From: an uncultured Anaerolineales bacterium
GTDB taxonomy: Bacteria > Chloroflexota > Anaerolineae > B4-G1
Reading direction: 5' to 3'
Assembly: GCA_964514285.1 (NCBI GenBank)
Contig: CAZEQC010000008.1
Location: 6,181 to 70,180, forward strand
Length of the DNA stretch: 64,000 bases
Shown: positions 1-64,000 of the stretch, piece after piece
How positions within the stretch are numbered: the stretch's first letter is position 1
Layout of the letters: each line of letters opens with the position of its first letter
Notes under the pieces: model-generated
Seen by the model: the letters and a program-made list of their open reading frames with translations, nothing else
Databases searched by the model: none
What the model was told of the DNA's origin: nothing
Made by a program: the position numbers and the translations under genes

Positions 1-468
1 GCCAGTCTCAACGTCTGGGAGATCACCCGCTTTCTGTCCAATCTCCAGCTTCAGGACGTGATGGTCAAGCGCAAGGACGTGATCTTCACAGATCCCGACG
101 TGGCTCTAGAGGCAGCTGCCCAGGTCATGATCGATAACAAGATCGGGGCCCTGCCCGTCCTGGAGGATGGCATCGTGGTCGGTATCATCACCGAGATCGA
201 TATGATGACGCAGCTAGCAGAGCTGCTGGGCGGGAGCGTGGCTGGCGTGCGGGCCACCGTGCGGATGCCCAATCGTAAGGGGGCGCTGGCCAAGCTCACT
301 GGCGCCATTTCGGATCAGGGATGGGGTATCTACGCCAGCGGCGGTGTGCCCACCCCCAAGGATCCCGAACACTGGGACTGCGTTCTCAAGATCAGGGACG
401 TGTCTAAGGAAGACGTGATCAACGTGATCGAGAGCCTCGCAGGTTACGACATCATCGACGTCCGTTGA
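1..468 (+). CDS. CBS-domain pair protein with ACT-like C-terminus (5' end outside window)
   Basis: Frame 1 is open from nt 1. 'IGALPVLEDGIVVGIITEIDMM' is a typical CBS motif. The C-terminal 'ATVRMPNRKGALAKLTGAISDQGWGI' looks ACT-like (AcuB-type architecture). Confidence 0.75.
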   Translation, partial: ASLNVWEITRFLSNLQLQDVMVKRKDVIFTDPDVALEAAAQVMIDNKIGALPVLEDGIVVGIITEIDMMTQLAELLGGSVAGVRATVRMPNRKGALAKLTGAISDQGWGIYASGGVPTPKDPEHWDCVLKIRDVSKEDVINVIESLAGYDIIDVR

Positions 469-765
469 TCACATCCGTTTACCTTCCTTGATCGATAACT
501 CTCATTCGGAAGGCCCGTACGCTAGGGGGACAGGGCAATCGATGTCCTGTCCCTTGGCGTGCCGGGCTTCCCCGCGCGAAAACAACCACATGTCGGCCCA
601 AGCCAACACTTCAGACCGCCTGGTTCATCCCCAACGACCAAGGCTGCGCAGAGGACGCGAAAGACCATGATCTGCCTCGTGGACATGGAGAAGCGACCAG
701 GGAGACGGAGCAGCCCGCCTCCTGCGGCTTCCACCACACAGCATCGTCTGGTGCCTCAAGCATAC

Positions 766-1458
766 ATGGACGACATCCGCAACCGGTTGGAGGAGATCTC
801 GGGCCACCACTGCCTGCTGAGACCCTACGCCGACATCACCCCGAATTGGCTGACCAACTCGGATGTCAAGGTCCTGGTTCTCAGCGGGAACGTCACGGCT
901 TGGGAAGCCTACGACGTGGCAGATTTCCAACCGCTCATGGCGATCGTCCGCAGTGCGTCCCTGCCCATCCTTGGTCTATGCGGAGGGCTTCAGTTCATCG
1001 CCCTCGCCCACGGCGTCGACATCGGCCCGATGCGAGAGCTGGAAACGGACGAGGAGGACGTCGGCGATGGCTTCGGCGCGGGCTACCTCAAGGAGTGGGG
1101 CTTCACCCCCGTTCGGGTTCTCCACTCCGACCCGCTCTTCGCTGGACTGGAATCACCCGACTTCCTGGAGGCCCACTATTGCGAGGTGAAGAGCGTCCCA
1201 GCGGGCTTCGAGCTGCTGGCATCCACCGGTGTCTGCCGCGTCCAGGCCCTGCGCCAGGTGGGGACGCTGGTCTGCGGCACCCAGTTCCACCCCGAGGCCT
1301 ACGTCGCGAAACCCGCCCACCGACGCAACTGGCTCGTCAACCTCGTCTATCCTGATGGCTACACGCAGAACCAACTAGACGGGCGTCGGTTTCTGACCAA
1401 CTTCTTCCGTGAGGCCGGTATTCTCCCGGAGCAAGGGGACGTTACATCACACGGATAG
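766..1458 (+). CDS. class I glutamine amidotransferase-like protein
   Basis: 'LPILGLCGGLQFIALAHG' (nucleophile Cys elbow) and 'GTQFHPE' (His-Glu) motifs. The ORF is open from 559, but residues before M at 766 are Pro/Arg/Ser-rich junk. Start is uncertain (559, 667 or 766). Confidence 0.7.
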   Translation: MDDIRNRLEEISGHHCLLRPYADITPNWLTNSDVKVLVLSGNVTAWEAYDVADFQPLMAIVRSASLPILGLCGGLQFIALAHGVDIGPMRELETDEEDVGDGFGAGYLKEWGFTPVRVLHSDPLFAGLESPDFLEAHYCEVKSVPAGFELLASTGVCRVQALRQVGTLVCGTQFHPEAYVAKPAHRRNWLVNLVYPDGYTQNQLDGRRFLTNFFREAGILPEQGDVTSHG

Positions 1459-1468
1459 AGGCGTTCAT

Positions 1469-2920
1469 ATGACCAAGATCATCAAGGTTCTAGCAGTGCC
1501 CGCCACCGGCGCTTACTACACCACCGACCTCAAGACGCTGCAGGACAACCCAATGCCCGTCGCACAGCAGTACACGGCCCGGTCGGACACCTCTGGATTC
1601 CGCTACGTCCGAGAGGTCGCGGAAGCCGTGTCGGTGGGCCTGATAATCGGCGATGGCACTGCGGAATCCTCGCCCGGTGACGTCGTCTGGGGCGACTGTG
1701 TTGGCGTCGCCTACGCCGGTATATCCGGCCGCGATCCCGTACTTCGCATGGCCGATGCACGTGGCACCATCCGCCGCAAGGTGGAGCCGGTGCTCACAGG
1801 CCGAGAGATCACCACCTTCCGGGAGTTAGCCGCTGAGATCGACGCGATCACCAAAGAGGTCCGCGTCCCAGCGCCGCCGCAGGAGGCCGAGAGTCCCGAG
1901 GAGAAAGAACACGCCAACGACGACCAGAAGCTGTCCCGGCGCGATCTTCTCACGGCGCCGTTCCGAATGCTCCGCCCGGAGGGAGCCGAAGAGAAACTAG
2001 CGAGGAAACAGCAACCCGGGTCCCAGAAGGTCATGACCATCGAGAGACCATTGCACACCGCCGTCCGCTACGGCGTCAGTCAGGCCCTTCTGAAGGCCGT
2101 CGCCCGGTCGCGAAACCTTACAATGGCCGAGGTGATCGCCGACGAGTGGGATCTGCCACAGCCGGGCCGATCGGTCCCCATCCACGCCCAGAGCGGCGCC
2201 GACCGCCGGACCAACGCCGACAAGATGATCGTCCGCCGCATCAGCTCTCTGCCCCATGCCCTGGTCGAGGACATCCCCACTCAGGTCGGCGAAAGCGGCG
2301 AGGCGTTGGTGAGTTACGTCCGCTGGCTTAAGGACCGTATCGAAGAGCTGGGTGGGTCCAACTACCGCCCTGCTATTCACATCGACGTTCACGGCGCCCT
2401 GGGACGCGTCTACGAAAACAACCTGGGGCGTATCCTGGGGTACCTCTACCGCCTGGAGTCATCCACCCAGCCTTACACCCTGCGCATCGAAAGCCCGTTG
2501 ATCATGGAGACCCGCGCTGCGCAGATCGAGGCGCTGAGGACACTGCGCGAGTACGTCCAGTTCCGCAATATGGCCGTCCAGATCGTGGCCGATGAATGGG
2601 CTGACACGCTCGAGGACATCCACGCCTTCATCGACGCCGAGGCTGCCGATATGATTCAGATCAAGATGCCCGACCTAGGGGGGCTCCACGACACCGTTGA
2701 GGCCGTTCTGGCCTGCAAGGAAGCCGGGATCGGTGCCTTCCTCGGTGGGAGCTGCGCCGAGACCGACCTGGCGGCGCGCACAGCGGCTCACGTCGCCCTC
2801 GCCACCCGGCCAGCCATGCTGATGGCCAAGCCTGGGATGGGCGTCGACGAAGCCGTCTCTATCGTCCAGAACGAGATGACGCGCACGCTCGTAGTGATCA
2901 AGGCCCGCGACAGCCGTTAG
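1469..2920 (+). CDS. 3-methylaspartate ammonia-lyase family protein (enolase superfamily) with an internal insertion of about 60 aa
   Basis: It aligns by eye along the full length with clostridial MAL: 'LHTAVRYGVSQALL', 'AQSGADR', 'LPHAL', 'IHIDVHG', 'QIKMPDLGG', 'AKPGMGVDEAVSIVQNEM'. ATG at 1469 follows GGATAGAGG. There is an extra acidic/basic segment at nt 1859-2044. Confidence 0.8.
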   Translation: MTKIIKVLAVPATGAYYTTDLKTLQDNPMPVAQQYTARSDTSGFRYVREVAEAVSVGLIIGDGTAESSPGDVVWGDCVGVAYAGISGRDPVLRMADARGTIRRKVEPVLTGREITTFRELAAEIDAITKEVRVPAPPQEAESPEEKEHANDDQKLSRRDLLTAPFRMLRPEGAEEKLARKQQPGSQKVMTIERPLHTAVRYGVSQALLKAVARSRNLTMAEVIADEWDLPQPGRSVPIHAQSGADRRTNADKMIVRRISSLPHALVEDIPTQVGESGEALVSYVRWLKDRIEELGGSNYRPAIHIDVHGALGRVYENNLGRILGYLYRLESSTQPYTLRIESPLIMETRAAQIEALRTLREYVQFRNMAVQIVADEWADTLEDIHAFIDAEAADMIQIKMPDLGGLHDTVEAVLACKEAGIGAFLGGSCAETDLAARTAAHVALATRPAMLMAKPGMGVDEAVSIVQNEMTRTLVVIKARDSR

Positions 2921-2986
2921 GACACCGGCCGAGATTTCAGAACAGCCCAAAAAAGGGGCCTCAAAAAGCACCAGGAGAGAATCAGG

Positions 2987-4504
2987 ATGGCCAAATCCAC
3001 CGACCAGCCCCTCCATCAGTCGCCTCAGTTCCGCGTCCTCAACGACCGTCAGATCGAGAAGGTCTACTATGCCACGCTGGCTTGCCTGGAACGGACTGGG
3101 GTCGACGTGCACAACGAACAGGCCCGCCAACTGCTGTCCAACGCTGGCGCGCGCCTGGACGGTGCCCGGGTTTTCGTGCCGCCCCACATCGTCCAGGACG
3201 CCGTTGCCGCAGCGCCGAAATCTTTCGCGCTGTGGGGCCGCCCCGTCGGGGACGCTCGTGAGCAGGACGAGTGCTACAAGGTTGAGGTCGGCTCACCCGC
3301 TCTGGATCAGCCTACCATCGACGCCGTCAACTTCGGGCCCGGGCCAACGTGCACCTACTTCATCGATCCCGAGAGCGGGGAGCGCCGCCGGTCGCAGCGT
3401 GGCGATCCTGGACTGGCGGCCCTGGTCTGCGATGCCCTGGACAACCTTGACTACGTTATGGGACTGGCGCTTATCGATGACGTCACGCCAGAGCTGTCCC
3501 CCATCTACGAATTCGCCGAGATGGTGGTCAACACCGCCAAACCCATCCTCCCCTGGGCCTACGCCCCCGATAACGTGTCCGACATCTACCAGATCGCCTT
3601 GGCCATAGCCGGGGACGAGGAACACCTTTGCGCCCGCCCATTCCTGGCGCTGTTCACCACGTTCCAGTCGCCGCTGCAACACACACGCGAGGACTTGGCC
3701 AACTTGCTTTGGACCGTAGAGCGCGACCTGCCCGTCGTCTACCTGGGAGGAGGATCCGCGGGGAGCACGGCGCCTATCACCGGCGCGGGCACGTTGGTCA
3801 TCACCTTGGCGGGTATGCTCAGCGGGTTGACCATCGCTCAGCTCAAGCGGCGTGGCGCCCCCCTGTGCGTCGGCAGCGCGCCCCAGCCAACGGATCTTCG
3901 CACGGCCCGCCCTGCCTACGGCGGGCCAGAGATGAGCCTCTATGCCGCGGCCATCTCCGACGTCTGCCGCTACCTCGGCCTGCCGTATATGGGCACAGCC
4001 GGTGCCTCCGAGTCGAAGGCCGTCGACCAACAAGCAGCCATCGAGAGCGCCATCCAGGTCCTGCTCTCCGGTCTCAGTGGTTCGACGCTGATCCACGACG
4101 TCGGGTTCCTCGACTGCGCCGACATTGGCTCGCTGGAGATGCTGGTGATGAACGACGAGATCATCGCCATGACGCGCCGCATCACCAGAGGCTTGGAAAT
4201 CAGCGACGAGACGTTGATGCTGGACCTGATCGACAAGGTAGGACCTGGCGGGCACTTCCTGGCCGAGCAAGAGACCGCCAGACGATGCCGCCAGGAGGTC
4301 TGGGTGCCGTCGCTGATGGACCGCACGCCCTGGGAGAGCTGGGCAGCCGCTGGCGCCGAGACGATGACCGACCGTCTCAAACGACGCGTTCAGACCATCG
4401 TCAGCACACACCAGGCGCCTCCTCTGCCCAATGGCGCGGCGGAGCGGATCAGCGAGCTGCTCCAATCGGCCGAGGCCCGCTATAGCCGACCCCGCGTCCC
4501 GTAG
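2987..4504 (+). CDS. MttB-superfamily (trimethylamine methyltransferase-like, non-pyrrolysine) methyltransferase
   Basis: 505 aa with no in-frame TAG. Family-typical stretches are 'GPGPTCTYFIDPESGERR', 'GGGSAGSTAPITGAGT' and 'GPGGHFLAEQETARR'. AGGAGAG RBS. Confidence 0.85.
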   Translation: MAKSTDQPLHQSPQFRVLNDRQIEKVYYATLACLERTGVDVHNEQARQLLSNAGARLDGARVFVPPHIVQDAVAAAPKSFALWGRPVGDAREQDECYKVEVGSPALDQPTIDAVNFGPGPTCTYFIDPESGERRRSQRGDPGLAALVCDALDNLDYVMGLALIDDVTPELSPIYEFAEMVVNTAKPILPWAYAPDNVSDIYQIALAIAGDEEHLCARPFLALFTTFQSPLQHTREDLANLLWTVERDLPVVYLGGGSAGSTAPITGAGTLVITLAGMLSGLTIAQLKRRGAPLCVGSAPQPTDLRTARPAYGGPEMSLYAAAISDVCRYLGLPYMGTAGASESKAVDQQAAIESAIQVLLSGLSGSTLIHDVGFLDCADIGSLEMLVMNDEIIAMTRRITRGLEISDETLMLDLIDKVGPGGHFLAEQETARRCRQEVWVPSLMDRTPWESWAAAGAETMTDRLKRRVQTIVSTHQAPPLPNGAAERISELLQSAEARYSRPRVP

Positions 4505-4603
4505 CTCTTACCACCCGCCACAAAGACAGAAAAAGAGCACCGCCCGGAAGCTAAGCAGGCGATGCCCTCCATCTCGCTACCTCGTCGCGCAGCCGACGTT
4601 TCG

Positions 4604-5197
4604 CTACGCCTCCTCGTCAGGTTGCTGGAGGATCTGATCCACCAACCCGTACTCGATAGCCTCCTCAGCGGTCATGAAACGATCCCGCTCAAAATCGGAC
4701 GCGATCTGCTCCACAGACTGCCCCGTGTGCTTCGATAGCAGCCGATGCAGCAAATCCTCGACCCGCTTCAACTCCTTGTACTGAATCTCCACGTCCGGCG
4801 CATAGCCCTGCGCGCTGCCACCTGCCGGATGCATGTGAACGGTCGCGTGCGGAAGAGCGTACCGATGCCCCTCGTCGCCCGACGCCAGAAGCACGGTCCC
4901 CATGCTGGCCGTCACGCCCACCGCATAGGTGTGCACTGGAGCCTGCACGTGCCGCATCGTGTCGTAAATGGCCAGGCCGTGATAGATCACCCCACCGGGG
5001 CAGTTGATGTACAGGGAGATCGGCCTCTCCGGATCCTCACTCTGCAGGTACAGCATCTGCGCCACGACCAGGTTCGCCACCTGGTCGTTGATCGGCGTCC
5101 CGATGAAAATGATCCGATCTCGCAACAGTCGCGAGTAGATGTCATACGCGCGCTCCCCACGCCCCGTCGATTCGACCACCATTGGAACTAACGGCAT
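4604..5197 (-). CDS. clpP: ATP-dependent Clp protease proteolytic subunit
   Basis: '[19 protein letters not shown]', 'INCPGGVI' and '[11 protein letters not shown]' (Ser) plus 'HMHPAGG' (His). Confidence 0.95.
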
Positions 5198-5213
5198 AAG
5201 TCACCCTCCAAAT

Positions 5214-6596
5214 CTAGGCTTCGCTTGCCTCTTCCGGTCCCTCTGCATCTCTCTCTTCCGCATCTGACGCCTCACCTGCATATGAGACATCCTCATGTGA
5301 GACATCCTCGTCGAATGCCTCTCCCTTGGCGATAGCCACCAGGCGCTCCACCGCCAAGTTGGCCAGCATACGGTTGCGTATGTCGTGGCGTCGTGCAGGA
5401 GCGCTGAGAGCCTCCCGCACCTCGCCCGCCCGCTCGCCGTACTGCTCGCTCGATTCCACGATCTGGGCGTCCAGCGCCTCATCGCTGATCTCGAGGCCCT
5501 CCTGATGGACGATCTCACCCAACACCAGCGACCGATCCAGAGAGGCTTTCGTGTCCTCTTTCAGCTCCTCCCGCAGATCCTCCATCGTCCGCCCCTGGAT
5601 CCGGAGGTAGTCCTCAAGCATCAAATGCTCTCGGCGCTCGATCTGTTGCTCGTAGTCCTCCAGGGCGTCCTCCAGGGCCTCTTCCAGCACCATCGGCGGA
5701 TACGACACCTCAGCCTGGTCAATGACGGCCTCCAGGACGCGTTCGGCATAATTGCCTTCCACTTCGGCTCGCTCTCTCTCCTCCAGCCGCTGGCGGATCG
5801 ATGCCCTCAGTTCTTCGAAAGACTCGTAGTTACCCACCGTCCGGGCCAGATCATCATCCAGCTCCGGCAGAATCCGTTCGTACACGTCCTCCACGTCGAT
5901 ATCGAAGGTCACCTCGGCCCCGGCCAATTCGTCAGCTTGGAAGTCCTCGGGCAGCACCAGCGTGACGGTCGACACCTCCCCCTCCTCCAGGCCAATCAGC
6001 GCATCCACGAGCCCCGGAATCGCTATCTCCTCCGGGTCGAGCAAGAGACGAGCCTCTTCCTCGTGGAAGAACTCCACCCCCTCCGACGTCCGGCCAACCA
6101 GCTCGCCCACCAGCAGATCGCCCTCGGCCGCTGGGCGATCCAGCGGAGCTAGAACCGCGTTCTGCTCCCGCACGCCCTCCAGGGCCTCGTTCACCATCTC
6201 CTCGGGCACCTCCATCGCCGAGGGTTCCAGGCGATACGACCGGTAGTCCCCCAGATCAACGTCGGGCGCCAGCGGCACCGTGAAGGTCAACGTCAGCGGA
6301 TCGAATGACGTCTCCTCCAACGTCCCTGGCGCATAGGGTGTGATGTCCTTCTCCTCCAGGGCCTCACGGTACAAATCCTCAGCCAATGTGCCGACCAACT
6401 CCTGCTGGAAGACCCGCTCTCCAAATCGCTGCACCACGACGTCGGGGGGCGCCTTCCCCTTGCGGAAGCCAGGAATGTCGACCTCCCTTGAGATCTCCCG
6501 GGCGGTTCGTCGCCGGGCGCGCTCGACCCGTTCTTCGTCGACGACAATAGTCAGAGATAACTGGCGTTCGCCAGCCGATTCGGTCGTGATCTTCAA
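5214..6596 (-). CDS. tig: trigger factor
   Basis: N-terminal 'MKITTESAGERQLSLTIVVDEERV...FRKGKAP' ribosome-binding signature. Located directly upstream of clpP. Acidic C-terminal tail. Confidence 0.9.
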   Translation of the reverse strand: MKITTESAGERQLSLTIVVDEERVERARRRTAREISREVDIPGFRKGKAPPDVVVQRFGERVFQQELVGTLAEDLYREALEEKDITPYAPGTLEETSFDPLTLTFTVPLAPDVDLGDYRSYRLEPSAMEVPEEMVNEALEGVREQNAVLAPLDRPAAEGDLLVGELVGRTSEGVEFFHEEEARLLLDPEEIAIPGLVDALIGLEEGEVSTVTLVLPEDFQADELAGAEVTFDIDVEDVYERILPELDDDLARTVGNYESFEELRASIRQRLEERERAEVEGNYAERVLEAVIDQAEVSYPPMVLEEALEDALEDYEQQIERREHLMLEDYLRIQGRTMEDLREELKEDTKASLDRSLVLGEIVHQEGLEISDEALDAQIVESSEQYGERAGEVREALSAPARRHDIRNRMLANLAVERLVAIAKGEAFDEDVSHEDVSYAGEASDAEERDAEGPEEASEA

Positions 6597-6682
6597 CGCG
6601 GTATGCCTCCTGTACTAAACTGTCTGTCCCCACCTCGCACACAATAGGCGCGCCTCGCGCGCCTAAGTGCCGCCGCAAACAA

Positions 6683-6764
6683 TGGGGAAGGCGGGACTCG
6701 AACCCGCACGGGTTACCCCACGTGATCCTAAGTCACGCTCGTCTGCCAATTCCGACACTTCCCC
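6683..6764 (-). tRNA. tRNA-Leu (anticodon UAG), type II with long variable arm; CCA not encoded
   Basis: The reverse complement folds by hand. Acceptor GGGGAAG/CTTCCCC plus A. Anticodon arm CGTGA-CTTAGGA-TCACG. Variable arm GGGGTAACCC. T arm GCGGG-TTCGAGT-CCCGC. Confidence 0.85.
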
Positions 6765-6778
6765 GCTTGCGAAATAGT

Positions 6779-6807
6779 ATTATAATGGCTCGTCCGTTTT
6801 CACGCAA
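6779..6807 (-). promoter_or_regulatory. sigma70-like promoter for tRNA-Leu (TTGCGT-N17-TATAAT)
   Basis: On the minus strand the -35 is 6807..6802 and the -10 is 6784..6779, 14 nt upstream of the mature tRNA 5' end. Confidence 0.45.
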
Positions 6808-6809
6808 GG

Positions 6810-6838
6810 TTGACAAGACCCTCCATCATTGGTATCAT
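6810..6838 (+). promoter_or_regulatory. sigma70-like promoter (TTGACA-N17-TATCAT) upstream of the PGI/PMI gene
   Basis: Perfect -35 at 6810-6815 and -10 at 6833-6838. It sits back-to-back with the tRNA promoter. Confidence 0.45.
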
Positions 6839-6998
6839 CCTCCGGCTGCGCTGCAGCACAGATCCCGAAAAAGCAATAACCATACAGCTCCCCCGAGAGA
6901 CGTCTATCCACAACAGCGGCGATAGCTAGCGCGCTGAGGCTGCATGTTATCTCGATGGGGGTCCAATCCTGCTCTTCATCGCCCAAGGAGGACCACGA

Positions 6999-8102
6999 TT
7001 GATGAACCTGGATCAACCTGAAACACTCAAACACCTCGATCCCGACAGTATGTTGGAACGCATCAGCGAACTGCCGAAGCAATGCCGAGAGGCCTGGGCT
7101 CAAGCCCAAGAGCTGACCTTGCCTCGCGGTTTCGGCGCCATCGATAACCTCGTTATCGTCGGTATGGGCGGTTCGGCTATCGGAGGCGCCTTGCTCCAGG
7201 ATCTGGTCTCAGATCAGTGTGATGTCCCCATCACTCTCGTCCGCGGCTACACGCTGCCCTCTTTCGCAGCGGGCCCGAGCACCCTAGTGATAGCCTGCAG
7301 CTACTCCGGCAACACCGAGGAGACGCTGTCCTGCTTCAATCAGGCGCTCGACAGAGACGCTCGCGCGCTGGCTATTACCACTGGAGGCACGCTTGCAGAC
7401 CTGGCTCGCGAGGCGCAGGCGCCGGTCGTCCAATTCAACTACCAATCGCAACCCAGGGCTGCCCTCGGCTACGCCTTCATCCTCCTCCTCGGAACCGTCC
7501 ACCGGCTGGGCCTCATCCGCGACTACGGGGAGGATGTCGCAGAGGCAGCTACCGTTATGGAGCATCGTCAGAAGGATATCGGCATCCAGACGCCTACCGC
7601 TGATAACCCCGCCAAACAACTCGCCCAACACATCACGGGTCAGCTCTCCATCGTCTATGGCGCTGGGTTCCTGGGCGCCACGGCCAATCGCTGGAAGACC
7701 CAGTTCAACGAGAACGCCAAGAACTGGGCCTTCTTCGAGCTCCTTCCAGAACTCAACCACAACGCCGTCGTGGGGCTCGGCATCCCGGATGTGGTGCAAC
7801 AGAACAGCATCGTCGTTATGCTCCGTTCGAACCTGGATCGGAGACGTATCCAGGAGAGGTGGGACGTGACCGCCGAGTTGATGGATCGCGAGGGGGTGAC
7901 AGCTAGACAGGTCTGGGGACACGGCGATAGCAAGCTCGCTCAGATGCTCTCGCTGATCCATCTCGGGGACTACGTAAGCTATTACGTCGCCATGCTCAAC
8001 CAGGTCGACCCCACACCGGTCGACACCATCGCCTTTCTCAAGCAGCGACTGGCCGAGCTTGGCAGCGTCATCGACGAGCCAAGAACCCAAGAACAAGGAT
8101 AA
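6999..8102 (+). CDS. bifunctional phosphoglucose/phosphomannose isomerase (SIS domain)
   Basis: 'LVIVGMGGSAIGGALLQDL', 'VIACSYSGNTEETL' and C-terminal 'GDYVSYYVAMLNQVDPTPVD'. Start is TTG 6999 or ATG 7002, after AAGGAGG. Confidence 0.75.
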   Translation: MMNLDQPETLKHLDPDSMLERISELPKQCREAWAQAQELTLPRGFGAIDNLVIVGMGGSAIGGALLQDLVSDQCDVPITLVRGYTLPSFAAGPSTLVIACSYSGNTEETLSCFNQALDRDARALAITTGGTLADLAREAQAPVVQFNYQSQPRAALGYAFILLLGTVHRLGLIRDYGEDVAEAATVMEHRQKDIGIQTPTADNPAKQLAQHITGQLSIVYGAGFLGATANRWKTQFNENAKNWAFFELLPELNHNAVVGLGIPDVVQQNSIVVMLRSNLDRRRIQERWDVTAELMDREGVTARQVWGHGDSKLAQMLSLIHLGDYVSYYVAMLNQVDPTPVDTIAFLKQRLAELGSVIDEPRTQEQG

Positions 8103-8125
8103 GGAATCACAGTAAAGGAAGACCA

Positions 8126-9634
8126 ATGCCCTCATCAAACAGGAATAGCACCAACGACAGGCCTTTCGACCCGCTCGTCTTCTGGGTCTCGGCCGTCCTG
8201 ACCGTTATCTTCGTTCTATGGTCCATCGTCTTTCCCGCCCATATGCAGCGGGTGGTTAACCGCGTCTTCAACTGGACCACGCAGGGCTGGGGCTGGCTCT
8301 ACCTTCTGTCAGTCTTCGCCCTGGTCATCGCCTGCTTCGTTCTTATGCTGACCAAGTTCGGCAAGATGAAGCTAGGGCTCCCGGAGGATAAGCCCGAGTT
8401 CTCGGACATCTCCTGGTTCGCCATGCTCTTCGGGTCGGCCATCGCGGCAGGCATCGTCTTCTGGGGGCCGGCGGAGCCTGCCTCCCACTACATGAGCCCA
8501 CCTCCCTTCTTCGGCGGTGAGCCAAAGACGCCTGAGGCGGCCATGGACGCCATGACCACCTCTTTCTTCCACTGGGGACTGAGCGCCTGGGCCATCTACG
8601 CTTTCCTCACCATTCCGCTGGCCCACGCGTGCTTCACCAAAGGGCTGCCATTCCGTTTCTCCAGCGCCTTCTACTACGTCTTCGGCGACAGCGTCCGCGG
8701 GATCTTAGGCAAGCTACTCGATATCTTCGCCGTCTTCGCCACGTTGGGGGGCCTGGCCACCACCACCGGCTTGGTCGCCCTCCAGCTCTCGAGCGGACTC
8801 AAGTACCAGTACGGCCTCTCCCTTCCCAGCTACGCTTCCTATCTCATCATTGGCGTGCTGACCGCCATCTTCACTCTGGCTGTCTACTCAGGCCTTCAGA
8901 AGGGGATCAAGTTCCTCGGGGACGTCAACATGTGGGTCTTCATCGCCGTCTTCCTCTTCATCTTCATCTTCGGTCCCACCTTGTTCCTTATCAACCTGAC
9001 GACCAACTCCATAGGTCAGTATCTGGCCAGCTTCTTGCCCATGAGCCTCTACACGGCACCTGGCGTCGAGGGGAACTGGCTCGGCGACTGGACGATCTTC
9101 TACTGGGCCTGGTGGATCAGCTGGTCGCCTTTCGTCGCCCTCTTCATCGCCCGCATTTCCAAGGGGCGCACCATCCGCGAGACCGTAGCCGCCACGCTGA
9201 TCTTGCCCACGCTGGCCGACTTCCTCTGGTACGGCGTCGTCGGTGGCGCCGGCATCCGCTACGACGTCACTCAGGTGTTGAACGAACACGGCCTTGAAAG
9301 CGCCGTCTTCGCCATCGCCCAAAACCTGCCGCTCACCGGCGTCCTGGCCGTGGCCCTGCTCTTCCTGATCGCCACCTTCTTCCTAACCAGCGCGAACTCA
9401 GCCGCCTTGGCTCTGTCGATGTTCGTCTCCGGGAAGGAAGATCCGGGCAGGAACCTACGCGCCTTTTGGGGCATCGCCCTGGGTGCTGTCGCCGCTGTGC
9501 TTGCCGGGACCGGCAGCCTGCAGGTCATTCAGACGGCCTCCATCGCAACGGCCTTCCCGCTGATGTTCCTGCTCCTCACCCTCCTGTACGGGACCTTCAA
9601 AGGCCTGCAGCAGTATCGCGCCGAGCACGACTAG
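8126..9634 (+). CDS. BCCT-family (betaine/carnitine/choline) transporter
   Basis: About 12 TM segments. 'WFAMLFGSAIAAGIVFWGPAEP' and the BCCT signature 'FYWAWWISWSPFVALFIARISKGRTIRE'. Confidence 0.9.
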   Translation: MPSSNRNSTNDRPFDPLVFWVSAVLTVIFVLWSIVFPAHMQRVVNRVFNWTTQGWGWLYLLSVFALVIACFVLMLTKFGKMKLGLPEDKPEFSDISWFAMLFGSAIAAGIVFWGPAEPASHYMSPPPFFGGEPKTPEAAMDAMTTSFFHWGLSAWAIYAFLTIPLAHACFTKGLPFRFSSAFYYVFGDSVRGILGKLLDIFAVFATLGGLATTTGLVALQLSSGLKYQYGLSLPSYASYLIIGVLTAIFTLAVYSGLQKGIKFLGDVNMWVFIAVFLFIFIFGPTLFLINLTTNSIGQYLASFLPMSLYTAPGVEGNWLGDWTIFYWAWWISWSPFVALFIARISKGRTIRETVAATLILPTLADFLWYGVVGGAGIRYDVTQVLNEHGLESAVFAIAQNLPLTGVLAVALLFLIATFFLTSANSAALALSMFVSGKEDPGRNLRAFWGIALGAVAAVLAGTGSLQVIQTASIATAFPLMFLLLTLLYGTFKGLQQYRAEHD

Positions 9635-9866
9635 CCCGAGAACACATCCCCTCGGGCGAAGGGCTTCCGAAGTCTTCAGCGGGATCCCCCAAGGCGCCCA
9701 AGACTCCAGTACGCAGGGCCGATTGCCTTGGAGAAGCAACCTCACAGACTTCGGAAGTCCTCTGCTGAACGAGATAGGCTCTCCACGCCCCCTGCCGCGT
9801 GCCCGGATAGAACAGACACCCCATGGCCTGGGCATCGTGCACCGTCGCTCGCTCTTTACCAATTCC

Positions 9867-9895
9867 TTGACAAGTTATGAACAACCTGGTATCAT
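9867..9895 (+). promoter_or_regulatory. sigma70-like promoter (TTGACA-N17-TATCAT) overlapped by 11-bp-phased ACA repeats (CarH-operator-like)
   Basis: -35 at 9867-9872 and -10 at 9890-9895. ACA at 9870-9872 and 9881-9883, and TCA at 9892-9894, are spaced exactly 11 bp apart. Confidence 0.45.
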
Positions 9896-9932
9896 ACCGA
9901 CTGATTGGAAGCATAGTCAAGTGAGGAATGGT

Positions 9933-11288
9933 ATGCCAAAGAATGCTTATCGAGATCCCATCTACAACCTGAAAGCCGTCGTCGAGAAGACGGGCGTCAG
10001 TGCTGACGCCCTCCGAGCGTGGGAGCGCCGTTACGGCCTTCCCAATCCTGCCCGCACCGAGGCCGGCCACCGCGTCTACTCAAGACGCGACATCGACATG
10101 ATCAAGTGGCTGGTCGCCCGACAGGACGAGGGGCTCAGAATCGGGCGGGCCGTCAAGTTGTGGCGGAGCCTGGAGGGGGAGGGACAAGACCCCCTCCTCA
10201 GCATGCCTTTCCCCTCAGAGGCCCGACAAGAGAGCGTGGCAGCGGGTGACACCATGGCTGAGTTGCGGGAGGCCTGGATATCGGCCAGCCTCGCTTTCGA
10301 TGAGAGGACGGCGGAACACGCCCTGACACGAGCTTTTGCCATGTACCCCCCTGAGGTTGTTTGCTCGCAGATCATCGCCACGGGAATCGCCGAGATCGGC
10401 GAGCAATGGTGTGAGGGTGAGGCCACACCGCAGCAAGAGCATTTTGCCTCACAGTTGGCGGTCCGCCGCCTGGAGAGGTTGATAGCGGCAACCCCGCCGC
10501 CCACCCGTCGCGGTCGAATCCTGACCGCTTCCGCATCGAGAGAGGAGCACACCATCGGTCTGCTGACGATGACGCTCCTCCTGCGGCGAGCTGGCTGGCA
10601 TGTGGTCTACCTTGGGGTTGACGTGCCGCATGAGCAGATGGAGCAGACCATCGAGGCTACACAACCAGATTTGATCGTCCTGGTAGCGCAGCAGCTTTAC
10701 ACTGCGGCCAGCGTCCTTGAGATGGCCCGCATGGCCCAGGATCAGGATCTGTCAGCAGCCTTTGGCGGCCGCATCTTCGATGAAGAGCCTAGGCTCCGGG
10801 AGCGCATCCCCGGCCACTACCTGGGATCGTCCTTTGAACAGGCGGTGCGGGAGACAGAGCGGCTGATGACCACGGCCTACGCTACGCCGGATCCGGAGCC
10901 GACGCCGGAGGCCTTGGTTCACGCTCGGGCCCACTTCCGCGATAGGCGCGTCGACATAGAGTCGGACATCTGGCAGGCCATGCACCCTCAGCCTCTGGAC
11001 CACGACACCTTGAACGAACTGAACCAGATGGTGGGCCGCAGCATCGACGCCGCCCTGAGGTTCGGCGACATAGAGTTCGCGGCACATCACCTCGACTGGA
11101 TCGAGGGGCTGAGCGAATGTCATCGACCCCCGACGGAGCAGATCGAACCTTACCTCCAGGCCTACCATCGAGCAGCGGAGAGGCATCTCGACGAGCGTGG
11201 GGCCGTCATCGTCGAATGGCTGGCGCAGCAGGTCGGACCCGCCTCCGAGGACGAGCAGGCTGACAAGGCCGTGGGAAGCGACGGATGA
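9933..11288 (+). CDS. CarH/LitR-type MerR-family regulator with a cobalamin-binding domain and an extra C-terminal domain of about 135 aa
   Basis: MerR HTH 'YNLKAVVEKTGVSADALRAWERRYGLPNPARTEAGHRVYS'. W-x9-EH motif 'WCEGEATPQQEH' (nt 10407-10442). B12 loop 'EEHTIG' (nt 10542-10559). ATG 9933 follows GTGAGGAA. Confidence 0.8.
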   Translation: MPKNAYRDPIYNLKAVVEKTGVSADALRAWERRYGLPNPARTEAGHRVYSRRDIDMIKWLVARQDEGLRIGRAVKLWRSLEGEGQDPLLSMPFPSEARQESVAAGDTMAELREAWISASLAFDERTAEHALTRAFAMYPPEVVCSQIIATGIAEIGEQWCEGEATPQQEHFASQLAVRRLERLIAATPPPTRRGRILTASASREEHTIGLLTMTLLLRRAGWHVVYLGVDVPHEQMEQTIEATQPDLIVLVAQQLYTAASVLEMARMAQDQDLSAAFGGRIFDEEPRLRERIPGHYLGSSFEQAVRETERLMTTAYATPDPEPTPEALVHARAHFRDRRVDIESDIWQAMHPQPLDHDTLNELNQMVGRSIDAALRFGDIEFAAHHLDWIEGLSECHRPPTEQIEPYLQAYHRAAERHLDERGAVIVEWLAQQVGPASEDEQADKAVGSDG

Positions 11289-11452
11289 TCACCGGACAGT
11301 GGCCCATGGTCATAGACACGACCCGGGTCGGCTGACCGCCCGTTGGCATCAGGTCCACGGGTGAGAAACTCGCGCTATGGGACATGTTCATCGTTGCGTA
11401 TCGGAGATGCCGAAGAGAGCTGATGCAGCAAGCCCAGACAGGAGGTTAGTAG

Positions 11453-12769
11453 GTGCAAAGACGTCGTCTCGCCTTGATTATCGGTTTCGTGTTCATTGAG
11501 CTGCTCGGCTATAGTCTTTTCTTGCCGTTGTTGCCCTTCTACGCTGGGTCTTTGGGCGCCAGCCCCAGCCTGATCGGTCTCCTCATCGCCTCCAACGCGG
11601 TGGCGCAGCTCCTGGCAGCCCCTCTTATCGGACGCTACTCGGATACCTGGGGCCGCCGCCCCATGCTCCTCTTCAGTATCGTGGGAACGGCCGCCAGCTT
11701 CGTCTTGCTGGCTCTGGTCGAGCCCCTCGGTCGCTGGACGGCTGGCCTCACGGCCGGCAGGCTCACGGTGGACGCTGCCGCCCTGGGTTGGCTCTTCTTC
11801 AGCCGCATTCTGGACGGCTTTGCCGGAGGTAACGTCTCGCTGGCCAGGGCCTACATCACCGACATCACCGATGAAGAGAATCGCGCCAAGGGCCTTGGGA
11901 TGATCGGCGCCGCTTTCGGGACCGGGTTCATCATCGGCCCCGCCCTGGGCGGCACGCTCAGCAACTGGCCCTACGTGACGCAGATCGTTGAGGGCATCGG
12001 TCTGTCGCGCTTTGCTGTGCCGGCCTTTGCCGCGCTGGCACTCTCGGTGATCAACTTCGTCGGCGTGGCGCTCTGGCTACCCGAGTCCCTCACGCCCGAG
12101 CGACGGGCCAAGCTGGCAGAACGGGCGCGGGCCATCCTTCCCATTCGTGCACTGCGAGAGGCCCTGGACCGCCCCCGCGTCAGGCCCCTACTGCAAACCC
12201 GCTTCTTCTACCGCCTGGCCTTCACCATGTTCACGGCCAACTTCGCCCTTTACACCCGCTTCCGTTTTGGCTTGACCGATCAGTCCACCAGCTACATCCT
12301 CACGTACGTCGGCGTCCTCGTCGTACTGGTGCAGGGCTTTGTCGTCGGTCAGCTCGTCGATCGCTTTCCGGAGAAGAAGATCATCGTCACCGGCGTGGGG
12401 CTGCTCGCCGTGGCCCTGTTCGGCTGGGCTCTCGCGCCTACCGTGGGCTTCTTGCTGGTCGTGCTGGCCCTCCTACCCCTTTCCGGAGGCACCCTGAACA
12501 CTGTCACCAACAGCGCCCTCACCAAGGCCGTCCGCCAAGAGGACGTGGGCGGCACGCTCGGGCTCTCCACCTCACTGGATAGCCTCACACAGATCCTGGC
12601 GCCCATTATCGGCGGGTTCCTCATCGACGAGCTCGGAGCGTGGGCAGTGGGCGCGGCTGCGGCCCTCACGATGGCCGGGGTGGTTCTCTATGCCTGGCGC
12701 TGCTTGGTCGTGAACGCCACCCAGTGCTGGGACGAGGAAGGCCAGGAGATCGTCGCCGAGACCGCATAA
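11453..12769 (+). CDS. MFS transporter (drug:H+ antiporter-like)
   Basis: 12 TM. 'GRYSDTWGRRPMLL' motif A and 'LDGFAGGNVSLARAYITD'. GTG start after AGGAGG. Confidence 0.85.
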   Translation: MQRRRLALIIGFVFIELLGYSLFLPLLPFYAGSLGASPSLIGLLIASNAVAQLLAAPLIGRYSDTWGRRPMLLFSIVGTAASFVLLALVEPLGRWTAGLTAGRLTVDAAALGWLFFSRILDGFAGGNVSLARAYITDITDEENRAKGLGMIGAAFGTGFIIGPALGGTLSNWPYVTQIVEGIGLSRFAVPAFAALALSVINFVGVALWLPESLTPERRAKLAERARAILPIRALREALDRPRVRPLLQTRFFYRLAFTMFTANFALYTRFRFGLTDQSTSYILTYVGVLVVLVQGFVVGQLVDRFPEKKIIVTGVGLLAVALFGWALAPTVGFLLVVLALLPLSGGTLNTVTNSALTKAVRQEDVGGTLGLSTSLDSLTQILAPIIGGFLIDELGAWAVGAAAALTMAGVVLYAWRCLVVNATQCWDEEGQEIVAETA

Positions 12770-12779
12770 GGAGACGAGC

Positions 12780-13256
12780 ATGGGGCGCCTGCGACCGGAG
12801 AAGCTGCACGTCACCTACACCTCGCACGCCGGACCTCAGGGCCCGATCATCCCGCGCTGCTATACGCTCACCCATTCGGACTGGACCGGCGATCTGTTCC
12901 TCACTGTTGGCCCCACATTCAACAAGAGCCAGATTTCGGGGCTCTATGTCCGCCTCATGCGGGATGAGGTTCTGGGTGAATGGGAGGAGGAGCAGTCGCA
13001 GTCAACCCCGGTCCTCCGCGTACACTGTCACGTCAGCGGTGGCGTGGCCCTCGGCCCAGCCAGCTTCCGGTTCGCCATCTTCAGACGAGAGCTCCCCTTG
13101 GTCCTTGAGGCGCTCCGTTACGGCGATCAAAGACTCTTCGAGGCACGACCGGCGTTGGATCAGGCTCCCATTCGGGTCCACTTTCACGCCGTTCAGCCCC
13201 GTTACGACAGACTCGATGACTGGGGAGTCCCCGGTGACTATCGATATGAGGGCTAG
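12780..13256 (+). CDS. Stay-Green (SGR) family protein, bacterial Mg-dechelatase homologue
   Basis: Collinear with the plant SGR core: 'PRCYTLTHSDWTGDLFLTVG', 'SQISGLYVRLMRDEVLGEW', 'LRVHCHVSGG', 'FRFAIFRRELPLVLEALRYGD', 'VHFH', 'DDWG'. AAGGAG RBS. Confidence 0.8.
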   Translation: MGRLRPEKLHVTYTSHAGPQGPIIPRCYTLTHSDWTGDLFLTVGPTFNKSQISGLYVRLMRDEVLGEWEEEQSQSTPVLRVHCHVSGGVALGPASFRFAIFRRELPLVLEALRYGDQRLFEARPALDQAPIRVHFHAVQPRYDRLDDWGVPGDYRYEG

Positions 13257-13288
13257 CGCCGTGCTTCCGCGGACCCAGGGCATAGGCG

Positions 13289-14182
13289 ATGCACACGAAG
13301 GCACAAGGTAGCATGCGCTACATCAAACGCTGGTGGTGGATCCTTCTCCTGATCCCGCTCCTGGCGATGGGCGGCTTCATCATCTGGGCCGAATCAACGC
13401 CCGCCCCCATGCCCGAGGCGACTGCGGCGTTGGAGACCCCCGCCCAGACCGACGGAGTCGTGGTAACAACCCGTGACTGGCTGGTCTTCCGCCCTATGGC
13501 CAAGGAACCGACCAGTGGCCTGATCCTCTATCCGGGCGGACGTGTCGAGGCTAAGGCTTACGCTCCGCTGGCTCGAGACATCGCCGCCGAGGGTCACTTG
13601 GTCGTCATCACCCCCGTGCCGCTCAACCTCGCCTTCTTTGCCCCGAACCGGGCATCCGAGGTGATGGACGCCTTTCCCAGCGTAGCCCACTGGGCGGTCG
13701 GCGGACACTCCCTCGGCGGGGCTATGGCAGCCCGCTTCGCGCACCGGCATCCATCGGCGGTACAAGGTCTGGTGCTCTGGGCCGCCTACCCCGCCGAGAG
13801 CGACGACCTGTCGGAGGAGAACCTGACGGTGGTGTCCATCTATGGCACACGCGACGGCCTCGCCACCCCGGAGACGATCGATACATCGCGCCCGCTGCTG
13901 CCGCCGGACACACGCTGGGTGGCGATCGAGGGGGGCAACCACGCCCAGTTCGGTTGGTACGGCCCCCAGAGTGGTGACCACCCCGCTACCATCACCCGGG
14001 ATGATCAGCAGCGACAGATCGTTGCGGCCACCGCCAGATTGCTGCAGCAGCTGCCCCGTGATGCACGTGATCCGAACGAGGCCCAGCGACACACTCACCG
14101 GCTCAGATCGATGAACCGGGATCAAACCATAGTTAGAATAGACGGACGCAGACGAGAGGCTGAGAATAAGAACGATGACTGA
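13289..14182 (+). CDS. membrane-anchored alpha/beta hydrolase (dienelactone hydrolase/chlorophyllase-like fold)
   Basis: N-terminal TM 'WWWILLLIPLLAMGGFIIW' and nucleophile elbow 'GGHSLGG'. Alternative start at 13313. Confidence 0.7.
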   Translation: MHTKAQGSMRYIKRWWWILLLIPLLAMGGFIIWAESTPAPMPEATAALETPAQTDGVVVTTRDWLVFRPMAKEPTSGLILYPGGRVEAKAYAPLARDIAAEGHLVVITPVPLNLAFFAPNRASEVMDAFPSVAHWAVGGHSLGGAMAARFAHRHPSAVQGLVLWAAYPAESDDLSEENLTVVSIYGTRDGLATPETIDTSRPLLPPDTRWVAIEGGNHAQFGWYGPQSGDHPATITRDDQQRQIVAATARLLQQLPRDARDPNEAQRHTHRLRSMNRDQTIVRIDGRRREAENKNDD

Positions 14183-15170
14183 CAACACTAAGAAGCGCCC
14201 CAAGGTCGGATGGTTCAAGGCTGGACTTATCGCCTTGAGCGTCCTCTTGACCGTCGTCCTGATCGGCCCGTTCCTCGTGCCGGTCCCGCCCCTGGAGGAC
14301 ACCGTCCCACCGGAGCAGCTGGCCGATCCCGAGAGCCGCTTCATTGAGATCAATGACCTGGAGGTGCACTACAAGACCACCGGCTCCGGGGAACTCAGGA
14401 TGATCCTCCTCCATGGCTTCGGTGCCAGCGTCTTCTCCTGGCGGGAGGTGATGGAGCCCCTGGGTGAGCTGGGCACTGTCGTCGCCTTCGATCGCCCCGC
14501 CTTCGGCCTCACTGAGCGCCCCCTATCCTGGGAGGAAGGCGCCAACCCTTACGCCCCAGAGGCCCAGGTGAATCTGGTGATAGGCTTGATGGACGCTCTC
14601 AACATCGACGAGGCCGTGCTCGTCGGCAACTCGGCCGGCGGCACCGTGTCCGTCAACGCCGCCTTGGCTCATCCAGACCGTGTTGAGGCCCTGGTCTTGA
14701 TAGACGCCGCCATCTACCAGGGAGGCGGCGCGCCCTCGTGGATACGCCCACTGCTGCACGTACCCCAGGTCGACCGCCTGGGCCCGCTGCTGGCCCGCCA
14801 GATCGCCGTTCGCGGGGATGCCTTCCTGGAGAGCGCCTGGCACGACCCCAGCAAGATCACCGCAGAGATACGCGCCGGCAGTCGCAAGCCGCTGCGGGTC
14901 GATAACTGGGATCACGCGCTTTGGGAGCTGACCAAGGCATCAGGACCGGCCAACCTGGAGGAAAAGATCCCCTCCCTCGACACCCCTTCGCTCGTCATCA
15001 CCGGGGACGACGATCGCATCGTCCCTGCCGAGCAGAGCGTTCGCCTGGCCGATGAGCTCCCGCAGGCCGAATTATCCGTCATTCCTGACTGCGGCCACGT
15101 GCCCCACGAGGAATGCCCAGAGCCCGTACTTGACGCCATGCGGCCCTTCTTGACGAGGTTAGAGGACTAA
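14175..15170 (+). CDS. membrane-anchored alpha/beta hydrolase (MhpC/pheophytinase-like subfamily)
   Basis: N-terminal TM, 'LLHGFGASVFSWREV', nucleophile 'VGNSAGG', C-terminal 'DCGHVPHEECPE'. Overlaps the previous gene by 8 nt. Confidence 0.8.
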   Translation: MTDNTKKRPKVGWFKAGLIALSVLLTVVLIGPFLVPVPPLEDTVPPEQLADPESRFIEINDLEVHYKTTGSGELRMILLHGFGASVFSWREVMEPLGELGTVVAFDRPAFGLTERPLSWEEGANPYAPEAQVNLVIGLMDALNIDEAVLVGNSAGGTVSVNAALAHPDRVEALVLIDAAIYQGGGAPSWIRPLLHVPQVDRLGPLLARQIAVRGDAFLESAWHDPSKITAEIRAGSRKPLRVDNWDHALWELTKASGPANLEEKIPSLDTPSLVITGDDDRIVPAEQSVRLADELPQAELSVIPDCGHVPHEECPEPVLDAMRPFLTRLED

Positions 15171-15220
15171 GCCGTACAGACGACAGACAGTAGGATAAGA
15201 GACCGAGAAACAGGAAACGT

Positions 15221-15919
15221 ATGAACAACGCCGATCAAGAGCAGGCCGACTTCATTCGAATCGAGGATCTTTGTAAAGACTTCCAGGAGGGGCCTCACGT
15301 GCGGCGCGTCCTGCGTGGCGTCAACGCTGCCTTCGGACATGCAGAATCAGTGGCTATCGTTGGCGAGAGTGGAAGTGGCAAGAGCACCTTGCTCAACCTT
15401 ATCAGCGGGATCGACGATGCCGACTGCGGCGCCATCTGGCTCGATGGTCAGAATCTGAACGCCCTTGACGAGCGCCAGCGCACGCTCTTCCGCCGTCATC
15501 ACATCGGTTTCATCTTCCAGTTCTTCAATCTGCTCCCCACGCTGACCGTATGGGAGAACGTCGTCCTCCCGCTGGAGCTGAACGGTATCAACGGCGCAGA
15601 AGCCCAGCAGCGGGCCCAATCGCTGCTCGATGCCGTGGGGTTGGGCGACCGCGGCGACTCATTCCCCGACCGGCTCTCCGGCGGTGAGCAGCAGCGCGTC
15701 GCGATCGCGCGGGCGCTGGTTCATGACCCGCGCCTGGTGCTAGCCGACGAGCCAACCGGGAATCTCGACGAGGAGACCGGGCATCAAATCCTCATGCTGC
15801 TCGACCGTCTCACCCGCCAGGCGGGTAAAAACCTAATCCTGGTCACTCACAGCGCCGACGCCGCGGCTTACGCCGACCACATCTTCTACCTGAACGACGG
15901 GCGGCTCATCGATGGCTGA
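15221..15919 (+). CDS. ABC transporter ATP-binding protein (MacB/LolD type)
   Basis: Walker A 'GESGSGKST', signature '[15 protein letters not shown]' and Walker B '[12 protein letters not shown]'. Confidence 0.9.
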
Positions 15920-18542
15920 GCGACTGATCAGCGCCGAGGGACGTCGACCGGATGAGCCTCGCGCCACGCTGGCTCCACGCACGTTGTGGAACGTCGGCTG
16001 GCGCTACTTCACGCGTCACGCCTGGCAAAGCTTCTTGATGATCCTGGGGATCGCTCTGGGTGTCGCCGTCGTCGTCGCCGTCGACCTGGCCAACGTCAGT
16101 GCCAGCCGAGCCTTCGATCTCAGCGTTGACGCCGTGGTTGGCCGGGCGACGCACCACGTCATTGGAGGGCCGCAGGGCTTGGACGATGCCATCTACGCTG
16201 AGCTCCGGCGGGCAGGTGTCGTGCGGGAGGCCGCCCCCGTCGTCACGGCCTATGCCACATCGCCTCAGCTGGAGGGACGCACCGTGCAGCTTCTGGGTGT
16301 CGACCCCTTCGCCGAAGCTCCTTTCCGTTCCTACGTCTCGGCTGGGGCGTCGACCTCCGTCACCCAGTTGACCACCTTCCTCACCAAGCCGGGCGCCGTG
16401 CTCATCGGCGCCAACCTCGCCGAGCAGTATCAGATCGAGCGCGGCGAGACGCTCCAGCTCGACGTGGCTGGTCGCCAGCGCACAATCGAAGTCGCCGGCC
16501 TCCTGGAGCCCAGTGACGACCTCAGCCGTCGCGCCCTGGAGGGCCTCATCATCGCCGACATCGCCACCGCCCAGGAGCTGACCAATCGCGTCGGCCGTCT
16601 CGACCGCATCGACCTGATCCTACCGGAGCCAAGCGAGGCTAAGGTGACCAGGATCGATGCTCTACTCGACAGGAGCGCACAAGGCACGGCCGACGTCCGC
16701 GTGCAGCCTGTGGAGACCCGCACTGGAGCCACCGAGCAGATGACGGCTGCCTTTCGTCTAAACCTCACGGCTCTCAGCCTGCTGGCGCTCGTCGTCGGGA
16801 TGTTTCTGATCTACAACACGATGACCTTCTCCATCGTCCAGCGACGTTCGTTGTTTGGCATCCTGCGTTCTCTCGGCGTCACCCGCCGCGAGGTGTTTGC
16901 GCTGGTGCTTGCCGAAGCCTTGATCATCGGAATCATCAGCGCAGGCCTGGGGCTCGTTCTGGGCATCGTCTTGGGACAATCGGCCGTACAGATGGTTACG
17001 CGCACCATCAACGATCTTTACTTCGTGCTCACAGTCCAAAGCGTCGACATACCCCTGGTCAGTCTGCTCAAGGGAGCGCTTCTCGGCATTGGAGCCACGC
17101 TGGCAGCGGCCGCACCGCCAGCACGCGAGGCGGCCACCGTCCCGCCGCGCGCCGCCCTTTCACGCTCTGGCCTGGAGAGCAAGGTCGAGCGAGCCGTCCT
17201 TTGGGCCGCCGCCTCTGGCGTTGCGCTCATCGCGGCAGGAGCCGCCAGCCTGCTCGTGCCTACCACGAGCCTAATCATCAGCTTCGGCGGCACCTTCTTG
17301 GTCGTTCTCGGCTTCGCACTGCTCACCCCTCTGGTGACCAAGACCTCGATGCAGGTCGTCAGACCAGGTCTACAGCGCGCTCTGGGCGTCCTGGGGCGCA
17401 TGGCGCCGCGGGATGTGAGCAAGTCCCTCAGCCGTACTGCCATCGCCGTGGCCGCGTTGATGGTCGCTATGGCCGTCACCATCGGCATCAGCCTTATGAT
17501 CACCAGCTTCCGTCAGACCGTCATCGTCTGGCTCAGTGACGCGCTCCAGGGCGACATCGTCGTCTCTGCGCCCAGCGTGTCCGGCCTTCAGGACGTGACA
17601 CCCGTCGACGCCCAGGCGGCGTCCGTCGCCTCCGGCCATCCCAACGTCGCCCGCGTGGATCTGCTCCGCTCGACCACGGTGGAGTCGCCCCGAGGACCGA
17701 TCGACATTGAGGCCGGCAACAGTCCAGACTATGGCGATGGCCTCCGCTATCGCGCCGCCGATCAGCCCCCAGCCGAGACGTGGGACGTCGTTCGCGAGGG
17801 GAGAGCTGTCATCATCTCCGAGCCTTTGGCTAATCGCCTGGACCTCTCGACCTCGGACGAGCTCCGTCTCTATACCAACCAGGGCCTGCGCGCCTTCCCT
17901 ATCGCCGGCATCTACTACGACTACGCCTCGACCGAGGGAACGGCCATTATGTCGCTGTCGACCTACCGTGACGCCTGGGACGACGACACCGTCACGGCCC
18001 TGGTCGTCCAACTCAAGCCCGAAGCCGACCCCGATCAGACGGCGCGAGATCTCGAGCAGAGCTTGGCGCCGATCCAGGGCCTGCTTGCCCGCCCCAACCA
18101 GACGATCCGCCAGGCTGCCTTGGCCATCTTCGACCGCACGTTCGCAATCACAGGAGCTCTCCAGGCACTCGCCACCATCGTCGCCTTCATCGGCGTCCTC
18201 AGCGCCCTGCTGGCCCTCCAATTGGAGAAGCAGCGCCAATACGGTATCCTGCGGGCTATCGGCCTGACCGTTCGCGAGCTCCGCAGCCTGATCTTCCTGG
18301 AGACCGGCCTGATGGGCGCTGTCGCCGGCCTCCTGTCTTTGCCTGCTGGCCTTGCCCTCGCCGTGATCCTGATCTACGTCATCAACCGCCGATCCTTCGG
18401 CTGGACCCTCCAGATGGTTGTGAAGGCAGCTCCTTTCTTGGAGGCGCTGATCGTCTCCCTGGTTGCTTCGCTGCTCGCCGGTATCTATCCAGCGCTCCGT
18501 ATGGGAGAGATGGCCCCAGCCGAGGCCCTGCGGTATGAATAA
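15912..18542 (+). CDS. ABC transporter permease with two FtsX-like domains (YbbP/MacB-like)
   Basis: 876 aa. Two blocks of 4 TM (FtsX/MacB_PCD architecture) separated by large extracytoplasmic domains. Overlaps the ATPase gene by 8 nt. Confidence 0.85.
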
Positions 18543-18592
18543 GACCACAGAAAAACCCGGTCCAGAAACGATCACGCCGTTGTCTGCTGGAC

Positions 18593-18621
18593 TTGACAGC
18601 AAGGGCAAAAGACGTCATAAT
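18593..18621 (+). promoter_or_regulatory. sigma70-like promoter (TTGACA-N17-CATAAT)
   Basis: -35 at 18593-18598 and -10 at 18616-18621, about 90 nt upstream of the PCD start. Confidence 0.4.
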
Positions 18622-18709
18622 ACTCTGCAACCTATCCAACGCCCGCAACGCTTCAGGCGGGCCGCTTTCCGTTAAAACAAAGCACCGAGAGCCGCAAAGG
18701 AGGCCACCG

Positions 18710-19057
18710 ATGGATCAGAAGCTAGCACAGATGAAATGCTCTGCCTGTCGCGGCGACGAACCGCCGCTGTCGGATCAGGAGCTCGAGCACTATCTCCCGG
18801 AGGTCCCCGAATGGGATCTGGTTGAGGAAGATGACATCAACAAGCTCAAACGTACCTTCAAGTTTAGCAACTTCGTCGAGGCATTGGACTTCACCAACGA
18901 CGTCGGTGAGGCTGCGGAGGAGGAGGGGCACCACCCCATCATCACGCTGACGTGGGGCAAGGCGACTGTCACCTGGTACACCCATAAGATCAAAGGCCTG
19001 CACGAAAACGACTTCATCATGGCAGCCAAGACAGACGACCTGTACGCTGACCACTAA
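18710..19057 (+). CDS. 4a-hydroxytetrahydrobiopterin (pterin-4-alpha-carbinolamine) dehydratase
   Basis: 'FKFSNFVEALDFTNDVGEAAEEEGHHPIITLTWGKATVTWYTH' is the PCD core (HHP motif). ATG 18710 follows AAAGGAGG. Confidence 0.85.
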   Translation: MDQKLAQMKCSACRGDEPPLSDQELEHYLPEVPEWDLVEEDDINKLKRTFKFSNFVEALDFTNDVGEAAEEEGHHPIITLTWGKATVTWYTHKIKGLHENDFIMAAKTDDLYADH

Positions 19058-19089
19058 CCTATCACCCCACGCGTGGAAACGAGGGTAAC

Positions 19090-19932
19090 ATGCCAGTAAA
19101 GATCGTCACCGACAGCACCTGCGACCTGCCCAGGGAGGTCGTCACGGATCTCGACATCACCGTTGTTCCGCTGTACATCAATGTCGGTCAGGAGAGCTAC
19201 CTGGACGCCGTCGATATGACGCGCCAGGAGTTCTATGAACGGCTCCCACACTTCGATCATCACCCGCAGACCGCCTCGCCCGGCCCCGAGATGTTTCGAG
19301 AGACCTACGAGCGGCTGGCGCAAGAAGGGGCCGACGAGGTGCTCTCGATCCATATCTCTATCAGCCTCAGTGGCACGCTCAACACCGCCAAACTGGCCGC
19401 TAAGGCCACCGACGCCCTCCCGGTCAGCGTCTTCGACTCCAAACAGCTCAGTATCGGCACGGGGTTTCTGGTGCAGGCAGCGGCCAAGGCTGCTGCTGCC
19501 GGGCAGTCCATCAGCGAGATCATCGAGATGCTTAAGGAGAAGACCAGGAGAACGCACCTCGCTGCCGCCCTCGACACGTTGGAATTCCTCCAGCGCAGCG
19601 GGCGTATGAGCTGGGCGGTCTCCAAGATCGGCGGCCTTCTCAAGATCAAGCCCCTCCTCACCATGCACGACGGGAATCCAGGTGTCGAACAGGTGCGCAC
19701 CAGCAAACGCGCCTTCCGGCGCCTGATCGACAAGCTGACGGACCTCGCCCCACTGGAGGAGCTGGCCCTGGTGCACACCAACGCTCCCGAGAAAATCGAG
19801 GAGCTCCGCCAACGGGCCAGGCATCTCTTCCCCGAGGGGAAGGAACCGGTCACCGTCAACGTGACCCCCGTCATCGGGACCCACATCGGGCCCGGGGCTG
19901 CGGGCTTCGCCTGCGTTTCTGCGGGCGAGTGA
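19090..19932 (+). CDS. DegV family fatty-acid-binding protein
   Basis: 'VKIVTDSTCDLP', 'TASPGPEMF' and 'SIHISISLSGTLNTAKLAA' are typical DegV blocks. Confidence 0.85.
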   Translation: MPVKIVTDSTCDLPREVVTDLDITVVPLYINVGQESYLDAVDMTRQEFYERLPHFDHHPQTASPGPEMFRETYERLAQEGADEVLSIHISISLSGTLNTAKLAAKATDALPVSVFDSKQLSIGTGFLVQAAAKAAAAGQSISEIIEMLKEKTRRTHLAAALDTLEFLQRSGRMSWAVSKIGGLLKIKPLLTMHDGNPGVEQVRTSKRAFRRLIDKLTDLAPLEELALVHTNAPEKIEELRQRARHLFPEGKEPVTVNVTPVIGTHIGPGAAGFACVSAGE

Positions 19933-20086
19933 CAATGACCAGACTCAGGAACGTGCCACCAACGTACGCAACCGTCGAGAGGAGCGCGTATTCGACGAAG
20001 AGGTATCGTTGTTGAACCTTAGCGGCGTCCTGGTCGCAATCCTCAGTCTGATTATGATCAATGTAGAATAGGAAACGCGAGGAACA

Positions 20087-20989
20087 ATGCGCTTCATCGT
20101 CACCGGCGGGACGGGTCTGATCGGTCAGGCGCTGAATGCCAGCCTGGTCGCCGACGGCCACCAGGTGATCGTCCTCAGCCGCCGCCCAGAGCGCGCCCCC
20201 GCGATGCCGGACGGCGTCCGCGTCGTGCAGTGGGACGCCCGCACAGCCGAGGGCTGGGGCCACTGGGCCGATGGCGCCCAGGCCATCGTCAACCTCGCCG
20301 GCGCCCCTCTCAACCGACGCTGGACGCCGCGCTACAAGCGCGTCATACGTGACAGCCGGGTCAACGCCGGTCGCGCCGTGGTCGACGCCGTGAAGAGAGC
20401 CGACCAGAAGCCCCAGGTCGTGATTCAGGCGTCCGGCGTGGGCATCTACGGCCCCTGTGGCGACGAGGTAATCACCGAAGAGGCAGAACCCGGAGAGGGC
20501 TTCCTGGGACGGACCGCTGTCGCATGGGAGGCATCTACGGGACCGGTCGAAAACCAGGGCGTCCGTCGGGCCATCATCCGCAGTGGTGTCGTAATCACCA
20601 TGGAGGGTGGCGCCTTCCCGCTCCTGGCGCTGCCGTATCGCCTCTTCGTCGGCGGCCCCCTCGGCAGCGGAGATCAGTGGCTTCCCTGGATCCACATGGA
20701 GGACGAGGTGCGGGCCATTCGCTTCCTCATCGGGCACGAGGCTGCCAAGGGCCCCTTCAACCTCTCCGCGCCCCATCCCCTCACCAACGCCGAGTTCGGC
20801 CGTGCCTTGGGGCGGGTGATGGGTCGGCCTGCTCTGCTCCGGGTGCCCTCCTTCGCCATCCGGCTCGTCCTGGGGGAGATGAGCACCGTGGTGCTGCATG
20901 GCCAGCGGGCGATCCCGAAGCGATTGGTGGAGCTCGGATTCGGCTTTCAATATCCGGAGGCCGAGGCCACACTGCGGGACTTGTTATGA
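20087..20989 (+). CDS. TIGR01777-family NAD(P)-binding epimerase-like protein (SDR fold + DUF1731)
   Basis: 'MRFIVTGGTGLIGQAL' Rossmann motif and C-terminal 'GQRAIPKRLVELGFGFQYPE'. Confidence 0.8.
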   Translation: MRFIVTGGTGLIGQALNASLVADGHQVIVLSRRPERAPAMPDGVRVVQWDARTAEGWGHWADGAQAIVNLAGAPLNRRWTPRYKRVIRDSRVNAGRAVVDAVKRADQKPQVVIQASGVGIYGPCGDEVITEEAEPGEGFLGRTAVAWEASTGPVENQGVRRAIIRSGVVITMEGGAFPLLALPYRLFVGGPLGSGDQWLPWIHMEDEVRAIRFLIGHEAAKGPFNLSAPHPLTNAEFGRALGRVMGRPALLRVPSFAIRLVLGEMSTVVLHGQRAIPKRLVELGFGFQYPEAEATLRDLL

Positions 20990-21043
20990 AAGCCAAGACC
21001 ATCCGGATAGGTATCCATCCCCAGTTGAACGCAGGAGGCGAGC

Positions 21044-21406
21044 ATGAATTGGATCCACGTCACATCTGAAGCCGATCTGCCAGACGGAGCCCGACGTGTC
21101 GTGTCCGTCGCTGGAAGAGAGGTGCTGCTGATTAACCACGCAGGCAACATCCATGCCGTCAGCAACCGCTGCACACATATGCAGGCCAAGATGGAGAAAG
21201 GCCAGGTAACTGAGGACGGCGGCATCGTCTGCCCTCGCCATCACAGCGTCTTCGACCTGGAGACCGGCGCAGTGGAGGAATGGGTGCCCTGGCCGCCGCT
21301 GGTGGGCCGCGCCCTCGGCGCTATCTCACAGGAGAACACTTTGCCGTCCTACCCAACCAAGATCGAGGATGGGAAGATCTGGATCGGCATCGAGGAGGGC
21401 CAGTGA
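21044..21406 (+). CDS. Rieske [2Fe-2S] domain protein
   Basis: 'CTHMQAKM...CPRHHSVF' (CxH...CxxH). Confidence 0.8.
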   Translation: MNWIHVTSEADLPDGARRVVSVAGREVLLINHAGNIHAVSNRCTHMQAKMEKGQVTEDGGIVCPRHHSVFDLETGAVEEWVPWPPLVGRALGAISQENTLPSYPTKIEDGKIWIGIEEGQ

Positions 21407-22452
21407 ACACTGGTCAGCCCCTCACGCTGATGCGCGCCGAGGACCTACCCTATCTGACCGACGACCTCCCCGGGATTGGTGGCGAGATCAAAGTGGAACC
21501 TCAACACTTCGTCGTTGAGGAGATACCGCTATACGAGGCGTCCGGTCAGGGCCAGCACGTCTACATCCGTCTCACCCGAGAGGGCTGGACCACGCGCGCG
21601 CTCCAGGATGAGTTAGCCGACATTTTCGATCTGCGCGATGTCGACGTTGGCTGTGCAGGTCGAAAGGACAAGCACGCCCGAACCACTCAGACTTTCTCCC
21701 TCAACCTACCGAACGCCGATGAGGCCGAGGTCGCCCGCCGCATCCGTGAACACCTGCCTGTCGAGATCCATTGGGCACGCCGCCACCGCAACAAGATCAA
21801 GGCCGGGCACCTGCTCGGCAACCGCTTCCGTATCGTGGTCTTGGACCCAGGGCCGGACGCGCTTACCAAGGCCGAGGCCCTCGTTGAGGCCCTGCAAGCT
21901 CAAGGCCTGCCCAACTTCTACGGCCCCCAGCGCTTCGGCCGCGAGGGCGACAACGCCGAGCGGGGACGCAAGATTCTCATCACCGGGCGTGGCCCGCGCA
22001 GGCGCTGGTTGCGTCGCCTGCTGCTACGCGCCTATCAGTCAGCCCTGTTCAACACCTGGCTGGTGCAGCGCATCGGGCACGGCTGGTTCCAGCGGCTGCT
22101 GGTCGGTGACCTGGCCAAGAAGCTCGACACCGGCGGCCTCTTCCAGGTTGAGGACGCCCAGGCCGAGCAGCCGCGCTTCGAACGCGAGGAGATCACCTAC
22201 ACCGGCCCCATCTACGGCTCCCGTATGTGGTGGGCCGACGGCCAGCCTGGTCAGCTGGAGCGCCAGATCTTGGAGGAGGCCGGCGTGACCGAGGAGATGC
22301 TCGACCGCGCCCACCTCAACGGCAGCCGCCGCCGCGGCCGCCTGCTGCTGGATGACCTTGAGGTCGAGCGGCATCCCGACGGGCTCCTGTTCACCTTCAG
22401 CCTCCCTAAGGGCTCATACGCCACAACCGTTTTGCGAGAGGTGATGAAATAG
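21403..22452 (+). CDS. truD: tRNA pseudouridine(13) synthase
   Basis: 349 aa. 'IKVEPQHFVVEEIP', 'GCAGRKDKHARTTQ' (catalytic Asp loop) and 'NFYGPQRFG'. GTG 21403 overlaps the Rieske stop (GTGA) after GAGGAGGG. Confidence 0.85.
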   Translation: MNTGQPLTLMRAEDLPYLTDDLPGIGGEIKVEPQHFVVEEIPLYEASGQGQHVYIRLTREGWTTRALQDELADIFDLRDVDVGCAGRKDKHARTTQTFSLNLPNADEAEVARRIREHLPVEIHWARRHRNKIKAGHLLGNRFRIVVLDPGPDALTKAEALVEALQAQGLPNFYGPQRFGREGDNAERGRKILITGRGPRRRWLRRLLLRAYQSALFNTWLVQRIGHGWFQRLLVGDLAKKLDTGGLFQVEDAQAEQPRFEREEITYTGPIYGSRMWWADGQPGQLERQILEEAGVTEEMLDRAHLNGSRRRGRLLLDDLEVERHPDGLLFTFSLPKGSYATTVLREVMK

Positions 22453-23015
22453 TGACGTTACCAACCCGCCTCCTCAATGGTCGGTGGATCCGCCTCACCG
22501 CCTTGACCGAGGACGACGTCCCCTCCATTGCTCACTGGGATGAGGACAGCCGTTTTCTGCGACTCTATGACACTCGACCTGCGTGCCCGCGCTCCGAGAA
22601 GGAGGTCGCCCAATGGCTCGATGACCTGCGGTCCTCATCCCGCACCATCGCCTTCGCCATCCGCCCGCTCGATAGGGACAATCTGATCGGCACGCTTGAG
22701 CTCGACGGCATTATCTGGCCCCACCGCGTCTGCGGGATGGGCATCGCCATCGGCGATCGGAGGCACTGGGGCCAGGGATACGGCTCCGAAGCCGCCCTTC
22801 TCGGTCTCTCATTCGCCTTCGATGAGCTGAACCTCCACCGCGTGACGGCGACGGTTTTCGACTACAATCACCGCTCGATCGCGTTGATGGAGAAGCTTGG
22901 CTTCCGCCACGAGGGCACCTTCCGCCAGTTCTTGGAGCGCGACGGCCATCGCCACGATATGCTGCTTTACGGCCTGCTCCTCCCCGAGTGGAGAGCCCGG
23001 CAGGCCGAGGAATGA
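22452..23015 (+). CDS. GNAT family N-acetyltransferase (RimJ/RimL-like)
   Basis: 'WGQGYGSEAALLGLSFAFDELNLHRVTATVFDYNHRSIALMEKLGFRHEG'. Confidence 0.8.
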   Translation: MTLPTRLLNGRWIRLTALTEDDVPSIAHWDEDSRFLRLYDTRPACPRSEKEVAQWLDDLRSSSRTIAFAIRPLDRDNLIGTLELDGIIWPHRVCGMGIAIGDRRHWGQGYGSEAALLGLSFAFDELNLHRVTATVFDYNHRSIALMEKLGFRHEGTFRQFLERDGHRHDMLLYGLLLPEWRARQAEE

Positions 23016-23623
23016 CCCCTATGCTCCTGCGCGGGATGATCATCGGCTTCTCCATCGCCGCGCCTGTAGGGCCGATCGGCGTGCTCTGTATCCGCCGCAC
23101 GGTAGCCCAGGGGCGAGCCGCCGGCTTCGTCTCTGGGCTGGGGGCCGCCTCGGCCGACGCCATCTACGGTTGCATCGCCGGGTTCGGCCTGACGCTCGTC
23201 TCCGGCTTCCTGGTGGCTCAGCAAACGTGGATTCGCCTCGTGGGCGGTCTCTTCCTCTGCTACCTGGGCGTGCGTGCGTTCCTAGTCGAGCCATCTGCAC
23301 GGGCGCTGTCGCCCCAGGCGCGGAGGCTGGCGGGCGCGTACGCCTCGACATTCCTGCTCACACTTGCCAATCCGATGACGATCCTCGCGTTTGCCGCGAT
23401 CTTCGCCGGGTTGGGCCTTGCGGAGGTAGGGCGAGATCACGCTTCGGCGGCGACGTTGGTGCTGGGCGTGTTCTGTGGCTCAGTGCTCTGGTGGCTCGCC
23501 TTGAGTGGTATGGCGAGCCTCCTTCGCGAGCGTCTTGACGCCCGCGCATTACGCTGGGTCAACCGTATCTCCGGTCTTGTGGTGACCGGATTCGGCCTGG
23601 CAGCCATAGTGAGTCTGTTGTGA
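23012..23623 (+). CDS. LysE/RhtB family amino-acid exporter
   Basis: 'GFSIAAPVGPIGVLCIRRT' N-terminal signature and 6 TM. ATGA overlap with the GNAT gene. Confidence 0.85.
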   Translation: MTPMLLRGMIIGFSIAAPVGPIGVLCIRRTVAQGRAAGFVSGLGAASADAIYGCIAGFGLTLVSGFLVAQQTWIRLVGGLFLCYLGVRAFLVEPSARALSPQARRLAGAYASTFLLTLANPMTILAFAAIFAGLGLAEVGRDHASAATLVLGVFCGSVLWWLALSGMASLLRERLDARALRWVNRISGLVVTGFGLAAIVSLL

Positions 23624-24846
23624 GGTCCTGGAACAGAGCTATCATCGTCTTCTCGCTGGTTGGGGCGATCAGCCTCGGCCTTTGGATGGCATGGCGCGCG
23701 CTTTCGCGGCACAACTCACGGGAGGTCCAGTCGCCAGCCCGGCTCCAGCCCGTGACCGCCCTGACCGGGGGCGACGTCACCGGGTTCGCCCGTGCCGAGG
23801 CACCGCGCCCCTTCGACTTCCCAACCGATCACGGCCCCCATCCCGATTTCCAGACTGAGTGGTGGTACTACACCGGCAACCTGGCGACCGACGACGGCCG
23901 CCGTTTCGGCTACCAACTGACCTTCTTCCGCCGCGCGCTGAACCCGCCGACAGACCGCCAGGAGCGCGCCTCGGACTGGGCCACTGAGCAGATCTATATG
24001 GCCCACTTCGCACTGACCGATGTGGAGGGAAGCCACTCCCACTATGAGAAAGGGAAGCGAAGCGACTCGCACCACGCTTTCGAGCGCTTCAGCCGCGGCG
24101 CAGCCGGCTTGGCCGGAGCCTCATCGCCACCATACCGTGTCTGGCTCGAGGACTGGCGTGTGGAGCAGGAGGGCGACGACCCGGGCGTCGTCCGCATGGA
24201 GGCTGCCCAGGAAGACATCGCCATCGATCTGCAGCTCATCGACCGCAAGGGGCCTATCCCACAGGGCGACCGCGGCTACAGTCAGAAAGGGCCCCAGCCC
24301 GGCAACGCCTCCTACTATTATAGCCAGACGCGCCTGCAGACCTCCGGAACAGTTCAGGTCGGGGAGAATACCTTCGCGGTCGAGGGCTGGAGCTGGATGG
24401 ACCACGAGTACAGCACCAGCGCTCTGGGACCCAACCAGGTCGGCTGGGACTGGTTCGCGCTCCAGCTCGACGACAGCACTGAGCTCATGGTCTTCCAGAT
24501 CCGCACCACCGATGGCGGCATCGATCCCCTCTCCAGCGGCACCTTGATTGAAGCTAACGGCGATACACGCCACCTGGAGCTGGAGGACTTCACCATCACG
24601 ACCGAGGCCACATGGCGCAGCCCTCATTCCGGCGCCACCTACCCCTCCCGCTGGACGGTCGAGGTCCCCAGCGCGGACCTGACGCTGGCCATCCAGCCCT
24701 TCATCGCCGACCAGGAGATGAACGTCTCGTACGCCTACTGGGAGGGTGCCGTCAGCGTCGAGGGACAGCGTGCCGGGGAGACGATTACCGGTCGCGGCTA
24801 CATCGAGATGACCGGCTACGCCGGCTCGATGCAGGAGCAGTTCTAG
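23620..24846 (+). CDS. CrtC/AttH-like lipocalin-fold protein (carotenoid 1,2-hydratase family)
   Basis: N-terminal TM, then 'FPTDHGPHPDFQTEWWYYTGNL...GYQLTFFR', typical of the hydroxyneurosporene synthase/AttH family. Confidence 0.7.
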   Translation: MRSWNRAIIVFSLVGAISLGLWMAWRALSRHNSREVQSPARLQPVTALTGGDVTGFARAEAPRPFDFPTDHGPHPDFQTEWWYYTGNLATDDGRRFGYQLTFFRRALNPPTDRQERASDWATEQIYMAHFALTDVEGSHSHYEKGKRSDSHHAFERFSRGAAGLAGASSPPYRVWLEDWRVEQEGDDPGVVRMEAAQEDIAIDLQLIDRKGPIPQGDRGYSQKGPQPGNASYYYSQTRLQTSGTVQVGENTFAVEGWSWMDHEYSTSALGPNQVGWDWFALQLDDSTELMVFQIRTTDGGIDPLSSGTLIEANGDTRHLELEDFTITTEATWRSPHSGATYPSRWTVEVPSADLTLAIQPFIADQEMNVSYAYWEGAVSVEGQRAGETITGRGYIEMTGYAGSMQEQF

Positions 24847-24908
24847 ATGATTCGTCGTCTGTACTTCCAATATGGCTGGTCAACAAGAATGGATAAGAGA
24901 GGCAACCT

Positions 24909-25244
24909 ATGAAACTCGCGAAAGCTATCGCACTGCTCGGCGTCGTCGCTATGAGCGTCGTGCTCATCTACGCCTTCACCACCGGGAGCCTCGGCCAGGA
25001 GGGCAGGGTCCTGCTCTCCATGCCCTGGGGCATCGTCTCCCTGGTCGACCTCTACGTCGGCTTCATCCTCTTCTCCGGCTGGATCGTCTATCGGGAGAAG
25101 GCCCTCATCCCCTCCGTCATCTGGGTCGTGCTGATGATGGTCCTCGGCTTCTTCACCGCGAGCCTCTATGTGTTCATCGCGCTTCAAACCAGCGGTGGCG
25201 ACTGGCGTCGTTTCTGGATGGGAAGGAGATGGCAAGATGCGTAA
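24909..25244 (+). CDS. small 4-TM membrane protein (DUF1475-like)
   Basis: Hydrophobic profile. 'PWGIVSLVDLYVGFILFSGWIVYRE' resembles DUF1475. Good RBS. Confidence 0.5.
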   Translation: MKLAKAIALLGVVAMSVVLIYAFTTGSLGQEGRVLLSMPWGIVSLVDLYVGFILFSGWIVYREKALIPSVIWVVLMMVLGFFTASLYVFIALQTSGGDWRRFWMGRRWQDA

Positions 25245-26226
25245 GCCCTATTGGTGTTCGTGCCCTGATGAGAAGGAGCCAACAGTTCGTCTCGGCATAA
25301 GCACGTGTCTGCTGGGCGAGAACGTGCGCTATGACGGCGGTCACCAGCGGGACCGTTTCCTGATGAACAGCCTCGGCCGGTTCGTCGAATGGGTCCCCGT
25401 CTGCCCCGAGGTCGAGATCGGCCTTCCGGTCCCCCGCGAGGCCATGCACCTGGAGGGCGATCCGGAGAATCCTCGTCTGGTCACCATCAAGACCGGCAAG
25501 GACTACACCGAGCGTATGCAGACCTGGGCGCGAGAGCGGCTGGAGGAGCTCGCCGACGAAAACCTCCACGGCTTCGTCTTCAAGAACCGATCCCCCAGCT
25601 CTGGTCTCTACCGAGTCAAGATCTACGATGAGCACGGCATGCCCAGCCGTACCGGGACCGGCATCTTCCCCCGCGAGGTGATGCGCCGTTTCCCCCTACT
25701 CCCGCTGGAGGAGGACGGCCGGCTCCACGATATGGGGTTGCGCGAGAACTTCATCGAGCGCATCTTCGTCTACTGCCGCTGGAAGACGATGCTCCTGAAC
25801 AACCCCACCCCGGGCGGCATCGTCGACTTCCACACCGCCCACAAGTTGACCATGATGGCCCACAGCCAGGAGCACTACCGCAAGATGGGACGCCTGGTGG
25901 CCCAGGCTGGGAACCTGCCATGGTCGGAGCTCGTTGACCGCTATGGGACGCTCTTGATGGAAGGCCTCAAGGTCATGGCCACCACGGGCAAGCACGTCAA
26001 CGTCCTCCAGCACCTGATGGGCTTCCTCAAGGATTTTCTGTCCAAGGAGGACAAGGCCGAGCTCTTGGGCGTCATCGACGACTATCAACACGAGCTGGTG
26101 CCCCTCATCGTCCCCCTGACGCTGCTCAGACACCACCTCAATCGCAATCCGGTCGCCGACTGGGTCCATCAACAGGTCTATCTCCGGCCCTACCCCAAGG
26201 AGCTAATGCTCCGCAACCACGTGTAG
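25237..26226 (+). CDS. DUF523 (TudS-like [4Fe-4S]) fused to DUF1722 (YbgA-like)
   Basis: 'RLGISTCLLGENVRYDGGH' and 'WVPVCPEVEIGLPVPRE' (DUF523), then the DUF1722-like helical half 'HTAHKLTMMAHSQEHYRKMG'. Confidence 0.8.
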   Translation: MRKPYWCSCPDEKEPTVRLGISTCLLGENVRYDGGHQRDRFLMNSLGRFVEWVPVCPEVEIGLPVPREAMHLEGDPENPRLVTIKTGKDYTERMQTWARERLEELADENLHGFVFKNRSPSSGLYRVKIYDEHGMPSRTGTGIFPREVMRRFPLLPLEEDGRLHDMGLRENFIERIFVYCRWKTMLLNNPTPGGIVDFHTAHKLTMMAHSQEHYRKMGRLVAQAGNLPWSELVDRYGTLLMEGLKVMATTGKHVNVLQHLMGFLKDFLSKEDKAELLGVIDDYQHELVPLIVPLTLLRHHLNRNPVADWVHQQVYLRPYPKELMLRNHV

Positions 26227-26238
26227 GAGCCCTCTTCG

Positions 26239-26568
26239 ATGAGAGTCTGGGATATCCGGCCGGAGAACCTTTGCCGCAACCACCTCCTCGGCGAGCACGC
26301 CGAGCTTCACGGCATCTGGACCATCCTGACCCAGGACAAACAGGGGTACGCGAACCATCCCGAGGTGGCACGCTGGCGGGGCAAGCTCAGAGCGCTCTAC
26401 AACAAACATGAGGAGATCGTTGCCGAGATGCTGCAGCGCGGCTACCGGCACAACAGTCCCCTCAACCGCAAGCTGGCCACCGGCAGCGAGGAACAAGACA
26501 CGCTCGTCGATACCCTTGAAGAACAAGGTCGCATCTTGAGAGACAAAGGCTGTGGCTGTCAGGTTTGA
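26239..26568 (+). CDS. pyrimidine-dimer DNA glycosylase (T4 endonuclease V-like family)
   Basis: 'MRVWDIRPENLCRNHLLGEHAELHGIW...HPEVARWRGKL..L..RH' matches the Pyr_excise family pattern. Confidence 0.75.
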   Translation: MRVWDIRPENLCRNHLLGEHAELHGIWTILTQDKQGYANHPEVARWRGKLRALYNKHEEIVAEMLQRGYRHNSPLNRKLATGSEEQDTLVDTLEEQGRILRDKGCGCQV

Positions 26569-26809
26569 CGTTCAGCTCACGAACAGCTTTCTGGCCGCTG
26601 AGCCAGCGACGCCTTACTTAACAGGCTCTCAAGGCGTTGCCATCCTCAGCGTGCCCCCCATTTGGGCGACTCGCTTCAACGCCCAGGCTGGCTTTATAAC
26701 GCGTCTAGGAGATCTTCTCTGTGTTCTCCGCACAAATGCCAGAATCGACGTAGTCGCCCATCATCTCGCGGCTGAGAATGGCAGAGCCGTGATACATTCT
26801 CCGGCAAAC

Positions 26810-26838
26810 TTGACAGATACTCTGATGCGTGATAGGAT
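26810..26838 (+). promoter_or_regulatory. sigma70-like promoter (TTGACA-N17-TAGGAT) heading the W/Mo super-operon
   Basis: Perfect -35 at 26810-26815 and -10 at 26833-26838. The predicted TSS at about 26845 coincides with the first leader hairpin. Confidence 0.45.
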
Positions 26839-26844
26839 GCTCTG

Positions 26845-27241
26845 GAATCGTACCGAAAGGTAGGATTCGAACCTGCACCTTACAAGCTCATAGCCACATC
26901 TCTGAACCGCTTGCCCTAAGGCGTCATCGAAGGGACGCTATGGCTAGCGGTCGCAGTGCCGTCTTCTGACGGCCAACGGTATGCAGGGAAACCTGTATAC
27001 CCCCCGTGTTTGGAAAGGAGAATGAGGCGAGGACTTCTTATGACCGGCGCCCTCTTCCCGATGCTAATCGGGCTTGTCCAATCTGGGGGCCGGTTCTTTG
27101 TTGCCCCGGACCCGAGCCCGGTTTGCCCCCTTTCCAGTGTGATACCCTGCAAACCCCACCAGTCAGCGCTAGGGCGCTAGATTGGTGAGGTCCTGTAGCC
27201 GTGCAGATTCCCTGCCAGATCTCTCGAAAGGATGGAAACCC
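26845..27241 (+). promoter_or_regulatory. structured 5' leader of about 400 nt, unclassified cis-regulatory RNA candidate
   Basis: Hand-folded plus-strand hairpins: 26845-26868 (GAAA loop), 26934-26952, 26958-26973 (GCCGTC/GACGGC), 26978-27001 (10 bp, GAAA loop, one G-U pair that would be an A-C mismatch on the minus strand) and 27057-27072 (CCCGAT/ATCGGG). No convincing ORF. Confidence 0.4.
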
Positions 27242-29749
27242 ATGAAAAACCGCAAAGCGCTCGCCCTCGTCCTATCCGCGGCCCTCGGCATCGGCCTGTT
27301 GTGGGCCCTCTTGGCTGCCCAACCTACCGTAGCCACGACAGCGGCCACCACCGCCACGGAGTCAATCACGATCACCAAGTATGCAGCTGATGGCACGACC
27401 GTACTTGCACAAGAAATCATCACCTATGGCCAGATGGAGGCCGCCCTCCCGGTGCACGGCGACGGGGAAACCCACTACTACTTCCAGGGGCCGACGTTCG
27501 ACCCGGATAACCTGTGGGACCCGGACGAGACCATCAATCTCAAGAACAAGGGCGCCATCAAAGGGACCGACATCAAGGATCTCGTGGACCTCGTCGGCGG
27601 CGCCGAGCCCGGCGATCAGATCGAGATCCTGGCGGAGGACAACTACGGGGACGCCTTCCCCTACGACAATGTGTACAACCCCGACCCGGGACAGGGCAAG
27701 ATGGTCGTCGCCTGGTACACCAAGAACGCCGGCGATGCCCACGACCTCTACCCCGATGGTGCGTACGTCCCCGAGTTCGGGGACGGCATGCAGCTCATCT
27801 TCCTTGCGCAGACAACCAACGGGGACGGGAAGCACGTCTTCGGGCACGATGACATGCGCGACTATCTCGCGGAGGAGAACCGACATTACTTCTGGGATGG
27901 CGGCATCCAATATCCCTCTTCCAATGGCACCTCCATCAAGTACATCAGCCAGATCAATGTCTACTCGCAGGCACCTGAGCCTTGGTCGATCGACGTGACC
28001 GGCGCCGTGACCACACCCGTCAGCCAGAGCTGGTTCGAGAACGCCCTCGCCTGCCACGAGGTGGTGACTTGGACCGACGGCGGCGGTGACGTGTGGAGTG
28101 GCCTACCTCTCTGGTACATGCTGGGACTCGCGGACGACGAGTACGTCCACGGCATCGGTTCCTTCAATGATGCTCTCGCCAAGGCAGGCTATGACATTGA
28201 GGTTAGGGCAGAGGACAACTACACGCAGTGGTTCGAAAGCGAGGACGTCCGTCGCTCCTCGGGCTACATCGTGGCCAACCTGATGAACGGGAGTCCTCTC
28301 ACCGACAGTTATCCGTTGAGACTGGTCGGGAGCGCGCTGACGTCGGGCTCCCAGCGAGTCAGTAACATTGCCAGCATCAATCTCCACAATATTCCCGAGA
28401 TCGAGACCTGGACTCTCGACCTGACGGGGGCCTACACGTACACGATGAGGCAGGCGGAGTTCGACAATGCCGTCATCTGCCCCAATATCGGGCACAGCGC
28501 CGTCTACACGGACGGAACCGATGTCTACGAAGGTCTGCCCCTCTGGCTTCTCGTCGGCTGGGTGGATGACGACGACGCCCACGGACCGGACTCGTTTAAC
28601 GACGAGCTCGCCGACCGTGGCTATGACGTCCGCGTGATCGCCACCGACGGTTTTAGCCACACCTTCCCCATCTCCGACGTCGCCCGCAACGACAACATCA
28701 TCGTGGCAAGCACCGTCAACGGGCAGGAGCTGCCAGCGGACGCATACCCGCTCAGGCTGATCGGCAGCGACGTGACCTCAGGCAAACAGAAGGTCAAGAA
28801 GATAGCCGAGATCGAGCTCCTTGACCTGCCAGGGCTCGACTATCACACTTACCTGCCGCTCGTCAGCAAACACTCCACCGCTTGGGACCTTGAGCTCAGC
28901 GGAGCGATGACCACGACTTTGACCGCGTCGGAGTTCGAGGCCGAGGCCTCAGACCATCCGGCCTCCTGGGACGATGGATCGGGCAACACGTACGGCGGCA
29001 TAGCTCTCTGGAGGCTGGTGGGTATGGTCGATGATGCCAACCCCGACGCATTCAACGACCAGTTCGCCGCTCTCGGGTATCAGGTCAAGGTGATCGCCGT
29101 CGATGACTACAGCTACACGTTCCAGGCCTCCGATATCCCCAAGGACGACGGCATCGTCGTCGCCAACACCCTGAACGGGGGCGCGCTGCCCGACGACGAG
29201 TCCCCGCTCAGGCTGGTCGGCAGCGCTCTGGTCTCCGGTGGACAGAGAGTCAAGAAGATAGCAAGAATCGAGCTGCTCAATCTGCCGACGGTGACCCCGG
29301 ATTGGGAGCTTGACCTGAGCGGCGCGATGACCACCACGCTGACTGCGACCGAGTTCGAGACGGAGGCCGCGGACCACCCCGCCTCCTATGATGATGGCTT
29401 CGGTAGTCTGTACGAGGGCGTGGCCCTCTGGCGGCTGGTGGGCATGGTCGACGACGACGACCCAGACACCTTCGACGACGACATCGCTGACTTAGGCTAT
29501 GACGTCAGCGTGATCGCCACCGACGGGTTCAGCTACACCTTCCCTATTTCGGACGTCGCTCGCAACGACAACATCATCGTGGCGAACACCGTCAACGGGG
29601 GAGAGCTGCCAGCCGACGCCTACCCGCTCAGGTTGGTGGGCAGCGCCCTGACCTCAGGCAGGCAGAAGGTCAGGCAGATCGCCAGTATCGAACTGGTCGG
29701 CCTGCCAGCCGTGGCAGGGAGACCCTATTCTCCGCCGTCAGACAGGTAG
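27242..29749 (+). CDS. secreted multidomain protein: N-terminal 'X' domain plus four sulfite-oxidase-fold-like (Oxidored_molyb-like) modules
   Basis: Signal peptide 'MKNRKALALVLSAALGIGLLWALLAAQP'. Modules end in 'YPLRLVGSALTSG.QKVK.IA.IEL', reminiscent of the YedY/SUOX '..PLRLVVP...K.VKW...I.' motif. The canonical Mo-ligand Cys motif is not recognisable. Confidence 0.75.
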   Translation: MKNRKALALVLSAALGIGLLWALLAAQPTVATTAATTATESITITKYAADGTTVLAQEIITYGQMEAALPVHGDGETHYYFQGPTFDPDNLWDPDETINLKNKGAIKGTDIKDLVDLVGGAEPGDQIEILAEDNYGDAFPYDNVYNPDPGQGKMVVAWYTKNAGDAHDLYPDGAYVPEFGDGMQLIFLAQTTNGDGKHVFGHDDMRDYLAEENRHYFWDGGIQYPSSNGTSIKYISQINVYSQAPEPWSIDVTGAVTTPVSQSWFENALACHEVVTWTDGGGDVWSGLPLWYMLGLADDEYVHGIGSFNDALAKAGYDIEVRAEDNYTQWFESEDVRRSSGYIVANLMNGSPLTDSYPLRLVGSALTSGSQRVSNIASINLHNIPEIETWTLDLTGAYTYTMRQAEFDNAVICPNIGHSAVYTDGTDVYEGLPLWLLVGWVDDDDAHGPDSFNDELADRGYDVRVIATDGFSHTFPISDVARNDNIIVASTVNGQELPADAYPLRLIGSDVTSGKQKVKKIAEIELLDLPGLDYHTYLPLVSKHSTAWDLELSGAMTTTLTASEFEAEASDHPASWDDGSGNTYGGIALWRLVGMVDDANPDAFNDQFAALGYQVKVIAVDDYSYTFQASDIPKDDGIVVANTLNGGALPDDESPLRLVGSALVSGGQRVKKIARIELLNLPTVTPDWELDLSGAMTTTLTATEFETEAADHPASYDDGFGSLYEGVALWRLVGMVDDDDPDTFDDDIADLGYDVSVIATDGFSYTFPISDVARNDNIIVANTVNGGELPADAYPLRLVGSALTSGRQKVRQIASIELVGLPAVAGRPYSPPSDR
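27983..29701 (+). repeat. four tandem intragenic modules of about 400 nt (about 135 aa): R1 27983-28384, R2 28409-28825, R3 28883-29281, R4 29303-29701
   Basis: Protein-level repeats 'W.LDL.GA.T......F....../W.G..LW.LVG.VDD.../GY.V.VIA.D.../PLRLVGS...SG.Q.VK.IA.IEL'. Nt 28621-28740 versus 29501-29620 is roughly 85-90% identical by manual count. Confidence 0.75.
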
Positions 29750-29887
29750 CACGCGGTCAGAAAGGGGGGCGGCTAGTCACCGCCCCCCGCGGCATGGATC
29801 GGCGGAGTCAGATAGCTCGCTGTGATGTCCAGTCGCAGGTTTGTGTCACGACCTAGGAGACACGACCTACACGTGCGGGAGGAGGAG

Positions 29888-30952
29888 ATGTCCATCAGAC
29901 CAGTAAGAATCGTCCTCGGGCTGGCGCTGGTACTGTCGGCCGCACTTATCCCTGCCCCTGCCGTCACGGCGGCCGGGACCACGTCAATACGCGTCGTCAA
30001 GTACGCCGCCGACGGGGTCACTGTCGTAGATGAGCGGACGATTAGCTACACCGAGATGGAGTCGCAACTCTCAGTGCAGGGGGATGGGAACACAACCTAC
30101 TATCACCAGGGTCCCACCTTCGAGGAGGATGACCTCTGGGACCCGGGCGAGACCCAGAATCTGAAAAGCAAGGGGGCGCCCCGGGGGACCGACCTCAAGG
30201 ATCTCTGCGAGCTCGTCGGCGGGATGTCTGCCGGCGACACTGTGAAGGTCTCCGCCGCCGACGGGTTCAACAAGACATTCGACTACACGAATGTCTACGA
30301 CCCGGAGCCGCGGCAGGGCAAGATCGTCGTCGCCTGGCATTCCGATCGAGACGGCTATGTCCCGAACTGGGGTGACGGCATGCTGCTCGTCTTCTTCGCC
30401 GAGACCACCAACGCCGAGGGACAGTACGTCTTCGGCAACGAGGATATGCGCCGATCGCTCCCTGAGGAGCGATGGCACTACTTCGACATCTATCCGTCAA
30501 CGAACGGCTATTCCGTCAAGAACATCGATGAGATCGCCATCTTCTCCGCGGCCGACGACGAAGACGGCGAGTCGCGGGAAGTCGCACAGGTGGACGTCTC
30601 AGCGACCGTCGTTCTTCCCCAGGTGGCGCTCTCTCTGAACAGAGGCGTCATCGACTACGGCGAAGTTCAGCCGGGCGGGAGCTCGCGGGTTGTGGACGTC
30701 GGCATCACGAATGTGGGCACGACGGAGGTCGATCTCACGCTTGAGGTGCGAGGTAACGACAACGTCGCTCAGCAATTCTACGAGCGTTCCCTCTATGTCG
30801 ACGGAACGGCGTACGCCCGTGCCGCCATCATAGCCAGGATCGAGAGGGCCCAGACAGAGAGCGTGGATACGCAGCTGAAGGTGCCCACTGACTGGGCCGA
30901 GGAGGGCCGGCAGGAGGCCGTCTTTGTCTTCTGGGCGGAGGCGGTAGATTGA
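29888..30952 (+). CDS. secreted protein: 'X' domain paralogue plus Ig-like C-terminal domain
   Basis: Signal peptide. 'IRVVKYAADGVTVVDERTISYTEME..L.VQGDGNTTYYHQGPTF...WDPGETQNLKSKGAPRGTDLKDLCELVGG' is collinear with the N-terminus of the 27242 gene. GGAGGAG RBS. Confidence 0.75.
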   Translation: MSIRPVRIVLGLALVLSAALIPAPAVTAAGTTSIRVVKYAADGVTVVDERTISYTEMESQLSVQGDGNTTYYHQGPTFEEDDLWDPGETQNLKSKGAPRGTDLKDLCELVGGMSAGDTVKVSAADGFNKTFDYTNVYDPEPRQGKIVVAWHSDRDGYVPNWGDGMLLVFFAETTNAEGQYVFGNEDMRRSLPEERWHYFDIYPSTNGYSVKNIDEIAIFSAADDEDGESREVAQVDVSATVVLPQVALSLNRGVIDYGEVQPGGSSRVVDVGITNVGTTEVDLTLEVRGNDNVAQQFYERSLYVDGTAYARAAIIARIERAQTESVDTQLKVPTDWAEEGRQEAVFVFWAEAVD

Positions 30953-32658
30953 CGTCGCGGTTGAAGCTCGCCGTCACCGTCCTGTTCACGGTGACGGCGC
31001 TGACAGGTCTCTTTCCCACAGCGGCGATCAGAGCCGATACCCTTCCCCCCCAGCCGCTGTGGGGCCCTTACGTCACCGGAACCACTGAAACGGGTGCCGT
31101 CGTCAATTGGAAGACGGAGAAAGCAAGCTGGGGCGTCGTGCAATACAGCGATCAGGTGGGGCACGAGGATTTCGTCCTCGACCCCACACCCCATCAGCTG
31201 CACCACGTCACCTTGACCGGGCTCCAGCCAGGCCGGGAATACCACTACCGCATCTGGCTTCTGGACCCCGACGTGAGCCCTGAACCCTTCCGAACGCGTT
31301 CCGCTGATGAGATGGAACGTTGGCTGCGAGAGCACGGCATCGCCGCCGCGGATTGCAGTTTCAGGACCCTGGGTTCCGAGCCCTTCACCTTCGTCGTCTA
31401 CGGTGACACCCAGGAGCAGGACCCCTTCTTCACGCAGATGGAGCGGCACAAGCTGGTCGCCGACTACGTCGCCCAAGAAGAGGATGTCTCCTTCGTCGTC
31501 CATCTCGGGGACCTCACCTATGACGCGGAGGATGCCGTAGGCTGGGACCTCTTCTTTGAAGCCGCAAGGGAGATGCTTGCGAACACCACGATCTATCCCG
31601 TGATGGGCAACCATGAGGATTACTCGCGGTACTACCACGAGATCTTCGGAGCGCCCGAATACTATGCGTTCCAGTCAGGGCAGGCGCGGTTTCTCGTCCT
31701 GGATACGAATGACCGGGCCGACTTCGACGCCCAGACCCGTTGGATTGAGGGCCAGGCCGGAACCCCTGCGGCGTGGATGTTCGCTTTTCATCACCATCCG
31801 GCCTACAGCTCAGACGCCAGAAACTACGGGGGGTGGGAGCTTTCGCGCAGCCACTGGGAGGACCTTTTCCGAGGCGCCGGCGTGAGGGCCGTCTTCTCCG
31901 GTCACGTACACGCCTACGAGCACTACCGGATACGGGGGCTTCACTACTTCGTCGTGGGAACCGGCGGCGGCATGCTGAGTGACCTCAGCCCAGATGCCCC
32001 GGCGGGCCTTCAAAACCGGTTAGCCAAGACCTTAGGCTACGCCAAAGTCACCGTGGAGAGCGAAGCGGCGATCATCCGCTTCCTAAAGGTCGCGCGTGTT
32101 TCTGAGGACAACCGTGAGGTCCTGGAGGTCTACCCGTTCGGAAGCGTCTTTGACACCGTCACCCTCCAGCCCGTTGAAGTGACACGTCCTGTGGCGAGTC
32201 CTGAGCCGGATTTTCGCATCTCGCCGCCTTCGTTGACCATCGCCGTCGATCGCCGCGGTAGTTCCCGCTTCAACTTGATGATGGCCTCCAGCGATGACGC
32301 GCAGATCATCGTGGACACGGAGGCCTTGCCCTTTGAGGTGGAGCCCAACACGCTGAAGATTGAGGGCTCTGGAAAGCCGCAGTCGTTTGAGCTGGAGCTG
32401 TTCGGGGACCCGTCGAGCCCCAACGGTGACTACGAGGGTAAACTCACCTTTGTGCGTGACGCCGGAGACAACGTGGCCCTCGGCGTCAAGGTCAGGACCA
32501 CCGTGACGCAAACGGGGAAGAGATCAAAGCCTCTTGCGTTCGGCCCTGACCAAACCATCCTGCTGATCGCCGTCGTTCTCGTGGTAGCCGCCAACATCGG
32601 CGTCTATGTCGCCTATCGGAAGTACAAAGCTCGCGTAGCCACAAGAAAGGATGCCTAA
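30949..32658 (+). CDS. purple-acid-phosphatase-like metallophosphoesterase with N-terminal FN3-like domain, Ig-like domain and C-terminal TM anchor
   Basis: Motifs 'VVYGDTQ', 'HLGDLTYD' (GDxxY), 'MGNHE', 'FHHHP' and 'SGHVHAYE'. N-terminal 'VNWKT...HHVTLTGLQPGREYHYRI'. TTG start overlaps the upstream stop (TTGA). Confidence 0.8.
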   Translation: MTSRLKLAVTVLFTVTALTGLFPTAAIRADTLPPQPLWGPYVTGTTETGAVVNWKTEKASWGVVQYSDQVGHEDFVLDPTPHQLHHVTLTGLQPGREYHYRIWLLDPDVSPEPFRTRSADEMERWLREHGIAAADCSFRTLGSEPFTFVVYGDTQEQDPFFTQMERHKLVADYVAQEEDVSFVVHLGDLTYDAEDAVGWDLFFEAAREMLANTTIYPVMGNHEDYSRYYHEIFGAPEYYAFQSGQARFLVLDTNDRADFDAQTRWIEGQAGTPAAWMFAFHHHPAYSSDARNYGGWELSRSHWEDLFRGAGVRAVFSGHVHAYEHYRIRGLHYFVVGTGGGMLSDLSPDAPAGLQNRLAKTLGYAKVTVESEAAIIRFLKVARVSEDNREVLEVYPFGSVFDTVTLQPVEVTRPVASPEPDFRISPPSLTIAVDRRGSSRFNLMMASSDDAQIIVDTEALPFEVEPNTLKIEGSGKPQSFELELFGDPSSPNGDYEGKLTFVRDAGDNVALGVKVRTTVTQTGKRSKPLAFGPDQTILLIAVVLVVAANIGVYVAYRKYKARVATRKDA

Positions 32659-33568
32659 ACGGATGAAGAAGCTTGTCGTTTGGTCGATACTTCTGGCCGG
32701 CCTGCTGTCGCTCGTGGCCGGCGCGCCCCCAGCTGCGGTCGCGGCAGGCGCAACCACGGAGCTCCACATCGTCAAGGTCGCCGCGGACGGCACGACGATC
32801 ATCTCCGAACGGACTGTGTCGTACAATTGGATGGAGGAGAACCTCCCTGTACACGGAGACGGTGCCACGCACTACTACCATCAGGGTCCAGTGTTCGAGG
32901 GAGATATGTGGGACCCCTCGGAAGCGCGAAACCTGAAGGACAAAGGCGCTGTGAAAGGCACTGACGCCCGCGACTTGTGTGAGCTCGTCGGGGGCATGCG
33001 CCCCGGTGACGAGGTGCGTTTCGTTGCGGTCGATGGTTGGCATACCGACTTCGCCTACGAGAACGTCTACGAGCCGCTGGACAGACAGGGTCGGATTGTT
33101 CTCGCCTGGTACAACGGCGAGGAGCCGGCAGATGGCGAGAAATACGGCACCGGCTACCCGGGGGTCGAGGGGTATCACACCGCCATGCAGATCGTGTTCA
33201 TGGCCGCCACCACCAACGAGGCAGGCAAGCACGTCTTTGGCAACGCGGATATGCGCGTGAGCTTGCCCCAAGAGGAGTATCAGCACTTCTACCAGGGTTA
33301 CCCCAGTACGAACGGCCTTTCCGGCAAGTGGATCACCGAGCTGATCATCAATTCCCAAGAAGAGGCGCCCCCTGCCGCGAGTGCGACTCTGTCGGATGCT
33401 CCCGAGTCGGAGCCGGAGGTTGGAGAGACCCCGGGAGAGCAGCGCGAAGCAGAATCGGACTCGAACAGCCTCCTGACTCCTGCGCTGTGGCTCGCCCTGG
33501 GGCTGGGGATTGTGGGGCTGGGACTCACCTCTTTTGCCTTCCTTCGCCTTCGGAAGGAGGCAACCTGA
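32651..33568 (+). CDS. 'X' domain paralogue with acidic linker and C-terminal TM anchor
   Basis: Signal peptide. 'LHIVKVAADGTTIISERTVSYNWMEENLPVHGDGATHYYHQGPVF' is the third copy of the X domain. C-terminal 'LWLALGLGIVGLGLTSFAFLRLRK'. Overlaps the upstream gene by 8 nt. Confidence 0.75.
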   Translation: MPKRMKKLVVWSILLAGLLSLVAGAPPAAVAAGATTELHIVKVAADGTTIISERTVSYNWMEENLPVHGDGATHYYHQGPVFEGDMWDPSEARNLKDKGAVKGTDARDLCELVGGMRPGDEVRFVAVDGWHTDFAYENVYEPLDRQGRIVLAWYNGEEPADGEKYGTGYPGVEGYHTAMQIVFMAATTNEAGKHVFGNADMRVSLPQEEYQHFYQGYPSTNGLSGKWITELIINSQEEAPPAASATLSDAPESEPEVGETPGEQREAESDSNSLLTPALWLALGLGIVGLGLTSFAFLRLRKEAT

Positions 33569-33576
33569 GACACGAG

Positions 33577-34194
33577 ATGACGCGCCTTTTCGAACGAACG
33601 TCGAGGACCACTTGGTTGATCCTGGCGGCGGGGGTGCTGTTTCTCGGCGGCGGGCTCCTATTGGGCCTGCGCCAGTGGGGCGGACCCGACCGGGTCGAAC
33701 CTGTGGAATGGGATCTGACCCTGGTCGGCCGTGAGGGGCAGGAGCTGGTCCTCTCATACGACGAAGTAGTGTCGCTCCCCAGCGTGGAGACCCGTGCGGG
33801 GTTCTTCTCGTCCGTCGGGACGGTTTATGGCCCCTACACAGTGAGAGGGATTCCGCTTGATACGCTCCTCAATCTGGTCGGCGGCATATCCCCCTCCGAT
33901 GTGCTCTTCGTGGCCGCCAAAGATGGCTACTCCTGCGTCTTCGACTATGCACAGCTCCAAGGAGACATCGCCACATTCGAGCCGGACACACTCACGATGG
34001 TTCCGGAAGGAGATGTGCGATACCTCCTCATCTTCGAGCAGGACGGAGAGCCCTTACCTGAGAATAGCGGAAAGCCTCTCAGGCTGGCTGTCGCCAATCC
34101 CGACGGCCTGCTCACCGAAGGCCATTGGTGGGTCAAATGGGTCAAGCGCCTGGAGATACGGACCCTGACATCCGATTCGGACAATGGCGAATGA
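33577..34194 (+). CDS. N-terminally anchored single sulfite-oxidase-fold (Oxidored_molyb-like) domain protein lacking the Mo-ligand Cys
   Basis: TM 'WLILAAGVLFLGGGLLLGL', then 'WDLTLVG...VRGIPLDTLLNLVGG...FVAAKDGY...EQDGEPLPENSGKPLRLAVAN....GHWWVKWVKRLEI' (YedY-like C-terminal signature). Confidence 0.7.
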   Translation: MTRLFERTSRTTWLILAAGVLFLGGGLLLGLRQWGGPDRVEPVEWDLTLVGREGQELVLSYDEVVSLPSVETRAGFFSSVGTVYGPYTVRGIPLDTLLNLVGGISPSDVLFVAAKDGYSCVFDYAQLQGDIATFEPDTLTMVPEGDVRYLLIFEQDGEPLPENSGKPLRLAVANPDGLLTEGHWWVKWVKRLEIRTLTSDSDNGE

Positions 34195-34277
34195 GAAATC
34201 GAGGTCGACGTGAAAATCACTGCCAAACCTCGATGGGCTGCACCGGTGACGCCATCCTGCGCCCTGAGGAGGACCAC

Positions 34278-35354
34278 GTGAAGAACCTTTCCGTTATCCT
34301 CCTCGTATCGCTCTTCGCCCTTCTGCTGACCGGGTGCAGCGGCGGCGTCCCCATGCTTCCAGGCCAGGAGAAGAAGACGGAGATGCGCGTCCTCTTTGCT
34401 GGGAGCCTGATCCTCCCCTTCGACGACCTAGAACACGCCTTCGAGGAGCAGCACCCCAACATCGACGTCTTGATGGAGGGTCACGGATCGATTCAGTGTA
34501 TCCGTCAGGTCACGGAGCTCGAGAGACTGGCCGACGTCATCGCGGTGGCTGACTACTCGCTGATTCCGCTCCTGATGTATGAATCCAAGAACCCCGACAC
34601 AGACGAGCCCTACGCCGACTGGACGCTGCAGTTTGCCACAAACGAGCTCGGTCTAGCCTACACGGATGCCAGCGCCTATGCTGGGGAGATCGATGCCGAC
34701 AACTGGTATCGGATCCTATCCAGGCCCGATGTCGTCTTCGGCATCTCGGACCCACGGTTCGACGCCTGCGGCTACCGCGGCCTGATGTTGGGGCAGCTGG
34801 CGGTCTCGTACTACGACGAGCCGGATCTCTTCTATGACCTCTTCAGCGACCGATTCACCCAGCGGGTGGAGGTGCAGCGCGACCCGCGCGACGACCTCGA
34901 CACGATCCTGATACCCGAGGTGCTACGACCCGAAAGCGACAGCGGGCTGGTGATGCGCGGCTCCAGCGTCCAACTGCTGGGCGTGTTGGAATCGGGCGAT
35001 TTGGATTACGGCTTCGAGTACCTGAGTGTCTCCAGGCAGCGTGACCTGCGGTTCTTGGCCCTGCCCGAGGAGATCAACCTCAGCAGCGAAGCACACCAGG
35101 AGAACTACAGCCGCGCTCGTGTGAAGCTTGCCTATCAGCGTTTCGCCTCCGTCAATCCGGAGTTCGAGGGCAAGACCATCCACTACGGCCTGACCATCCC
35201 GTCCAACGCACCCCACCCCGATCTGGCCGTCGAGCTGATCCAGTTCCTCCTCGGCCCCGACGGTCAGAGGATCATGGCCGAGAACAACCATCCTATGATC
35301 CTTCCTCCCATCGTCGACCGCGAGGAGGCGCTGCCATGGGCACTCCAGCCGTGA
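34278..35354 (+). CDS. wtpA: tungstate/molybdate ABC transporter substrate-binding lipoprotein, WtpA type
   Basis: Lipobox 'LLLTGCSGG'. Collinear by eye with Pyrococcus WtpA: 'FAGSL..PF..L..AFEE.HPN..V..E..GS...IR.VTEL.R.ADV.A.ADY.LI', 'NWY.IL.RPDV.FG.S.P..D.CGYR', 'SG.LDY.F.Y.SV'. GTG after GAGGAGG. Confidence 0.85.
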   Translation: MKNLSVILLVSLFALLLTGCSGGVPMLPGQEKKTEMRVLFAGSLILPFDDLEHAFEEQHPNIDVLMEGHGSIQCIRQVTELERLADVIAVADYSLIPLLMYESKNPDTDEPYADWTLQFATNELGLAYTDASAYAGEIDADNWYRILSRPDVVFGISDPRFDACGYRGLMLGQLAVSYYDEPDLFYDLFSDRFTQRVEVQRDPRDDLDTILIPEVLRPESDSGLVMRGSSVQLLGVLESGDLDYGFEYLSVSRQRDLRFLALPEEINLSSEAHQENYSRARVKLAYQRFASVNPEFEGKTIHYGLTIPSNAPHPDLAVELIQFLLGPDGQRIMAENNHPMILPPIVDREEALPWALQP

Positions 35355-35388
35355 GGCGAGAAGTGGATTGCGTCACACGTGACCCGTT

Positions 35389-36168
35389 ATGACTCTTTTC
35401 TCTAGCCGTCTCTCGGCGCTGTTCACAGTCTTGGCCGCGCTCCTGGTCCTCTTCATCGCCTGGCCTCTGGTGCGTACCGTCACCGGTTCCCAGCCGGCGG
35501 TCACGTGGGAGACGCTCCTGGAGGCCGAGGTGCGGAATGCCATCCTCCTCACCTTCTACAGCTCGGCTTGGGCAACCGTCATCGCCTTCGTCACCGGGGT
35601 GCCCCTGGCGTATCTGCTTGCCCGCACCGACTTCCCCGGCAAGCGCTGGATTGAGGGAATCGTCGATGTGCCCGTCGTGGTACCCCATTCGGCCGCCGGC
35701 ATCGCGCTACTCTTGGTCTTCGGAAGGCGATCGTTTCTGGGCCGGACGTTCGGCCGGATGGGGCTCAGGTTCGTCTCGGCTGTTCCGGGCATTGTGATCG
35801 CCATGCTCTTCGTAAGCCTCTCGTTCCTGGTCGATGCGGCCCGCGAGGGGTTTGAGAGCGTCGATCCTCGGCTTGAGCGCGTAGCGCGCACCCTCGGTGC
35901 CTCTCCCTGGCAGACGTTTTGGCGCGTCTCCTTCCCGCTGGCGCGGCGCAGCATCCTCTCCGGGATGATCCTCATGTGGGCAAGGGGACTGAGCGAGTTC
36001 GGCGCCGTGGTCATCCTCGCCTATCATCCTATGATCGCTCCGGTGCTCCTCTTCGAGCGGTTTCAGTCGCTCGGGCTCGACTACGCCACGCCGGTGGCAG
36101 CCATCATTGTCATCATCTGCCTTCTCACGTTTGTAGCCCTACGCTTCGTCGCTCAGGAGAGGGAGTAG
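35389..36168 (+). CDS. wtpB: tungstate/molybdate ABC transporter permease (WtpB/ModB family)
   Basis: 6 TM and a CysTW/ModB-type EAA loop, 'ESVDPRLERVARTLGASPWQTFWRVSFPLA'. Confidence 0.85.
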   Translation: MTLFSSRLSALFTVLAALLVLFIAWPLVRTVTGSQPAVTWETLLEAEVRNAILLTFYSSAWATVIAFVTGVPLAYLLARTDFPGKRWIEGIVDVPVVVPHSAAGIALLLVFGRRSFLGRTFGRMGLRFVSAVPGIVIAMLFVSLSFLVDAAREGFESVDPRLERVARTLGASPWQTFWRVSFPLARRSILSGMILMWARGLSEFGAVVILAYHPMIAPVLLFERFQSLGLDYATPVAAIIVIICLLTFVALRFVAQERE

Positions 36169-36170
36169 CG

Positions 36171-37301
36171 ATGGGCCTGCGAGGGCGTCTGCAAACGCTC
36201 CGTACCCTGCACGCGGCCCACCGCCAGCGGCCCACGCAAGAACCAGCCGCGCTGCGGATCCAGGATCTCCACGTAGACCTTGAGGAGTTCCACCTGGAGG
36301 CAATAAACCTCGAGATCGCCGCCGGGGAATACTTCGTCCTACTCGGTCCGACGGGAGCGGGGAAGACTGTCCTCCTCGAGACAGTAGCGGGGCTCTTGCC
36401 CCCTCTCAGAGGACGCATCGTCATCGACGGGAACGACATAACCGAGACGCCCCCAGAGCGGCGAGGGTCGGGCTTCGTCTACCAGGACTACGCACTCTTC
36501 CCACACCTGAACGTGGCCGACAACATCGCCTTCGGCCTGAGGCTGAACCGGCACCTGCCAGGTGACGCAGTCGAGCGCCGAGTTACGGAGATGGCTTGCT
36601 TGCTGTCTATCCACCACCTCCTTCACCGTAGCCCCAACACACTCAGCGGGGGCGAGCGACAGCGGGTCGCCCTCGCGCGGGCCTTGGTTACGGAACCGGC
36701 CGTCTTGCTGCTCGACGAACCTCTCAGTGCCCTCGATCCCCAGACGCGCACGGGCTTGCAGCGAGAGCTGAGCCGCATCCACCGCCAGCTGAAAACAACC
36801 ACGCTCCACGTTACCCACGACTTCCAGGAGGCTGTGACGCTGGCCGATCGTATCGGGCTCCTCCACCAGGGCCGGATTGTCCAGGTTGGCACACCTGAGG
36901 ACATCTTCCGTCGGCCGGCCAGTTCGTTCGTCGCGCGATTCGTGGGCGCTCGCAACCTCCTGGTCGGTGAACTGGTGGAGACAACCGAGGCAGGGCATAG
37001 GAGGTTTGAAACCCGTGGGCTCGACATCGCCGTCGACACTGACCTCCGTGGGCAGGCCCACGCCTCCATCCGGCCCGAAGACATCTTCATCTCTAGGGAA
37101 CCGGTACGCACGGATCCCCGAAACTGTTATCAGGGCACCATCGCGCGCATCGCCGACCGGGGGTCACTCGTCTACGTGACGGTCGATGTCCCGCCGGCCT
37201 TCGTCTGTGCCATCACTCGATACTCGCTGGAGCAGATGGGGCTGCAGCCGGGGATGCCCGTTTACGTCACGTTCAAGCCGTCGGCTGTTCACGTGTTCTA
37301 G
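36171..37301 (+). CDS. wtpC: tungstate/molybdate ABC transporter ATP-binding protein with C-terminal TOBE domain
   Basis: Walker A 'GPTGAGKT', 'LSGGERQRVALARAL', 'LLLDEPLSALD' and the TOBE-like tail 'SLVYVTVDV....CAITRYSLEQMGLQPGMPVYVTFKPSAVHVF'. Confidence 0.85.
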   Translation: MGLRGRLQTLRTLHAAHRQRPTQEPAALRIQDLHVDLEEFHLEAINLEIAAGEYFVLLGPTGAGKTVLLETVAGLLPPLRGRIVIDGNDITETPPERRGSGFVYQDYALFPHLNVADNIAFGLRLNRHLPGDAVERRVTEMACLLSIHHLLHRSPNTLSGGERQRVALARALVTEPAVLLLDEPLSALDPQTRTGLQRELSRIHRQLKTTTLHVTHDFQEAVTLADRIGLLHQGRIVQVGTPEDIFRRPASSFVARFVGARNLLVGELVETTEAGHRRFETRGLDIAVDTDLRGQAHASIRPEDIFISREPVRTDPRNCYQGTIARIADRGSLVYVTVDVPPAFVCAITRYSLEQMGLQPGMPVYVTFKPSAVHVF

Positions 37302-37432
37302 CTTGGCTTCAACTGCGTCGTTACGGCGCATATGATCCCGGGGCCAAGCCAGTCGCTCGCTCGGTCCCAGGAAAGATAGGGGCAATTATCGACGAGATCA
37401 TTCGCGGCATATCAGAAGCCTTTCGCCTGATC

Positions 37433-38101
37433 GTGACGCTCGACCCGGCGCTCCTGCAGGTGGTGTCACTCTCCCTGCGGGTCTCGGGAATCGCACTTCT
37501 GTTCAGCACGGTCATCGGCATCCCATTGGGGGCGATGCTCGGACTGAACCGTTTCCGGGGCCGCCGGCTCATCATCGCTCTCCTCTATACCGGGATGGGC
37601 TTCCCACCCGTAGTGGTCGGCTTGTTCGTCTACTTGATGCTATCTCGAAGCGGCCCACTGGGTCAGATGACCGCGCCGGTGATCCCCGACCTCTTCACGC
37701 CGGGAGCCATGGTGGTCGCTCAGACGATCATCTCGTTCCCCTTGGTGGCGGGTTTCACCATGGCTGCCGTCATGGGCGTCGATCCGGGGCTCCGACGACA
37801 GGTCCAGGCCCTGGGTGCCACCCCTTGGCAGACGACACTGGCTATCCTCGTCGAGGCCCGCATCGGCGTCATCGTCTCGATCATCGCCGGCTTCGGCAGC
37901 ATCATATCCGAGGTTGGCGCCGTCATGATGGTGGGAGGGAACATCGAAGGCAGTACGCGCATGCTGACCACGGCCATCGTCCTGGAGACCCGGAAAGGGA
38001 ATTTCGACTTAGCCATGGCCATCGGCGTGATCCTCTTGGCTATCTCCTTCGCGGCGAATCTGCTGATGCAGCGGCTCCAGGGAAGGACGGTCGACGAATG
38101 A
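37433..38101 (+). CDS. tupB: tungstate ABC transporter permease, TupB type (true start probably upstream at a non-canonical codon)
   Basis: 5-6 TM. 'LDPALLQVVSLSLRVSGIALLFSTVIGIPLGAML' resembles TupB. The in-frame upstream 'IIDEIIRGISEAFRLIV' also resembles the TupB N-terminus. Confidence 0.8.
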   Translation: MTLDPALLQVVSLSLRVSGIALLFSTVIGIPLGAMLGLNRFRGRRLIIALLYTGMGFPPVVVGLFVYLMLSRSGPLGQMTAPVIPDLFTPGAMVVAQTIISFPLVAGFTMAAVMGVDPGLRRQVQALGATPWQTTLAILVEARIGVIVSIIAGFGSIISEVGAVMMVGGNIEGSTRMLTTAIVLETRKGNFDLAMAIGVILLAISFAANLLMQRLQGRTVDE

Positions 38102-38829
38102 GCGACTTCATCTACCGCATGCAGAACGTCTCTAAGACCTACGACGAACGGCGTGTGCTCACCGTCGACCATCTGCGTATCCGGCGTGGAGAGATCTTTG
38201 CCTTGGTCGGCCCGAGTGGTGCGGGCAAGAGCACGTTCCTGCGGCTGCTTAACTTCCTAGAAAGCCCAAACACAGGCCGCATCCGGTTCCTCGACGTCGA
38301 GTTCAGCTCCATGGGACAGGTTCCCCTACGACTCCGAAGACGCGTCACCACGGTCTTCCAGCGACCGATTCTCTTGAACCGCACCGTACACGCCAACGTG
38401 GCCTACGGGCTCAGGCTGCGCAGCGAGGAGGACGTAGGAGAGAAGGTCTGCCAAGCCCTGGAGGAAGTCGGCCTCGAGAATCACGCGCGTCAGCGTGCGA
38501 GGACCCTGTCCGGGGGCGAGGCCCAGCGAGTCGCCCTGGCGCGGGCCATTGTCCTGGACCCCGACGTCCTACTGCTTGATGAGCCGACGGCCAACCTCGA
38601 TCCCTACAACGTTGGCTTGATCGAGGAGATCGTTCAGCAGCGCAACCGTGAGCAGGGCACCACCCTGGTGTTGGTCACACACAATGTCTTCCAGGCCAAG
38701 CGGTTAGCCGACCGCGTGGCGCTGATGCTGGAAGGCGAGATCGTGGAGGTAGCCGACGTCGAGACCTTCTTCGAAGAACCCGACGATCCACGAACCGCCG
38801 CGTTCGTCCGCGGCGATATGATCTACTAA
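38098..38829 (+). CDS. tupC: tungstate ABC transporter ATP-binding protein, TupC type
   Basis: Walker A 'GPSGAGKST', 'LSGGEAQRVALARAI' and 'LLLDEPTANLD'. ATGA overlap with tupB. Confidence 0.85.
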   Translation: MSDFIYRMQNVSKTYDERRVLTVDHLRIRRGEIFALVGPSGAGKSTFLRLLNFLESPNTGRIRFLDVEFSSMGQVPLRLRRRVTTVFQRPILLNRTVHANVAYGLRLRSEEDVGEKVCQALEEVGLENHARQRARTLSGGEAQRVALARAIVLDPDVLLLDEPTANLDPYNVGLIEEIVQQRNREQGTTLVLVTHNVFQAKRLADRVALMLEGEIVEVADVETFFEEPDDPRTAAFVRGDMIY

Positions 38830-38849
38830 CCAATCATAAGGAGGAATCG

Positions 38850-39767
38850 ATGTTCCGACGAATCGTGAGTCTGTTGACGGCGCTGACTCTGTTGGCCGGC
38901 ACGCTGATGGCGTGCGGCCCGCAGCAACCAACCGAACTCCCACCCACCCCCACCCAACGTCCACCAACGGCCACAGAGACCGAAGCGGAGGAGACGCGGA
39001 CGCTGACCCTAGCCACCACCACCAGCACCGAGAACTCGGGGCTGCTCGGCTATCTGCTGCCCTTCTTCGAGGAGGAGTACAACACCGAGGTCGAGGTCAT
39101 CGCGGTGGGAACGGGCCAGGCCCTGCAGATCGGCGAGGATGGGAACGCCGACGTCCTGATGGTCCACGCCCGCTCTCTGGAGGACGCCTTCATGGATGCG
39201 GGACACGGCGTCCGGCGCGAGGACCTGATGTACAACGACTTCGTCATCGTCGGCCCGCGCGATGATCCGGCCGGCATCGAGGGCACGACCGATGCCGCCG
39301 CCGCTTTCGCTCAGATTGCGGAGGCTGAGGCTACCTTCATCTCCCGCGGCGACGAATCGGGCACACACACCAAGGAGAAGACCATCTGGTCCGCCGCGGG
39401 TGTCGAACCCTCCGGCGACTGGTATATAGCCGCTGGGCAGGGCATGGGCGCCGTGTTGACTATGGCCGACGAGCAGGAGGGCTATACCCTCAGCGACCGG
39501 GCCACCTACCTGGCCCGCACCCTGGAGGGGACTGACCTGGTCATCCTCACCGAGGGTGACCCGATCCTCTTCAATCCGTATGGCGTCATCGCCGTCAATC
39601 CCGACAAGAGCCCGGAGATCAACGCCGAGCTGGCCAACCAGTTCATCGACTGGCTCATCTCCGTGCCCACCCAGGAGAAGATCGCCGAGTTCGGTGTGGA
39701 GCAGTTCGGCTCGCCGCTCTTCACGCCCGACTCAGAGCCTTGGCGAGAGGCGAACCCGGACGGCTAG
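38850..39767 (+). CDS. tupA: tungstate ABC transporter substrate-binding lipoprotein, TupA type
   Basis: Lipobox 'LLAGTLMACG'. 'LTLATTTSTENSGLLGYLLPFFEEEYNTEVEVIAVGTGQALQIGEDGNADVLMVHA...YNDFVIVGP.DDPAGI' matches the TupA pattern. Confidence 0.85.
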   Translation: MFRRIVSLLTALTLLAGTLMACGPQQPTELPPTPTQRPPTATETEAEETRTLTLATTTSTENSGLLGYLLPFFEEEYNTEVEVIAVGTGQALQIGEDGNADVLMVHARSLEDAFMDAGHGVRREDLMYNDFVIVGPRDDPAGIEGTTDAAAAFAQIAEAEATFISRGDESGTHTKEKTIWSAAGVEPSGDWYIAAGQGMGAVLTMADEQEGYTLSDRATYLARTLEGTDLVILTEGDPILFNPYGVIAVNPDKSPEINAELANQFIDWLISVPTQEKIAEFGVEQFGSPLFTPDSEPWREANPDG

Positions 39768-39864
39768 GTAGCAGGAGCGGGCTCAGCACGGTCGTGCCCA
39801 GGTGCACAGGCAGGATGCAGGCTCAGAGCCTGGTCGCGATCCAGGTCGAACACTTGACACGTTC

Positions 39865-39897
39865 GCCGTCCGCTGGAGGGAACGTCCAGCGGACGGC
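39865..39897 (+). terminator. perfect 13-bp stem / 7-nt loop hairpin downstream of tupA (possible terminator; no U-tract)
   Basis: GCCGTCCGCTGGA-gggaacg-TCCAGCGGACGGC. Confidence 0.3.
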
Positions 39898-39978
39898 GGC
39901 GGGGCTCCTGACGAACCATCTCGATCCCTGTGCACGTTCCGTGGAGATGAACGAACCGATAGTCCCGTCGGGGCGCCG

Positions 39979-40080
39979 ATTCTCGACGGGCGCGCTAACG
40001 AGTTGTCGCGCCCACCTGCCGGTGCGTTGCACCTGATCAGCTTATGTCCACGACAACTCGTTAGTGCGCCTATTCTCGAC
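39979..40080. mobile_element. MITE-like palindromic element of about 84 bp, flanked by a 9-bp direct repeat
   Basis: ATTCTCGAC at 39979-39987 and 40072-40080. The inner arms CTAACGAGTTGTCG (39995-40008) and CGACAACTCGTTAG (40051-40064) are perfect inverted repeats, extended imperfectly to about 21 bp. Confidence 0.35.
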
Positions 40081-40087
40081 CGTTAGC

Positions 40088-40115
40088 TTGACTTAGGCGC
40101 AGGCCTTGGTATAGT
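40088..40115 (+). promoter_or_regulatory. sigma70-like promoter (TTGACT-N16-TATAGT) for the MoSto-like gene
   Basis: -35 at 40088-40093 and -10 at 40110-40115, about 80 nt upstream of ATG 40194 (AAGGAGG RBS). Confidence 0.45.
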
Positions 40116-40193
40116 AAGTCCCTCTGGAGACCTCAACGCTCGTCAGATGAACTACCGTATGCTTATCTCAGACCGAAGCCACAAGGAGGTCGA

Positions 40194-41033
40194 ATGACCC
40201 TCAAACGTGACGAAAGCGGTCGATTGCACATCGACACGCCCCTTATGGCCGAGTCCCTTATGGACAAGTCACTCCTCGATGCCACCGAGACGGAGACCGT
40301 CTTTCGTGCCTTGCCCGATCTCAACGTCATCAAATTGGGCGGGCAGAGCATCATCGATCGTGGCCGTGAAGCAGTGCTCCCCCTCGTCGAGGAAATCGTC
40401 ACCGCCCGTTCGGAGCACCAACTCCTGGTCACCACCGGTGGCGGAACTCGCAGTCGTCACGCCTATGTCATCGGGATGGATCTGGAGATGCCCACTGGCG
40501 TGCTGGCCAAGCTCGGCTCCAGCATCAGCGAGCAGAACGCCCTCATGCTCTCGATGCTGCTGGCGCCTTACGGAGGCATCAAGATCGGCCACGACGACCT
40601 GGTCAAGCTGCCCGCCTACATGGCCCTCGGGTCCATTCCCGTCATGCACGCTATGCCACCCTACGGGCTCTGGGAGGAACCGCCCGAGAGGGGCCGCATA
40701 CCACCGCACCGCACGGACAGTGGCGTCTTCCTCACCGCCGAGGTCGTGGGAGCCAGGCGCTGTATCCTGGTCAAAGACGAGCAAGGTTTGTTCACCGCCG
40801 ACCCCAAGAAGGATTCCGACGCCGAGTTCATCCCCGAGGTAGAGGTTAGCGAGCTTCTGGAGATGGACCTGGACGACCTGCCCGTGGAGCGCTCTATGCT
40901 GCGTGCCCTGGTCAGCGCTCGCAGCGTCCACGAGGTATTCATCATCAACGGGCGTGAGCCCGGGAACCTGACTCAAGCGCTTGCCGGGGAGAACCCAGGG
41001 ACGCGAATCTATCGCCAAAGCCACTCTCAATGA
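40194..41033 (+). CDS. molybdenum-storage-protein (MoSto, MosA/MosB) homologue, amino-acid-kinase fold
   Basis: Collinear by recall with Azotobacter MosB: 'ILPD..VIKIGGQSVIDRGR.AV.PLV.EIV.AR..H.LL..TG.GTR.RH', 'GVLA.LGSS...QNA.ML', 'MPPY.LW', 'IPP.RTD.G.FL.AE', 'VKDE.GL.TA.PK...DA.FIP', 'VNG..PGNLT.ALAGE..GT.I'. Confidence 0.8.
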   Translation: MTLKRDESGRLHIDTPLMAESLMDKSLLDATETETVFRALPDLNVIKLGGQSIIDRGREAVLPLVEEIVTARSEHQLLVTTGGGTRSRHAYVIGMDLEMPTGVLAKLGSSISEQNALMLSMLLAPYGGIKIGHDDLVKLPAYMALGSIPVMHAMPPYGLWEEPPERGRIPPHRTDSGVFLTAEVVGARRCILVKDEQGLFTADPKKDSDAEFIPEVEVSELLEMDLDDLPVERSMLRALVSARSVHEVFIINGREPGNLTQALAGENPGTRIYRQSHSQ

Positions 41034-41038
41034 TCTCT

Positions 41039-41437
41039 CTATGCATCGCTGGCTTCCCCGGCAGGGGTTCGGCCCTCCTTAGCCGCGCGTCCGTCTGCCA
41101 AGCCGCCGACACCACGCGAGCGCCGAGGGCCGCGCGGTTGGGGCGGGGCCACCTCGAACGTCCCCCCCTCGACCTGGAGCGCATAACCTTCGCTCAGCGC
41201 CAACGCCACCTGACGGCGAGCATGGGAGACGATCCGCTGAAAGGTAGAGCGAGAGACGCCCATGCACTCGGCCGCCTCGGCCTGGGTCAGGCCCTCAAGA
41301 TCGGCCAATCGCAGGGCCTCTCGCTCCTCCTGCAACAGGGTCACGCGACGCAGCCCATCCAGCGGTACGCCGGCTGGCTTGTAGATAGCCGGTTTCGGCT
41401 TCTGTGGTATGATGCGTCGCTTGCGGGGCCGGCCCAC
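41039..41437 (-). CDS. DUF134 (UPF0251) family HTH protein, putative regulator
   Basis: GTG start after GAGGGA gives 'MGRPRKRRIIPQKPKPAIYKPAGVPL...LLQEEREALRLADLEGLTQAEAAECMGVSRSTFQRIV', the DUF134 pattern (sigma70 region-4-like HTH). Confidence 0.75.
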   Translation of the reverse strand: MGRPRKRRIIPQKPKPAIYKPAGVPLDGLRRVTLLQEEREALRLADLEGLTQAEAAECMGVSRSTFQRIVSHARRQVALALSEGYALQVEGGTFEVAPPQPRGPRRSRGVGGLADGRAAKEGRTPAGEASDA

Positions 41438-41438
41438 G

Positions 41439-41672
41439 CTATCCCTCGCTGGGATCGCGACGCCGGCGGCCTTTGCCCTCCTCAGCCCCCTCCCCCCGAG
41501 GAAGATAGACGATCTCGGCCGGGAGATCGGCGGCGAGTTTCTCCAGCTCGGCGCGACGGATGCGCGTCTTGTAGACCCGCAGATCCACGCCGTGCGAGGC
41601 CACGATGGCAAAGCGCGGTCGCCCTGCGCCCTTGCCCACGTGGCGTCGATGACGCACGTACAGCTTACTCAT
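41439..41672 (-). CDS. hypothetical small basic protein (77 aa)
   Basis: ATG preceded by AAGAGGAGG. Codon third positions are GC-rich. It lies 1 nt upstream of the DUF134 start and is driven by a near-consensus promoter. I recognise no family. Confidence 0.5.
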   Translation of the reverse strand: MSKLYVRHRRHVGKGAGRPRFAIVASHGVDLRVYKTRIRRAELEKLAADLPAEIVYLPRGEGAEEGKGRRRRDPSEG

Positions 41673-41713
41673 ATCTAGGAGCCTCCTCTTATTTTGAGCA
41701 TATACCCAAAACT

Positions 41714-41742
41714 AGTATACACGACGTAGAAAGGTCTGTCAA
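41714..41742 (-). promoter_or_regulatory. near-consensus sigma70 promoter (TTGACA-N17-TATACT) for the small ORF + DUF134 operon
   Basis: On the minus strand the -35 is 41742..41737 and the -10 is 41719..41714. The inverted repeat TATAC-N9-GTATA (41701-41719) overlaps the -10. Confidence 0.5.
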
Positions 41743-41747
41743 CCAAC

Positions 41748-42494
41748 GTGAAGCCAGGCGAAACAAGACAAGCACGGATGGTGGAGGAAGCAGGTTTCTT
41801 CATCGGCCTCGACGACACCGACACCCGTGAATCCCGTGGCACTGGCCACCTTGCGCGTCACATCGCCGCTGTGCTGGCGCGCCACTATCCGCTGTTGGGC
41901 GTGACGCGTCACCAGTTGCTCTTCGATCCTCGCGTGCCGTACACCGCGAAGAACAGCTGCGCCGCTATCGTATGCGCGTCGAACGGTCACATCGACCCCC
42001 AGGCATTGATGAGTCGCGTCCAGGCAATCATGCGGAAGCACTTCAACCCCGGCAGCGACCCAGGCCTCTGCATTGCGCCGCTCGGATACGAGCCGCGCCT
42101 TCCCGAGCCGATCACCGCTTTCGGGCGCCGCGCGAAGCAGGAGTTGGTGACTCAAGAGGAAGCCCGCTCCTTGGCCGCCGCTCACGCCATTCCCTTGGCC
42201 GGGCTGGGTGGCAGCGAGGACGGCGTCATCGGCGCGCTGGCCGCCGTCGGCCTGGCGGCTGGCGGAGACGACGGTCGTTATGTGATGGTCGGACGTTCCA
42301 GGGACCTCCAGGGCCTTCAGCCGATCACCGCCGTGCTGGAGGCGGGCATCGCCGATGTGCGCACTCTCGACGGCCGCCCGGTGACTGCGGGCCTCATCCT
42401 CAGCGACAAACTGCGCCCCGCGCGGCGTGGCGCCCAGCCGATCGCCTTCGTCGAGTGGGCTGAGGGGCACTGGCGTCCTCTCAAGCTCGATTGA
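41748..42494 (+). CDS. stand-alone homologue of the TiaS N-terminal kinase-like (TCKD) domain; function unknown
   Basis: 'FFIGLDDTDTRESRGTGHLA', 'DPRVPYTAKNSCAAIV', 'DPGLCI' and 'EDGVIGALAAVGLA' parallel archaeal TiaS 'IGIDDTDS..GMCTTYLA', 'NP.IPYKTRGNGA', 'NPG', 'RGLIGALAAVG' (from memory). Start is GTG 41748 or ATG 41778. Confidence 0.6.
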   Translation: MKPGETRQARMVEEAGFFIGLDDTDTRESRGTGHLARHIAAVLARHYPLLGVTRHQLLFDPRVPYTAKNSCAAIVCASNGHIDPQALMSRVQAIMRKHFNPGSDPGLCIAPLGYEPRLPEPITAFGRRAKQELVTQEEARSLAAAHAIPLAGLGGSEDGVIGALAAVGLAAGGDDGRYVMVGRSRDLQGLQPITAVLEAGIADVRTLDGRPVTAGLILSDKLRPARRGAQPIAFVEWAEGHWRPLKLD

Positions 42495-42515
42495 AGAAGC
42501 GTTAAGGAGCCCTCG

Positions 42516-43514
42516 ATGGCCCATCTCGACGCCTACAACCGCCCCATCAGCTACTTGCGGATCTCAGTCACCGATCGCTGTAACTTGCGCTGCATCTACT
42601 GTATGCCGGATGAGGGCGTCCCATCCGTCAGCCATCATCGCATCCTGCGCTACGAGGAGATCGAGACCATCGTCCACGCCGCAGCCGATCTGGGGATCAC
42701 TAAGGTACGGCTCACCGGCGGCGAGCCGCTCGTCCGGCACGGCATCGTCGATCTGGTGCGTAAGATCGCCCGCATCCCCGGCATCGACGATCTGGCCATG
42801 ACCACCAACGGCATCCTGCTGGCTCGCTACGCTCAGCATCTCTCCGACGCTGGGCTCCACCGGGTCAACATCAGCTTGGACACCCTCGACCCAGAGCGCT
42901 TCCGCCACATCACCCGCCGCGGCGAGCTGCAGGACGTCCTATCCGGCATTGAGGCCGCCCGGGCGGCTGGCCTGCGCCCCATCAAGATCAACACCGTCGT
43001 GATCCGCGGGATGAACGCTGACGAGGTCGTCGACCTCGCTGCCAAGACGCTGGAGGCTGGATGGTGGAACATCCGTTTCATTGAGCTGATGCCGGTCGGC
43101 GACGGCGAACTGATGAACACGGCGTGGGAAGAGCAGGTCGTGACGGTCCCGGAGATTCGCCAGCGGATCGAGACGGCACTGGGCGAACTGGAGCCCGTCA
43201 AGATGCGCGTCGGCAGCGGCCCTGCCCGTTACTACCAGCTTCCGGGGGCGAAGGGCACCATTGGCTTCATCAGCCCCATCAGCCAGCACTTCTGCTACCG
43301 CTGCAACCGCTTGCGACTCACTGCTGACGGACAGCTGCGCCCCTGCCTGCTCTCCGATCAGGAGCTCGACCTGCGCACCCCGCTGCGCCAGGGCGCCGGA
43401 GCTAATCAGATCAAGGCCCTGATCATCGAGGCCATCAACCGTAAGCCTATGCGCCACCATCTGGATGAGCACCTCCATCCAGAGCGGCGCGCCATGTCAC
43501 AGATCGGAGGATAG
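42516..43514 (+). CDS. moaA: GTP 3',8-cyclase (radical SAM)
   Basis: 'YLRISVTDRCNLRCIYCMP', 'VRLTGGEPL' and the C-terminal cluster 'FCYRCNRLRLTADGQLRPCL'. Confidence 0.95.
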   Translation: MAHLDAYNRPISYLRISVTDRCNLRCIYCMPDEGVPSVSHHRILRYEEIETIVHAAADLGITKVRLTGGEPLVRHGIVDLVRKIARIPGIDDLAMTTNGILLARYAQHLSDAGLHRVNISLDTLDPERFRHITRRGELQDVLSGIEAARAAGLRPIKINTVVIRGMNADEVVDLAAKTLEAGWWNIRFIELMPVGDGELMNTAWEEQVVTVPEIRQRIETALGELEPVKMRVGSGPARYYQLPGAKGTIGFISPISQHFCYRCNRLRLTADGQLRPCLLSDQELDLRTPLRQGAGANQIKALIIEAINRKPMRHHLDEHLHPERRAMSQIGG

Positions 43515-43517
43515 GAG

Positions 43518-44006
43518 TTGGACACACGCCAAGTCGTCCGCCTGCGGGTTCACGAAGGCTACTGGGGCCATGACTGGAACTGCGCCGTCACGACGCTCCG
43601 CATCCTCAGCGAGGTCTTCGATATCTCCCTTCATCGGCAGGTGCTCGACGGGGCCCTGGGTATGCACGGGGCCGGGGGCTATCGCGCTCAGTGTGGCTTG
43701 GTGGAGGGTGCCCTTATGGCCATCGGAATCCTTGGCAAGGCCAGAGGGCTCGACGACGACGCCGTCGTGGAGGCGTGTTACCGCTTTGCCGAGGCCTTCG
43801 AGGATCGCTTCGGCAGCCTGCTCTGCCAAGAGTTGCGGCCCGAGGGATTCAGCCCCGACAATCCGCCCCACCTGTGCGAGGAACTGACGCGAAGAGCGAT
43901 CCTCTTCGACATCCAGGTCATAGGCGACGAGCTAATCAGAAAGAAGGAGAGGGAGAGAGCAGAGGGGGTGCCGACCGACCCTCTCGACCCCTACAGTGAA
44001 CGATGA
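43518..44006 (+). CDS. C_GCAxxG_C_C family putative redox-active protein
   Basis: 'NCAVTTL', '[18 protein letters not shown]', 'FGSLLCQEL' and '[11 protein letters not shown]' reproduce the C...GCxxxG...C...C pattern. TTG start. Confidence 0.7.
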
Positions 44007-44485
44007 GCCTTTCACACGTGGACGAAGAAGGACGCATCCGCATGGTCGGCGTGGGTCACAAACCCGACACCGTGCGTCTGGCCGTCGCCAAGGGCGAGGT
44101 ACGGATGAGGTCAGAGACACTGCGCCTCATCGCTCAGGGCGAAGCACCCAAAGGGGATGTGCTGAATACGGCGCGGATTGCCGGCATTATGGCTGCCAAA
44201 CGCACCCACGAGCTTATCCCCCTCTGTCACCCCCTGCCGCTCACCAAGGTCGACGTCGATTTCGCCATCGACCCGGACGCTTCGCGAGTCGTCATCACGG
44301 CCACGGCCCGCTGCACCGGCAAGACGGGCGTGGAGATGGAGGCCCTTACTGCCGTCAGCGTCGCCGCCCTGACCGTCTACGATATGGCCAAGGCGGTTGA
44401 GAAGACGATGGAGATAGGCCGGATTCGCTTGGTGACTAAGACAGGTGGGAAGAGCGGGGACTGGGAACGTGAGGATGACGTATGA
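44003..44485 (+). CDS. moaC: cyclic pyranopterin monophosphate synthase
   Basis: '[24 protein letters not shown]', '[29 protein letters not shown]', '[23 protein letters not shown]'. Confidence 0.95.
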
Positions 44486-44775
44486 CAATGAGGAAGGAGA
44501 ACGGAGGGCGAAGCGTGGAAGAGAAACTCATTCGGGTGCGGGTCAAGTTCTTCGCTGCACCGCGGCAGGCCCTGGGCACCGACGAGATCGATCTCGATAT
44601 CGCAGTGGGCTCGACGGTCAAGGATCTCATCCGCGTGCTGCGGGACAGATATCCGGTCCTGGAAAGCTATACCCGCTTCCTCAACGTGGCCGTCAACCGC
44701 GCCTATGTCGGTATGCAGACCGAACTCCACGATGGCGACGAGGTCGCCTGTCTGCCTCCGGTAGGCGGGGGGTAA
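44482..44775 (+). CDS. moaD: molybdopterin synthase sulfur-carrier subunit (MoaD/ThiS fold)
   Basis: '[21 protein letters not shown]' and the C-terminal '[14 protein letters not shown]' (Gly-Gly terminus). Alternative GTG start at 44536. Confidence 0.85.
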
Positions 44776-44778
44776 GCT

Positions 44779-45234
44779 ATGAAGCTCTTTGAGATAACGA
44801 CAGCGCCGCTCTCCGTCGACGACGTCGTCGCTCGCCTCGCCCGCCCGTCCATTGGCGCCGTCACCACCTTTGTCGGGGTGGTGCGCGGCGAGACCGACGG
44901 GCGCGAGACCCGGCGACTCGAGTACGAGGCGTACCCCGAGATGGCCGAGGAGCAGCTCCAGCGGATCGGCGACGAGATCCGTCGGCGGTGGCCCACGATT
45001 CGCCAGGTGGCCATCGTCCACCGCATCGGACACCTGCAAATCGGGGAGACCATCGTCGTCATCGCCGTATCATCCCCTCACCGTCAGGAGACCTTCGCCG
45101 CGACGCACTATGCCATCGATCGGCTCAAGGAGATCGTGCCCATCTGGAAGAAGGAGGTCTGGAAGGACGGAGAGGCTTGGCGGAGTGAGCAGACAGAGAG
45201 CAAGCGAGCACAGGAGCAGGAGGAGAGAGAATAG
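44779..45234 (+). CDS. moaE: molybdopterin synthase catalytic subunit
   Basis: 'GAVTTFVGVVRGE', 'LEYEAYPEMAE', 'VAIVHRIGHLQIGETIVVIAVSSPHRQEAF', 'IDRLKEIVPIWKKE'. Confidence 0.9.
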   Translation: MKLFEITTAPLSVDDVVARLARPSIGAVTTFVGVVRGETDGRETRRLEYEAYPEMAEEQLQRIGDEIRRRWPTIRQVAIVHRIGHLQIGETIVVIAVSSPHRQETFAATHYAIDRLKEIVPIWKKEVWKDGEAWRSEQTESKRAQEQEERE

Positions 45235-46460
45235 TGGAACCCATGCTGAGCTTGGAAGAGGCCCAAGAACGAGTACTGAGCGTGTTTGAACCGGTGGAGA
45301 CGGAGTGCGTGCCCATCCTCAAAGCCGCCGGACGCGTGCTGGCCGAGGATGCCTACGCCGACGCGGATATCCCTCCCCACGCCAACTCGTCCATGGACGG
45401 CTTCGCCGTCCGGGCTGTCGATACTGCCGCTGCTGATCCAGGCGATCCCGCCCAGCTGCGCATCATCGGTGATCTGCCCGCCGGCTACGTCCCCGAGCGG
45501 GCCGTGAAGCCCGGCACGGCCATCCGCATCATGACCGGCGCGCCGCTCCCACCGGGTGCCGATGCCGTGGTCAAGGTCGAGGATACAGAGACCCAGGATG
45601 ACGCCGTGCACATCCTCACCGCAGTCGAGCCTGGCAACTACGTCCGGCCGGCCGGCGAGGACGTGCGCCAGGGCTCCCTCGTCCTCCGCCACGGGACGCG
45701 ACTCCGCCCTCAGGAGATCGGCATGCTGGCTGGGCTGGGACACGAGCAGGTCACCGTGGCCCGTAAACCCCGCGTGGCGATCCTCGCCACGGGAGATGAG
45801 TTGGTGGGCATCGACGAACCTCTCCTCCCAGGCAAGATTCGCAACACCAACACCTACTCGAACGCGGCCCAGGTTCTCGAGCACGGCGGCGAGCCCATCC
45901 TCCTCGGAATCGCCCGCGATCGCGTCGAGGAGCTGACGGCCAAGATCAGGGCCGGGCTGGATCAAGGTGTCGATCTCTTCCTCACCTCCGGCGGCGTCTC
46001 CGTCGGGGACTTTGACCTGGTGAAGGAGGTGCTGGCCACCGAGGGGCAGATGGCCTTCTGGCGTGTGCGGATGAAGCCGGGCAAGCCCCTGGCGTTCGGA
46101 GACGTCGGCGGCGTCCCGGTGCTCGGACTACCCGGCAACCCCGTGTCGGTCATGGTCTCCTTTGAGATGTTCGTCCGCCCCGCCCTTCTGAGGATGCAGG
46201 GCGCAGTGGACTGGCGCCGTCCCACCGTCGAAGCCACCCTGGTGGACGAGATCAAGCAAAAGGACGAGAGGCGCCACTTCGTCCGCGTCCACCTCGTCTG
46301 GGACGAGGGATCCTATCGCGCCTACCTCACCGGCGCCCAGGGGTCGGGCATCCTCAGCTCTATGGTCAAAGCCAACGCTCTGGCCATCATCCCTGAGGAC
46401 TGGGATCACGCCCCGGCTGGAGCGCGCGTGGAGGTGATGATGCTGGAGTGTCAGAGGTGA
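45234..46460 (+). CDS. moeA: molybdopterin molybdo/tungsto-transferase
   Basis: 'LSLEEAQERVL', 'PPHANSSMDGFAVR', 'IMTGAPLPPGADAVV', 'VAILATGDELV', 'IRNTNTY', 'DLFLTSGGVSVGDFD', 'KPGKPLAFG', 'LGLPGNPVS'. Confidence 0.9.
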   Translation: MEPMLSLEEAQERVLSVFEPVETECVPILKAAGRVLAEDAYADADIPPHANSSMDGFAVRAVDTAAADPGDPAQLRIIGDLPAGYVPERAVKPGTAIRIMTGAPLPPGADAVVKVEDTETQDDAVHILTAVEPGNYVRPAGEDVRQGSLVLRHGTRLRPQEIGMLAGLGHEQVTVARKPRVAILATGDELVGIDEPLLPGKIRNTNTYSNAAQVLEHGGEPILLGIARDRVEELTAKIRAGLDQGVDLFLTSGGVSVGDFDLVKEVLATEGQMAFWRVRMKPGKPLAFGDVGGVPVLGLPGNPVSVMVSFEMFVRPALLRMQGAVDWRRPTVEATLVDEIKQKDERRHFVRVHLVWDEGSYRAYLTGAQGSGILSSMVKANALAIIPEDWDHAPAGARVEVMMLECQR

Positions 46461-47428
46461 ATGGAGCGACGTCCGTGCGCGGCTACGGTATCGCTTTGGC
46501 CAGCACCGCCATCTGGTCCGCCTCGGCCGTCTTCATCAGCCACCTGTCCACTCGTTTCCACATGCCGCCCTTGGTGCTGGCCTTCTGGCGCGACTTCCTG
46601 GTGACGTGCACGCTTGCCGGGACCCTGATCCTCTTCGCGCCACAACACCTCCGTCTAGGCTGCCCTCCGCCCGCGCGCCGGCACGTTCCCTTCTTCATCC
46701 TCTACGGCTTCCTCCTGGCGATCTTCAACAGTTTGTGGACCATCTCCGTGGTCCTAAACGGCCCGTCGGTGGCCACCGTCCTTGGCTACATCTCGCCCGC
46801 TTTCACCGGCCTGATTGGCTGGTACTGGTTTGACGAGCGTCTCACAGCACCGAAGATCGTAGCCATTCTTCTCAGTCTCATCGGCTGCGTCTTCGCCTCC
46901 GGCGCCAATGATCCAACGGTCTGGCAGGGCAACGCCGTGGGCATTATCCTTGGACTCGGAACCGGCTTGGTCTTCGCCTTCTACAGCCTGATGGGCAAGG
47001 CCTCCGCAAGCAAGAACATCAACCCCTGGCAGGCCACGCTCTACACCTTCGCTTTCGGCTCGGGATTCCTGTTGTTGCTCCAACGCCCTGGGACCCTCTT
47101 CTGGCTCTCTCGTCCCCTGGCCCAGGGCCCTGCCGGGTGGCGCGAGGCTGCCCTGGGTTGGGGCACCCTGCTACTGCTCGCCATCGGGCCTACCTTGGGT
47201 GGCTACGGCCTCTACACCGTCAGTCTCACGCACCTGCCGGCCTCAACGGCGAGCTTAATCCTGACCCTCGAGCCCGCCATGACGGCCGTTCTGGCCTTCT
47301 TCTTCCTGAACGAGCGTTTGACCCAGTCTCAGCTCGTCGGCGGTGCCGTCATCCTGGCGGGCGTCTTCATCCTCCGCTTCAGCGATCGTCAAACCGTCAG
47401 AGCGCACCAGCCCGTCCTCCAGGACTAG
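46448..47428 (+). CDS. EamA-family (DMT superfamily) transporter
   Basis: 10 TM with two EamA halves. Overlaps the moeA stop by 13 nt. Confidence 0.8.
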   Translation: MSEVNGATSVRGYGIALASTAIWSASAVFISHLSTRFHMPPLVLAFWRDFLVTCTLAGTLILFAPQHLRLGCPPPARRHVPFFILYGFLLAIFNSLWTISVVLNGPSVATVLGYISPAFTGLIGWYWFDERLTAPKIVAILLSLIGCVFASGANDPTVWQGNAVGIILGLGTGLVFAFYSLMGKASASKNINPWQATLYTFAFGSGFLLLLQRPGTLFWLSRPLAQGPAGWREAALGWGTLLLLAIGPTLGGYGLYTVSLTHLPASTASLILTLEPAMTAVLAFFFLNERLTQSQLVGGAVILAGVFILRFSDRQTVRAHQPVLQD

Positions 47429-47584
47429 CCAACGGATCTCTCCTTAGCCCGGCGACCCGCCCTAGGACGCTCTGAGCCGTCCCATGGTGGCCCAGCCCAA
47501 GGAGCTCTGGCCCACCATGGGACGCTCCGGCCCCCCTACGACGCTCGGGCTGGATTCGCAATCCAGCCCATTCCCCCCAACTAC

Positions 47585-47965
47585 CTACGCCAGCTCCTTC
47601 TCCTCCTCTTCCCTGACCAAGGCCGACAGGATCACCGACACCACGCTGACGATCAAACCGCCGAGAAAGGCAGCCCCAAAGCCGTCCACCGAATAACCCA
47701 CGTTGAACCAACTCTGGGCGATCCGCGAGGCCAACCAGAGCGTGAAGCCGTTGATCACCAAGACGAACACGCCCAACGTGAGGATGATCAGAGGACAGGT
47801 CAACAGCTTGAGGACCGGTCGCACAATCGCGTTGATCAAAGCCAAGATGATAGCCATCACAGCGTAGACCGTCCAGCCGTCGCCCTCAACCACGATGCCA
47901 GGCACCAACCACGCCGCCGCGAACAAGGCCAGGCCGGTGATTACCCAACGAACCAATAGCTTCAT
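47585..47965 (-). CDS. phage-holin-4_2 / DUF360 family membrane protein (YvlD-like)
   Basis: 'LLVRWVITGLALFAAAWLVPGI...A.ILALINAIVRPVLKLLTCPLIILTLG.F.LVINGF.LWLAS'. Confidence 0.75.
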   Translation of the reverse strand: MKLLVRWVITGLALFAAAWLVPGIVVEGDGWTVYAVMAIILALINAIVRPVLKLLTCPLIILTLGVFVLVINGFTLWLASRIAQSWFNVGYSVDGFGAAFLGGLIVSVVSVILSALVREEEEKELA

Positions 47966-47990
47966 GCTGTGTCTCCTTTCGCTCTACTGC

Positions 47991-48038
47991 CCGGCGGTCC
48001 TCCGCCCAGCGGTCCTCCGCCCAGCGGTCCTCCGCCCG
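47991..48038. repeat. 15-bp tandem repeat, about 3.2 copies (CCAGCGGTCCTCCGC)
   Basis: ccggcggtcctccgc / ccagcggtcctccgc / ccagcggtcctccgc / ccg..., lying between the histidine-kinase stop and the holin-family start. Confidence 0.8.
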
Positions 48039-48124
48039 ATCGCCCTATTCTACGTTCCCAACCGTAGGAAGTTGCACCCTGTGACGTCGAAAGCTTGTCA
48101 TTGCTCAAAAACGACGCTGTCGTG

Positions 48125-49261
48125 CTAGGAGGACTCTGAAACCGGCAACGTGAAGCAAACCCGCGTACCCTCCCTGAACGTGCTCTTCAGCCATATCTCC
48201 CCTCCCTGCATCCGCACTAGGTTGGATGCGATGCACAGTCCCAGGCCGCTGCCAGGCATATCGCTCGCCTTCCGGTCTTCTGATCGGTAGAATCTCTCAA
48301 ACACTCTCTCTTGCTCATCACGCCGGATGCCAATGCCGTTGTCCTCCACGGCGATCAGGACCCCGCGGCCCTCCTCCCACAGCTCAGCTCGAACGTCGAT
48401 CCGCCCACCTGGCGGGGTGAACTTGTTCGCATTGCTGATCAGATTCGAGAGTGCTTGTACCGACCGCTCTTGGTCAGCCCAGACCGCCGGCAGCCCGTCA
48501 GGAACGTCGATTCGCAACGCCTGATCCCTCGCCTCGACCTGGTTTCGCAGGCTCTCAGCCGCCTCCCTGATGATACTCGGGACGTCCACCCTGCCGAGCT
48601 CCAGCCGCAACCGCCCTGATTCGATCCGCGCGATGTCAGAGAGGTCGGAGATCAAGAGGGCAATACGATCCGCGTTGGACCGGATAGTATCCAAGAACTC
48701 AGTCTGTGCTTCGTTTATCGGGCCCACGGTCTCCCGCGAGAGCAGATCCGTATACCCTTTGATCGATGTAATGGGCGTCCGCATTTCGTGCGAGGCCACC
48801 GACATGAACTCGCTCTTCGCCCGATCGGACGCCTCTGCTGCCTCTTTCGCCTCGCGCAAGGCGTCCTCGATCCGCTTGCGTTCGGTCACATCCTGGAAGA
48901 ACAAGTAGCAGCCCATCGGCTCGCCCGCCCGATCGCAGCGTGACGACAGTTGCACCTCAAAAACCTGCTCCCTGCTACCCTCGCCGACCACGATCTCTTT
49001 GGACCCTTCTTCCGATCCCTCCAGAAGATCGATCAAGTCCGATCGCCCACCAAGCAACTCCGAGGCGGGCCGACCGACCACATCCTTCATCGGTAAGCCC
49101 ACGATCCTTTCAGCCGCCGGATTGATATCCAGGACGCGTTTCTCACCGTCCAAGATGATCAAACCGTGTTCCATCGCCTCAATGACGGCGTCCCTCGCCG
49201 CACCTAAGACATCCGATAGATCCGAGAGTCCTCTCTCTGAAGTCATCCGCTCTGAGGTCAT
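48125..49261 (-). CDS. PAS-domain sensor histidine kinase (HisKA + HATPase_c), orphan
   Basis: PAS 'GLIILDGEKRVLDINPAAERIVG', H-box 'FMSVASHEMRTPITSIKGY', N-box 'ALSNLISNANKFTPPGG' and G-boxes 'VEDNGIGI' and 'GSGLGL'. Confidence 0.9.
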   Translation of the reverse strand: MTSERMTSERGLSDLSDVLGAARDAVIEAMEHGLIILDGEKRVLDINPAAERIVGLPMKDVVGRPASELLGGRSDLIDLLEGSEEGSKEIVVGEGSREQVFEVQLSSRCDRAGEPMGCYLFFQDVTERKRIEDALREAKEAAEASDRAKSEFMSVASHEMRTPITSIKGYTDLLSRETVGPINEAQTEFLDTIRSNADRIALLISDLSDIARIESGRLRLELGRVDVPSIIREAAESLRNQVEARDQALRIDVPDGLPAVWADQERSVQALSNLISNANKFTPPGGRIDVRAELWEEGRGVLIAVEDNGIGIRRDEQERVFERFYRSEDRKASDMPGSGLGLCIASNLVRMQGGEIWLKSTFREGTRVCFTLPVSESS

Positions 49262-49312
49262 ACCTTACTCAGCCCTTTCTCTACCGCCCGTCATCCCTAC
49301 GCTGACCCTCTC

Positions 49313-49717
49313 TTACACCACCATTGATCGCTGCTCTCCATCATCCCAAGCCGGGTCATCGAACCTCTGAATCTCAAGCAAGTATCCATTCGGGTCCCGC
49401 AAGAAGCAATGGTAGATGCCATAGTCGGGGTTGAACGCTGGCTCCTTCTCGAACAACACGCCCTGGTCACGAAGGTGGAGATACCAACGGTCGACCTCCT
49501 GGCTGATGATGGTCAGAATGACGCCCCTCGGATGCTCTGCAGCATCCGTCCGTTCACAGAAACCGAGAAAGCCTCGCTCGGCAACCCGGTAGATGCGGCA
49601 ATCCCCCTGATCCAGGGCCAGTTGGAGACCCAGCACATCCTCGTAGAAACGAGCCGTCGATGCTAGGTCGCGCGTGTAGAGAAACGTTATCTGATGCTCA
49701 ATCGGCGGGTGGGACAT
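49313..49717 (-). CDS. VOC-family (glyoxalase/bleomycin-resistance fold) protein
   Basis: 'FLYTRDLASTARFYEDVLGL', 'YHCFLRDPNGYLLEIQ'. ATG after AAAGGAGG. Confidence 0.75.
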   Translation of the reverse strand: MSHPPIEHQITFLYTRDLASTARFYEDVLGLQLALDQGDCRIYRVAERGFLGFCERTDAAEHPRGVILTIISQEVDRWYLHLRDQGVLFEKEPAFNPDYGIYHCFLRDPNGYLLEIQRFDDPAWDDGEQRSMVV

Positions 49718-49751
49718 AGAACGACCTCCTTTCATCTCCTTAGATAAGGAC

Positions 49752-50636
49752 TTACCCAAGAACATACATCACCATCACAATGCTGACACCCCAGAGCAGA
49801 ATATCTACCTGCAACGCTCGGTCAGAGAACACGATCTCCTCCGGGGCACCTCCCAGCTCTTTGACGTGCATCAGGTACAGATAGCGAAAGATACCGTACA
49901 GCACGAATGGAATCGTCAGCATCATCGTGTGGTTTTGTGGCAGATTCGGCGCCGAAAACGTGTAGAGCGCATAAGCCACCAATGTCGACGCCGTGACGAT
50001 GCTGATGATGTGGTCCAGCAGCGACAAGTTGTATTGCCGAAGCGCCTCACGATGCCCCGCGGCGTTCTCCCTTAGCAGAACCAGCTCGTGACGCCGCTTG
50101 CCAAAGCCGATCAAGAGCGCCAAAAGCGTCATGCAGACGTAAAGCCAGGGAGAGAACCGTTCTGCATCCACCAGCGGCACCCCTGCCGCGACGCGCAGCA
50201 GGAAACCACTCGCCACCAGCATCACGTCGATGATCACCAGGTCCTTAAGCCAAAACGAATAGGCGATCTGAACCAGCAGGTAGCCAGCCAGGATCGCACC
50301 CAGCCAAACATCAAGCACGAATCCTAAAGGCAAGGCGATCAATGGAATGATCAAAGCCGCGACCCTCGCCGTGCCAACGCCCAACGCCCCGGAGGCCAGT
50401 GGGCGATGACGCTTCCGCGGATGGTTCCGGTCCTTCTCGATGTCGGCCAGATCGTTGATAATGTATACCGTTCCCGACGTCAGACACAGGAGCACAAATC
50501 CCGCAGCCGTCCGGGCCAGGTAATGAAGCTCAAATAACTTCTCATCGAAAACCAGGGGGGCAAAGACGAACACATTCTTGAACCACTGCTTGGGCCGCAT
50601 GGTCTTGATCAAGCCGATGAGTGTACCCTTCCTCAT
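49752..50636 (-). CDS. UbiA-family prenyltransferase, decaprenyl-phosphate phosphoribosyltransferase-like
   Basis: 'MRPKQWFKNVFVFAPLVF', 'YIINDLADIEKDRNHPRKRHRPLASG' and 8-9 TM. The start overlaps the AOR stop (TGATG). Confidence 0.8.
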   Translation of the reverse strand: MRKGTLIGLIKTMRPKQWFKNVFVFAPLVFDEKLFELHYLARTAAGFVLLCLTSGTVYIINDLADIEKDRNHPRKRHRPLASGALGVGTARVAALIIPLIALPLGFVLDVWLGAILAGYLLVQIAYSFWLKDLVIIDVMLVASGFLLRVAAGVPLVDAERFSPWLYVCMTLLALLIGFGKRRHELVLLRENAAGHREALRQYNLSLLDHIISIVTASTLVAYALYTFSAPNLPQNHTMMLTIPFVLYGIFRYLYLMHVKELGGAPEEIVFSDRALQVDILLWGVSIVMVMYVLG

Positions 50637-52528
50637 CACACACCACTCCGCTCCAAAGACTCGGCTAGCCAACCGAGCTCCAGCTCTTGGAGCTTGGCCC
50701 GTGTCGGGCGCCCCCGGTCGTCCCAACCCGCCATCTGGTAGTAGAGCGCCTTCGCAGCCTCGAAATCCGCCGCTTCGATCACAATCCCGTCGCTCGGCCC
50801 ACCCCTCAGCGGAACCGTCATCTTAGCGGGGAGTGTGTCCGCCTCCGCGCCGACACCTTCCCGGGCGTTGAATGCTCGCAGCATAGTCAAACGTCGCTCA
50901 CCCACCTTCATCAGCTCCCAGAGGCTCACCCCCCAGCCGGTGACCGCCCGCACCAGGTCCACCAGCTGGTTGGCGTCGTAGAGCTGAAAGGACGGGCCCC
51001 AGACGAACTGGCAGACTGTGACACTGTCCACGAGGCTGTTCCACCGCTGCGTGTAGACGGCAAAACGCACCTTCTCCGCATTCAACGTCCTCAAGGGCTG
51101 GGGGTCCCGCAGATCCAGCTGAGCCATTCGATCGGGATAGCCACCATAGGTCGGATCATGCTGATGAGACTCATGATCGGCGCCAAAGGGATTGACCCCA
51201 TAGATCAAGGCCAGGCTCCGCTTCAATTGGGGCATGTGGGCCGGGAACTCATGCTTCTTCGCTGCGACCACCAGGTCTTCGCCGACGCCCAGCGCCTCCG
51301 CCGCCCGTGTCGATCCTTCGCCCAGCAGCTTACCAAATCCCTTGCGCTCCCCGATACGCTTCACCATCTCCGTCAGGGCCTCGGCGTTGCCGAAGCGTAG
51401 CTCAACGCCTTCGGTCTCCTCCGGTCCAATCAGCCCTCGTTCGTAACAGTCCATCGCCCAGGCGATCGTCGCCCCGCACGAGATCGTGTCCATTCCGTAC
51501 ATATTGCACAGCTGATTCGCGTAGGCGATGGCTTCCAGATCGGAGACGCCACAATACGACCCCATAGTGGCCAGTGTCTCGTACTCCGGGCCTCCATAGC
51601 GCGGATCGAGATCGTAACGCCCCTCTCGGGATTCGACCACCCGCTTGCAGCGGACGACACATCCATAGCAGGTATCGCGCTCCTTGAGGATTGTATCCGC
51701 CATGCGTTGTCCGCTGATCGCCTCAGCGCCTTCGAACACGCCGCTGGACCAATTGCGTGTCGGCAGACCTCCCACCCTCTGCTGCGCAGTGACCGTCTGA
51801 GCGGTCCCCAGCAGACCAAGACCGTAAACGTCCGAGGTCTCGAAGTGCTCAGCGCCCCACTTCGCCAAAGCCCTCACGCCCTCCCGATCTGCCCATTCCG
51901 GGCGGCTATGCCCTCGAACGGCGACCGCCTTCAGGTTCTTCGAGGCCATCACCAGCCCCATGCCCGTGCGGCCGTTCGCTCGGTTAGCGTAGTTGATCAA
52001 GGCGCTAAAGCGTACGCCTCTCTCGGCTGCTGGTCCACACTGCAGGACTTGCACACGATCGTCATCGAGCTCTTCCCGGAGCATGTCCTCCACTTCAGCC
52101 GTAAACGCTCCCCACAGATGCTCACCATCCCGCAGCTCGGCCTCCCCATCCTCGATCCACAGATAGAGAGGTCGTTCGGCCTTTCCTCGGATCACAACCC
52201 CATCAAAGCCCGCGAACTTGAGCTCTGCCGGCCAAAACCCCCCGGCCTGAGCATCGCCAACGAGGCCCGTCTCAGGCGACTTGGCGGTGGCAACCACGCG
52301 AGACTGCCCGGACACCGACGCCCCGACCACGACCCCCGTCATCAGACAGAGGGTATTCTCCGGGCCAAGCGCATCCGCGCCGGGAGGCGTCTGCTTGAGG
52401 AGGTAGTAGGCCCCCATCGCGCTCCCACCCAGGTACTTGCGGTAGAATCTCTCATCAGGTTGTTCGACGGTCAGCTCCTCCGTCGTCAGATCGACGTGAA
52501 GGATCCGACCTTGGTATCCATAGGGCAT
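50636..52528 (-). CDS. aor: aldehyde:ferredoxin oxidoreductase family tungstopterin enzyme
   Basis: 630 aa. 'GYQGRILHVDLTTEELTVEQPDERFYRKYLGGSAMGAYYL', 'DTCYGCVVRCKR', 'GPEYETLA' and 'CGVSDLEAIAYANQLCNMYGMDTIS' match AOR blocks. Confidence 0.9.
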   Translation of the reverse strand: MPYGYQGRILHVDLTTEELTVEQPDERFYRKYLGGSAMGAYYLLKQTPPGADALGPENTLCLMTGVVVGASVSGQSRVVATAKSPETGLVGDAQAGGFWPAELKFAGFDGVVIRGKAERPLYLWIEDGEAELRDGEHLWGAFTAEVEDMLREELDDDRVQVLQCGPAAERGVRFSALINYANRANGRTGMGLVMASKNLKAVAVRGHSRPEWADREGVRALAKWGAEHFETSDVYGLGLLGTAQTVTAQQRVGGLPTRNWSSGVFEGAEAISGQRMADTILKERDTCYGCVVRCKRVVESREGRYDLDPRYGGPEYETLATMGSYCGVSDLEAIAYANQLCNMYGMDTISCGATIAWAMDCYERGLIGPEETEGVELRFGNAEALTEMVKRIGERKGFGKLLGEGSTRAAEALGVGEDLVVAAKKHEFPAHMPQLKRSLALIYGVNPFGADHESHQHDPTYGGYPDRMAQLDLRDPQPLRTLNAEKVRFAVYTQRWNSLVDSVTVCQFVWGPSFQLYDANQLVDLVRAVTGWGVSLWELMKVGERRLTMLRAFNAREGVGAEADTLPAKMTVPLRGGPSDGIVIEAADFEAAKALYYQMAGWDDRGRPTRAKLQELELGWLAESLERSGV

Positions 52529-52651
52529 ACTCCTCTCTCCTCTCCGTCTAGCACATCCTGATCAACCACCCGCGGAAGACCGCATCCGCGGTCAGTCGCA
52601 AGGAGTCTTAGTAACCATTCAACTCGTGTTCCGCTGCCACAAACCGCTGTC

Positions 52652-53731
52652 CTATGGAATCTGATCTTCGTCGGAATCGGACGCAAAGACGCGTCCGTGA
52701 GCCCGGCGGTAATCCTCCCACTTCGTCTTCGCATAGATTCGCGTCGTCGCCGGTGACGCATGCCCCAGCGCGTACTGCGTCAGCGCCAGATCGCCCGTTT
52801 TGCTCAGAAACTCGGTGGCGAAGTAGTGCCGCAGCGTATGAGGTGTCAGATGAAAGCGCTCCGCGATGCCCGCCCGTGAGGCCAAGTCCACGAAAACGTG
52901 CTGGACGCTCCGCGTCGAAAGCGGCAGCGCCTTGCCACCCGCCCCACGATCGTGACGTGAGAAAACTGGCAAGCGGGCAGGGGACCGCCTCGAAAGCCGA
53001 CGTCCCTGGCTTCCGTCCGCTCGCGCCCGCAAGTAAGCCTGAATCGCTGACCAAGCTCGGTCAGAGAAGAGCACCTCGCGGTCCTTCTTCCCCTTTCCGT
53101 ACTTCACCAGAGCGCCCTTGACGTCATAGAGCAGATGCCCCCGCTCCAGGCGCACCAGCTCTCCCACCCTCAATCCCGAGCTCAACAGCGCTTCGACGAT
53201 GGCGATGTTGCGCAGCCGGATCAGCCGCTTCCGCCGCTTCGTCCCCTCCGCCACGCCCTCCGGTAGATCCAAGGGCGCGTGAACCGCCGCCAACAGCATC
53301 CGCACGACCTCGTGCGAGGGCAGCTTGTCCGGAGAGAGTCTTTCGCGATCCCTCGGCCGGCTGGCGCGGGCCAGAGCTCGCCGCAGCGCATCGTAGGCCG
53401 TCCCGCCCATCGAAAGCTCCTCTGTCTCCACCACCAGATAGTCAAGGAAGCCGGAGACCGCCGCGAAATAGGTCGCCTTCGTCGACTCGGAGACGCGGCG
53501 TTCGTCACCAGCTGCCACCTCATCCACCAGGTAATCGTACAGCCAGGTGATGAACTCGGTGACCAGCCCTGGGGCCAACGCGCCCACGTCAGTCTCATCC
53601 GCCGGCAGGTCTCGGTCATCCAGATAGGCCCGTAGGTGGTTCAACCCGGTGGCATAGGTGTCAGCCGTGGCCACCGAACGCGATGCCCTCAGGTAGTCCA
53701 GATACCGCTCAATGGCCTCGTCAATCGTCAT
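52652..53731 (-). CDS. tyrosine recombinase/integrase (XerC/XerD-like)
   Basis: SAM-like N-terminal domain 'IERYLDYLRASRSVATADTY'. Catalytic 'HTLRHYFATEFL' and 'LGHASPATTRIYAKT'. The ORF is open to 53854, but ATG 53731 fits the family. Confidence 0.8.
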   Translation of the reverse strand: MTIDEAIERYLDYLRASRSVATADTYATGLNHLRAYLDDRDLPADETDVGALAPGLVTEFITWLYDYLVDEVAAGDERRVSESTKATYFAAVSGFLDYLVVETEELSMGGTAYDALRRALARASRPRDRERLSPDKLPSHEVVRMLLAAVHAPLDLPEGVAEGTKRRKRLIRLRNIAIVEALLSSGLRVGELVRLERGHLLYDVKGALVKYGKGKKDREVLFSDRAWSAIQAYLRARADGSQGRRLSRRSPARLPVFSRHDRGAGGKALPLSTRSVQHVFVDLASRAGIAERFHLTPHTLRHYFATEFLSKTGDLALTQYALGHASPATTRIYAKTKWEDYRRAHGRVFASDSDEDQIP

Positions 53732-53863
53732 CAGATCTCCAGGTAACTGTTCACCTGCTGCTCCCAGCGGATCCGTGATCCGCAGCCTTGGGCGCGGAAT
53801 TGCCGGATCACGGGCGGAAGGCCGCCTAATCCGGCTAGAGTATGAGAGCCACAAAGTGAATAG

Positions 53864-55126
53864 CTACATCTCCAGAAGCTCATCTGGCACGTACGCTCGT
53901 ATGGAGCTCGACTTGATAGCTTCCACCATAGCCTCCTTGGGGATGACGTCTGTCTCGTCCACGAAGGTCAGCAAGCTGTAGAGGGCTGCATTCCGAGCTC
54001 CCGCTCGCTCTCGGAAGTCGCGCACATGCACCTCGGCCCCGGTCTGAGGACGTTCGAGGCTGGCGTCAATCCAGACCCCCCCTCCCCTCATCGCCTCAAT
54101 GCGCCTTCTGTTGTGCGCCAGACCATCCGACGACGTGATGATCGCCACGTCGGGCTGCGAGATGCCATGGTAGAGAATTGGATCGCGGGAGACGATCACC
54201 TCGGCAGTCGAGAAGCCCACGCCCACGGTCACCGGGTAGCTGCCCTTCTTAGTCGCGTGCAGTCCCGATCCTATCGCTGCCTCAGCGAACAGTTCGGCCG
54301 CCCTCTGCGCTCCCTCCCCGGCCGAACCACCCAGCACCAGGCCCAATCGACTCCCTAACGACGAGCGAAAACGGACCTCTGTCTCCCTCACCTGCTCCGC
54401 ATCCAGCAAGGAAGGACGCCCCTCCTCGACCTCAAGCCGGAAGGCAGCCCGCCCCTCGCTCCGCCAGACACCCGGTTTGTAGTCGGCCTCCTCGGCCAGC
54501 TCCCGCAGCCGTAGGCCCGGATTCATCTTCAGCGCGTGGCTCGTGCAGAGCTCCAGCACCTCCACCAGCGCAAACCCCTCCACCTGGAGAGCCTCCGCCA
54601 GCTCCGAGGAGAAATCTCCCAAACCCAGGATCCGTCGTGCGTAGGGAGCACCGGCGTCGTGCACCAGCTGGCAGAGGTCGTGGTGAGGATAGGGACTACC
54701 CCCTTTGGTGATCACGGTCCGAAAACCACAAGGTGTCAACCCGCTCGGCTGTCCCCCCGTCATACCGTAGAGCATGTTGTTGTGAACCACCACCGTCAAA
54801 TTCACGTTCAACCGTGCTGCCTCCAGAAGGTGCTGCAGCCCAATCGTGGCCCCGCCGTCGCCGATGAAGACGACGATCTCCTTCCCAGCAGGTGCCCCTA
54901 TGGCCAGCCCACTGCCCAGCGCGCCAGATCGTCCATGCAGCCCATGGATCGTGTGTGTGGCGAAATTCCGATCCACGATGCCGTGACAGCCGATATCCGT
55001 CACCAGGATCACGTCCAGGGGATCACGTCCCAGACTCTCCAGAGCTCTAACGGTGTTCCTGGCGATCAGGTGATGACCACACCCCTTGCAGTACGGAAAA
55101 TCTGGGTTGGTGAGAAACTCACTCAT
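53864..55126 (-). CDS. 2-oxoacid:ferredoxin oxidoreductase beta (TPP-binding) subunit fused to a gamma domain
   Basis: 'PYCKGCGHH', 'TDIGCHG' and 'FIGDGGATIGLQHL' (TPP), then the gamma-like 'LVLGGSAGEGAQRAAELFAEAAI.SGLH'. Overlaps the alpha stop by 8 nt. Confidence 0.85.
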   Translation of the reverse strand: MSEFLTNPDFPYCKGCGHHLIARNTVRALESLGRDPLDVILVTDIGCHGIVDRNFATHTIHGLHGRSGALGSGLAIGAPAGKEIVVFIGDGGATIGLQHLLEAARLNVNLTVVVHNNMLYGMTGGQPSGLTPCGFRTVITKGGSPYPHHDLCQLVHDAGAPYARRILGLGDFSSELAEALQVEGFALVEVLELCTSHALKMNPGLRLRELAEEADYKPGVWRSEGRAAFRLEVEEGRPSLLDAEQVRETEVRFRSSLGSRLGLVLGGSAGEGAQRAAELFAEAAIGSGLHATKKGSYPVTVGVGFSTAEVIVSRDPILYHGISQPDVAIITSSDGLAHNRRRIEAMRGGGVWIDASLERPQTGAEVHVRDFRERAGARNAALYSLLTFVDETDVIPKEAMVEAIKSSSIRAYVPDELLEM

Positions 55127-56393
55127 CGGCACCCCCTTGTGGCGAGCCCTGCCGAGGCATCTGCGGCAAGCCATGGCGGTCCCCATCCGGTAAGTCCTCT
55201 CGATCCCCATCCGGAGAGTCCCGTCGAACCATGTGTGGTGAGCATCGTCGAACCATCCCCACGATGTCGTCAGGCCTGATCATGTGACCGATATCCCCCA
55301 CCACACACACGCCCTCCGGAAGCCCCTTCCCAAACAGGATCGATGCGAATTGACCTTGTAGGTTCTCCTCAGCAAAGATGATCGGTTTGTTCGCCTCCAG
55401 ATAGCGATCCAAAACGCTATCATAGGCATCCGGAACCGGCAAAAGCGTCCGAGCGACCAGCAGCGAGACAGCCACCCCCTCTGCATCGAGAGTCTGCACC
55501 GCCTCCCGGGCTGCACCCGCGGTGATGCCGTAGGTCACGATCAGGGCTTCGGACTCCAGGACGCTCTCACCCGGCTCCTCCAAGTGGTAGAGAGGTGGGG
55601 TGCCTTCTTCCACCTTGGCAGGCAGACGCCGTGTATTGTCCAGAGCCTCGTCGGTCGAGTGCCGCAGCAGGCCGTCTTGATCGTGGGTCGATGCGGTCAT
55701 TCGGACTTGATGACGATTATCGCCAATGGACAGAAACGGGGGTACGCCTGCTTCATCCGCTCCATAAGGACGAAAAGGCTTCGCACCGTCATAGAAATCA
55801 CGTCTGATGGTCTTCACCTCTCCCAACCGATTCAAGTCAACGCTCCGCTCGGTCATGACCATCTCCTTCGACGTCAGCAGCACCACCGGCGTGCGCAAGT
55901 CAGCCGACGTCTGCAGAGCCACAGGCGGGAGGCTCCAACAATCCCCCATATCCGCGATGCAGAAGACAGGAATCGGATAGCCACCCGAGATGATGCCGTG
56001 CAGGAAGCGCAAGTCGTCCTGGGCCCCCGCCGTGGCCGTGCCAGTCGACGGCCCCAGACGCTGCACCAGCACGATCACCATAGGCAGTTCCATCATCGCT
56101 GCCATGTTGATCGACTCCACCATCAGCGCCAGGCCGGGGAAGGAAGTGGCGCTGACCGGCAGCTTGCCCGTTGCAGAGAGCCCCGCCATCCACTGCAGGG
56201 CCGTGATCTCGTCCGGTGCTGGAAGTGTCGCTGGAAAGCGCTGACTTGCATAACTGTAAATTAGACTGGCCGGTGTGATCGGATAGCCAATAAAAGCGTC
56301 CGCCCCAGCCCGTACAAAGCTCTCAGCGATCAGCCGCGAGCCGTCCAGTAGGGCTGTCCCTCGTCGTGTGGGAGCTTCCATACCCCTCCTCAT
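55119..56393 (-). CDS. 2-oxoacid:ferredoxin oxidoreductase alpha subunit
   Basis: 'LIAESFVRAGADAFIGYPITPAS', 'MELPMVIVLVQRLGPSTGTAT' and a low-complexity C-terminal tail. Confidence 0.85.
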   Translation of the reverse strand: MRRGMEAPTRRGTALLDGSRLIAESFVRAGADAFIGYPITPASLIYSYASQRFPATLPAPDEITALQWMAGLSATGKLPVSATSFPGLALMVESINMAAMMELPMVIVLVQRLGPSTGTATAGAQDDLRFLHGIISGGYPIPVFCIADMGDCWSLPPVALQTSADLRTPVVLLTSKEMVMTERSVDLNRLGEVKTIRRDFYDGAKPFRPYGADEAGVPPFLSIGDNRHQVRMTASTHDQDGLLRHSTDEALDNTRRLPAKVEEGTPPLYHLEEPGESVLESEALIVTYGITAGAAREAVQTLDAEGVAVSLLVARTLLPVPDAYDSVLDRYLEANKPIIFAEENLQGQFASILFGKGLPEGVCVVGDIGHMIRPDDIVGMVRRCSPHMVRRDSPDGDREDLPDGDRHGLPQMPRQGSPQGGADE

Positions 56394-59300
56394 TTAGTCA
56401 CCAAGCTGATCAAAATCGATCGGGTCGAAGATCAGAACGCGATGCGCGTGAGCATCCGTCACGTAGATCGAGCCGTCGGGCGCCACGGCGATACCCTGGG
56501 GAAGCGAGAAGGACTGACTGTCCGTTCCGTAATCCCCAAACGAGAGTAAGTAGTTGCCCTCGCGATCGAAGACCAACACCCGATAGTATCCCGGGTCAGT
56601 GACGTAGACGCGCCCTTGATCATCCACCGCCAGGTACGGCTTCTCCTCGGGGATGCCCGAGTCCCAACCCTGGATCGGCCATTGACGTAAGAAGGCCCCA
56701 TTTCCGTCAAAGACCTGGATGCGCCTATTCCACGTATCGGCCACGTACATCTCACCTTCCGGACCAAACGCGATGCCCACCGGCTCATCCAGGTAACCCT
56801 CTGCTGCGCCGCCCCCACCCCACTGGAAGGCGAACGTCCCATCTGGCTCAAAAACCTGGACCCGCTTGTTGCCCGTGTCGGTCACGTAGACCTCTTGAGC
56901 CTGCATCTGAGGCGGCCCTACTGCGATACCTCGGGGACCGTAGAACAGCCCTCGGCCCCCATCGTCGCCGTCAGGGCTCGACTCGCCGAACGTGCCCCAG
57001 GCTGCAAGTGGCCACCCCTCCGCATCGAGCTGCTGGATGCGGTGATTCCACGTGTCGGCCACGTAGGCCCTCCCATCAGGTCCCAGAGCGATGTCCCACG
57101 GTTCATTGAAGCCCCGAGCTATGCCCGACTCTTCCTCGGCCAGCGAGCGAGCTCCCCAGCTGTCCACGAACGCACCATCGGCCGTCAATACCTGGATCCG
57201 GTGATTGCCCGAGTCGGCCACATACATCGTTCCGTCATCATCAATCGCTATGCCTCGCGGGCTCTGGAACTCCCCTCGACCCGCCCCCTGCTGCCCCACG
57301 ACTCGCCGGGCCGTCAACGTTAGCTGATGGTCAGCGTAAGGCGCGACGTCCGTCCACGCCTCAGGCCCTAGCGTACCTCGATCCCACATCTTGGCCATCA
57401 CGTCCCGCCGCACGTAGAGACGGTATTCGCTACGCAACGGCCATTCGTCCAGTGTGTGAGTTTTCCCGGTCACCTCGTCATACAGGTCGTAGTCCCGATC
57501 GTACCAAATCCTCCACAACGCCGTGCGCATCTCGGGGTTCGTCAACGCCCCCCGGATCCGCTCCCAGGTCAGGTTTTTGTAGTCCTCCATTGGCCACCAT
57601 AAGTAAGTGTAGGTGTTGGCGATATAATCGTTGGTCACGTAGCGCGCCACCGCGTCCCACTGCTCTCTGCCCGCGATCACCACCGGAGCATCCAGTTGGT
57701 CTCGTGAGGGGTTCTCGCCGTAGAAGACCGCGTTCTCATAATCACGTAGATACCAATGGAAAGGCCACGAGCCATCGGCACCATAGGCCACTTTGATCGC
57801 TTCCGGAGCACCAACAATACGCCGTGAGAGCTCGTCGATCTGACGCATTGTCTCTCCTACCGCTGGCGCAGAATGGGCATAGACCAGGTGCTCGATCGGA
57901 TAACCGTAGTTGATATAGCAGAAGCGCCACGCGTGACGGATCGTCAGGGCCACCGGCACCATCAGAGCGGCCAGCACCAACAAACGCACAGACAGACGCC
58001 GGTCTGCTCTACGTAGGACGTAGATCAACGTCGCCCCAAACCCCACCACGGCGAGCACGCCGCCCAAGAACTGCCCCGTCACCAGCAACGCCGCCAGCTC
58101 ATCTCCGCTGAAAGGCCCAGAGGCTACAGCGTAGATCAGCGTTCCCGTGGCCATCCCAAAGGGCGGCGCCAACAGCGCGATCATCCACACCCGCTGGCGG
58201 ATCACCCCCTGCCAGTCTATCGATTGGACAAAGCGCCCCACGCCCCAGGCGCCCAGCAGAATCATCGGCAAGGCCAAGTGGACGGCCAGCCAGGGCATCT
58301 TCTCCCCTGCATAGGAGTAGAAGGCCCACGCCAGAACGATCCACCACACGAGGAAAGCCAGAAACAGTTGGTGCACCTTCAGCTCACCCTGTGGCGCCTC
58401 GTCTGCCTCCGATGAGCCCGATCGGCGAAGGGCGGAGCGCACGGCCAGGTAGCCACCGGTAACCAATGAAAGCAGCAGGGGCAGGTAGTCATACAGCGGC
58501 ACAACGATACCGTAGTAGTACCAGGGCTGATCGCCGCGCTTCACCCCTTGCTGCGCCAGCCAATACCCCATCGAGCCCACCAGCCCACTGGCGATCCCGC
58601 CGCCATTGGTGAAAATCGTAGTGAAGAGAACCAGGAAGATGGCATAATGAATCGCCGCCGCGATGCCCCATTGCCGCCAATTCCACGCCAGTCCGATGAC
58701 GGCTGATACCGCTAACACAAACCCGGCAATGGCCGCCGAGTAGTAGATCGTCGGGGCGGTGTAGTCCACCGGATCCAGCCCCGCCAGTTCGATCAAAATC
58801 GGGGACAGGAAGGGGAGACACAGCGTCCCCAGCACGATGGTCAAGTCGAACGACCGATAGTCCCGCAGATCCTCCCATGTGCCGATCAACAAGACACCCA
58901 ATCCAGCTAGCAGCGCTCCCCCTGCCAGCGCGCCCCCAGCCAGCCCCCACCAGGGCAAAATCCCGTTCTCCTCGTCGGCCGCCCCCCCAGAAAGCACACC
59001 TAGACTCAGAATCAACAATCCGATGGCCAACACCACCAGCCCCACCCCCAGGAAGGACTTAAGCCGCTCCTTCTCCCCCCAGTCCTGCAACAGACTTCGA
59101 CGGGCAAACACGCCGATCAGGAAGAACCCTACGATCGCATTGTAGATGAAGGCTACCTCCTTGGTGGCGAAAGAGAGCGAAACACCCGCGGCCATCACGT
59201 AGATCCACCGCCGGCGGCCATCCTCCAGGTAGGAGAAGATCGCGAAGATCACAATCAGGACCCAGAGGATAACCGGCAGATCGTGGCGGATGTAGCGAGA

Positions 59301-59714
59301 GTAGTAGGCGATCGACGGCGAGATCAGTAGGAAGAAAGACGCGAACAGCGCGCCCACCCGCCCCAACCAGCGTCGCAGGAGGTAGGGGAAGGCCACCACA
59401 GCCACCCCGGTCAAAGCCACAAATAGACGAGCTGTGAAGTCATCGGCGCCGAATAGAAAGTAGGAAAGCGCAGTGGCGTGGAAGAGAAGAGGCCCATGCA
59501 TCAGCGGTGTGTGCTGGAAGCCCTGCCCGACATATAGGTTCCACGAGTACTTGGTGTGCAAGCTCTCGTCGTGGCTCTGAACACGTATACCCAATCCCCA
59601 AAGCCGTGTGACCAGAGCCAGGACGATGAGCGAAAGGTATAGAGCTTTCTCCCAGTCCAATCTGATCCAACCACCAACCGGTCGATCCAGCAGGCTATCG
59701 AATGATGATCTCAC
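56394..59714 (-). CDS. TIGR03663-like GT-C-fold polytopic membrane protein fused to a six-bladed NHL-repeat beta-propeller
   Basis: N-terminal 'RLWGLGIRVQSHDESLHTKYSWNLYVGQGFQHTPLMHGPLLFH' and more than 15 TM. The C-terminus has six 'G.A....G..YVAD..NHRIQV(F/L)' repeats. Stop TAA abuts the korA-like ATG (TAAATG). Confidence 0.75.
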   Translation of the reverse strand: MRSSFDSLLDRPVGGWIRLDWEKALYLSLIVLALVTRLWGLGIRVQSHDESLHTKYSWNLYVGQGFQHTPLMHGPLLFHATALSYFLFGADDFTARLFVALTGVAVVAFPYLLRRWLGRVGALFASFFLLISPSIAYYSRYIRHDLPVILWVLIVIFAIFSYLEDGRRRWIYVMAAGVSLSFATKEVAFIYNAIVGFFLIGVFARRSLLQDWGEKERLKSFLGVGLVVLAIGLLILSLGVLSGGAADEENGILPWWGLAGGALAGGALLAGLGVLLIGTWEDLRDYRSFDLTIVLGTLCLPFLSPILIELAGLDPVDYTAPTIYYSAAIAGFVLAVSAVIGLAWNWRQWGIAAAIHYAIFLVLFTTIFTNGGGIASGLVGSMGYWLAQQGVKRGDQPWYYYGIVVPLYDYLPLLLSLVTGGYLAVRSALRRSGSSEADEAPQGELKVHQLFLAFLVWWIVLAWAFYSYAGEKMPWLAVHLALPMILLGAWGVGRFVQSIDWQGVIRQRVWMIALLAPPFGMATGTLIYAVASGPFSGDELAALLVTGQFLGGVLAVVGFGATLIYVLRRADRRLSVRLLVLAALMVPVALTIRHAWRFCYINYGYPIEHLVYAHSAPAVGETMRQIDELSRRIVGAPEAIKVAYGADGSWPFHWYLRDYENAVFYGENPSRDQLDAPVVIAGREQWDAVARYVTNDYIANTYTYLWWPMEDYKNLTWERIRGALTNPEMRTALWRIWYDRDYDLYDEVTGKTHTLDEWPLRSEYRLYVRRDVMAKMWDRGTLGPEAWTDVAPYADHQLTLTARRVVGQQGAGRGEFQSPRGIAIDDDGTMYVADSGNHRIQVLTADGAFVDSWGARSLAEEESGIARGFNEPWDIALGPDGRAYVADTWNHRIQQLDAEGWPLAAWGTFGESSPDGDDGGRGLFYGPRGIAVGPPQMQAQEVYVTDTGNKRVQVFEPDGTFAFQWGGGGAAEGYLDEPVGIAFGPEGEMYVADTWNRRIQVFDGNGAFLRQWPIQGWDSGIPEEKPYLAVDDQGRVYVTDPGYYRVLVFDREGNYLLSFGDYGTDSQSFSLPQGIAVAPDGSIYVTDAHAHRVLIFDPIDFDQLGD

Positions 59715-59834
59715 GTCTGTCCTCTCCTCCTAGACAACATCCAATGATCGATCCACATCTCCGTCGTCGGAATGGCTTCATAATCACTATGCGAACAAAC
59801 CTTCAGCCACAAACGCCCACCGATGCGTCGCACC

Positions 59835-61601
59835 TTAATCACTACGCGAAACATCGCCAGCTCGCCACACCGTCGCCCACCCGTCTGCCTCCGGGAGCGG
59901 GCTCCCCTCCCGGAACAGGAACCACTGGTAAGCAGCCCGACAGGTAAGCTCTCCAAAGCTGCACCCCAGATTCCGTGGGGTCCACTGACGGCTCACAGGG
60001 AAGTCCTGTCCCGCGTAGCTCTCTCCGACAACTGCTAGGTCCGTCTCATCGCGACCGGATGTCACAAGCACCGAACCTATCGCTTCCGCCGGCGGGCCGC
60101 TCAGTCGAGTGACGCGACGTGCAGCGTCAAACTCACGCAGATACCAGGACAGAATCGAATCCTCCGGCGCCTGATACGTGAAAGCCAGTCTCGTAGCCAG
60201 ACCGGTCTCCCGCCAACTCAGTTCCTCCAACGTCTCCACTAGGTCGCGGACGGCCCGAGCTGTGGGCTCACGCAACATGGTCTCTCGGGGATCTCCTGTA
60301 TGTCGGTATGCCACACCCCATCCGGTATGTAGCGTAAACGCCAGGAGAGCAACGGCCGTTCCAGCCGCTGCGGTTCGAAAGACCGTTGACCCTCCCAGAA
60401 TTACCCCGAAGCTCAGCACCACCAGCCCTTGGACCGCCATCGCGACTATGGCCAGGACCAAGTCGGTTCGATCGCCGAACTCAGCATAACGAGCTAGCAT
60501 CAGGTACGTATGCGTCCACAGCACCAGCACAAAGCCGATGTGCACGCCCTGCAACCTCCCTGCCGAAGGCGACCGCCAAGCACCGGCCAAGAGCTTCTCC
60601 ACGAAGACGCCCCCCAGCATCGCCAGCGGCAGGACGATCCACAGCAAGTCTGTCGGACGACGACTGGGCATAGCCATCAGCAACAAGACCGTCAGTACGG
60701 TCCACAATCCCAGCAGCAGCGTCCCTCGGTCTCGCTGCGCTGCCCCCCAGATCAGACCGCCGAATCCAAACACCACCGCCCACAGCTCATAGGCCATCAG
60801 CAGCGCCAGCACCGAACCGGGTGGGGCCGACGCTCGCTCGAAGCGCCCCAACCAGGCCGCCAGGAGGCCCCCGCTTGCCTCCAGACCCGCCAGATTCCAA
60901 CCCAGGCCTGTGGCCAAGAGCAGGCCAGCAGACGCAAAGGCGATAATGAACCAACGTCCCTGGCGCCGGATCAATCGAGATGCCTGATCGAGGCCCAGCC
61001 CGTCGATCCGCCCCAGCTGAGTGAGGATCACATAGGCCAATCCCAGAGGCACCAGAACACCGTACATCGTCGCCCCGGACGTCGCGGCCAAAGCCAATCC
61101 GATCGCCGCCCCCGCAAGCCAACGGCGTCTTCCCGTCCGCAGAAACCGCAGTGTGGCTCCCAAAAAGGCCATCGTCCCGACCCCTGAGATGACCGTGCCC
61201 TGAAGCTGCCGCGAGGCGACCAGCGCAGTTGGAGAGATGGCAAGATAGAGCCCCGCTGCCAGAGCCCCCACCCGGCCCATCTCGCGCCTGAAGAGGACCG
61301 GGGCCAGCGCCAGGCACGCCCCAAACAGGGCCGGCACCAAACGAGCCACGGCATCACCCGCCCCGAACAGGGCAAACGACAGACTGTTCACCGCCAACAG
61401 AAAGGGATTGTAGTCCGTCAGCGGCATCCCTTGCCCCGTCGCAGCCCGCCAGGCCAGAACGGCCTCTCTCGCCTCCCCAGCGGTCAGAGGGGCGGCATCT
61501 AGGTGCGCCACGCGCATCGTCAGAGCAACGAAGGCGATCAGCCCCCAGAGCAGATGCTCGTACGTGATTATCCCAATACCCCGGTCACATTTATCGTCCA
61601 T
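59835..61601 (-). CDS. polytopic membrane protein, paralogous to the TIGR03663-like N-terminal region (GT-C/PMT-like)
   Basis: 'FALFGAGDAVARLVPALFGACLALAPVLFRREMGRVGALAAGLYLAISPTALVASR' parallels 'YFLFGADDFTARLFVALTGVAVVAFPYLLRRWLGRVGALFASFFLLISPSIAYYSR' in the neighbouring gene. Confidence 0.7.
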   Translation of the reverse strand: MDDKCDRGIGIITYEHLLWGLIAFVALTMRVAHLDAAPLTAGEAREAVLAWRAATGQGMPLTDYNPFLLAVNSLSFALFGAGDAVARLVPALFGACLALAPVLFRREMGRVGALAAGLYLAISPTALVASRQLQGTVISGVGTMAFLGATLRFLRTGRRRWLAGAAIGLALAATSGATMYGVLVPLGLAYVILTQLGRIDGLGLDQASRLIRRQGRWFIIAFASAGLLLATGLGWNLAGLEASGGLLAAWLGRFERASAPPGSVLALLMAYELWAVVFGFGGLIWGAAQRDRGTLLLGLWTVLTVLLLMAMPSRRPTDLLWIVLPLAMLGGVFVEKLLAGAWRSPSAGRLQGVHIGFVLVLWTHTYLMLARYAEFGDRTDLVLAIVAMAVQGLVVLSFGVILGGSTVFRTAAAGTAVALLAFTLHTGWGVAYRHTGDPRETMLREPTARAVRDLVETLEELSWRETGLATRLAFTYQAPEDSILSWYLREFDAARRVTRLSGPPAEAIGSVLVTSGRDETDLAVVGESYAGQDFPVSRQWTPRNLGCSFGELTCRAAYQWFLFREGSPLPEADGWATVWRAGDVSRSD

Positions 61602-61646
61602 ACCCGCTGCTCGTTACTCCAGGGCCAAAGCAACCCGTCGATAGGG

Positions 61647-64000
61647 CTACTCGACCACCTCGTAGATCGTCACGCCGGCCGAGTCGTAGGCCCTGCGCAG
61701 CAGTCCCCGCTCGGCCATCTCTGCGAACTTGTCCAGCCCGGCCTTGCCGTAGTAGGCCCGCTCGTAAGCACCCACGTAGATGTAGCGTACGCCGTAGCGT
61801 CCCACCACCTCCATCGTCTCATCCACGTTCGTCGTGGCATAGCACAGATCCACGTCGCTGCGGCGCCAGGTCACCATATCGCCCCCCACCCCGGCCCGCT
61901 GCTGCACTTGATGCCAGCGCCATCCCACCACCGCCGGAAGCCCTGTGTGCACGGAGACACGGTTCGCCCACAGGTACTCACGGCGACCCAACCCCTCCAG
62001 GATGACCGGGGATCCTTCCACGTTATCCTGGATCCAACGAATAGCGTGGTAATCACCCGACAGAGGGATCTCCTCCATATCGTCCTCAGGCCCATCGTGG
62101 ATCACGGCATCCTTCATAAAAGCCATGCCGCTCAGTGTCGTCCCCGTCTCTGGTGCTATCCGATCGACGGCTCGCGCATGGACGCCAAAGGGCAGGAACA
62201 GAGCCCCTCCAAGGACCAACAAACCTACCCCACCCCACCAGAGCCGAGCCCAGCTGACGCTCCAGCGAGACGCCTCCTGCCAGACCCAACCCACGCTCAC
62301 CGCAGCGGCGATGGCCAACAGGATCCACACCTGCAGATAGAACTTGAAGACCGTGTTCATCCGCCCGATGTCGCCTTCCAGAACGATGACTTCGACGGCG
62401 AGGGAGAGCGCCATAGCTGCCGCCACCATCAGCCAAAGCAGCTGTCGCCTCCCGTCAGGGGGATCGAGATCGTCAGCGAAGCGATCCCTCGCTCCAGGCT
62501 CGAGAGGGAACAAGAACGCCACCACCGCCAGCCCGATGATCGGAGCCGCCACCAAGACCACTGGAACGTTCATCAGCCACAGCGCCACCGCAAGCACGAC
62601 CGTCCCGCCAGTAACCAACGCGATAATGCCCCAAGGCAGTCTGTCTCTCTCGATTGACAACATCGCGTGAGCGACCAGCCGGGTGACCACGGGGAAAAGC
62701 AAAGCGCCGTAGATCCAAAGGTAGATCGTGGCCGGGGTAGTCCCTCCCTGCCAGAGCTTGAAGGAGCTGTAACCAGCCACGTAGTGGCGCATATAGGGGA
62801 TGTAGAGCAGCACCGTCAGGCCGATCAGCAGCGGGACCCGCCAGACCACCCGCCGCACAAACAAGCCCACACGCACCGCCAGGGGTGAAGGGCCCTCTCC
62901 CTCCTCCGTTTTCCTTCTGACCGGTCGAGGCCAGGCCCCCACCCCCAGTGCCAGCACCCCCAGCAACAGGTATGTCGGGTAGTCCCACGTGTTCGCCGGT
63001 CGCAGGGCCCCGATCACCAGGCCACCGATCAGCAGGCTTGCCCAGGGCCCTCTCGCCTTCCGCGCCCAATTGACCGCCAAAGCTAGGGCAAACAGCGTCA
63101 GGGGAAAGGCGATCATATGCGCGTGGAGGTCACCGTACAGGAACGTGAACGCAGGGAACTCCGCGATCGGATTCCCCGCCTCCGCTGGAATGATGCGCGT
63201 CGGATGCCAGTACCACGTCTCGGGCCGGAGTGCCACACTCGCCCCCTCGACCACCAGCCGCCAAAGGCCCCGTACCAGAGACACAGCATCCGGCAGACCC
63301 GGTATCGTGCTCGGGAAGGAGACATCCCCCAACGCGATCAGCTTGTTCCGCATCAGATGCACGACCCCCAGATTGCCCATGAGCACGGTGAAGACAGTTC
63401 CTGCAAAACCGGCCAACAGAGGTTGTCGGCTGCCATCCTCCCGGCCGTCGCCATCCGAGAGATTGTAGGCCACCGAGAAGGCCCCAATGCCTGTCAGGGC
63501 AAAGAGAAGCGGCACGGCCAGGTTATAAGCGATCGCCGGCACAGTGCCGATCAACTGGATCAGCGTGCCGACGATCACGAAGCCGAAGTAGTAGTAGTTG
63601 ATCCAGGTACCCGACAGCCACGGGCTATACGGCGGGAACCAGGTCGACTTCATCACCGCGTTTAAGTAGGCGAAGTCCATCGGCTTCTCCCCACCCACCA
63701 CCGGATGCCAAAGATCCGGTTGGAGCAGCCGTACTCCAATCCAACCCACGAACAGCAGCGTGAAGAGACTCTCCACAGCCAGGACGCCCCGCCACCGGTG
63801 CCGCAAGAAGCTCCTCAAAGCGTCCCAGCGCAGCCAGCCGACCCCCATGCCCACCATGGTCAATAGCGCCACCATACGCACAATCGTAGGTCGGCTGTTG
63901 GGGAAGAGCCGAAGACTCGCCGCCAGCCAGGTCAGATAGGCTACCAGAAGCAGCCCGAACAGGCGTGCGAAACCGTAGCCCCGATCACGAAGCCGCGGCA
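61647..64000 (-). CDS. DUF2298 / TIGR03662 'YYY' membrane protein (5' end outside window)
   Basis: 'SGTWINYYYFGFVIVGTLIQ' YYY motif and more than 15 TM. The reading frame stays open upstream of M at 63881 to the window edge ('...GYGFARLFGLLLVAYLTWLAAS...'). Confidence 0.75.
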   Translation of the reverse strand, partial: PRLRDRGYGFARLFGLLLVAYLTWLAASLRLFPNSRPTIVRMVALLTMVGMGVGWLRWDALRSFLRHRWRGVLAVESLFTLLFVGWIGVRLLQPDLWHPVVGGEKPMDFAYLNAVMKSTWFPPYSPWLSGTWINYYYFGFVIVGTLIQLIGTVPAIAYNLAVPLLFALTGIGAFSVAYNLSDGDGREDGSRQPLLAGFAGTVFTVLMGNLGVVHLMRNKLIALGDVSFPSTIPGLPDAVSLVRGLWRLVVEGASVALRPETWYWHPTRIIPAEAGNPIAEFPAFTFLYGDLHAHMIAFPLTLFALALAVNWARKARGPWASLLIGGLVIGALRPANTWDYPTYLLLGVLALGVGAWPRPVRRKTEEGEGPSPLAVRVGLFVRRVVWRVPLLIGLTVLLYIPYMRHYVAGYSSFKLWQGGTTPATIYLWIYGALLFPVVTRLVAHAMLSIERDRLPWGIIALVTGGTVVLAVALWLMNVPVVLVAAPIIGLAVVAFLFPLEPGARDRFADDLDPPDGRRQLLWLMVAAAMALSLAVEVIVLEGDIGRMNTVFKFYLQVWILLAIAAAVSVGWVWQEASRWSVSWARLWWGGVGLLVLGGALFLPFGVHARAVDRIAPETGTTLSGMAFMKDAVIHDGPEDDMEEIPLSGDYHAIRWIQDNVEGSPVILEGLGRREYLWANRVSVHTGLPAVVGWRWHQVQQRAGVGGDMVTWRRSDVDLCYATTNVDETMEVVGRYGVRYIYVGAYERAYYGKAGLDKFAEMAERGLLRRAYDSAGVTIYEVVE

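Follow-up and report, generated by a model that had tools for sequence, protein, structure and literature searches.

The window (the whole 64-kb stretch of DNA analysed) carries at 9723-15170 five consecutive open reading frames on the plus strand, as the sequence-only reading had listed, and an ORF check confirmed all of them: a light-sensor regulator (carH), an MFS transporter, a Stay-Green Mg-dechelatase homologue (SGR) and two alpha/beta hydrolases (ABH1 and ABH2). The genes are separated by 164 nt (carH-MFS, 11289-11452), 10 nt (MFS-SGR) and 32 nt (SGR-ABH1), whilst ABH1 and ABH2 overlap by the 8 nt noted earlier (14175-14182); a sequence scan found no terminator within the unit from carH to ABH2. 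Setting aside a minus-strand trigger-factor gene (5214-6596) and the adjacent tRNA, almost all identified genes between 559 and about 43500 lie on the plus strand, and the common strand of the five genes is therefore not distinctive in this window.

Pfam identified an ABC ATPase gene 50 nt after ABH2 (15221-15919), overlapping by 8 nt a MacB/FtsX-type permease gene (15912-18542), both on the plus strand. No terminator was found by scanning between ABH2 and these genes, and the order ABH2-ABC-FtsX is kept in related loci L082, L083, L084 and L116 with 62-83% identity; the two genes are probably the tail of the carH transcription unit. The next strong promoter-like site on this strand (TTGACA-17-CATAAT, 18593-18621), which is without direct repeats, likely starts the following unit, and the light-controlled unit would therefore end before it. 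Further along the plus strand lie genes for DegV (19090-19932), a DUF1731 SDR (20087-20989), a CrtC-like protein (23620-24846), DUF1475 (24909-25229) and DUF1722/YbgA (25168-26226). These families are SGR or CarH neighbours in other loci and are found there downstream of predicted operators; an operator scan of the 64-kb window found none ahead of these later genes here.

The regulator and its predicted operator

The ORF of the putative light-sensor repressor (9723-11288, plus strand) most likely starts at ATG 9933, which is preceded by GAGG, giving a protein of 451 aa. Pfam scores were 48.6 bits for MerR_1, 38.6 bits for B12-binding_2 and 50.1 bits for B12-binding, in agreement with the B12-binding assignment proposed earlier. 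The domain order is a MerR winged helix, a four-helix bundle (Wx9EH), a Rossmann B12 domain (ExHxxG...GG) and an extra C-terminal five-helix, photoglobin-like domain at about residues 326-434. The translation contains RAWERRY, W-x9-EH (WCEGEATPQQEH), E-x-H-x-x-G (EEHTIG) and GG; in place of the Ser of the SxT/V B12 motif it has V, where relatives have T or A. The NCBIfam CarH model scored 124.6 bits, under its 400-bit cut-off. An AlphaFold2 model of the protein (pLDDT 86.4) had as its top Foldseek matches the photocobilins 8J2Y, 8J2W and 8J2X (TM 0.80-0.83, normalised to target), and the family profile aligned 8J2Y through the globin domain (E 3e-22). Judged by this model, the regulator is a MerR-photocobilin-type protein and not plain CarH, which is a new point; the extra domain may change its oligomerisation and spectral response. 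That the protein responds to B12 and light we infer from its sequence.

A predicted CarH-type operator at 9856-9888 (plus strand) consists of three tandem 11-bp direct repeats (TTACCAATTCC, TTGACAAGTTA and TGAACAACCTG), the middle one holding the -35 box of a sigma-70-type promoter, P_carH (9867-9895, plus strand). This promoter, found in the region that had been flagged at 9861-9895, is near-consensus (TTGACA-17 nt-TATCAT with a TG extension, 11/12 matches) and lies 38 nt upstream of ATG 9933. A pattern search for 3x(TnnACA at 11-bp spacing) matched the window at 9856-9888 only, and a PWM trained on six carH promoters scored the operator at 29.4 bits, against 8.0 bits for the next-best unrelated site in the 64 kb. 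The operator is kept at the carH promoters of loci L003, L012, L035, L051 and L063 as well as L081 and L083-L085. Light gating of the cluster is thus well supported by the regulator motifs and the predicted operator, whose position on the regulator's own promoter upholds the proposal that a B12 light-sensor repressor heads the cluster.

Transporter, SGR and hydrolases

The 164 nt between carH and the MFS gene had been put forward as a second binding site, and the PWM scan found no operator-like sequence at 11289-11452. The interval is filled instead by the remnant of a Rieske/VanA_C-type oxygenase gene (11285-11449, plus strand) that keeps the first 16 and last 20 codons, about 840 nt being deleted. 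The translations MITGQWPMVIDTTRVG and FIVAYRRCRRELMQQAQTGG match both ends of an intact gene at the equivalent position in L084, which encodes a 335-aa Rieske and VanA_C protein. This sequence match, a new point, identifies the gap as the scar that deletion of a Rieske oxygenase gene has left, and hence not as a regulatory spacer. In this scar the RBS and start context of the MFS gene are still the original ones; scans of the gap found no terminator and one weak promoter-like match (9/12), which at 11260-11289 straddles the carH stop where the gap begins. In L081, L083 and L085 the gap measures about 50 nt or less. In L084 a Rieske oxygenase gene is part of the corresponding operon, and in L033 one adjoins HeR-SGR; such genes are also present in light clusters that lack SGR and in unrelated surroundings. 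A domain search detected no PaO domain in the protein, and among solved structures its closest relatives are N- and O-demethylases.

The MFS transporter (11453-12769, plus strand, 438 aa, GTG start behind AGGAGG) is of the Tet/DHA1 type, with a Pfam score of 188.9 bits for MFS_1; the nearest NCBIfam model, Tet(A/B/C/D) efflux, scored 156.5 bits, under its cut-off. Orthologues lie at most 6 kb from SGR in 16 of 81 loci and, at the same distance, from ABH2 in half of the well-flanked loci (11/22).

The third gene (12780-13256, plus strand, 158 aa) is the SGR homologue that it had been taken for, scoring 161.4 bits for Staygreen PF12638 (cut-off 27) and 183.8 bits, with 53.5% identity, against 7Y5Y, the crystallised and active AbSGR-h of Anaerolineae. 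No hydrophobic segment was found in SGR, which is predicted to be cytoplasmic. AbSGR-h dechelates Chl a/b/c, chlorophyllide and protochlorophyllide, and residues H32, D34 and D62, whose equivalents inactivate it when mutated (PMC8531759), are invariant (alignment A1). In the literature, the physiological function of bacterial SGR homologues is described as unknown and, as reported in work citing them, Obata et al. consider chlorophyll dechelation by these homologues a promiscuous activity.

A light marker or operator was found at most 6 kb from SGR in 36 of the 81 SGR loci, the remaining 45 having no light marker within that distance. Heliorhodopsin directly adjoins SGR in 17 of the 81, including Asgard archaea, and this adjacency is a new point. 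Conservation of the SGR-hydrolase pairing, which the sequence-only reading had proposed to check, was partial: the genes recur together in rearranged orders, but SGR adjoins heliorhodopsin or an MFS gene more often than a hydrolase, either hydrolase being present in 11/81 SGR loci. A gene for a TspO/MBR-like membrane protein adjoins SGR in 8 loci; this family is known to bind tetrapyrroles. Many of the regulon neighbours have a link to lipids or an antioxidant role (DegV, PlsY, DUF1295, GT2, peroxiredoxin, a tocopherol-cyclase-like protein and CrtI-like + SRPBCC), and the same SGR clusters are also found in Bathyarchaeia, Asgard archaea, Dehalococcoidia and Alicyclobacillus.

ABH1 (13289-14182, plus strand) is a fold-5 esterase with a GHSLGG elbow (Abhydrolase_5, 201.8 bits). 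It matches PDB 9EH6 'AroC', a crystallised, slow pNP-butyrate esterase without known natural substrate, at 272 bits and about 65% identity, lid loop included. ABH2 (14175-15170, plus strand; Abhydrolase_1, 100.6 bits) carries the GNSAGG elbow and the candidate catalytic residues S153, D280 and H308, which are invariant (alignment A2); its best PDB match is PlaF (6I8W, 82.1 bits, residues 18-327, anchor included). The two elbows were as first read, and so was the membrane anchoring: each protein has one N-terminal hydrophobic helix, that of ABH1 (helix or signal anchor) being flanked by 4 K/R on its N-terminal side and acidic residues on its C-terminal side. Both catalytic domains are predicted to lie outside the membrane, ABH2 with an N-terminal membrane anchor. 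Neither protein matches the chlorophyllase Pfam models, and ABH2 resembles BchO, PcaD and BphD-type models generically, under every cut-off (BchO, 95 bits against 172.55).

Around ABH2, the neighbours Prx (24/80 loci), ABH1 (22/80) and MFS all outnumber SGR (10/80). SGR lies at most 6 kb from ABH2 in 6 of the 22 well-flanked loci, far more than the approximately 0.3% that a single-copy gene would reach by chance. The order carH-MFS-SGR-ABH1-ABH2 is found in the window, L081 and L083-85; other orders are MFS-ABH2-SGR (L088 and L130), SGR-ABH2 (L137) and SGR-MFS-ABH1-ABH2 (L116). The two hydrolases had been read as the pheophytinase or chlorophyllase step. This reading is not supported, given the missing chlorophyllase match, an outward orientation as against a cytoplasmic SGR, their presence in the regulon with or without SGR, and AroC and PlaF as relatives.

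The operator in related loci

The operator recurs across 161 related loci, upstream of operons whose cargo includes SGR, hydrolases, heliorhodopsin, photolyase, carotenoid genes, peroxiredoxin and others. When 1.17 Mb was scanned with the PWM (threshold at least 19 bits), 24 non-training sites were found at 11-bp spacing, compared to 0-3 at other spacings and 0.5 in block shuffles. SGR lies downstream on the same strand at 13 of the 24, in loci selected around SGR or ABH2 and thus biased towards seeing those genes there. It is the first gene behind the operator in L035, L021 and L025, follows MFS in L016 and HeR in L013, and is also downstream in L034 and L009. The independent ABH2-centred set gave 22 operator sites, preceding carH-MFS-SGR-ABH1-ABH2, carH-ABH2-photolyase, ABH2-Prx, HeR-Prx and CrtB; operator-driven ABH2 operons without SGR were seen in L118, L139, L122, L138 and L086. 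From these predicted sites, SGR is probably a recurrent regulon member under direct operator control.

Discussion

We favour the view that the five genes form the core of one light-derepressed transcription unit, and that this unit is probably one of the local forms taken by a broader CarH-type regulon of non-phototrophic Anaerolineae. Support is comparative throughout and starts from what is directly observed: the identity of the genes, the structure of operator and promoter, the presence of a conserved operator before SGR and hydrolase operons, and neighbourhood statistics. In the dark, the adenosyl-B12-loaded MerR-family photoreceptor would sit on the three 11-bp repeats over its own -35 and block RNA polymerase; in the light, breakage of the Co-C bond would release it and transcription would start. 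The transcript would run from carH through the Rieske scar, MFS, SGR, ABH1 and ABH2, and probably into the MacB-type ABC exporter. As the window holds a single operator, the four downstream genes would come under its control only through such read-through, which we infer for the whole unit. The wider regulon (photolyase, carotenoid genes, peroxiredoxin, heliorhodopsin, DegV, DUF1295 and others) would protect against light and singlet-oxygen damage. The most likely job of SGR would be to strip Mg from chlorophyll-type pigments acquired from the debris of phototrophs, one step in ridding membranes of photosensitisers; the hydrolases and pumps might dephytylate or export pigments. Against this explanation, Mg removal alone does not stop a chlorin from photosensitising. 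The window holds no intact ring-opening enzyme. The replaced Ser of the B12 motif, the sub-threshold CarH score, the extra globin domain, the promiscuity view of Obata et al. and the 45 SGR loci lacking a light marker within 6 kb also speak against it.

That the regulator controls itself only, the downstream genes being light-independent and simply packed into a long co-directional array, is improbable. The single operator, the 164 nt after carH and the shared strand fit this idea, but the gap is what remains of a gene and preserves the MFS RBS and start context, with one weak promoter-like match and no terminator, the gap is short in relatives and, where carH lies elsewhere, the operator directly precedes SGR, MFS-SGR, HeR-SGR or ABH2. 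It is highly improbable that the organism is a phototroph turning over its own (bacterio)chlorophyll. Phototrophic Anaerolineae are said to exist and ABH2 has its sub-threshold BchO match, but no photosynthesis or bacteriochlorophyll gene is among the annotated window genes, the content is heterotrophic (MttB, aldehyde:ferredoxin oxidoreductase, Moco biosynthesis) and the same SGR clusters occur in the archaeal and bacterial groups named above.

The two remaining alternatives concern the cargo. A general operon for photo-oxidative stress and membrane repair, without any role for chlorophyll, appears somewhat unlikely. In it the hydrolases would, like PlaF, remodel damaged membrane lipids or remove them, the pumps would expel damaged or toxic molecules and SGR would act on an endogenous substrate, so that its chlorophyll activity would be promiscuous. 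The phospholipase A1 PlaF as closest solved relative of ABH2, the lipid-related and antioxidant neighbours, the hydrolases in SGR-less operons and the unknown role stated for bacterial SGR homologues speak for it. However, the PlaF match is just 82 bits, the sole demonstrated activity of the SGR clade is Mg removal, at high activity, from chlorophyll-type tetrapyrroles, and the adjacent TspO/MBR-like genes point to a tetrapyrrole substrate. An endogenous substrate is also hard to name, since non-phototrophs are not known to make a Mg-tetrapyrrole themselves. Dedicated chlorophyll breakdown, the other alternative, is hypothetical and in our judgement unlikely: SGR would yield pheophytin, ABH1 and/or ABH2 would remove phytol in the manner of pheophytinase or chlorophyllase, the MFS and ABC pumps would move substrates or products and, in relatives, ring opening would fall to the Rieske oxygenase, as it falls to PAO in plants. 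The co-occurrence of SGR, MFS, ABH1 and ABH2 in differing orders, the SGR-ABH2 proximity far above expectation and the Rieske genes of L084 and L033 with the scar in the window are consistent with it, and acceptance of chlorophyllide by AbSGR-h makes dephytylation outside followed by dechelation inside chemically possible. It is weakened by the unmatched chlorophyllase models, the generic likeness of ABH2 to BchO-type models, a GxSxG elbow that is non-diagnostic, hydrolases and SGR on opposite sides of the membrane, the commoner partners of ABH2, the few SGR loci with a hydrolase, and a Rieske protein that lacks a PaO domain and occurs without SGR.

Combined, these comparisons indicate that the cluster is, as far as sequence can tell, a real photoprotection operon of the CarH type whose cargo is novel; of the light-gated chlorophyll-breakdown cluster first proposed, the light gating is well supported, the dedicated pathway stays a hypothesis and its pheophytinase step is not supported. 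In the library searched we found no paper that connects SGR with CarH, LitR or heliorhodopsin, in line with the earlier view that such operon logic was undescribed. SGR behind a B12 light-sensor repressor is a first genomic clue, pointing to light protection, to its role in microbes without their own chlorophyll, where its in-vivo substrate would be an acquired pigment.

Compared with known systems, the regulator had been assigned to CarH, whose hallmarks include RAWERRY, Wx9EH, the ExHxxG histidine and GG (PMC9304148). The MerR domain, Wx9EH and ExHxxG stand, and the sequence matches CarH_Tt (PDB CarH 5C8D) at 89.7 bits; however, the protein is 150 aa longer than canonical CarH and differs from plain CarH by its additional photocobilin-type globin domain. 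Published CarH operators consist of three to four nnnnTnnACAn repeats overlapping the -35 (PMC9304148), and the predicted operator at 9856-9888 has the same design.

Organization of the gene cluster

All five consecutive genes of the sequence-only reading were found on the + strand. The regulator (ORF 9723-11288; Pfam MerR, B12-binding_2 and B12-binding) is followed by an MFS transporter (11453-12769; MFS_1, 188.9 bits), a Stay-Green Mg-dechelatase homologue termed SGR (12780-13256; Staygreen PF12638, 161.4 bits across the full profile) and two alpha/beta hydrolases, ABH1 (13289-14182; Abhydrolase_5, 201.8 bits) and ABH2 (14175-15170; Abhydrolase_1, 100.6 bits). The Pfam check suggested by that reading was run and recovered the Staygreen and B12-binding domains in SGR and the regulator, and the W-x9-EH and E-x-H-x-x-G motifs, the GHSLGG and GNSAGG elbows, the 8-nt overlap and the 164-nt gap were every one confirmed. 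The shared strand of these genes is uninformative because nearly all identified genes between 559 and ~43500 lie on the + strand, the exceptions being a trigger-factor gene (5214-6596) and the adjacent tRNA. The gaps are 10 nt between MFS and SGR, 32 nt between SGR and ABH1 and -8 nt between ABH1 and ABH2; an ABC ATPase gene begins 50 nt after ABH2 and overlaps that of an FtsX permease by 8 nt. Terminator scans gave nothing convincing, and the next strong promoter-like site (18593-18621) lies beyond the permease and carries no repeats. The ABH2-ABC-FtsX order is kept in four related loci (L082, L083, L084 and L116). No B12 riboswitch or other RNA element was found in the cluster, and no sign of phototrophy was seen among the genes of the window.

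The regulator carries CarH hallmarks and a predicted photoglobin-like domain

The most likely start of the regulator is the ATG at 9933, which is preceded by GAGG and gives a protein of 451 aa. The published hallmarks of CarH proteins are RxWERRY, Wx9EH and D/ExHx2G/P-x41-SxT/V-x22-27-GG (PMC9304148). The regulator contains LRAWERRYGLP, in agreement with the RxWERRY recognition helix, within a MerR_1 winged-helix domain (48.6 bits), and W30, R32, R33 and Y34 are invariant in 44 homologues. The Wx9EH motif, which in CarH caps the adenosyl group, is present as W159-x9-E169-H170 (WCEGEATPQQEH); across the alignment of the regulator family, W159 is nearly invariant (>=90%) and E169 and H170 are invariant. 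In the lower-ligand region, E204-E-H206-T-I-G is present and G278-G279 is found at the correct spacing (24 residues), with the Ser of the SxT/V motif replaced by V in the window and by T or A in orthologues.

Relative to CarH, the protein has about 150 additional aa, and it departs from the two-module architecture of ~280-300 aa by an extra five-helix C-terminal domain. It scored 124.6 bits with the NCBIfam CarH model, for which the cut-off is 400. More than 1000 full-length homologues of 430-465 aa were found, and a Pfam search with the C-terminal 150 aa gave no match. An AlphaFold2 model built with 44 homologues (pLDDT 86.4) places the extra helices at residues 326-434 (window 10908-11234), where pLDDT is mostly ~85-98. 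The top five Foldseek matches to this model were photocobilins, aligned over ~335 columns, with TM scores of 0.80-0.83 for 8J2Y, 8J2W and 8J2X (target-normalised, whole target), compared to ~0.64 (target-normalised) for CarH 5C8D. The profile of the regulator family also aligned 8J2Y through the globin-like domain to position 409 (E 3e-22). In the predicted structure, B12-binding domains are followed by a packed C-terminal five-helix globin-like domain, the arrangement of photocobilins and photoglobins. Within this domain, W429 is invariant, W389 is nearly invariant (>=90%) and there is an LGD consensus motif; the family alignment shows no conservation at the distal Cys reported for photoglobins.

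Photocobilins are photoreceptors that use B12 and biliverdin (8J2W, 8J2X, 8J2Y; Zhang et al. 2024, PMC10979010) and answer to light over the whole visible spectrum (PMC10979010). In the photocobilin SasPcob, biliverdin sits beside the corrin via Asp270 and Trp296; the sequence alignment of the regulator with SasPcob ends ahead of the globin domain. An architecture joining MerR-HTH, B12 and photoglobin domains has already been listed, computationally only (PMC8717448). Combined, these results qualify the identification of the regulator as a CarH: the MerR domain, Wx9EH, the His motif, the GG pair and the operator described below stand, and the photocobilin-type extra domain and the score under the CarH cut-off speak against a plain CarH. 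The regulator is more than a CarH, a MerR and B12 protein with a predicted photoglobin-like domain. Elsewhere in the window, a methylaspartate ammonia-lyase gene (339 bits) adjoins one for an MttB-family methyltransferase (250 bits) at 1409-4504 (+). MttB is a B12/corrinoid-linked family, and the gene is therefore an indirect pointer to corrinoid use by the organism.

A predicted operator at the regulator promoter and in related genomes

A near-perfect promoter, TTGACA (9867)-17 nt-TATCAT (9895), lies upstream of ATG 9933 and is covered at 9856-9888 by three tandem 11-bp repeats (TTACCAATTCC, TTGACAAGTTA and TGAACAACCTG), a predicted operator with the anatomy of those published for CarH, in which at least three 11-bp tandem direct repeats of nnnnTnnACAn overlap the promoter (PMC9304148). 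Three TnnACA motifs at 11-bp spacing occur in the window at the carH promoter only, and the stricter Thermus-type consensus (nAnnTnnACAn x3, <=3 mismatches) matched nowhere in the whole window. The same repeats were found around the -35 element of orthologous carH promoters in five related loci (L003, L012, L035, L051 and L063). A weight matrix trained on these five promoters and that of the window scored the window carH site at 29.4 bits, and the runner-up, an unrelated site, at 8.0 bits over the 64 kb. When the SGR-centred loci and the window (1.17 Mb) were scanned with training sites excluded, 24 triple sites of at least 19 bits were obtained at 11-bp spacing, compared to 0-3 at spacings of 8, 9, 10, 12, 13 or 14 bp and to a mean of 0.5 in 60-bp block shuffles.

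SGR lies downstream, on the same strand, at 13 of these 24 sites. It is the first gene after the operator in L035, L021, L025 and L052, and is otherwise reached through MFS-SGR (L016), HeR-SGR (L013; HeR, heliorhodopsin), MFS-HeR-SGR-DUF1295-DUF1722 (L040), DUF1475-SGR (L034), Prx-SGR-NmrA (L012 and L018; Prx, peroxiredoxin) or CrtI-CrtB-SRPBCC-SGR-PlsY-GT2 (L009). Further sites stand ahead of carH-SDR-SRPBCC-CrtI-photolyase or DegV-DUF1295-DUF4345-DUF1475. An independent set, 80 metagenome loci retrieved with ABH2, contained 22 operator sites of at least 17 bits. There, the operator precedes carH-MFS-SGR-ABH1-ABH2 in L081, L083, L084 and L085 (with SGR verified in L083 and L085 by direct tblastn), carH-ABH2-photolyase in L118 and L139, ABH2-Prx in L122, L101 and L117, ABH1-ABH2-Prx in L138, ABH2-HeR in L086, HeR-Prx in L113 and CrtB in L102 and L122. 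As operators stand ahead of SGR and hydrolase operons, SGR and both hydrolases are predicted to be direct targets of one repressor throughout Anaerolineae, and this predicted targeting depends neither on adjacency to carH nor on adjacency of SGR to the hydrolases. The anatomy of the operator and its conservation back the proposal that a B12 regulator gates the cluster by light, which we consider quite probable.

The carH-MFS spacer is the scar of a Rieske oxygenase gene

The spacer at 11289-11452 had been put forward as a possible regulatory site. Translation of 11285-11335 gives MITGQWPMVIDTTRVG followed by a stop, and translation of 11387-11449 gives FIVAYRRCRRELMQQAQTGG followed by a stop. 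Both match the termini, N and C respectively, of an intact gene for a 335-aa oxygenase with Rieske and VanA_C domains that occupies the identical position in L084. The first 16 and last 20 codons of the Rieske gene are recognisable in 11285-11449, with ~840 nt deleted internally. By these matching ends, the 164-nt spacer is the scar of a Rieske/VanA_C gene and not a regulatory element. In the scar, the MFS gene retains its RBS and start context, and the carH-MFS gap is ~50 nt or less in L081, L083 and L085, so that read-through from the promoter of the regulator gene is the simplest model for expression of the downstream genes.

Intact orthologues of the Rieske gene occur in L084, L033 (as Rieske-HeR-SGR), L007, L031, L097 and L020, with SGR present in 6/6. 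Four more orthologues were inspected in their contigs (L162-L165): the L162 copy shares a light cluster with SGR, UvdE and photolyase, the L164 copy is in a light cluster without SGR, and those of L163 and L165 have unrelated contexts. At L162:5458-7993, the genes after SGR encode, in order, a UvdE-type UV-damage endonuclease, the Rieske oxygenase and an MFS protein, and the upstream genes encode photolyase, DegV, DUF1475 and DUF1722, so that the theme is again one of light and UV. An identity as pheophorbide a oxygenase (PAO) was considered for the Rieske protein and rejected: it has no PaO domain, and its closest solved structures are the N-/O-demethylases NdmA, DdmC and SxtT. From these contexts and the absence of PaO, the Rieske gene is a general member of light clusters, neither specific to SGR nor evidence for the PAO step. 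A tocopherol-cyclase-like protein (PF14249, 82.7 bits) is encoded in the same neighbourhoods in L007, L019, L020, L031 (3392-4405) and L154, its gene in L031 directly following that of the Rieske oxygenase (2412-3377), a hint that the light gene set has an antioxidant branch based on lipid-soluble compounds.

SGR and its genomic neighbours

The Staygreen match spans SGR residues 4-154 (profile positions 2-147 of 147). With AbSGR-h, an active Anaerolineae dechelatase (7Y5Y), SGR aligned at 183.8 bits and 53.5% identity. Mutants of AbSGR-h at D34 and D62 are inactive and those at H32 weak (PMC8531759); H32, D34 and D62 are invariant in the alignment of the SGR family and keep their AbSGR-h numbers. 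The third gene was accordingly called correctly as an SGR homologue, by the profile score, the identity to an active enzyme and the key residues kept. Known dechelation substrates of AbSGR-h are Chl a/b/c, chlorophyllide a and protochlorophyllide, and we infer that the SGR of the window would remove Mg from chlorophyll a or chlorophyllide.

A genome scan yielded 80 SGR loci from Anaerolineae, Dehalococcoidia, Actinomycetes, Alicyclobacillus, Bathyarchaeia, Hadarchaeota and Asgard archaea; counts are given out of 81. When neighbours within a 6-kb radius were clustered de novo and annotated with Pfam, heliorhodopsin (PF18761, 335.9 bits for a representative) was found directly adjacent to SGR at 17/81 loci, and on the same strand in 16 of them. 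The other families were MFS transporters (16/81), AhpC/TSA peroxiredoxin (13/81), photolyase (12/81), DUF1475 (11/81), DegV, CrtI-like and NmrA-like proteins (9/81 each), ABH2, TspO/MBR-like and PNPOx-like proteins (8/81 each), ABH1 (6/81) and CarH (5/81). A light marker or an operator lies within 6 kb of SGR at 36/81 loci; a hydrolase does so at 11/81, and both hydrolases at 3/81. The window has no heliorhodopsin, and its downstream genes include DegV, DUF1731 SDR, CrtC-like, DUF1475 and DUF1722.

Adjacent HeR and SGR genes were found in Anaerolineae, Dehalococcoidia, Hodarchaeota, Hermodarchaeota and Hadarchaeota (for example L013:7463-8792, L033:8044-9357, L040:3886-5248, L043, L049:9117-10471, L060:6788-10468 and L073:5606-6924). 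The archaeal SGR loci include L049, L059, L073 and L060, a Hermodarchaeota locus with DUF1295, TspO, HeR, NmrA-SGR and photolyase. The TspO/MBR-like neighbour is a 266-aa membrane protein with a weak Pfam match (30.6 bits, cut-off 24) and no match among solved structures. It adjoins SGR in L023, L030, L041, L046 (5143-6054), L059 (9065-9865), L060 (5809-6576), L062 and L063, extending to Bathyarchaeota and Hermodarchaeota. TspO proteins bind tetrapyrroles. The PNPOx-like neighbour gave a weak match to 'general stress protein 26'.

The two hydrolases

ABH1 and ABH2 each start with one hydrophobic helix flanked by basic residues on its N side (4-5 K/R) and acidic residues on its C side, and the positive-inside rule therefore predicts that the catalytic domains lie outside the membrane. 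A hydrophobic segment is absent from SGR, and with the hydrolases predicted outside they would not share the compartment with SGR that a pheophytinase (PPH) would. ABH1 is ~65% identical, lid loop included, to PDB 9EH6 ("AroC"), a thermostable fold-5 esterase that is slow on pNP-butyrate and for which no natural substrate is known. The closest solved structure to ABH2 is PlaF (6I8W), matched over residues 18-327, anchor included, at just 82 bits; an N-terminal anchor and a candidate Ser-Asp-His triad are present. NCBIfam matches of ABH2 were diverse (acetoin E2-like, PcaD, BchO and BphD) and all under their cut-offs. The chlorophyllase models PF07224 and PF12740 matched neither hydrolase (Pfam, E <= 0.01), and the GNSAGG and GNSLGG elbows are generic.

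Reverse synteny was analyzed over 6 kb at 80 ABH2 loci and in the 22 of them that are flanked by at least 3 kb on either side. Prx was found near ABH2 at 24/80 loci (4/22 in the subset), ABH1 at 22/80 (9/22), MFS at 14/80 (11/22) and SGR at 10/80 (6/22). The proposed SGR-hydrolase synteny is far above chance (6/22), and each of the two genes is tied just as closely to the other light genes.

Other features of the window

A Moco (molybdenum/tungsten cofactor) riboswitch is present at 26888-27036 (+; 62.4 bits, gathering score 36), preceded by a promoter-like site (26810-26838), and the gene downstream of it (27182-29749) encodes an 855-aa protein that contains a molybdopterin-oxidoreductase domain. 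Mo/W-type ABC transport genes and the Moco biosynthesis genes for a MoaA-like protein (42516-43514) and MoeA (45234-46460) lie further downstream, and an aldehyde:ferredoxin oxidoreductase is encoded at 50636-52528 (-). A CrtC-like protein with carotenoid 1,2-hydratase lipocalin domains (203.9 and 160.9 bits) is encoded at 23620-24846 (+), flanked by TruD pseudouridine synthase and DUF1475/DUF1722; its gene is the sole one for carotenoid biosynthesis seen in the window. A tyrosine recombinase of the phage-integrase family (52652-53854, -) belongs to a minus-strand block that starts after ~47.5 kb, and GC skew and AT skew shift across the last 6 kb of the window; this may mark the boundary of a mobile element.

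Interpretation of the cluster

The best-supported reading is that the cluster is a light-induced photoprotection operon, repressed by a B12 photoreceptor, of which SGR is genuine cargo. SGR belongs to a predicted B12-photoreceptor regulon and in many genomes directly follows an operator; this speaks for a function under illumination, which is when chlorophyll-type pigments turn toxic. With this light context and the sole known activity of its clade, the most economical guess is that SGR would clear acquired chlorophyll-type pigments. The hydrolases had been assigned to the dephytylation step. This assignment is unsupported: no chlorophyllase model matched them, and the role is made less likely by the topology predicted for them and by their place in the regulon irrespective of SGR, with predicted operators ahead of them where SGR is missing. 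Lipid repair would account for them equally well.

A more ambitious reading extends photoprotection to a light-gated disarming of foreign chlorophyll in non-phototrophic Chloroflexota and in Asgard archaea, Bathyarchaeia and Hadarchaeota. SGR would be the effector, either induced by the B12/bilin photoreceptor or physically partnered with heliorhodopsin; phytol would be removed by the outward-facing esterases and Mg by SGR in the cytoplasm, and the Rieske oxygenase (lost in this genome) and the MFS and MacB pumps would destroy or expel the product. Taken in full, this scheme is unlikely. If true, it would describe a prokaryotic forerunner of plant chlorophyll breakdown and a concrete client enzyme for heliorhodopsin; should the chlorophyll reading fail, the cluster would still be a well-defined light-stress operon of a fairly ordinary kind, whose cargo is unusual.

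[quoted passage not shown] HeR-SGR adjacency at 17/81 loci, in bacteria and Asgard archaea, nominates SGR as a candidate heliorhodopsin partner. The literature searched does not mention SGR in this role and contains no paper joining heliorhodopsin with Stay-Green or CarH/LitR with a dechelatase; a paper on heliorhodopsin contexts does not name SGR in its main text. The predicted regulon and operator would be the first for a MerR-fused photocobilin-type receptor, a class characterised only in stand-alone or enzyme-fused form. Finally, as the plant pathway is thought to have gained SGR from such bacteria (PMC8531759), the finding touches on the origin of plant chlorophyll degradation.

Comparison with known systems

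Compared with AbSGR-h, the SGR of the window has the same family, length, bacterial class and H32/D34/D62, whereas AbSGR-h was studied purely as an enzyme, its context, regulation and physiological role not being addressed (PMC8531759). ABH2 resembles PlaF, a membrane-anchored phospholipase A1 of Pseudomonas aeruginosa, in having a single N-terminal TM helix followed by an alpha/beta-hydrolase domain; the sequence match is only 82 bits. To our knowledge, PlaF is not light-regulated. In the plant PAO/phyllobilin route, SGR is followed by pheophytinase, the Rieske-type pheophorbide a oxygenase and RCCR. The cluster shares with this route an SGR homologue and serine alpha/beta hydrolases in a light-linked gene set, and a Rieske mono-oxygenase in the gene sets of relatives, of which the window keeps the scar only. 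It differs in that the hydrolases carry no evidence of PPH or chlorophyllase orthology, the Rieske protein lacks PaO, RCCR is absent and the enzymes are predicted in separate compartments; its genes appear as co-regulated members of a wider stress regulon and not as a fixed pathway cluster.

With the CarH/LitR systems of Thermus thermophilus, Myxococcus xanthus and Bacillus megaterium, whose adenosyl-B12 photoreceptor repressors bind DNA as dark-state oligomers and let go of it in the light, the regulator shares the RxWERRY MerR domain, Wx9EH and the His-on B12 motifs, predicted autoregulation and, in related loci, carotenoid genes and photolyase as photoprotective cargo. Unlike in these systems, the cargo here consists of SGR, two ecto-hydrolases, an MFS pump and a MacB-type pump, and the protein has a photoglobin-like domain (~150 aa extra), a replaced Ser in SxT/V and a score under the NCBIfam cut-off. 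The closest structural parallel is with the photocobilins, whose B12 four-helix bundle and Rossmann domain likewise lead into a five-helix globin-like domain; those that have been characterised occur on their own or as fusions to GGDEF, whereas the regulator of the window carries a MerR DNA-binding domain.

Follow-up and report, generated by a model that had tools for sequence, protein, structure and literature searches.

A Moco/Tuco (RF01055) riboswitch with a transcription terminator in the leader of a tungstate/molybdate uptake operon from an uncultured Anaerolineales bacterium

The stretch of DNA analyzed here, referred to as the window, comprises 64,000 nucleotides of contig CAZEQC010000008.1 from an uncultured Anaerolineales bacterium (GCA_964514285.1). 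It contains an operon whose genes all lie on the + strand and are separated by short gaps, a strand and spacing pattern from which co-transcription can be inferred. Gene 1 is followed by a 376-aa paralogue of its N-terminal domain without a Pfam match, and then by a purple-acid-phosphatase-like protein, a 305-aa protein and a small Oxidored_molyb protein. Next come WtpA, WtpB-like and WtpC-like proteins, a TupB-like permease, an ATPase and a TupA-like binding protein. WtpA scores 302.9 bits with TIGR03730 (cutoff 242.75), and the TupA-like protein, at 231 bits, falls short of its cutoff of 400. Orthologues show the same operon gene order. Pfam and NCBIfam assignments thus confirm a tungstate/molybdate uptake operon, as an earlier note written from the sequence had read it, and downstream W/Mo transporters of this kind are the classic regulon of the RF01055 riboswitches. 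Elsewhere in the window are genes for MoaA, MoaC and MoeA and for an aldehyde:ferredoxin oxidoreductase of the AOR family (Table 1). A phage-integrase-family gene (52652-53854, - strand) adjoins the AOR gene. The window has a single tRNA, a tRNA-Leu (6683-6764, - strand). No link to the leader was found for the integrase gene or the tRNA.

The genes ahead of WtpA form an uncharacterized module (window 27242-34194; loci L161-L175) with an order conserved across Chloroflexota. Its first gene encodes a secreted protein composed of an N-terminal domain of ~290 aa without a Pfam match and two to four Oxidored_molyb-like repeats; the remainder encodes an N-terminal-domain paralogue of ~355 aa, the purple-acid-phosphatase-like protein, a protein of ~302 aa and the small Oxidored_molyb protein. 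Homologues of the gene-1 protein number 182 at E <= 1e-10 and come from Chloroflexota, Bacillota and Methanomicrobia/ANME archaea, the archaeal forms having 1,200-1,400 aa. An exact look-up of the window gene-1 protein in public collections returned no record, the nearest being a 97% relative (L081); the records closest to the window are L001 and L081.

Table 1 Features of the leader, the operon and related genes (window coordinates)
Feature	Position	Strand	Basis or description
Sigma-70-type promoter	26810-26838	+	-35 TTGACA, 17-nt spacer, extended -10 TG-n-TAGGAT
Stem-loop adjoining the 5' end	26845-26868	+	GAAUC-G-UACC GAAA GGUA-G-GAUUC
Moco/Tuco aptamer RF01055	26888-27036	+	cmscan, 62.4 bits
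P1	26893-26903 with 27017-27028	+	MFE fold
P2	26906-26951	+	receptor motif CCUAAG (26915-26920)/UAUGG (26940-26944)
P3 hairpin	26958-26973	+	GCCGUC UUCU GACGGC, 6-bp
P4	26978-26987 with 26992-27001	+	GAAA tetraloop 26988-26991
P5	27004-27013	+	MFE fold
Candidate antiterminator	27017-27079	+	27017-27019/27077-27079, 27021-27022/27074-27075, 27024-27029/27048-27054
53-codon ORF, not a gene	27022-27180	+	second in-frame ATG at 27040
Intrinsic terminator	27042-27103	+	outer stem 27042-27052/27085-27095, inner hairpin 27057-27072
U-rich tail of terminator, UUCUUUGUUG	27094-27103	+	window sequence
Spacer	27104-27221	+	lineage-specific hairpins, e.g. 27157-27187; not a conserved element
RBS, GAAAGGAUGG	27226-27235	+	ahead of ATG 27242
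Regulated operon	27242-39767	+	Pfam and NCBIfam scans
Gene 1	27242-29749	+	835-aa secreted protein with Oxidored_molyb-like repeats; signal-peptide-like N-terminus
MoaA	42516-43514	+	
MoaC	44003-44485	+	
MoeA	45234-46460	+	
AOR-family aldehyde:ferredoxin oxidoreductase	50636-52528	-	AFOR_N/AFOR_C, tungstoenzyme family

The leader upstream of gene 1 is a member of the known Moco/Tuco riboswitch family (RF01055) joined to a transcription terminator, and is not a new RNA. The earlier note had taken it for one element of ~400 nt and a candidate novel riboswitch or ncRNA that could not be matched to Moco, and had suggested a cmscan search for RF01055, which settled the main question. With Rfam 15, the molybdenum/tungsten cofactor riboswitch aptamer is matched with 62.4 bits (gathering score, 36), on the + strand only and over model positions 1-135 of 135, with E = 1.4e-12 for the whole window and 2.1e-14 locally. 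A permissive Rfam scan of 26500-27500 (E <= 10) returned no family besides RF01055. Rfam finds one RF01055 copy in the 64-kb window, and none ahead of the AOR gene, MoaA, MoaC or MoeA. The proposed metal- or cofactor-responsive cis element is therefore present as an RF01055 riboswitch, of a family already described in 2008 that any Infernal/Rfam annotation would label here; a literature search for RF01055 in Chloroflexi found nothing specific. The supposed single element is really a promoter, a 5' hairpin, the aptamer, the terminator, a poorly conserved spacer and an RBS, with only 26888-27103 (aptamer and terminator) forming the riboswitch proper.

For comparison, 175 loci were fetched and scanned with a model built from the aptamers of relatives, which gave 48 aptamer matches, none of them in loci titled methanogen or other archaeon. 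RF01055 lies upstream of the gene-1 orthologue in most Chloroflexota and Bacillota loci, immediately so in most of the Chloroflexota ones. The homologue comparison proposed in the earlier note found both a recurring element and covariation within it. The leader alignment comprised nine sequences, all from Chloroflexota MAGs and metagenomes (the window, L081, L001, L162, L164, L082, L003, L168 and L084). Four blocks are conserved over these nine: the promoter hexamers, the aptamer, a post-aptamer block and the RBS. When the alignment is folded to a consensus, pairing is limited to the aptamer and a second helix set, which spans 27042-27095 of the window. The orthologous operons of L002, L004, L163, L169 and L170-L172 have no riboswitch, so this control is dispensable. 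In L169, a divergent gene (1422-2516, minus strand) encoding a protein with a GntR-HTH and an SBP_bac_11/PBP_like domain adjoins the operon, and its product may be an oxyanion-responsive regulator in place of the RNA switch. In Dehalococcoidia-type relatives, the orthologue is preceded by a tandem pair of P3-less RF01055 aptamers with 50-100 nt between them (L005 2954-3253; L006 3515-3849; L007 86-420, identical to L087; L085 1406-1695; L044 3542-3866; L137 396-718), and tandem aptamers seem to be common at this operon. For S. wolfei and G. metallireducens, tandem and triple arrangements were already described in 2008.

The promoter that the earlier note placed ~400 nt ahead of the first start codon is present, with 404 nt from the -10 element to the ATG. 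It has 10 of 12 consensus matches and a TG ahead of the -10 hexamer, and is the sole such site in 26300-27600 (shuffles mean 0.3). TTGACA and TG-n-TAnnAT occur in register in all nine orthologous leaders. The predicted transcription start is ~26845, where the 5' hairpin begins (-13.4 kcal/mol, z = -5.6). This first GAAA hairpin, with its loop at 26855-26858 as previously described, is a stem-loop separate from the riboswitch. Hairpins of differing sequence occupy its position in L164, L082, L003 and L168, with weaker ones in L001 and L162 and none in L084; it likely protects the 5' end of the mRNA. Three further ideas for this region were rejected. A tRNA-derived element with a T-arm-like GGAUUCGAACC at 26864-26874 was negative there with both ARAGORN and Rfam. 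Neither a tRNA remnant nor an att site was detected from GGATTCGAACC in the 5' hairpin, and among the leaders only the window and L081, its 97% relative, carry this motif and GGAUUCGAACC. A long-range helix enclosing the leader (26869-26873/27204-27208) has 67% of cells paired, a value reached by 82 of 500 shuffles. Six of the nine leaders conserve the linker between 5' hairpin and aptamer (26873-26886, GCACCUUACAAGCU), although no reason for this is apparent. Its CACCUU is partly complementary to the RBS segment AAGGAUG (27228-27234), which may reflect chance or a weak long-range interaction with the RBS.

The unconstrained MFE fold of 26888-27105 yields P1-P5 and a further large hairpin, the terminator, and the aptamer fold has z = -4.3. 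The GNRA tetraloop of P4 and the tetraloop receptor of P2 are both present; a tetraloop-receptor correlation in Moco/Tuco RNAs has been described (PMC2408646). In an alignment of 15 related aptamers, 17 of the 28 consensus pairs show compensatory (double-sided) changes. The genomic context likewise fits RF01055, the aptamer lying in the 5' leader of a wtpABC/tup-like operon with a covarying terminator after P1. Because the fold reproduces the RF01055 architecture, the second GAAA hairpin (loop at 26988-26991) and the 10-bp stem with a G-U pair (G26983-U26996), both correctly seen earlier, can be identified as P4 of the known aptamer. The minimum of five plus-strand hairpins claimed earlier is also exceeded, with at least seven found (5' hairpin, distal P2, P3, P4, P5, inner terminator hairpin and 27157-27187), and the described dip in GC content is real, at 0.51-0.53 over 26700-26999 compared with 0.60-0.65 in the flanks. 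Over 26840-27260, both strands fold better than shuffles (z = -4.19 for the + strand and -3.82 for the - strand), and folding energy alone therefore cannot assign the strand. The plus sense argued for previously is instead set by the Rfam match, the G-U pairs and the U-tail.

The post-aptamer helix set is an intrinsic terminator (-27.7 kcal/mol, z = -3.0). Its outer stem pairs the consensus (G/A)CCGGCGCC with GG(C)GCCGG(U), and 96% of cells are paired over the nine leaders, compared with 41-57% in slid-partner controls. Three outer-stem pairs show double-sided changes, a count reached by 2 of 500 shuffles; compensatory examples are CCGACGCC/GGUGUCGG in L164 and CCGGCACC/GGUGCCGG in L168. A U-rich tail follows the terminator in all nine leaders, such as UUUUGUUUUU in L084 and UUUAUUUUU in L164. 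The window's own tail is interrupted, and the terminator has a large internal loop. A simple terminator scan with a loop limit of 8 nt called no terminator, which is a false negative because the loop exceeds that limit.

A candidate antiterminator employs the 3' strand of P1 and the 5' strand of the terminator, and it recurs when each leader is folded only up to the emergence of the terminator 3' strand. In this structure, GGAGA of the P1 3' strand is predicted to pair with the loop block UUUCC, and GAGGC(G) with GCCUU/CGCCCUC of the terminator 5' strand. Over the leaders, 89% of cells are paired, compared with 36-57% in slid controls, and there is one compensatory pair; since there is only one, the antiterminator is taken here as inferred. 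The conservation of the loop block UUUCCAAU, otherwise unexplained, would follow from its pairing with GGAGA/GGAAA on the 3' side of P1.

The terminator and the RBS lie about 140 nt apart, and the switch model gives the stretch between them no role. In L003 and L164 the spacer cannot be aligned, and in L168, L084 and L175 it is deleted. Because of these three deletions, and because the consensus fold of the leaders has no pairs there, a conserved structure in 27104-27221 was rejected. The tandem copies in relatives suggested a degenerate second aptamer in the 205-nt post-aptamer stretch, which was likewise rejected, with no Rfam match at E <= 10 and nothing above 7 bits in a search with our own model and filters off. 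Ahead of gene 1, the block GAAAGGAUGGrAA-N-(A/G)TG is kept in eight of nine leaders.

Taken together, we consider it quite probable that the leader is a single-copy RF01055 riboswitch with P3 that works as a genetic OFF switch by means of intrinsic transcription termination. From the conserved promoter, RNA polymerase would start at ~26845. Abundant metal-pterin cofactor would bind the aptamer, stabilize P1 and sequester strand 27017-27028. The GC-rich outer stem and U-tail could then form, and transcription would end at ~27100, ahead of the operon. Under cofactor shortage, the 3' strand of P1 would be free to pair with the terminator 5' strand and loop and so form the antiterminator, allowing RNA polymerase to read through and the 12.5-kb uptake operon to be expressed. 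An OFF switch based on competition between P1, antiterminator and terminator is the most likely arrangement given these pairings, because ligand-stabilized P1 would withdraw the 5' half of the antiterminator and let the terminator form. Both OFF logic and terminator platforms are known in the RF01055 family (PMC2408646; PMC11725836). The riboswitch ties the uncharacterized secreted Oxidored_molyb-repeat module to W/Mo cofactor homeostasis.

Three readings would give the leader another or an additional role. One is the original proposal of a novel riboswitch or stand-alone ncRNA outside known families. The long structured leader (z = -4.2), with ~200 nt outside the Rfam model, would be in keeping with such an RNA. 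However, the core scores almost twice the RF01055 gathering score, the uncovered parts are the terminator, the 5' hairpin and the non-conserved spacer, and the region yielded neither a second aptamer nor another Rfam family, which leaves this proposal barely credible. Alternatively, the leader could act through translation of a short ORF (start at 27022 or 27040, end at 27180), whether its product serves as a leader peptide or the effect is one of translational coupling and polarity, with the aptamer governing the Shine-Dalgarno sequences of the ORF (GGAG 27017-27020; AGGA 27030-27033). The conserved GGAAAGGAG box of the family is SD-like, an ATG lies 6 nt past AGGA in seven of nine leaders, and in the E. 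coli moaA platform an RBS is sequestered within P1 (PMC2408646). Yet L164 and L168 have no such ATG, and the frame is shifted by indels of 1, 2 and 14 nt, none of them a multiple of three. The predicted products of 46-98 aa are unrelated after about five residues and have no Pfam match, and what is conserved is a paired stem with compensatory changes. The sORF was rejected as a conserved peptide on these grounds, and regulation through it is highly improbable. This outcome agrees with the view of the earlier note that the interval holds no credible ORF (none matches Pfam) and that the 53-codon ORF is probably untranslated, its frame, start and peptide being unconserved in the orthologous leaders; a conserved protein-coding sORF, named there as a possible alternative explanation of the region, is not found. 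Lastly, the terminated leader of ~255 nt (26845 to ~27100) might double as a trans-acting small RNA, as for some riboswitch-terminated transcripts. The stable 5' hairpin and the terminator would give a discrete structured RNA, but all conserved features are accounted for by cis function, and we regard such a second role as very unlikely.

The alternative that carries more weight concerns not the family but the ligand, namely that the same RF01055 riboswitch senses Tuco or both cofactors despite its P3, which would then be no determinant in this lineage. P3-containing RNAs were found only with Moco/MPT genes, and P3-less RNAs with tungsten-cofactor organisms or genes including tupA and wtpA (PMC2408646); a 2024 study takes P3 loss as a mark of W-dependence (PMC11725836). 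The window combines features of both types. It has P3, as a 6-bp hairpin between P2 and P4, and an association with Moco/MPT genes only is not seen, as wtpABC and the TupA-like gene lie downstream and the AOR gene lies in the window. The Moco/Tuco ligand is unstable, and direct binding is difficult to show even for E. coli moaA.

P3 is a conserved structure in the clade of the window. The eight P3-containing leaders (window, L081, L001, L162, L164, L082, L003 and L168) represent lineages with five differing stem sequences, all of which pair. The J2/4 insert is 25-26 nt in P3 members and 5-6 nt, usually CGAUAG, in P3-less members. Among the 48 aptamers, P3 is restricted to this clade, L033 and the first copy of the L105 tandem, and ~35 of the 48 aptamers beside the gene-1 family are P3-less. 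L084/L173 and the sister L175 have no P3 and a long P2 instead, and they keep the promoter, P1, P4, terminator, RBS and operon order. A rough NJ tree of gene-1 proteins, without support values, places L084 and L175 among P3-containing lineages, which suggests a secondary loss of P3. Either L084/L175-type lineages changed cofactor without a change in the operon, or P3 is not the specificity determinant. The mixed tandem of L105 (1442-1574 and 1610-1728) has a first aptamer with a P3-like insert (J2/4 of 21 nt, GGC-GUAA-GCC-like) and a P3-less second one; the gene-1 homologue lies ~2.3 kb further downstream, past an intervening gene. If P3 encodes Moco versus Tuco selectivity, this tandem would be a two-input device for Mo and W.

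Sensing of Tuco by the window aptamer would suit an operon that encodes WtpA (above its NCBIfam cutoff), WtpB/C-like and TupA-like proteins and a window that also carries an AOR-family tungstoenzyme gene. It would also suit the prevalence of P3-less, "Tuco-type" aptamers near the same gene family, and the nesting of L084 and L175, with their shared promoter, terminator, RBS and operon order, among P3 leaders. Against it stand the TupA-like protein's score under the curated cutoff, the lack of support values in the NJ tree, and the published correlation of P3 with Moco genes (PMC2408646), which is still the rule in PMC11725836. On balance, a Tuco-sensing or dual-sensing P3 form is possible but somewhat doubtful. 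Similarly, we entertain only tentatively the broader idea that both forms sense the same cofactor, or that the P3 form senses Tuco, such that the P3 rule is no specificity code; if true, the real Moco/Tuco determinant sits elsewhere in the junction. WtpA-type binding proteins reportedly bind molybdate as well as tungstate, and a Moco-sensing switch on a wtp operon is for this reason not contradictory. A Moco-sensing P3 switch on a dual W/Mo uptake operon is therefore fully possible and is the conservative reading. Orthologous leaders with and without P3 on one operon provide a test case for the unproven idea of P3 selectivity.

Compared with the P3-containing RF01055 type represented by E. coli moaA (PMC2408646), the window aptamer has the same arrangement of P1-P5 about a multi-stem junction, the same GAAA tetraloop on P4 and the same receptor, CCUAAG/UAUGG, in P2, and it shares the conserved CCCGUGUUUGGAAAGGAG 3' core. 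P3 is common to both, both lie in 5' leaders of Mo/W cofactor-related genes, and OFF logic is expected for both. The junctions flanking P3 are longer in the window (CGCAGU ... CAAC). The expression platforms also differ: in the window it is an intrinsic terminator ~5 nt past P1, with the RBS 200 nt further on, whereas the RBS of moaA lies inside P1. In contrast with the P3 RNAs of the 2008 survey, which occur with Moco/MPT genes only, the window aptamer regulates a WtpABC/Tup-like operon headed by secreted Oxidored_molyb-like proteins.

In the kind of regulon, the window instead resembles the P3-less Tuco riboswitches of S. wolfei and Pelobacter (PMC2408646), with tungstate uptake and nearby tungstoenzymes, and those of Eubacterium limosum, which precede tupABC, wor1, fetABC and focA (PMC11725836). 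A terminator-type platform is also common to some of these members. The P3-less Tuco type is used by orthologous operons in L084/L175, Dehalococcoidia and Bacillota, often in tandem, whereas the window has a single aptamer with a well-paired, covarying 6-bp P3. With the loci described here, RF01055 is seen to control a widespread, uncharacterized operon of Chloroflexota and Bacillota that encodes secreted Oxidored_molyb-repeat proteins, a purple-acid-phosphatase-like protein and WtpABC.

Follow-up and report, generated by a model that had tools for sequence, protein, structure and literature searches.

WtpABC is a W/Mo oxyanion importer, reportedly described by Bevers in 2006. WtpABC, TupABC and ModABC are all W/Mo oxyanion importers under Moco-riboswitch control (Regulski 2008, PMC2408646). 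No described W/Mo importer with accessory surface proteins was found in the literature searched. In the Isd/NEAT heme relay of Gram-positive bacteria, a single type of binding domain recurs, once or several times per protein, in a set of secreted and anchored surface proteins, which are encoded with a cognate ABC importer and repressed when the nutrient is replete.

The SUOX fold (Pfam PF00174) is shared by sulfite oxidase, SorA/SorT, SoxC and YedY/MsrP. Since SUOX enzymes receive their cofactor in the cytoplasm, all those known to be exported depend on Tat. A precedent for a secreted, Cys-less SUOX fold that serves as a ligand-binding protein is PruR, which binds pterins in the periplasm of Agrobacterium, Vibrio and Klebsiella (PDB 7kos, 7kom, 7kp2, 7rkb) and whose truncated hairpin is unable to accommodate Moco (PMC11194511).

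The locus presented here lies in an uncultured Anaerolineales bacterium (the window is the whole stretch of 64,000 nt that was analysed). Its downstream half matches a known kind of operon, WtpABC and a Tup-like system behind RF01055. Unlike the importers found in that literature, it has five extra genes (g1-g5) before wtpA.

Organisation of the operon

26810..26838, + strand: candidate promoter TTGACA-17-TAGGAT with a TG extension (consensus scan, 10/12 matches; a consensus match only)
26888..27036, + strand: Moco/W-cofactor riboswitch aptamer RF01055, P3-containing variant (62.4 bits, gathering score 36)
27242..29749, + strand: g1, 835 aa, secreted; Sec-type signal, X domain and four repeat modules, without membrane anchor (ORF, translation)
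27983..28396, + strand: g1 module 1, 138 aa; its upstream Cys is C271, in an ACH motif
28409..28831, + strand: g1 module 2, 141 aa; its upstream Cys is C413, followed by His and then YTD
28883..29287, + strand: g1 module 3, 135 aa; Asp in place of the upstream Cys
29303..29707, + strand: g1 module 4, 135 aa; Asp in place of the upstream Cys
29764..29788, + strand: GC-rich stem-loop, 9 bp, 15 nt 3' of the g1 stop, no U tract (read from sequence)
29888..30952, + strand: g2, secreted; signal peptide, X domain and a beta-rich C-terminal domain of ~110 aa (ORF, X alignment)
30949..32658, + strand: g3, PAP-like dimetal phosphoesterase; signal peptide, FN3-like N-domain, Metallophos core, Ig-like region and C-terminal TM anchor (Pfam, PDB matches, motifs)
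32651..33568, + strand: g4, the X-anchor gene; signal peptide, X domain, low-complexity linker and C-terminal TM helix (ORF, AF2)
33577..34194, + strand: g5, N-terminal TM anchor and one full-length SUOX-type domain (Pfam PF00174, AF2, Foldseek)
34278..35354, + strand: wtpA, tungstate/molybdate-binding lipoprotein with lipobox LTGC (NCBIfam TIGR03730, 303.5 bits, cut-off 242.75)
35389..36168, + strand: wtpB, permease (best match NCBIfam WtpB, 302.7 bits, below the 340 cut-off)
36174..37301, + strand: wtpC, ATPase with a TOBE domain (NCBIfam WtpC, 440.9 bits, cut-off 440; Pfam ABC_tran and TOBE)
37433..39767, + strand: second ABC importer, TupB-, TupC- and TupA-like (NCBIfam, Pfam)
37433-38101, + strand: TupB-like permease (NCBIfam TupB, 146 bits)
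about 38110-38829, + strand: TupC-like ATPase (Pfam)
38850-39767, + strand: TupA-like binding protein (sole NCBIfam match TupA, 231 bits, below the 400 cut-off)

ORF calls and translation bear out the five co-directional, closely packed genes of the preliminary description (27242-34194, + strand) and its three junctions: a TTGA overlap between g2 and g3 (30949/30952), an 8-nt overlap between g3 and g4 (32651/32658), and an 8-nt gap between g4 and g5 (33568/33577). The genes do run on into wtpA, which scores above its NCBIfam cut-off directly 3' of g5, and the two downstream ABC importers are present as wtpABC and the TupBCA-like set. These are followed by a MosB-like Mo/W storage gene, moaA and moeA. 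With tupBCA and these genes downstream, the organism makes its own pterin and needs the metal.

The operon is headed by, and under the control of, a Moco/W-cofactor riboswitch. The RF01055 match is complete (model positions 1-135) and the P3 hairpin GCCGUC-UUCU-GACGGC is legible in the sequence. The candidate promoter is ~50 nt 5' of the riboswitch, and a leader of ~200 nt separates the riboswitch end from g1. The riboswitch is thus placed directly 5' of the surface-protein genes, not of wtpA, and the genes on its other side are unrelated (TruD, a CrtC-like gene, a pyrimidine-dimer glycosylase). In a scan of 21 other bacterial loci, RF01055 headed the same cassette in 12, sometimes in tandem and just 5' of the first X or module gene, and was absent from the stretch scanned in 9. 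The preliminary description did not mention the riboswitch.

For this window we infer that g1-g5 and wtpA share one transcript. A sequence scan detected no terminator-like site before wtpA, so the transcript does not appear to end there, and in 61/65 loci of relatives g5 and wtpA either overlap or lie no more than 30 nt apart. Counting against a single transcript are the hairpin after g1 and the long spacer of 83 nt between g5 and wtpA (the largest estimated among relatives is 49 nt). The stem-loop, whose fold energy z-score of -1.6 is not significant, is possibly an mRNA-stabilising or attenuating element.

Degenerate SUOX-type domains

The single anchored module of the preliminary description is g5. 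It matches PF00174 with 44.4 bits over HMM positions 6-165 of 169, and its AF2 model (pLDDT 88) found sulfite oxidase, SoxC, YedY and PruR in Foldseek, with an E of 1.5e-8 against chicken sulfite oxidase. Apart from the enzymes, PruR proteins are the closest solved relatives (TM-scores normalised to PruR: 0.61-0.73). The protein is collinear with YedY, with no indels around the active-site hairpin, and the register against the E. coli protein is exact: in both, the interval from W to the Cys position is 34 residues and that from the Cys position to Pro is 14. Ser79 of g5 occupies the position of the Mo-ligand Cys, and this position is Ser or Thr in 25/25 relatives.

The claim that one protein carries four further modules of ~135 aa holds for g1, where they are 135-141 aa long and 43-69% identical to each other. 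The g1 product matches PF00174 with 69.9 bits, and the modules align with g5 (hhalign, 93%). Neither HMM nor structure searches gave reason to regard the modules as unrelated to the SUOX fold. The hairpin is truncated in the modules, as in PruR. In the family alignment the Mo-ligand position of the repeats coincides with or adjoins an invariant Asp. The canonical Mo-ligating Cys is indeed replaced: Ser/Thr in g5, Asp on or next to the position in the repeats, and Glu/Asp in X. However, "cysteine-less" was an incorrect label. The g1 protein contains two Cys and g2-g5 contain one each, and 134/152 repeat modules of the family (88%) keep a Cys, with a His after it, ~11 residues before the canonical Mo-ligand site.

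The X domain (~200 aa; in g1 at about 27359-27976) is common to g1, g2 and g4 with 45-50% identity and has no match in Pfam or NCBIfam; the ~110-aa C-terminal domain of g2 likewise has no family match. The sharing of X by three proteins was correctly described, but X is not an unrelated new domain: profile and model comparisons indicate that X is a divergent SUOX-type fold. X aligns with the g5 family (hhalign, 97%), and with the g4 model (AF2, pLDDT 79, helix 277-304) the best 32 Foldseek matches were all SUOX or PruR (TM-scores normalised to PruR: 0.55-0.63). A PLRL...VKW C-terminal signature is shared with the SUOX enzymes, but the PLRL...VK.I..IE ending attributed to every module does not hold for X, which ends in PSTNGLSGKW. 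Four of the five proteins display SUOX-type domains that are probably catalytically disabled.

Export and the phosphoesterase

Hydrophobic N-terminal signals or TM helices are present in all five products (sequence; AF2 helices). The twin-arginine consensus is nearly absent among homologues (0/120 X-anchor, 0/150 module-protein and 1/70 g5 proteins). By sequence, all five products are extracytoplasmic, as had been proposed, and their signals are consistent with Sec. SUOX-derived domains exported unfolded by Sec would therefore not be Mo enzymes loaded in the cytoplasm. The cytoplasmic tails of g4 and g5 are very short. No heme, cytochrome or MsrQ-type partner is encoded in the operon, and the Pfam matches include no redox partner or dimerisation domain.

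The g3 protein resembles purple acid phosphatases (PAPs; PF16656 + PF00149). It has the FN3-like N-domain (Pur_ac_phosph_N, 32.3 bits, cut-off 30), a Metallophos match of 59 bits and all five metallophosphoesterase motifs (GDTQ, GDLTY, GNHE, HHHP, GHVH), and its best PDB matches are plant PAPs (E 3e-9). Unlike PAPs, it ends in an Ig-like region and a TM anchor, and its context is W/Mo uptake, not phosphate scavenging. The full PAP metal-ligand set, with the GDxxY Tyr, is present in g3 here but not across orthologues: among 55, this position is Tyr in 8, Cys in 20 and Asn in 18. The earlier argument from PAP-specific chemistry is weakened because the Tyr is not conserved. A PAP-like gene is present in 59/80 loci and lies directly 5' of the X-anchor gene in 35/69; with the Tyr unconserved, the role of g3 may therefore be peripheral.

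Distribution of the cassette

Relatives of X are spread over 347 GTDB species, all strict anaerobes, and g4 has 695 database relatives. The cassette is found in Chloroflexota, Bacillota and archaea (methanogens, alkane-oxidising archaea, Bathyarchaeia). Neighbourhoods were counted at 80 loci of X relatives, which include Anaerolineales, Dehalococcoidia, Syntrophomonadaceae, Methanoculleus, Methanoregula, Methanolinea, GoM-Arc1 and Bathyarchaeia. The X-anchor gene is followed by g5 in 70/71 loci, with a start/stop codon overlap of 4 or 1 nt between them in 53/74. Downstream of this almost invariable pair, wtpA lies no more than 2 kb away on the same strand in 62/65 loci (order X-anchor, g5, wtpA). 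Linkage to W/Mo transporters in other genomes is therefore very strong and spans two domains of life. The same gene order appears in JGI and NCBI contigs whose Pfam annotation was precomputed, and at one locus (L001) two aldehyde:ferredoxin oxidoreductase genes adjoin the cassette.

The most conserved component is g4. Between Bacteria and Archaea, its X domain is better conserved (median 60% identity to archaeal orthologues) than WtpA (46%). In other genomes the large module proteins have PKD, SLH, PEGA and Cadherin-like scaffolds, with arrays that reach 10 modules on the first three.

Possible function

We consider it somewhat probable (about 0.6) that a W/Mo acquisition operon, repressed by Moco/W-cofactor, has the cassette as its front end, an extracytoplasmic accessory module for WtpABC. 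Under cofactor shortage the riboswitch would let transcripts that start at a promoter near 26.8 kb proceed across g1-g5 to wtpABC and, probably, tupBCA. With g1 and g2 secreted and g3, g4 and g5 anchored in the membrane, the domains would all be outside the cell. Derived from a Moco-binding fold, with the Mo-ligating Cys changed to Ser/Thr, Asp or Glu/Asp, they would act as binding domains and capture W/Mo species at the cell surface (an oxyanion, a thiolated or complexed form, or a pterin-bound metal). The captured species would probably be converted or released by g3, and the membrane-proximal pair g4 and g5 would hand it to the lipoprotein WtpA for import, perhaps in a physical complex. The likeness to Isd/NEAT is one of function alone: the two have unrelated folds, ligands and regulators, and transfer between domains is hypothetical in this cassette. 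The conserved Cys-His pair of the repeat modules counts against a binding role. As a whole, the observation of the preliminary description proved real and wider in extent than it stated, though with the corrections above it was only partly confirmed, and its interpretation, capture of W/Mo species for the importers, partly supported.

One narrower form of the acquisition reading, in which metal is salvaged from pterin cofactor outside the cell, seems unlikely. The domains would catch Moco/W-cofactor or dinucleotide forms from dead cells, the esterase would attack the phosphate or pyrophosphate, and WtpA would import the oxyanion. The phosphoesterase in 59/80 loci suits such a process, but it is missing from about a quarter of loci, and free Moco is very labile. 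DG[YW] and [VG]KW motifs, which we take to be the pterin-stacking and phosphate-contacting residues of SUOX/PruR structures, are kept in g5 and X and provide a lead only. The importer is of the oxyanion type and the organism has moaA and moeA, which speaks against salvage, as does the start of the domains at WxLxLxG, without the N-terminal segment of the enzymes. The SUOX fold binds Moco and the degenerate fold of PruR still binds pterins, but the truncated PruR-like hairpin of the modules cannot accommodate Moco (PMC11194511). Somewhat more doubtful is PruR-like sensing, in which a free pterin or other small signal would be bound and the transporter or another partner modulated, with no metal handled. 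PruR is among the best Foldseek matches of g5 and X, and the domains are likewise secreted and degenerate, without the Mo-ligand Cys; PruR is also non-enzymatic and similar in size (~135-150 aa). However, PruR is a single soluble domain with Trp at the Cys position (the PW motif), partnered by a GGDEF-EAL signalling protein in Proteobacteria. In the riboswitch-controlled cassette the PW motif is absent (Ser/Thr, Asp or Glu instead), the domains are anchored or arrayed, and the partner is WtpA in anaerobic Chloroflexota, Bacillota and Archaea. No GGDEF/EAL protein, kinase or other signalling protein was found in the cassette (window and relatives' contigs), the cytoplasmic tails of g4 and g5 are very short, and the long module arrays on PKD, SLH or PEGA scaffolds, with as many as 10 modules, resemble capture surfaces rather than sensors.

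Riboswitch control by itself cannot tell whether a protein acquires Mo/W or uses Moco. The domains could be genuine extracytoplasmic Moco/W-cofactor oxidoreductases (sulfite-oxidase or MsrP-like) whose consumption of the cofactor would explain the riboswitch control, and similar S. wolfei genes were read as Moco enzymes by Regulski et al. 2008 (PMC2408646). The PF00174 matches exceed the gathering score, and database names include "molybdopterin-dependent oxidoreductase" and "YedYZ catalytic subunit". The Cys-His pair is conserved in the modules, and other families of Mo enzymes use Ser and Asp as Mo ligands. We nevertheless find this improbable: the canonical Cys is absent from g5 in exact register with YedY, the signals are of the Sec and not the Tat type of known exported SUOX enzymes, and the truncated domains span about 135-170 aa, with no dimerisation domain, heme domain, partner subunit or other redox partner. 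The partner kept across loci is a binding protein (WtpA) rather than an electron carrier. A reading as generic surface or S-layer proteins plus a phosphatase for phosphate scavenging, all no more than neighbours of a transporter, is very unlikely. PAPs do usually scavenge phosphate, and scaffolds such as PKD, SLH, PEGA and Cadherin-like domains are found on the large proteins elsewhere, but gene order is kept across Bacteria and Archaea (62/65 loci), translational coupling is common, the riboswitch lies directly before the surface genes, and no phosphate-regulon genes are present.

The same undescribed cassette thus occurs in hundreds of anaerobic bacteria and archaea, and it points to an unknown first step in W/Mo acquisition.

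Genomic context of the five surface-protein genes

Five co-directional genes (g1-g5), all encoding predicted surface proteins, precede wtpA in the window. Their junctions are as the preliminary description gave them: g2 and g3 meet in a common TTGA, g3 and g4 overlap by 8 nt, and 8 nt lie between g4 and g5.

Features of the region in window coordinates
26888-27036, + strand: Moco/W-cofactor riboswitch aptamer (RF01055; Rfam, 62.4 bits, gathering score 36)
27242-29749, + strand: g1, ORF, 835 aa
29888-30952, + strand: g2, ORF, 354 aa
30949-32658, + strand: g3, ORF, 569 aa (phosphatase-like enzyme)
32651-33568, + strand: g4, ORF, 305 aa (X-anchor)
33577-34194, + strand: g5, ORF, 205 aa
34278-37301, downstream of g5: wtpA-wtpB-wtpC (NCBIfam)
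37433-39767, downstream of wtpABC: TupB/C/A-like importer
40194-41033, + strand: homologue of MosB, a subunit of the Azotobacter vinelandii Mo/W storage protein (PDB 2ogx_B, E 3.7e-75)
42516-43514, + strand: moaA (399 bits, cut-off 284)
45234-46460, + strand: moeA-like gene

By the NCBIfam equivalog models the first importer is predicted to be of the WtpABC tungstate/molybdate ABC type. WtpA (TIGR03730) scores 303.5 bits against a cut-off of 242.75 and WtpC 440.9 against 440, while for WtpB the best match reaches 302.7 bits, under its cut-off of 340. The MosB-like product also matches MosA (E 3.6e-52), and a promoter-like site of its own lies at 40088-40115. Pfam and PDB give no match for the adjoining ORF (41030-41830), so there is no clear MosA partner. 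Since the genes downstream of g5 serve W and Mo and those upstream of g1 are unrelated (TruD, CrtC-like, DUF1722, pyrimidine-dimer glycosylase), the five genes open a 20-kb island (26.8-46.5 kb) devoted to Mo/W uptake, storage and cofactor synthesis.

A stem-loop lies at 29764-29788 (+), 15 nt 3' of the g1 stop codon. It consists of a perfect 9-bp GC stem, GGGGGGCGG-CTAGTCA-CCGCCCCCC, without a U tract; its fold z-score is only -1.6, and it may set the ratio of g1 to downstream expression. A tRNA gene at 6683-6764 (-; Rfam RF00005, 55 bits) is unrelated to the five genes. No contigs encoding the window's own g4 product are on record.

Distribution and gene linkage

The X domain, about 200 aa long and present in g1, g2 and g4, was found in 347 GTDB species. 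Gene linkage was counted at 80 X loci, all from strict anaerobes: Anaerolineales, Dehalococcoidia, Syntrophomonadaceae, Peptococcaceae, Methanoculleus, Methanoregula, Methanolinea, GoM-Arc1/Argoarchaeum, Bathyarchaeia and others. The closest is an Anaerolineales locus (L007; 87% to g4). The linkage of the homologues to W/Mo transporters is very strong: wtpA follows in the same orientation, no more than 2 kb away, at 62 of 65 loci, and is still nearby in two of the three exceptions. The gene directly after X-anchor is a g5 gene in 70 of the 71 loci with enough flank, and the start and stop codons of the two overlap by 4 or 1 nt in 53/74. Between g5 and wtpA there is an overlap or a gap of at most 30 nt in 61/65 loci, a count in which start-codon choice favours small gaps. 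The phosphatase-like gene is present in 59 of the 80 loci and immediately upstream of X-anchor in 35/69. The same order recurs on independent contigs in precomputed Pfam annotation. On one 257-kb metagenomic contig (L001) two aldehyde:ferredoxin oxidoreductase genes (14677-19701), of a tungstoenzyme family, lie 4-9 kb from the cassette.

A full cassette is found in the cultured methanogen Methanoculleus nereidis YWC-01 (L066, 1545-12407). Its order is a 1184-aa module protein, a protein combining X with PEGA repeats, the phosphatase-like gene, X-anchor, g5 and wtpA, the last three overlapping by 4 nt each. The cassette ends at wtpA and wtpBC is not adjacent, which makes the extracytoplasmic trio X-anchor, g5 and WtpA the conserved unit. 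M. nereidis would be a possible experimental system. Median identities of archaeal copies to those of the window are 60% for X, 46% for WtpA, 44% for g5 and 40% for the phosphatase-like protein; X is the most conserved part of the cassette.

At E <= 1e-3, the repeat family to which the g1 modules belong contains 646 clusters (50% identity); a single protein carries as many as 10 modules, and these are often fused elsewhere to PKD, SLH, PEGA or cadherin-like scaffolds. Cassette proteins carry database names such as "hypothetical", "molybdopterin-dependent oxidoreductase" and "YedYZ catalytic subunit". Two X-anchor proteins (P0056, P0078) are named "argininosuccinate synthase [Dehalococcoidia bacterium]" by NCBI, which appears to be a propagated misannotation.

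A cofactor riboswitch heads the cassette

The preliminary description did not mention the RF01055 riboswitch that heads g1. The match is a full-length aptamer (model positions 1-135) and has the P3 stem. A promoter-like TTGACA-17-TAGGAT lies about 50 nt upstream of it, and g1 begins about 200 nt downstream. Folding the leader between riboswitch and g1 revealed no significant structure (z -1.7). By our own reading of the sequence, a possible terminator may lie near 27043-27102 (ACCGGCGCCC...GGGGGCCGGU, then UCUUUGUU).

Other loci were scanned with the Rfam model; a model of our own was dropped, the MAFFT alignment of five aptamers being structurally poor. RF01055 is present at 12 of the 21 other bacterial cassette loci scanned, on the coding strand every time, and in 11 of these 12 it precedes the first X or module gene. 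The remaining one, a Dehalococcoidia MAG (L028, 12645-12764), has it between wtpA and wtpB instead of ahead of the surface-protein genes. Four bacterial cassettes are headed by tandem copies (L019 86-420, L029 4760-5084, L041 7314-7702, L047 7086-7468). P3 is missing from several other copies, for example that of Peptococcaceae bacterium SCADC1_2_3 (L063), where a cobalamin riboswitch (18646-18897) also occurs about 7 kb downstream of the cassette.

P3-containing variants have been associated with Moco metabolism and P3-less ones with W-cofactor metabolism (Regulski et al. 2008, PMC2408646). The same study reported tandem and triple Moco RNAs in Syntrophomonas wolfei and, as an unexplained exception, P3-less RNAs ahead of "putative sulphite oxidase" genes in that species. 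Those genes are plausibly the same cassette as g1-g5.

Four of the five proteins share the sulfite oxidase fold

The four modules of about 135 aa described earlier in g1 are indeed four repeats of 135-141 aa, with 43-69% mutual identity. The assignment of g1 and g5 to the sulfite oxidase (SUOX) fold is backed by Pfam, by Foldseek of the g5 model and by hhalign in agreement. PF00174 (Oxidored_molyb) matches g1 with 69.9 bits and g5 with 44.4 bits over HMM positions 6-165 of 169. The AlphaFold model of g5 (pLDDT 88) matches chicken sulfite oxidase (2a99) with E 1.5e-8 in Foldseek, and also SoxC, SorA, YedY and nitrate reductase. Among its further matches are the PruR "putative pterin-binding proteins", at TM-scores of 0.61-0.73 (normalised to PruR). 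The module profile aligns with the g5 family end to end (hhalign, 93%) and, among PDB entries, with the C-terminal PLRL...VK region of SUOX enzymes. Searches of PDB sequences with g5 or the profiles recovered the C-terminal PLRL...VKW part of SUOX enzymes only, and never PruR.

The X domain was presented as novel and common to three genes. It is indeed shared by g1, g2 and g4 at 45-50% identity and has no Pfam or NCBIfam match, but its fold is not new. For the g4 model (pLDDT 79) the best 32 PDB matches in Foldseek are all SUOX enzymes or PruR (TM-score 0.55-0.63 normalised to PruR), and the X profile matches the g5 family with 97% probability (hhalign). X is therefore an uncatalogued family, though of the SUOX type. 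Because X, the modules and g5 are all SUOX, four of the five proteins represent three diverged flavours of one fold. The g5 family alignment has invariant DGY and VKW motifs which, as a lead, may correspond to the pterin-contacting residues of PruR, where Tyr104 and Trp160 stack on the pterin and Asn102 forms H-bonds.

The position of the molybdenum-ligand cysteine

In E. coli YedY/MsrP the Trp of WxLxIxG lies 34 residues ahead of the Mo-ligand Cys (C146 of the precursor, C102 of the mature protein), which in turn lies 14 residues ahead of the Pro of GFPL. The register was settled by residue spacing; the 120 E. coli MsrP relatives listed are almost all at least 90% identical. Ser79 of g5 falls in the C146 register without gaps, at the same 34- and 14-residue distances (the latter to the Pro of G[FI]PL), and the position is Ser or Thr in 25/25 aligned g5 relatives, a family without a conserved Cys. 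In X a two-residue gap between Phe and a conserved Glu-Gly-Asp occupies the position. In the modules the 93% alignment to g5 puts it at or next to the Asp of [WY]TD (Asp in 151/152 modules), and the hairpin that follows is five residues shorter than that of g5. A hairpin truncation has been described for PruR (PMC11194511), which the module hairpin shortening resembles.

The absence of the Mo-ligand Cys noted in the preliminary description thus stands, with an exact register in g5, a gap in X and, in the modules, most likely Asp or the residue that follows. The module register, derived from profile alignment and spacing, is provisional. "Cysteine-less" was too broad a term: the canonical Cys is absent, but g1 has two Cys and each of the other proteins one. 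Both Cys of g1 (modules 1-2, 27983-28831) belong to a conserved Cys-His motif, found in the modules of loci L007-L086 with Cys in 134/152 (88%) and His in 143/152 (94%). The pair precedes the canonical position by about 11 (Cys) and 6 (His) residues. Within these secreted domains of strict anaerobes the Cys stands alone.

Direct hhalign of the modules to YedY did pair Cys with Cys, as if the Mo ligand were kept, but with only 28% probability and three gaps. This pairing is taken as a misregister, given the gaps and its conflict with both the spacing from WxLxLxG and the 93% alignment to g5, which place the canonical position 11-12 residues downstream of the module Cys.

Export and the absence of enzyme features

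Signal peptides or TM anchors had been proposed for all five products, and the sequences agree. At the N-termini of g1, g2, g3 and g4 a basic n-region leads into a hydrophobic stretch, hydrophobic helices followed by basic residues end g3 and g4, and the N-terminus of g5 is a TM helix. The exported SUOX enzymes known so far use the Tat pathway, since Moco is inserted in the cytoplasm. A twin-arginine consensus (regex [ST]RRx[FLIVMAG][LIVMFAK] on N-termini) was found in 0/120 X-anchor, 1/70 g5 and 0/150 module proteins, and the N-termini of the window's g1-g5 have no RR. Pfam matched no heme b5, cytochrome c subunit, MsrQ or dimerisation domain in g1-g5 or neighbouring genes.

Genuine Moco enzymes are one rival explanation of the cassette, and the fold of g1, g5 and X is that of SUOX molybdoenzymes. 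Sec-type export, the lost Cys and the lack of a redox partner domain together argue that the SUOX proteins of g1-g5 are not Mo enzymes. Judged by their sequences, the module proteins, X and g5 are SUOX folds of the binding type and not of the enzyme type.

The phosphatase-like enzyme

The g3 protein has a Metallophos core and a purple acid phosphatase N-terminal domain (PF16656, 32.3 bits, Pfam cut-off 30), and its best PDB matches are plant purple acid phosphatases. All five metallophosphoesterase motifs are there and with them seven metal ligands, the full set attributed to it: GD153, GD188xxY191 (GDLTY), GN221H, H282/H283 and GH319xH321. The six other metal ligands hardly vary among 55 orthologues (53-55/55), but at position 191 Tyr occurs in 8, Cys in 20, Asn in 18 and Gly in 6. 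The dimetal hydrolase centre is therefore conserved and the "purple" chemistry is not; the window protein shares motifs and PF16656 with purple acid phosphatases, whereas the Tyr ligand is not conserved among its orthologues.

Comparison with known systems and proposed function

Each part of the cassette is of a known kind: SUOX/PruR fold, metallophosphoesterase, WtpABC and Moco riboswitch. No published description of the whole was found in the literature searched, which included few subscription papers. PruR shares with the cassette a secreted, small SUOX fold without the Mo-ligand Cys (the modules have 135-141 aa). PruR-like sensing is accordingly another rival. A defining feature of PruR is a Trp (PW motif) at the Cys position (PMC11194511). 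The PW motif is absent here, where Ser/Thr (g5), Asp (modules) or Glu/Asp (X) is found instead. The partner of PruR is a DcpA-type GGDEF/EAL protein, whereas here it is WtpA, and no GGDEF/EAL domain was seen near the cassette in annotated loci. With Cys and Tat lacking for a SUOX enzyme, and PW and DcpA for PruR itself, the cassette proteins most resemble a PruR-type binding protein recruited to metal uptake. The arrangement is reminiscent of the Isd/NEAT heme relay.

Two further rivals are coincidental surface proteins and salvage of metal from an extracellular pterin cofactor. The features established here are regulation by a cofactor riboswitch, extracytoplasmic location, very strong coupling to WtpA and a neighbourhood of genes for importing and storing W/Mo and for making the cofactor. 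Salvage overlaps with the second reading proposed below, among whose candidate captured forms is metal in pterin cofactor from necromass, along with thiolated or complexed metal in sulfidic habitats.

The most likely working of the cassette is as follows. Scarcity of the cofactor would switch the cassette on, and many SUOX-derived binding domains would be displayed at the cell surface and capture a W/Mo species. The g3 protein would act as a converting or releasing enzyme, and the membrane-proximal pair of X-anchor and g5 would hand the W/Mo species to WtpA. Where the enzymes have a thiolate, every domain type carries an oxygen-donor residue instead, and all ectodomains are acidic (pI 4.1-4.9; WtpA 4.4). 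WtpA-class proteins ligate W(VI) through carboxylates. The oxygen donors and acidic pI are compatible with oxyanion handling without proving it. In a bolder reading, which we propose tentatively and with a probability of about 0.3, the cassette is a protein-based system for harvesting forms of W/Mo that WtpA cannot bind. The SUOX-derived arrays would bind the metal species with oxygen-donor residues at the Mo-Cys position, the dimetal, esterase-like centre of g3 would free the oxyanion, and X-anchor and g5 would hand it over to WtpA.

W and Mo limit formate dehydrogenases, formylmethanofuran dehydrogenases and aldehyde oxidoreductases, the drivers of methanogenesis and syntrophy. As currently understood, an ABC importer for the free oxyanion suffices for the uptake of the two metals. 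Cofactor-regulated, WtpA-coupled surface proteins in 347 species, among them cultured Methanoculleus and Syntrophomonas relatives, would add a hitherto unrecognised opening step to the way W/Mo is acquired in anoxic, sulfidic habitats. If the harvesting reading is true, the cassette would be the first known case of accessory machinery that captures and converts W/Mo for uptake, common to methanogens, syntrophs, Dehalococcoidia and alkane-oxidising archaea. It would also account for the "putative sulphite oxidase" genes, which the discoverers of the Moco riboswitch found puzzling, and, alongside PruR, would be a second non-enzymatic use of the SUOX fold. X is an uncatalogued domain family with a clear experimental handle, and should capture or conversion be confirmed, the cassette would represent a new type of metal-acquisition system.
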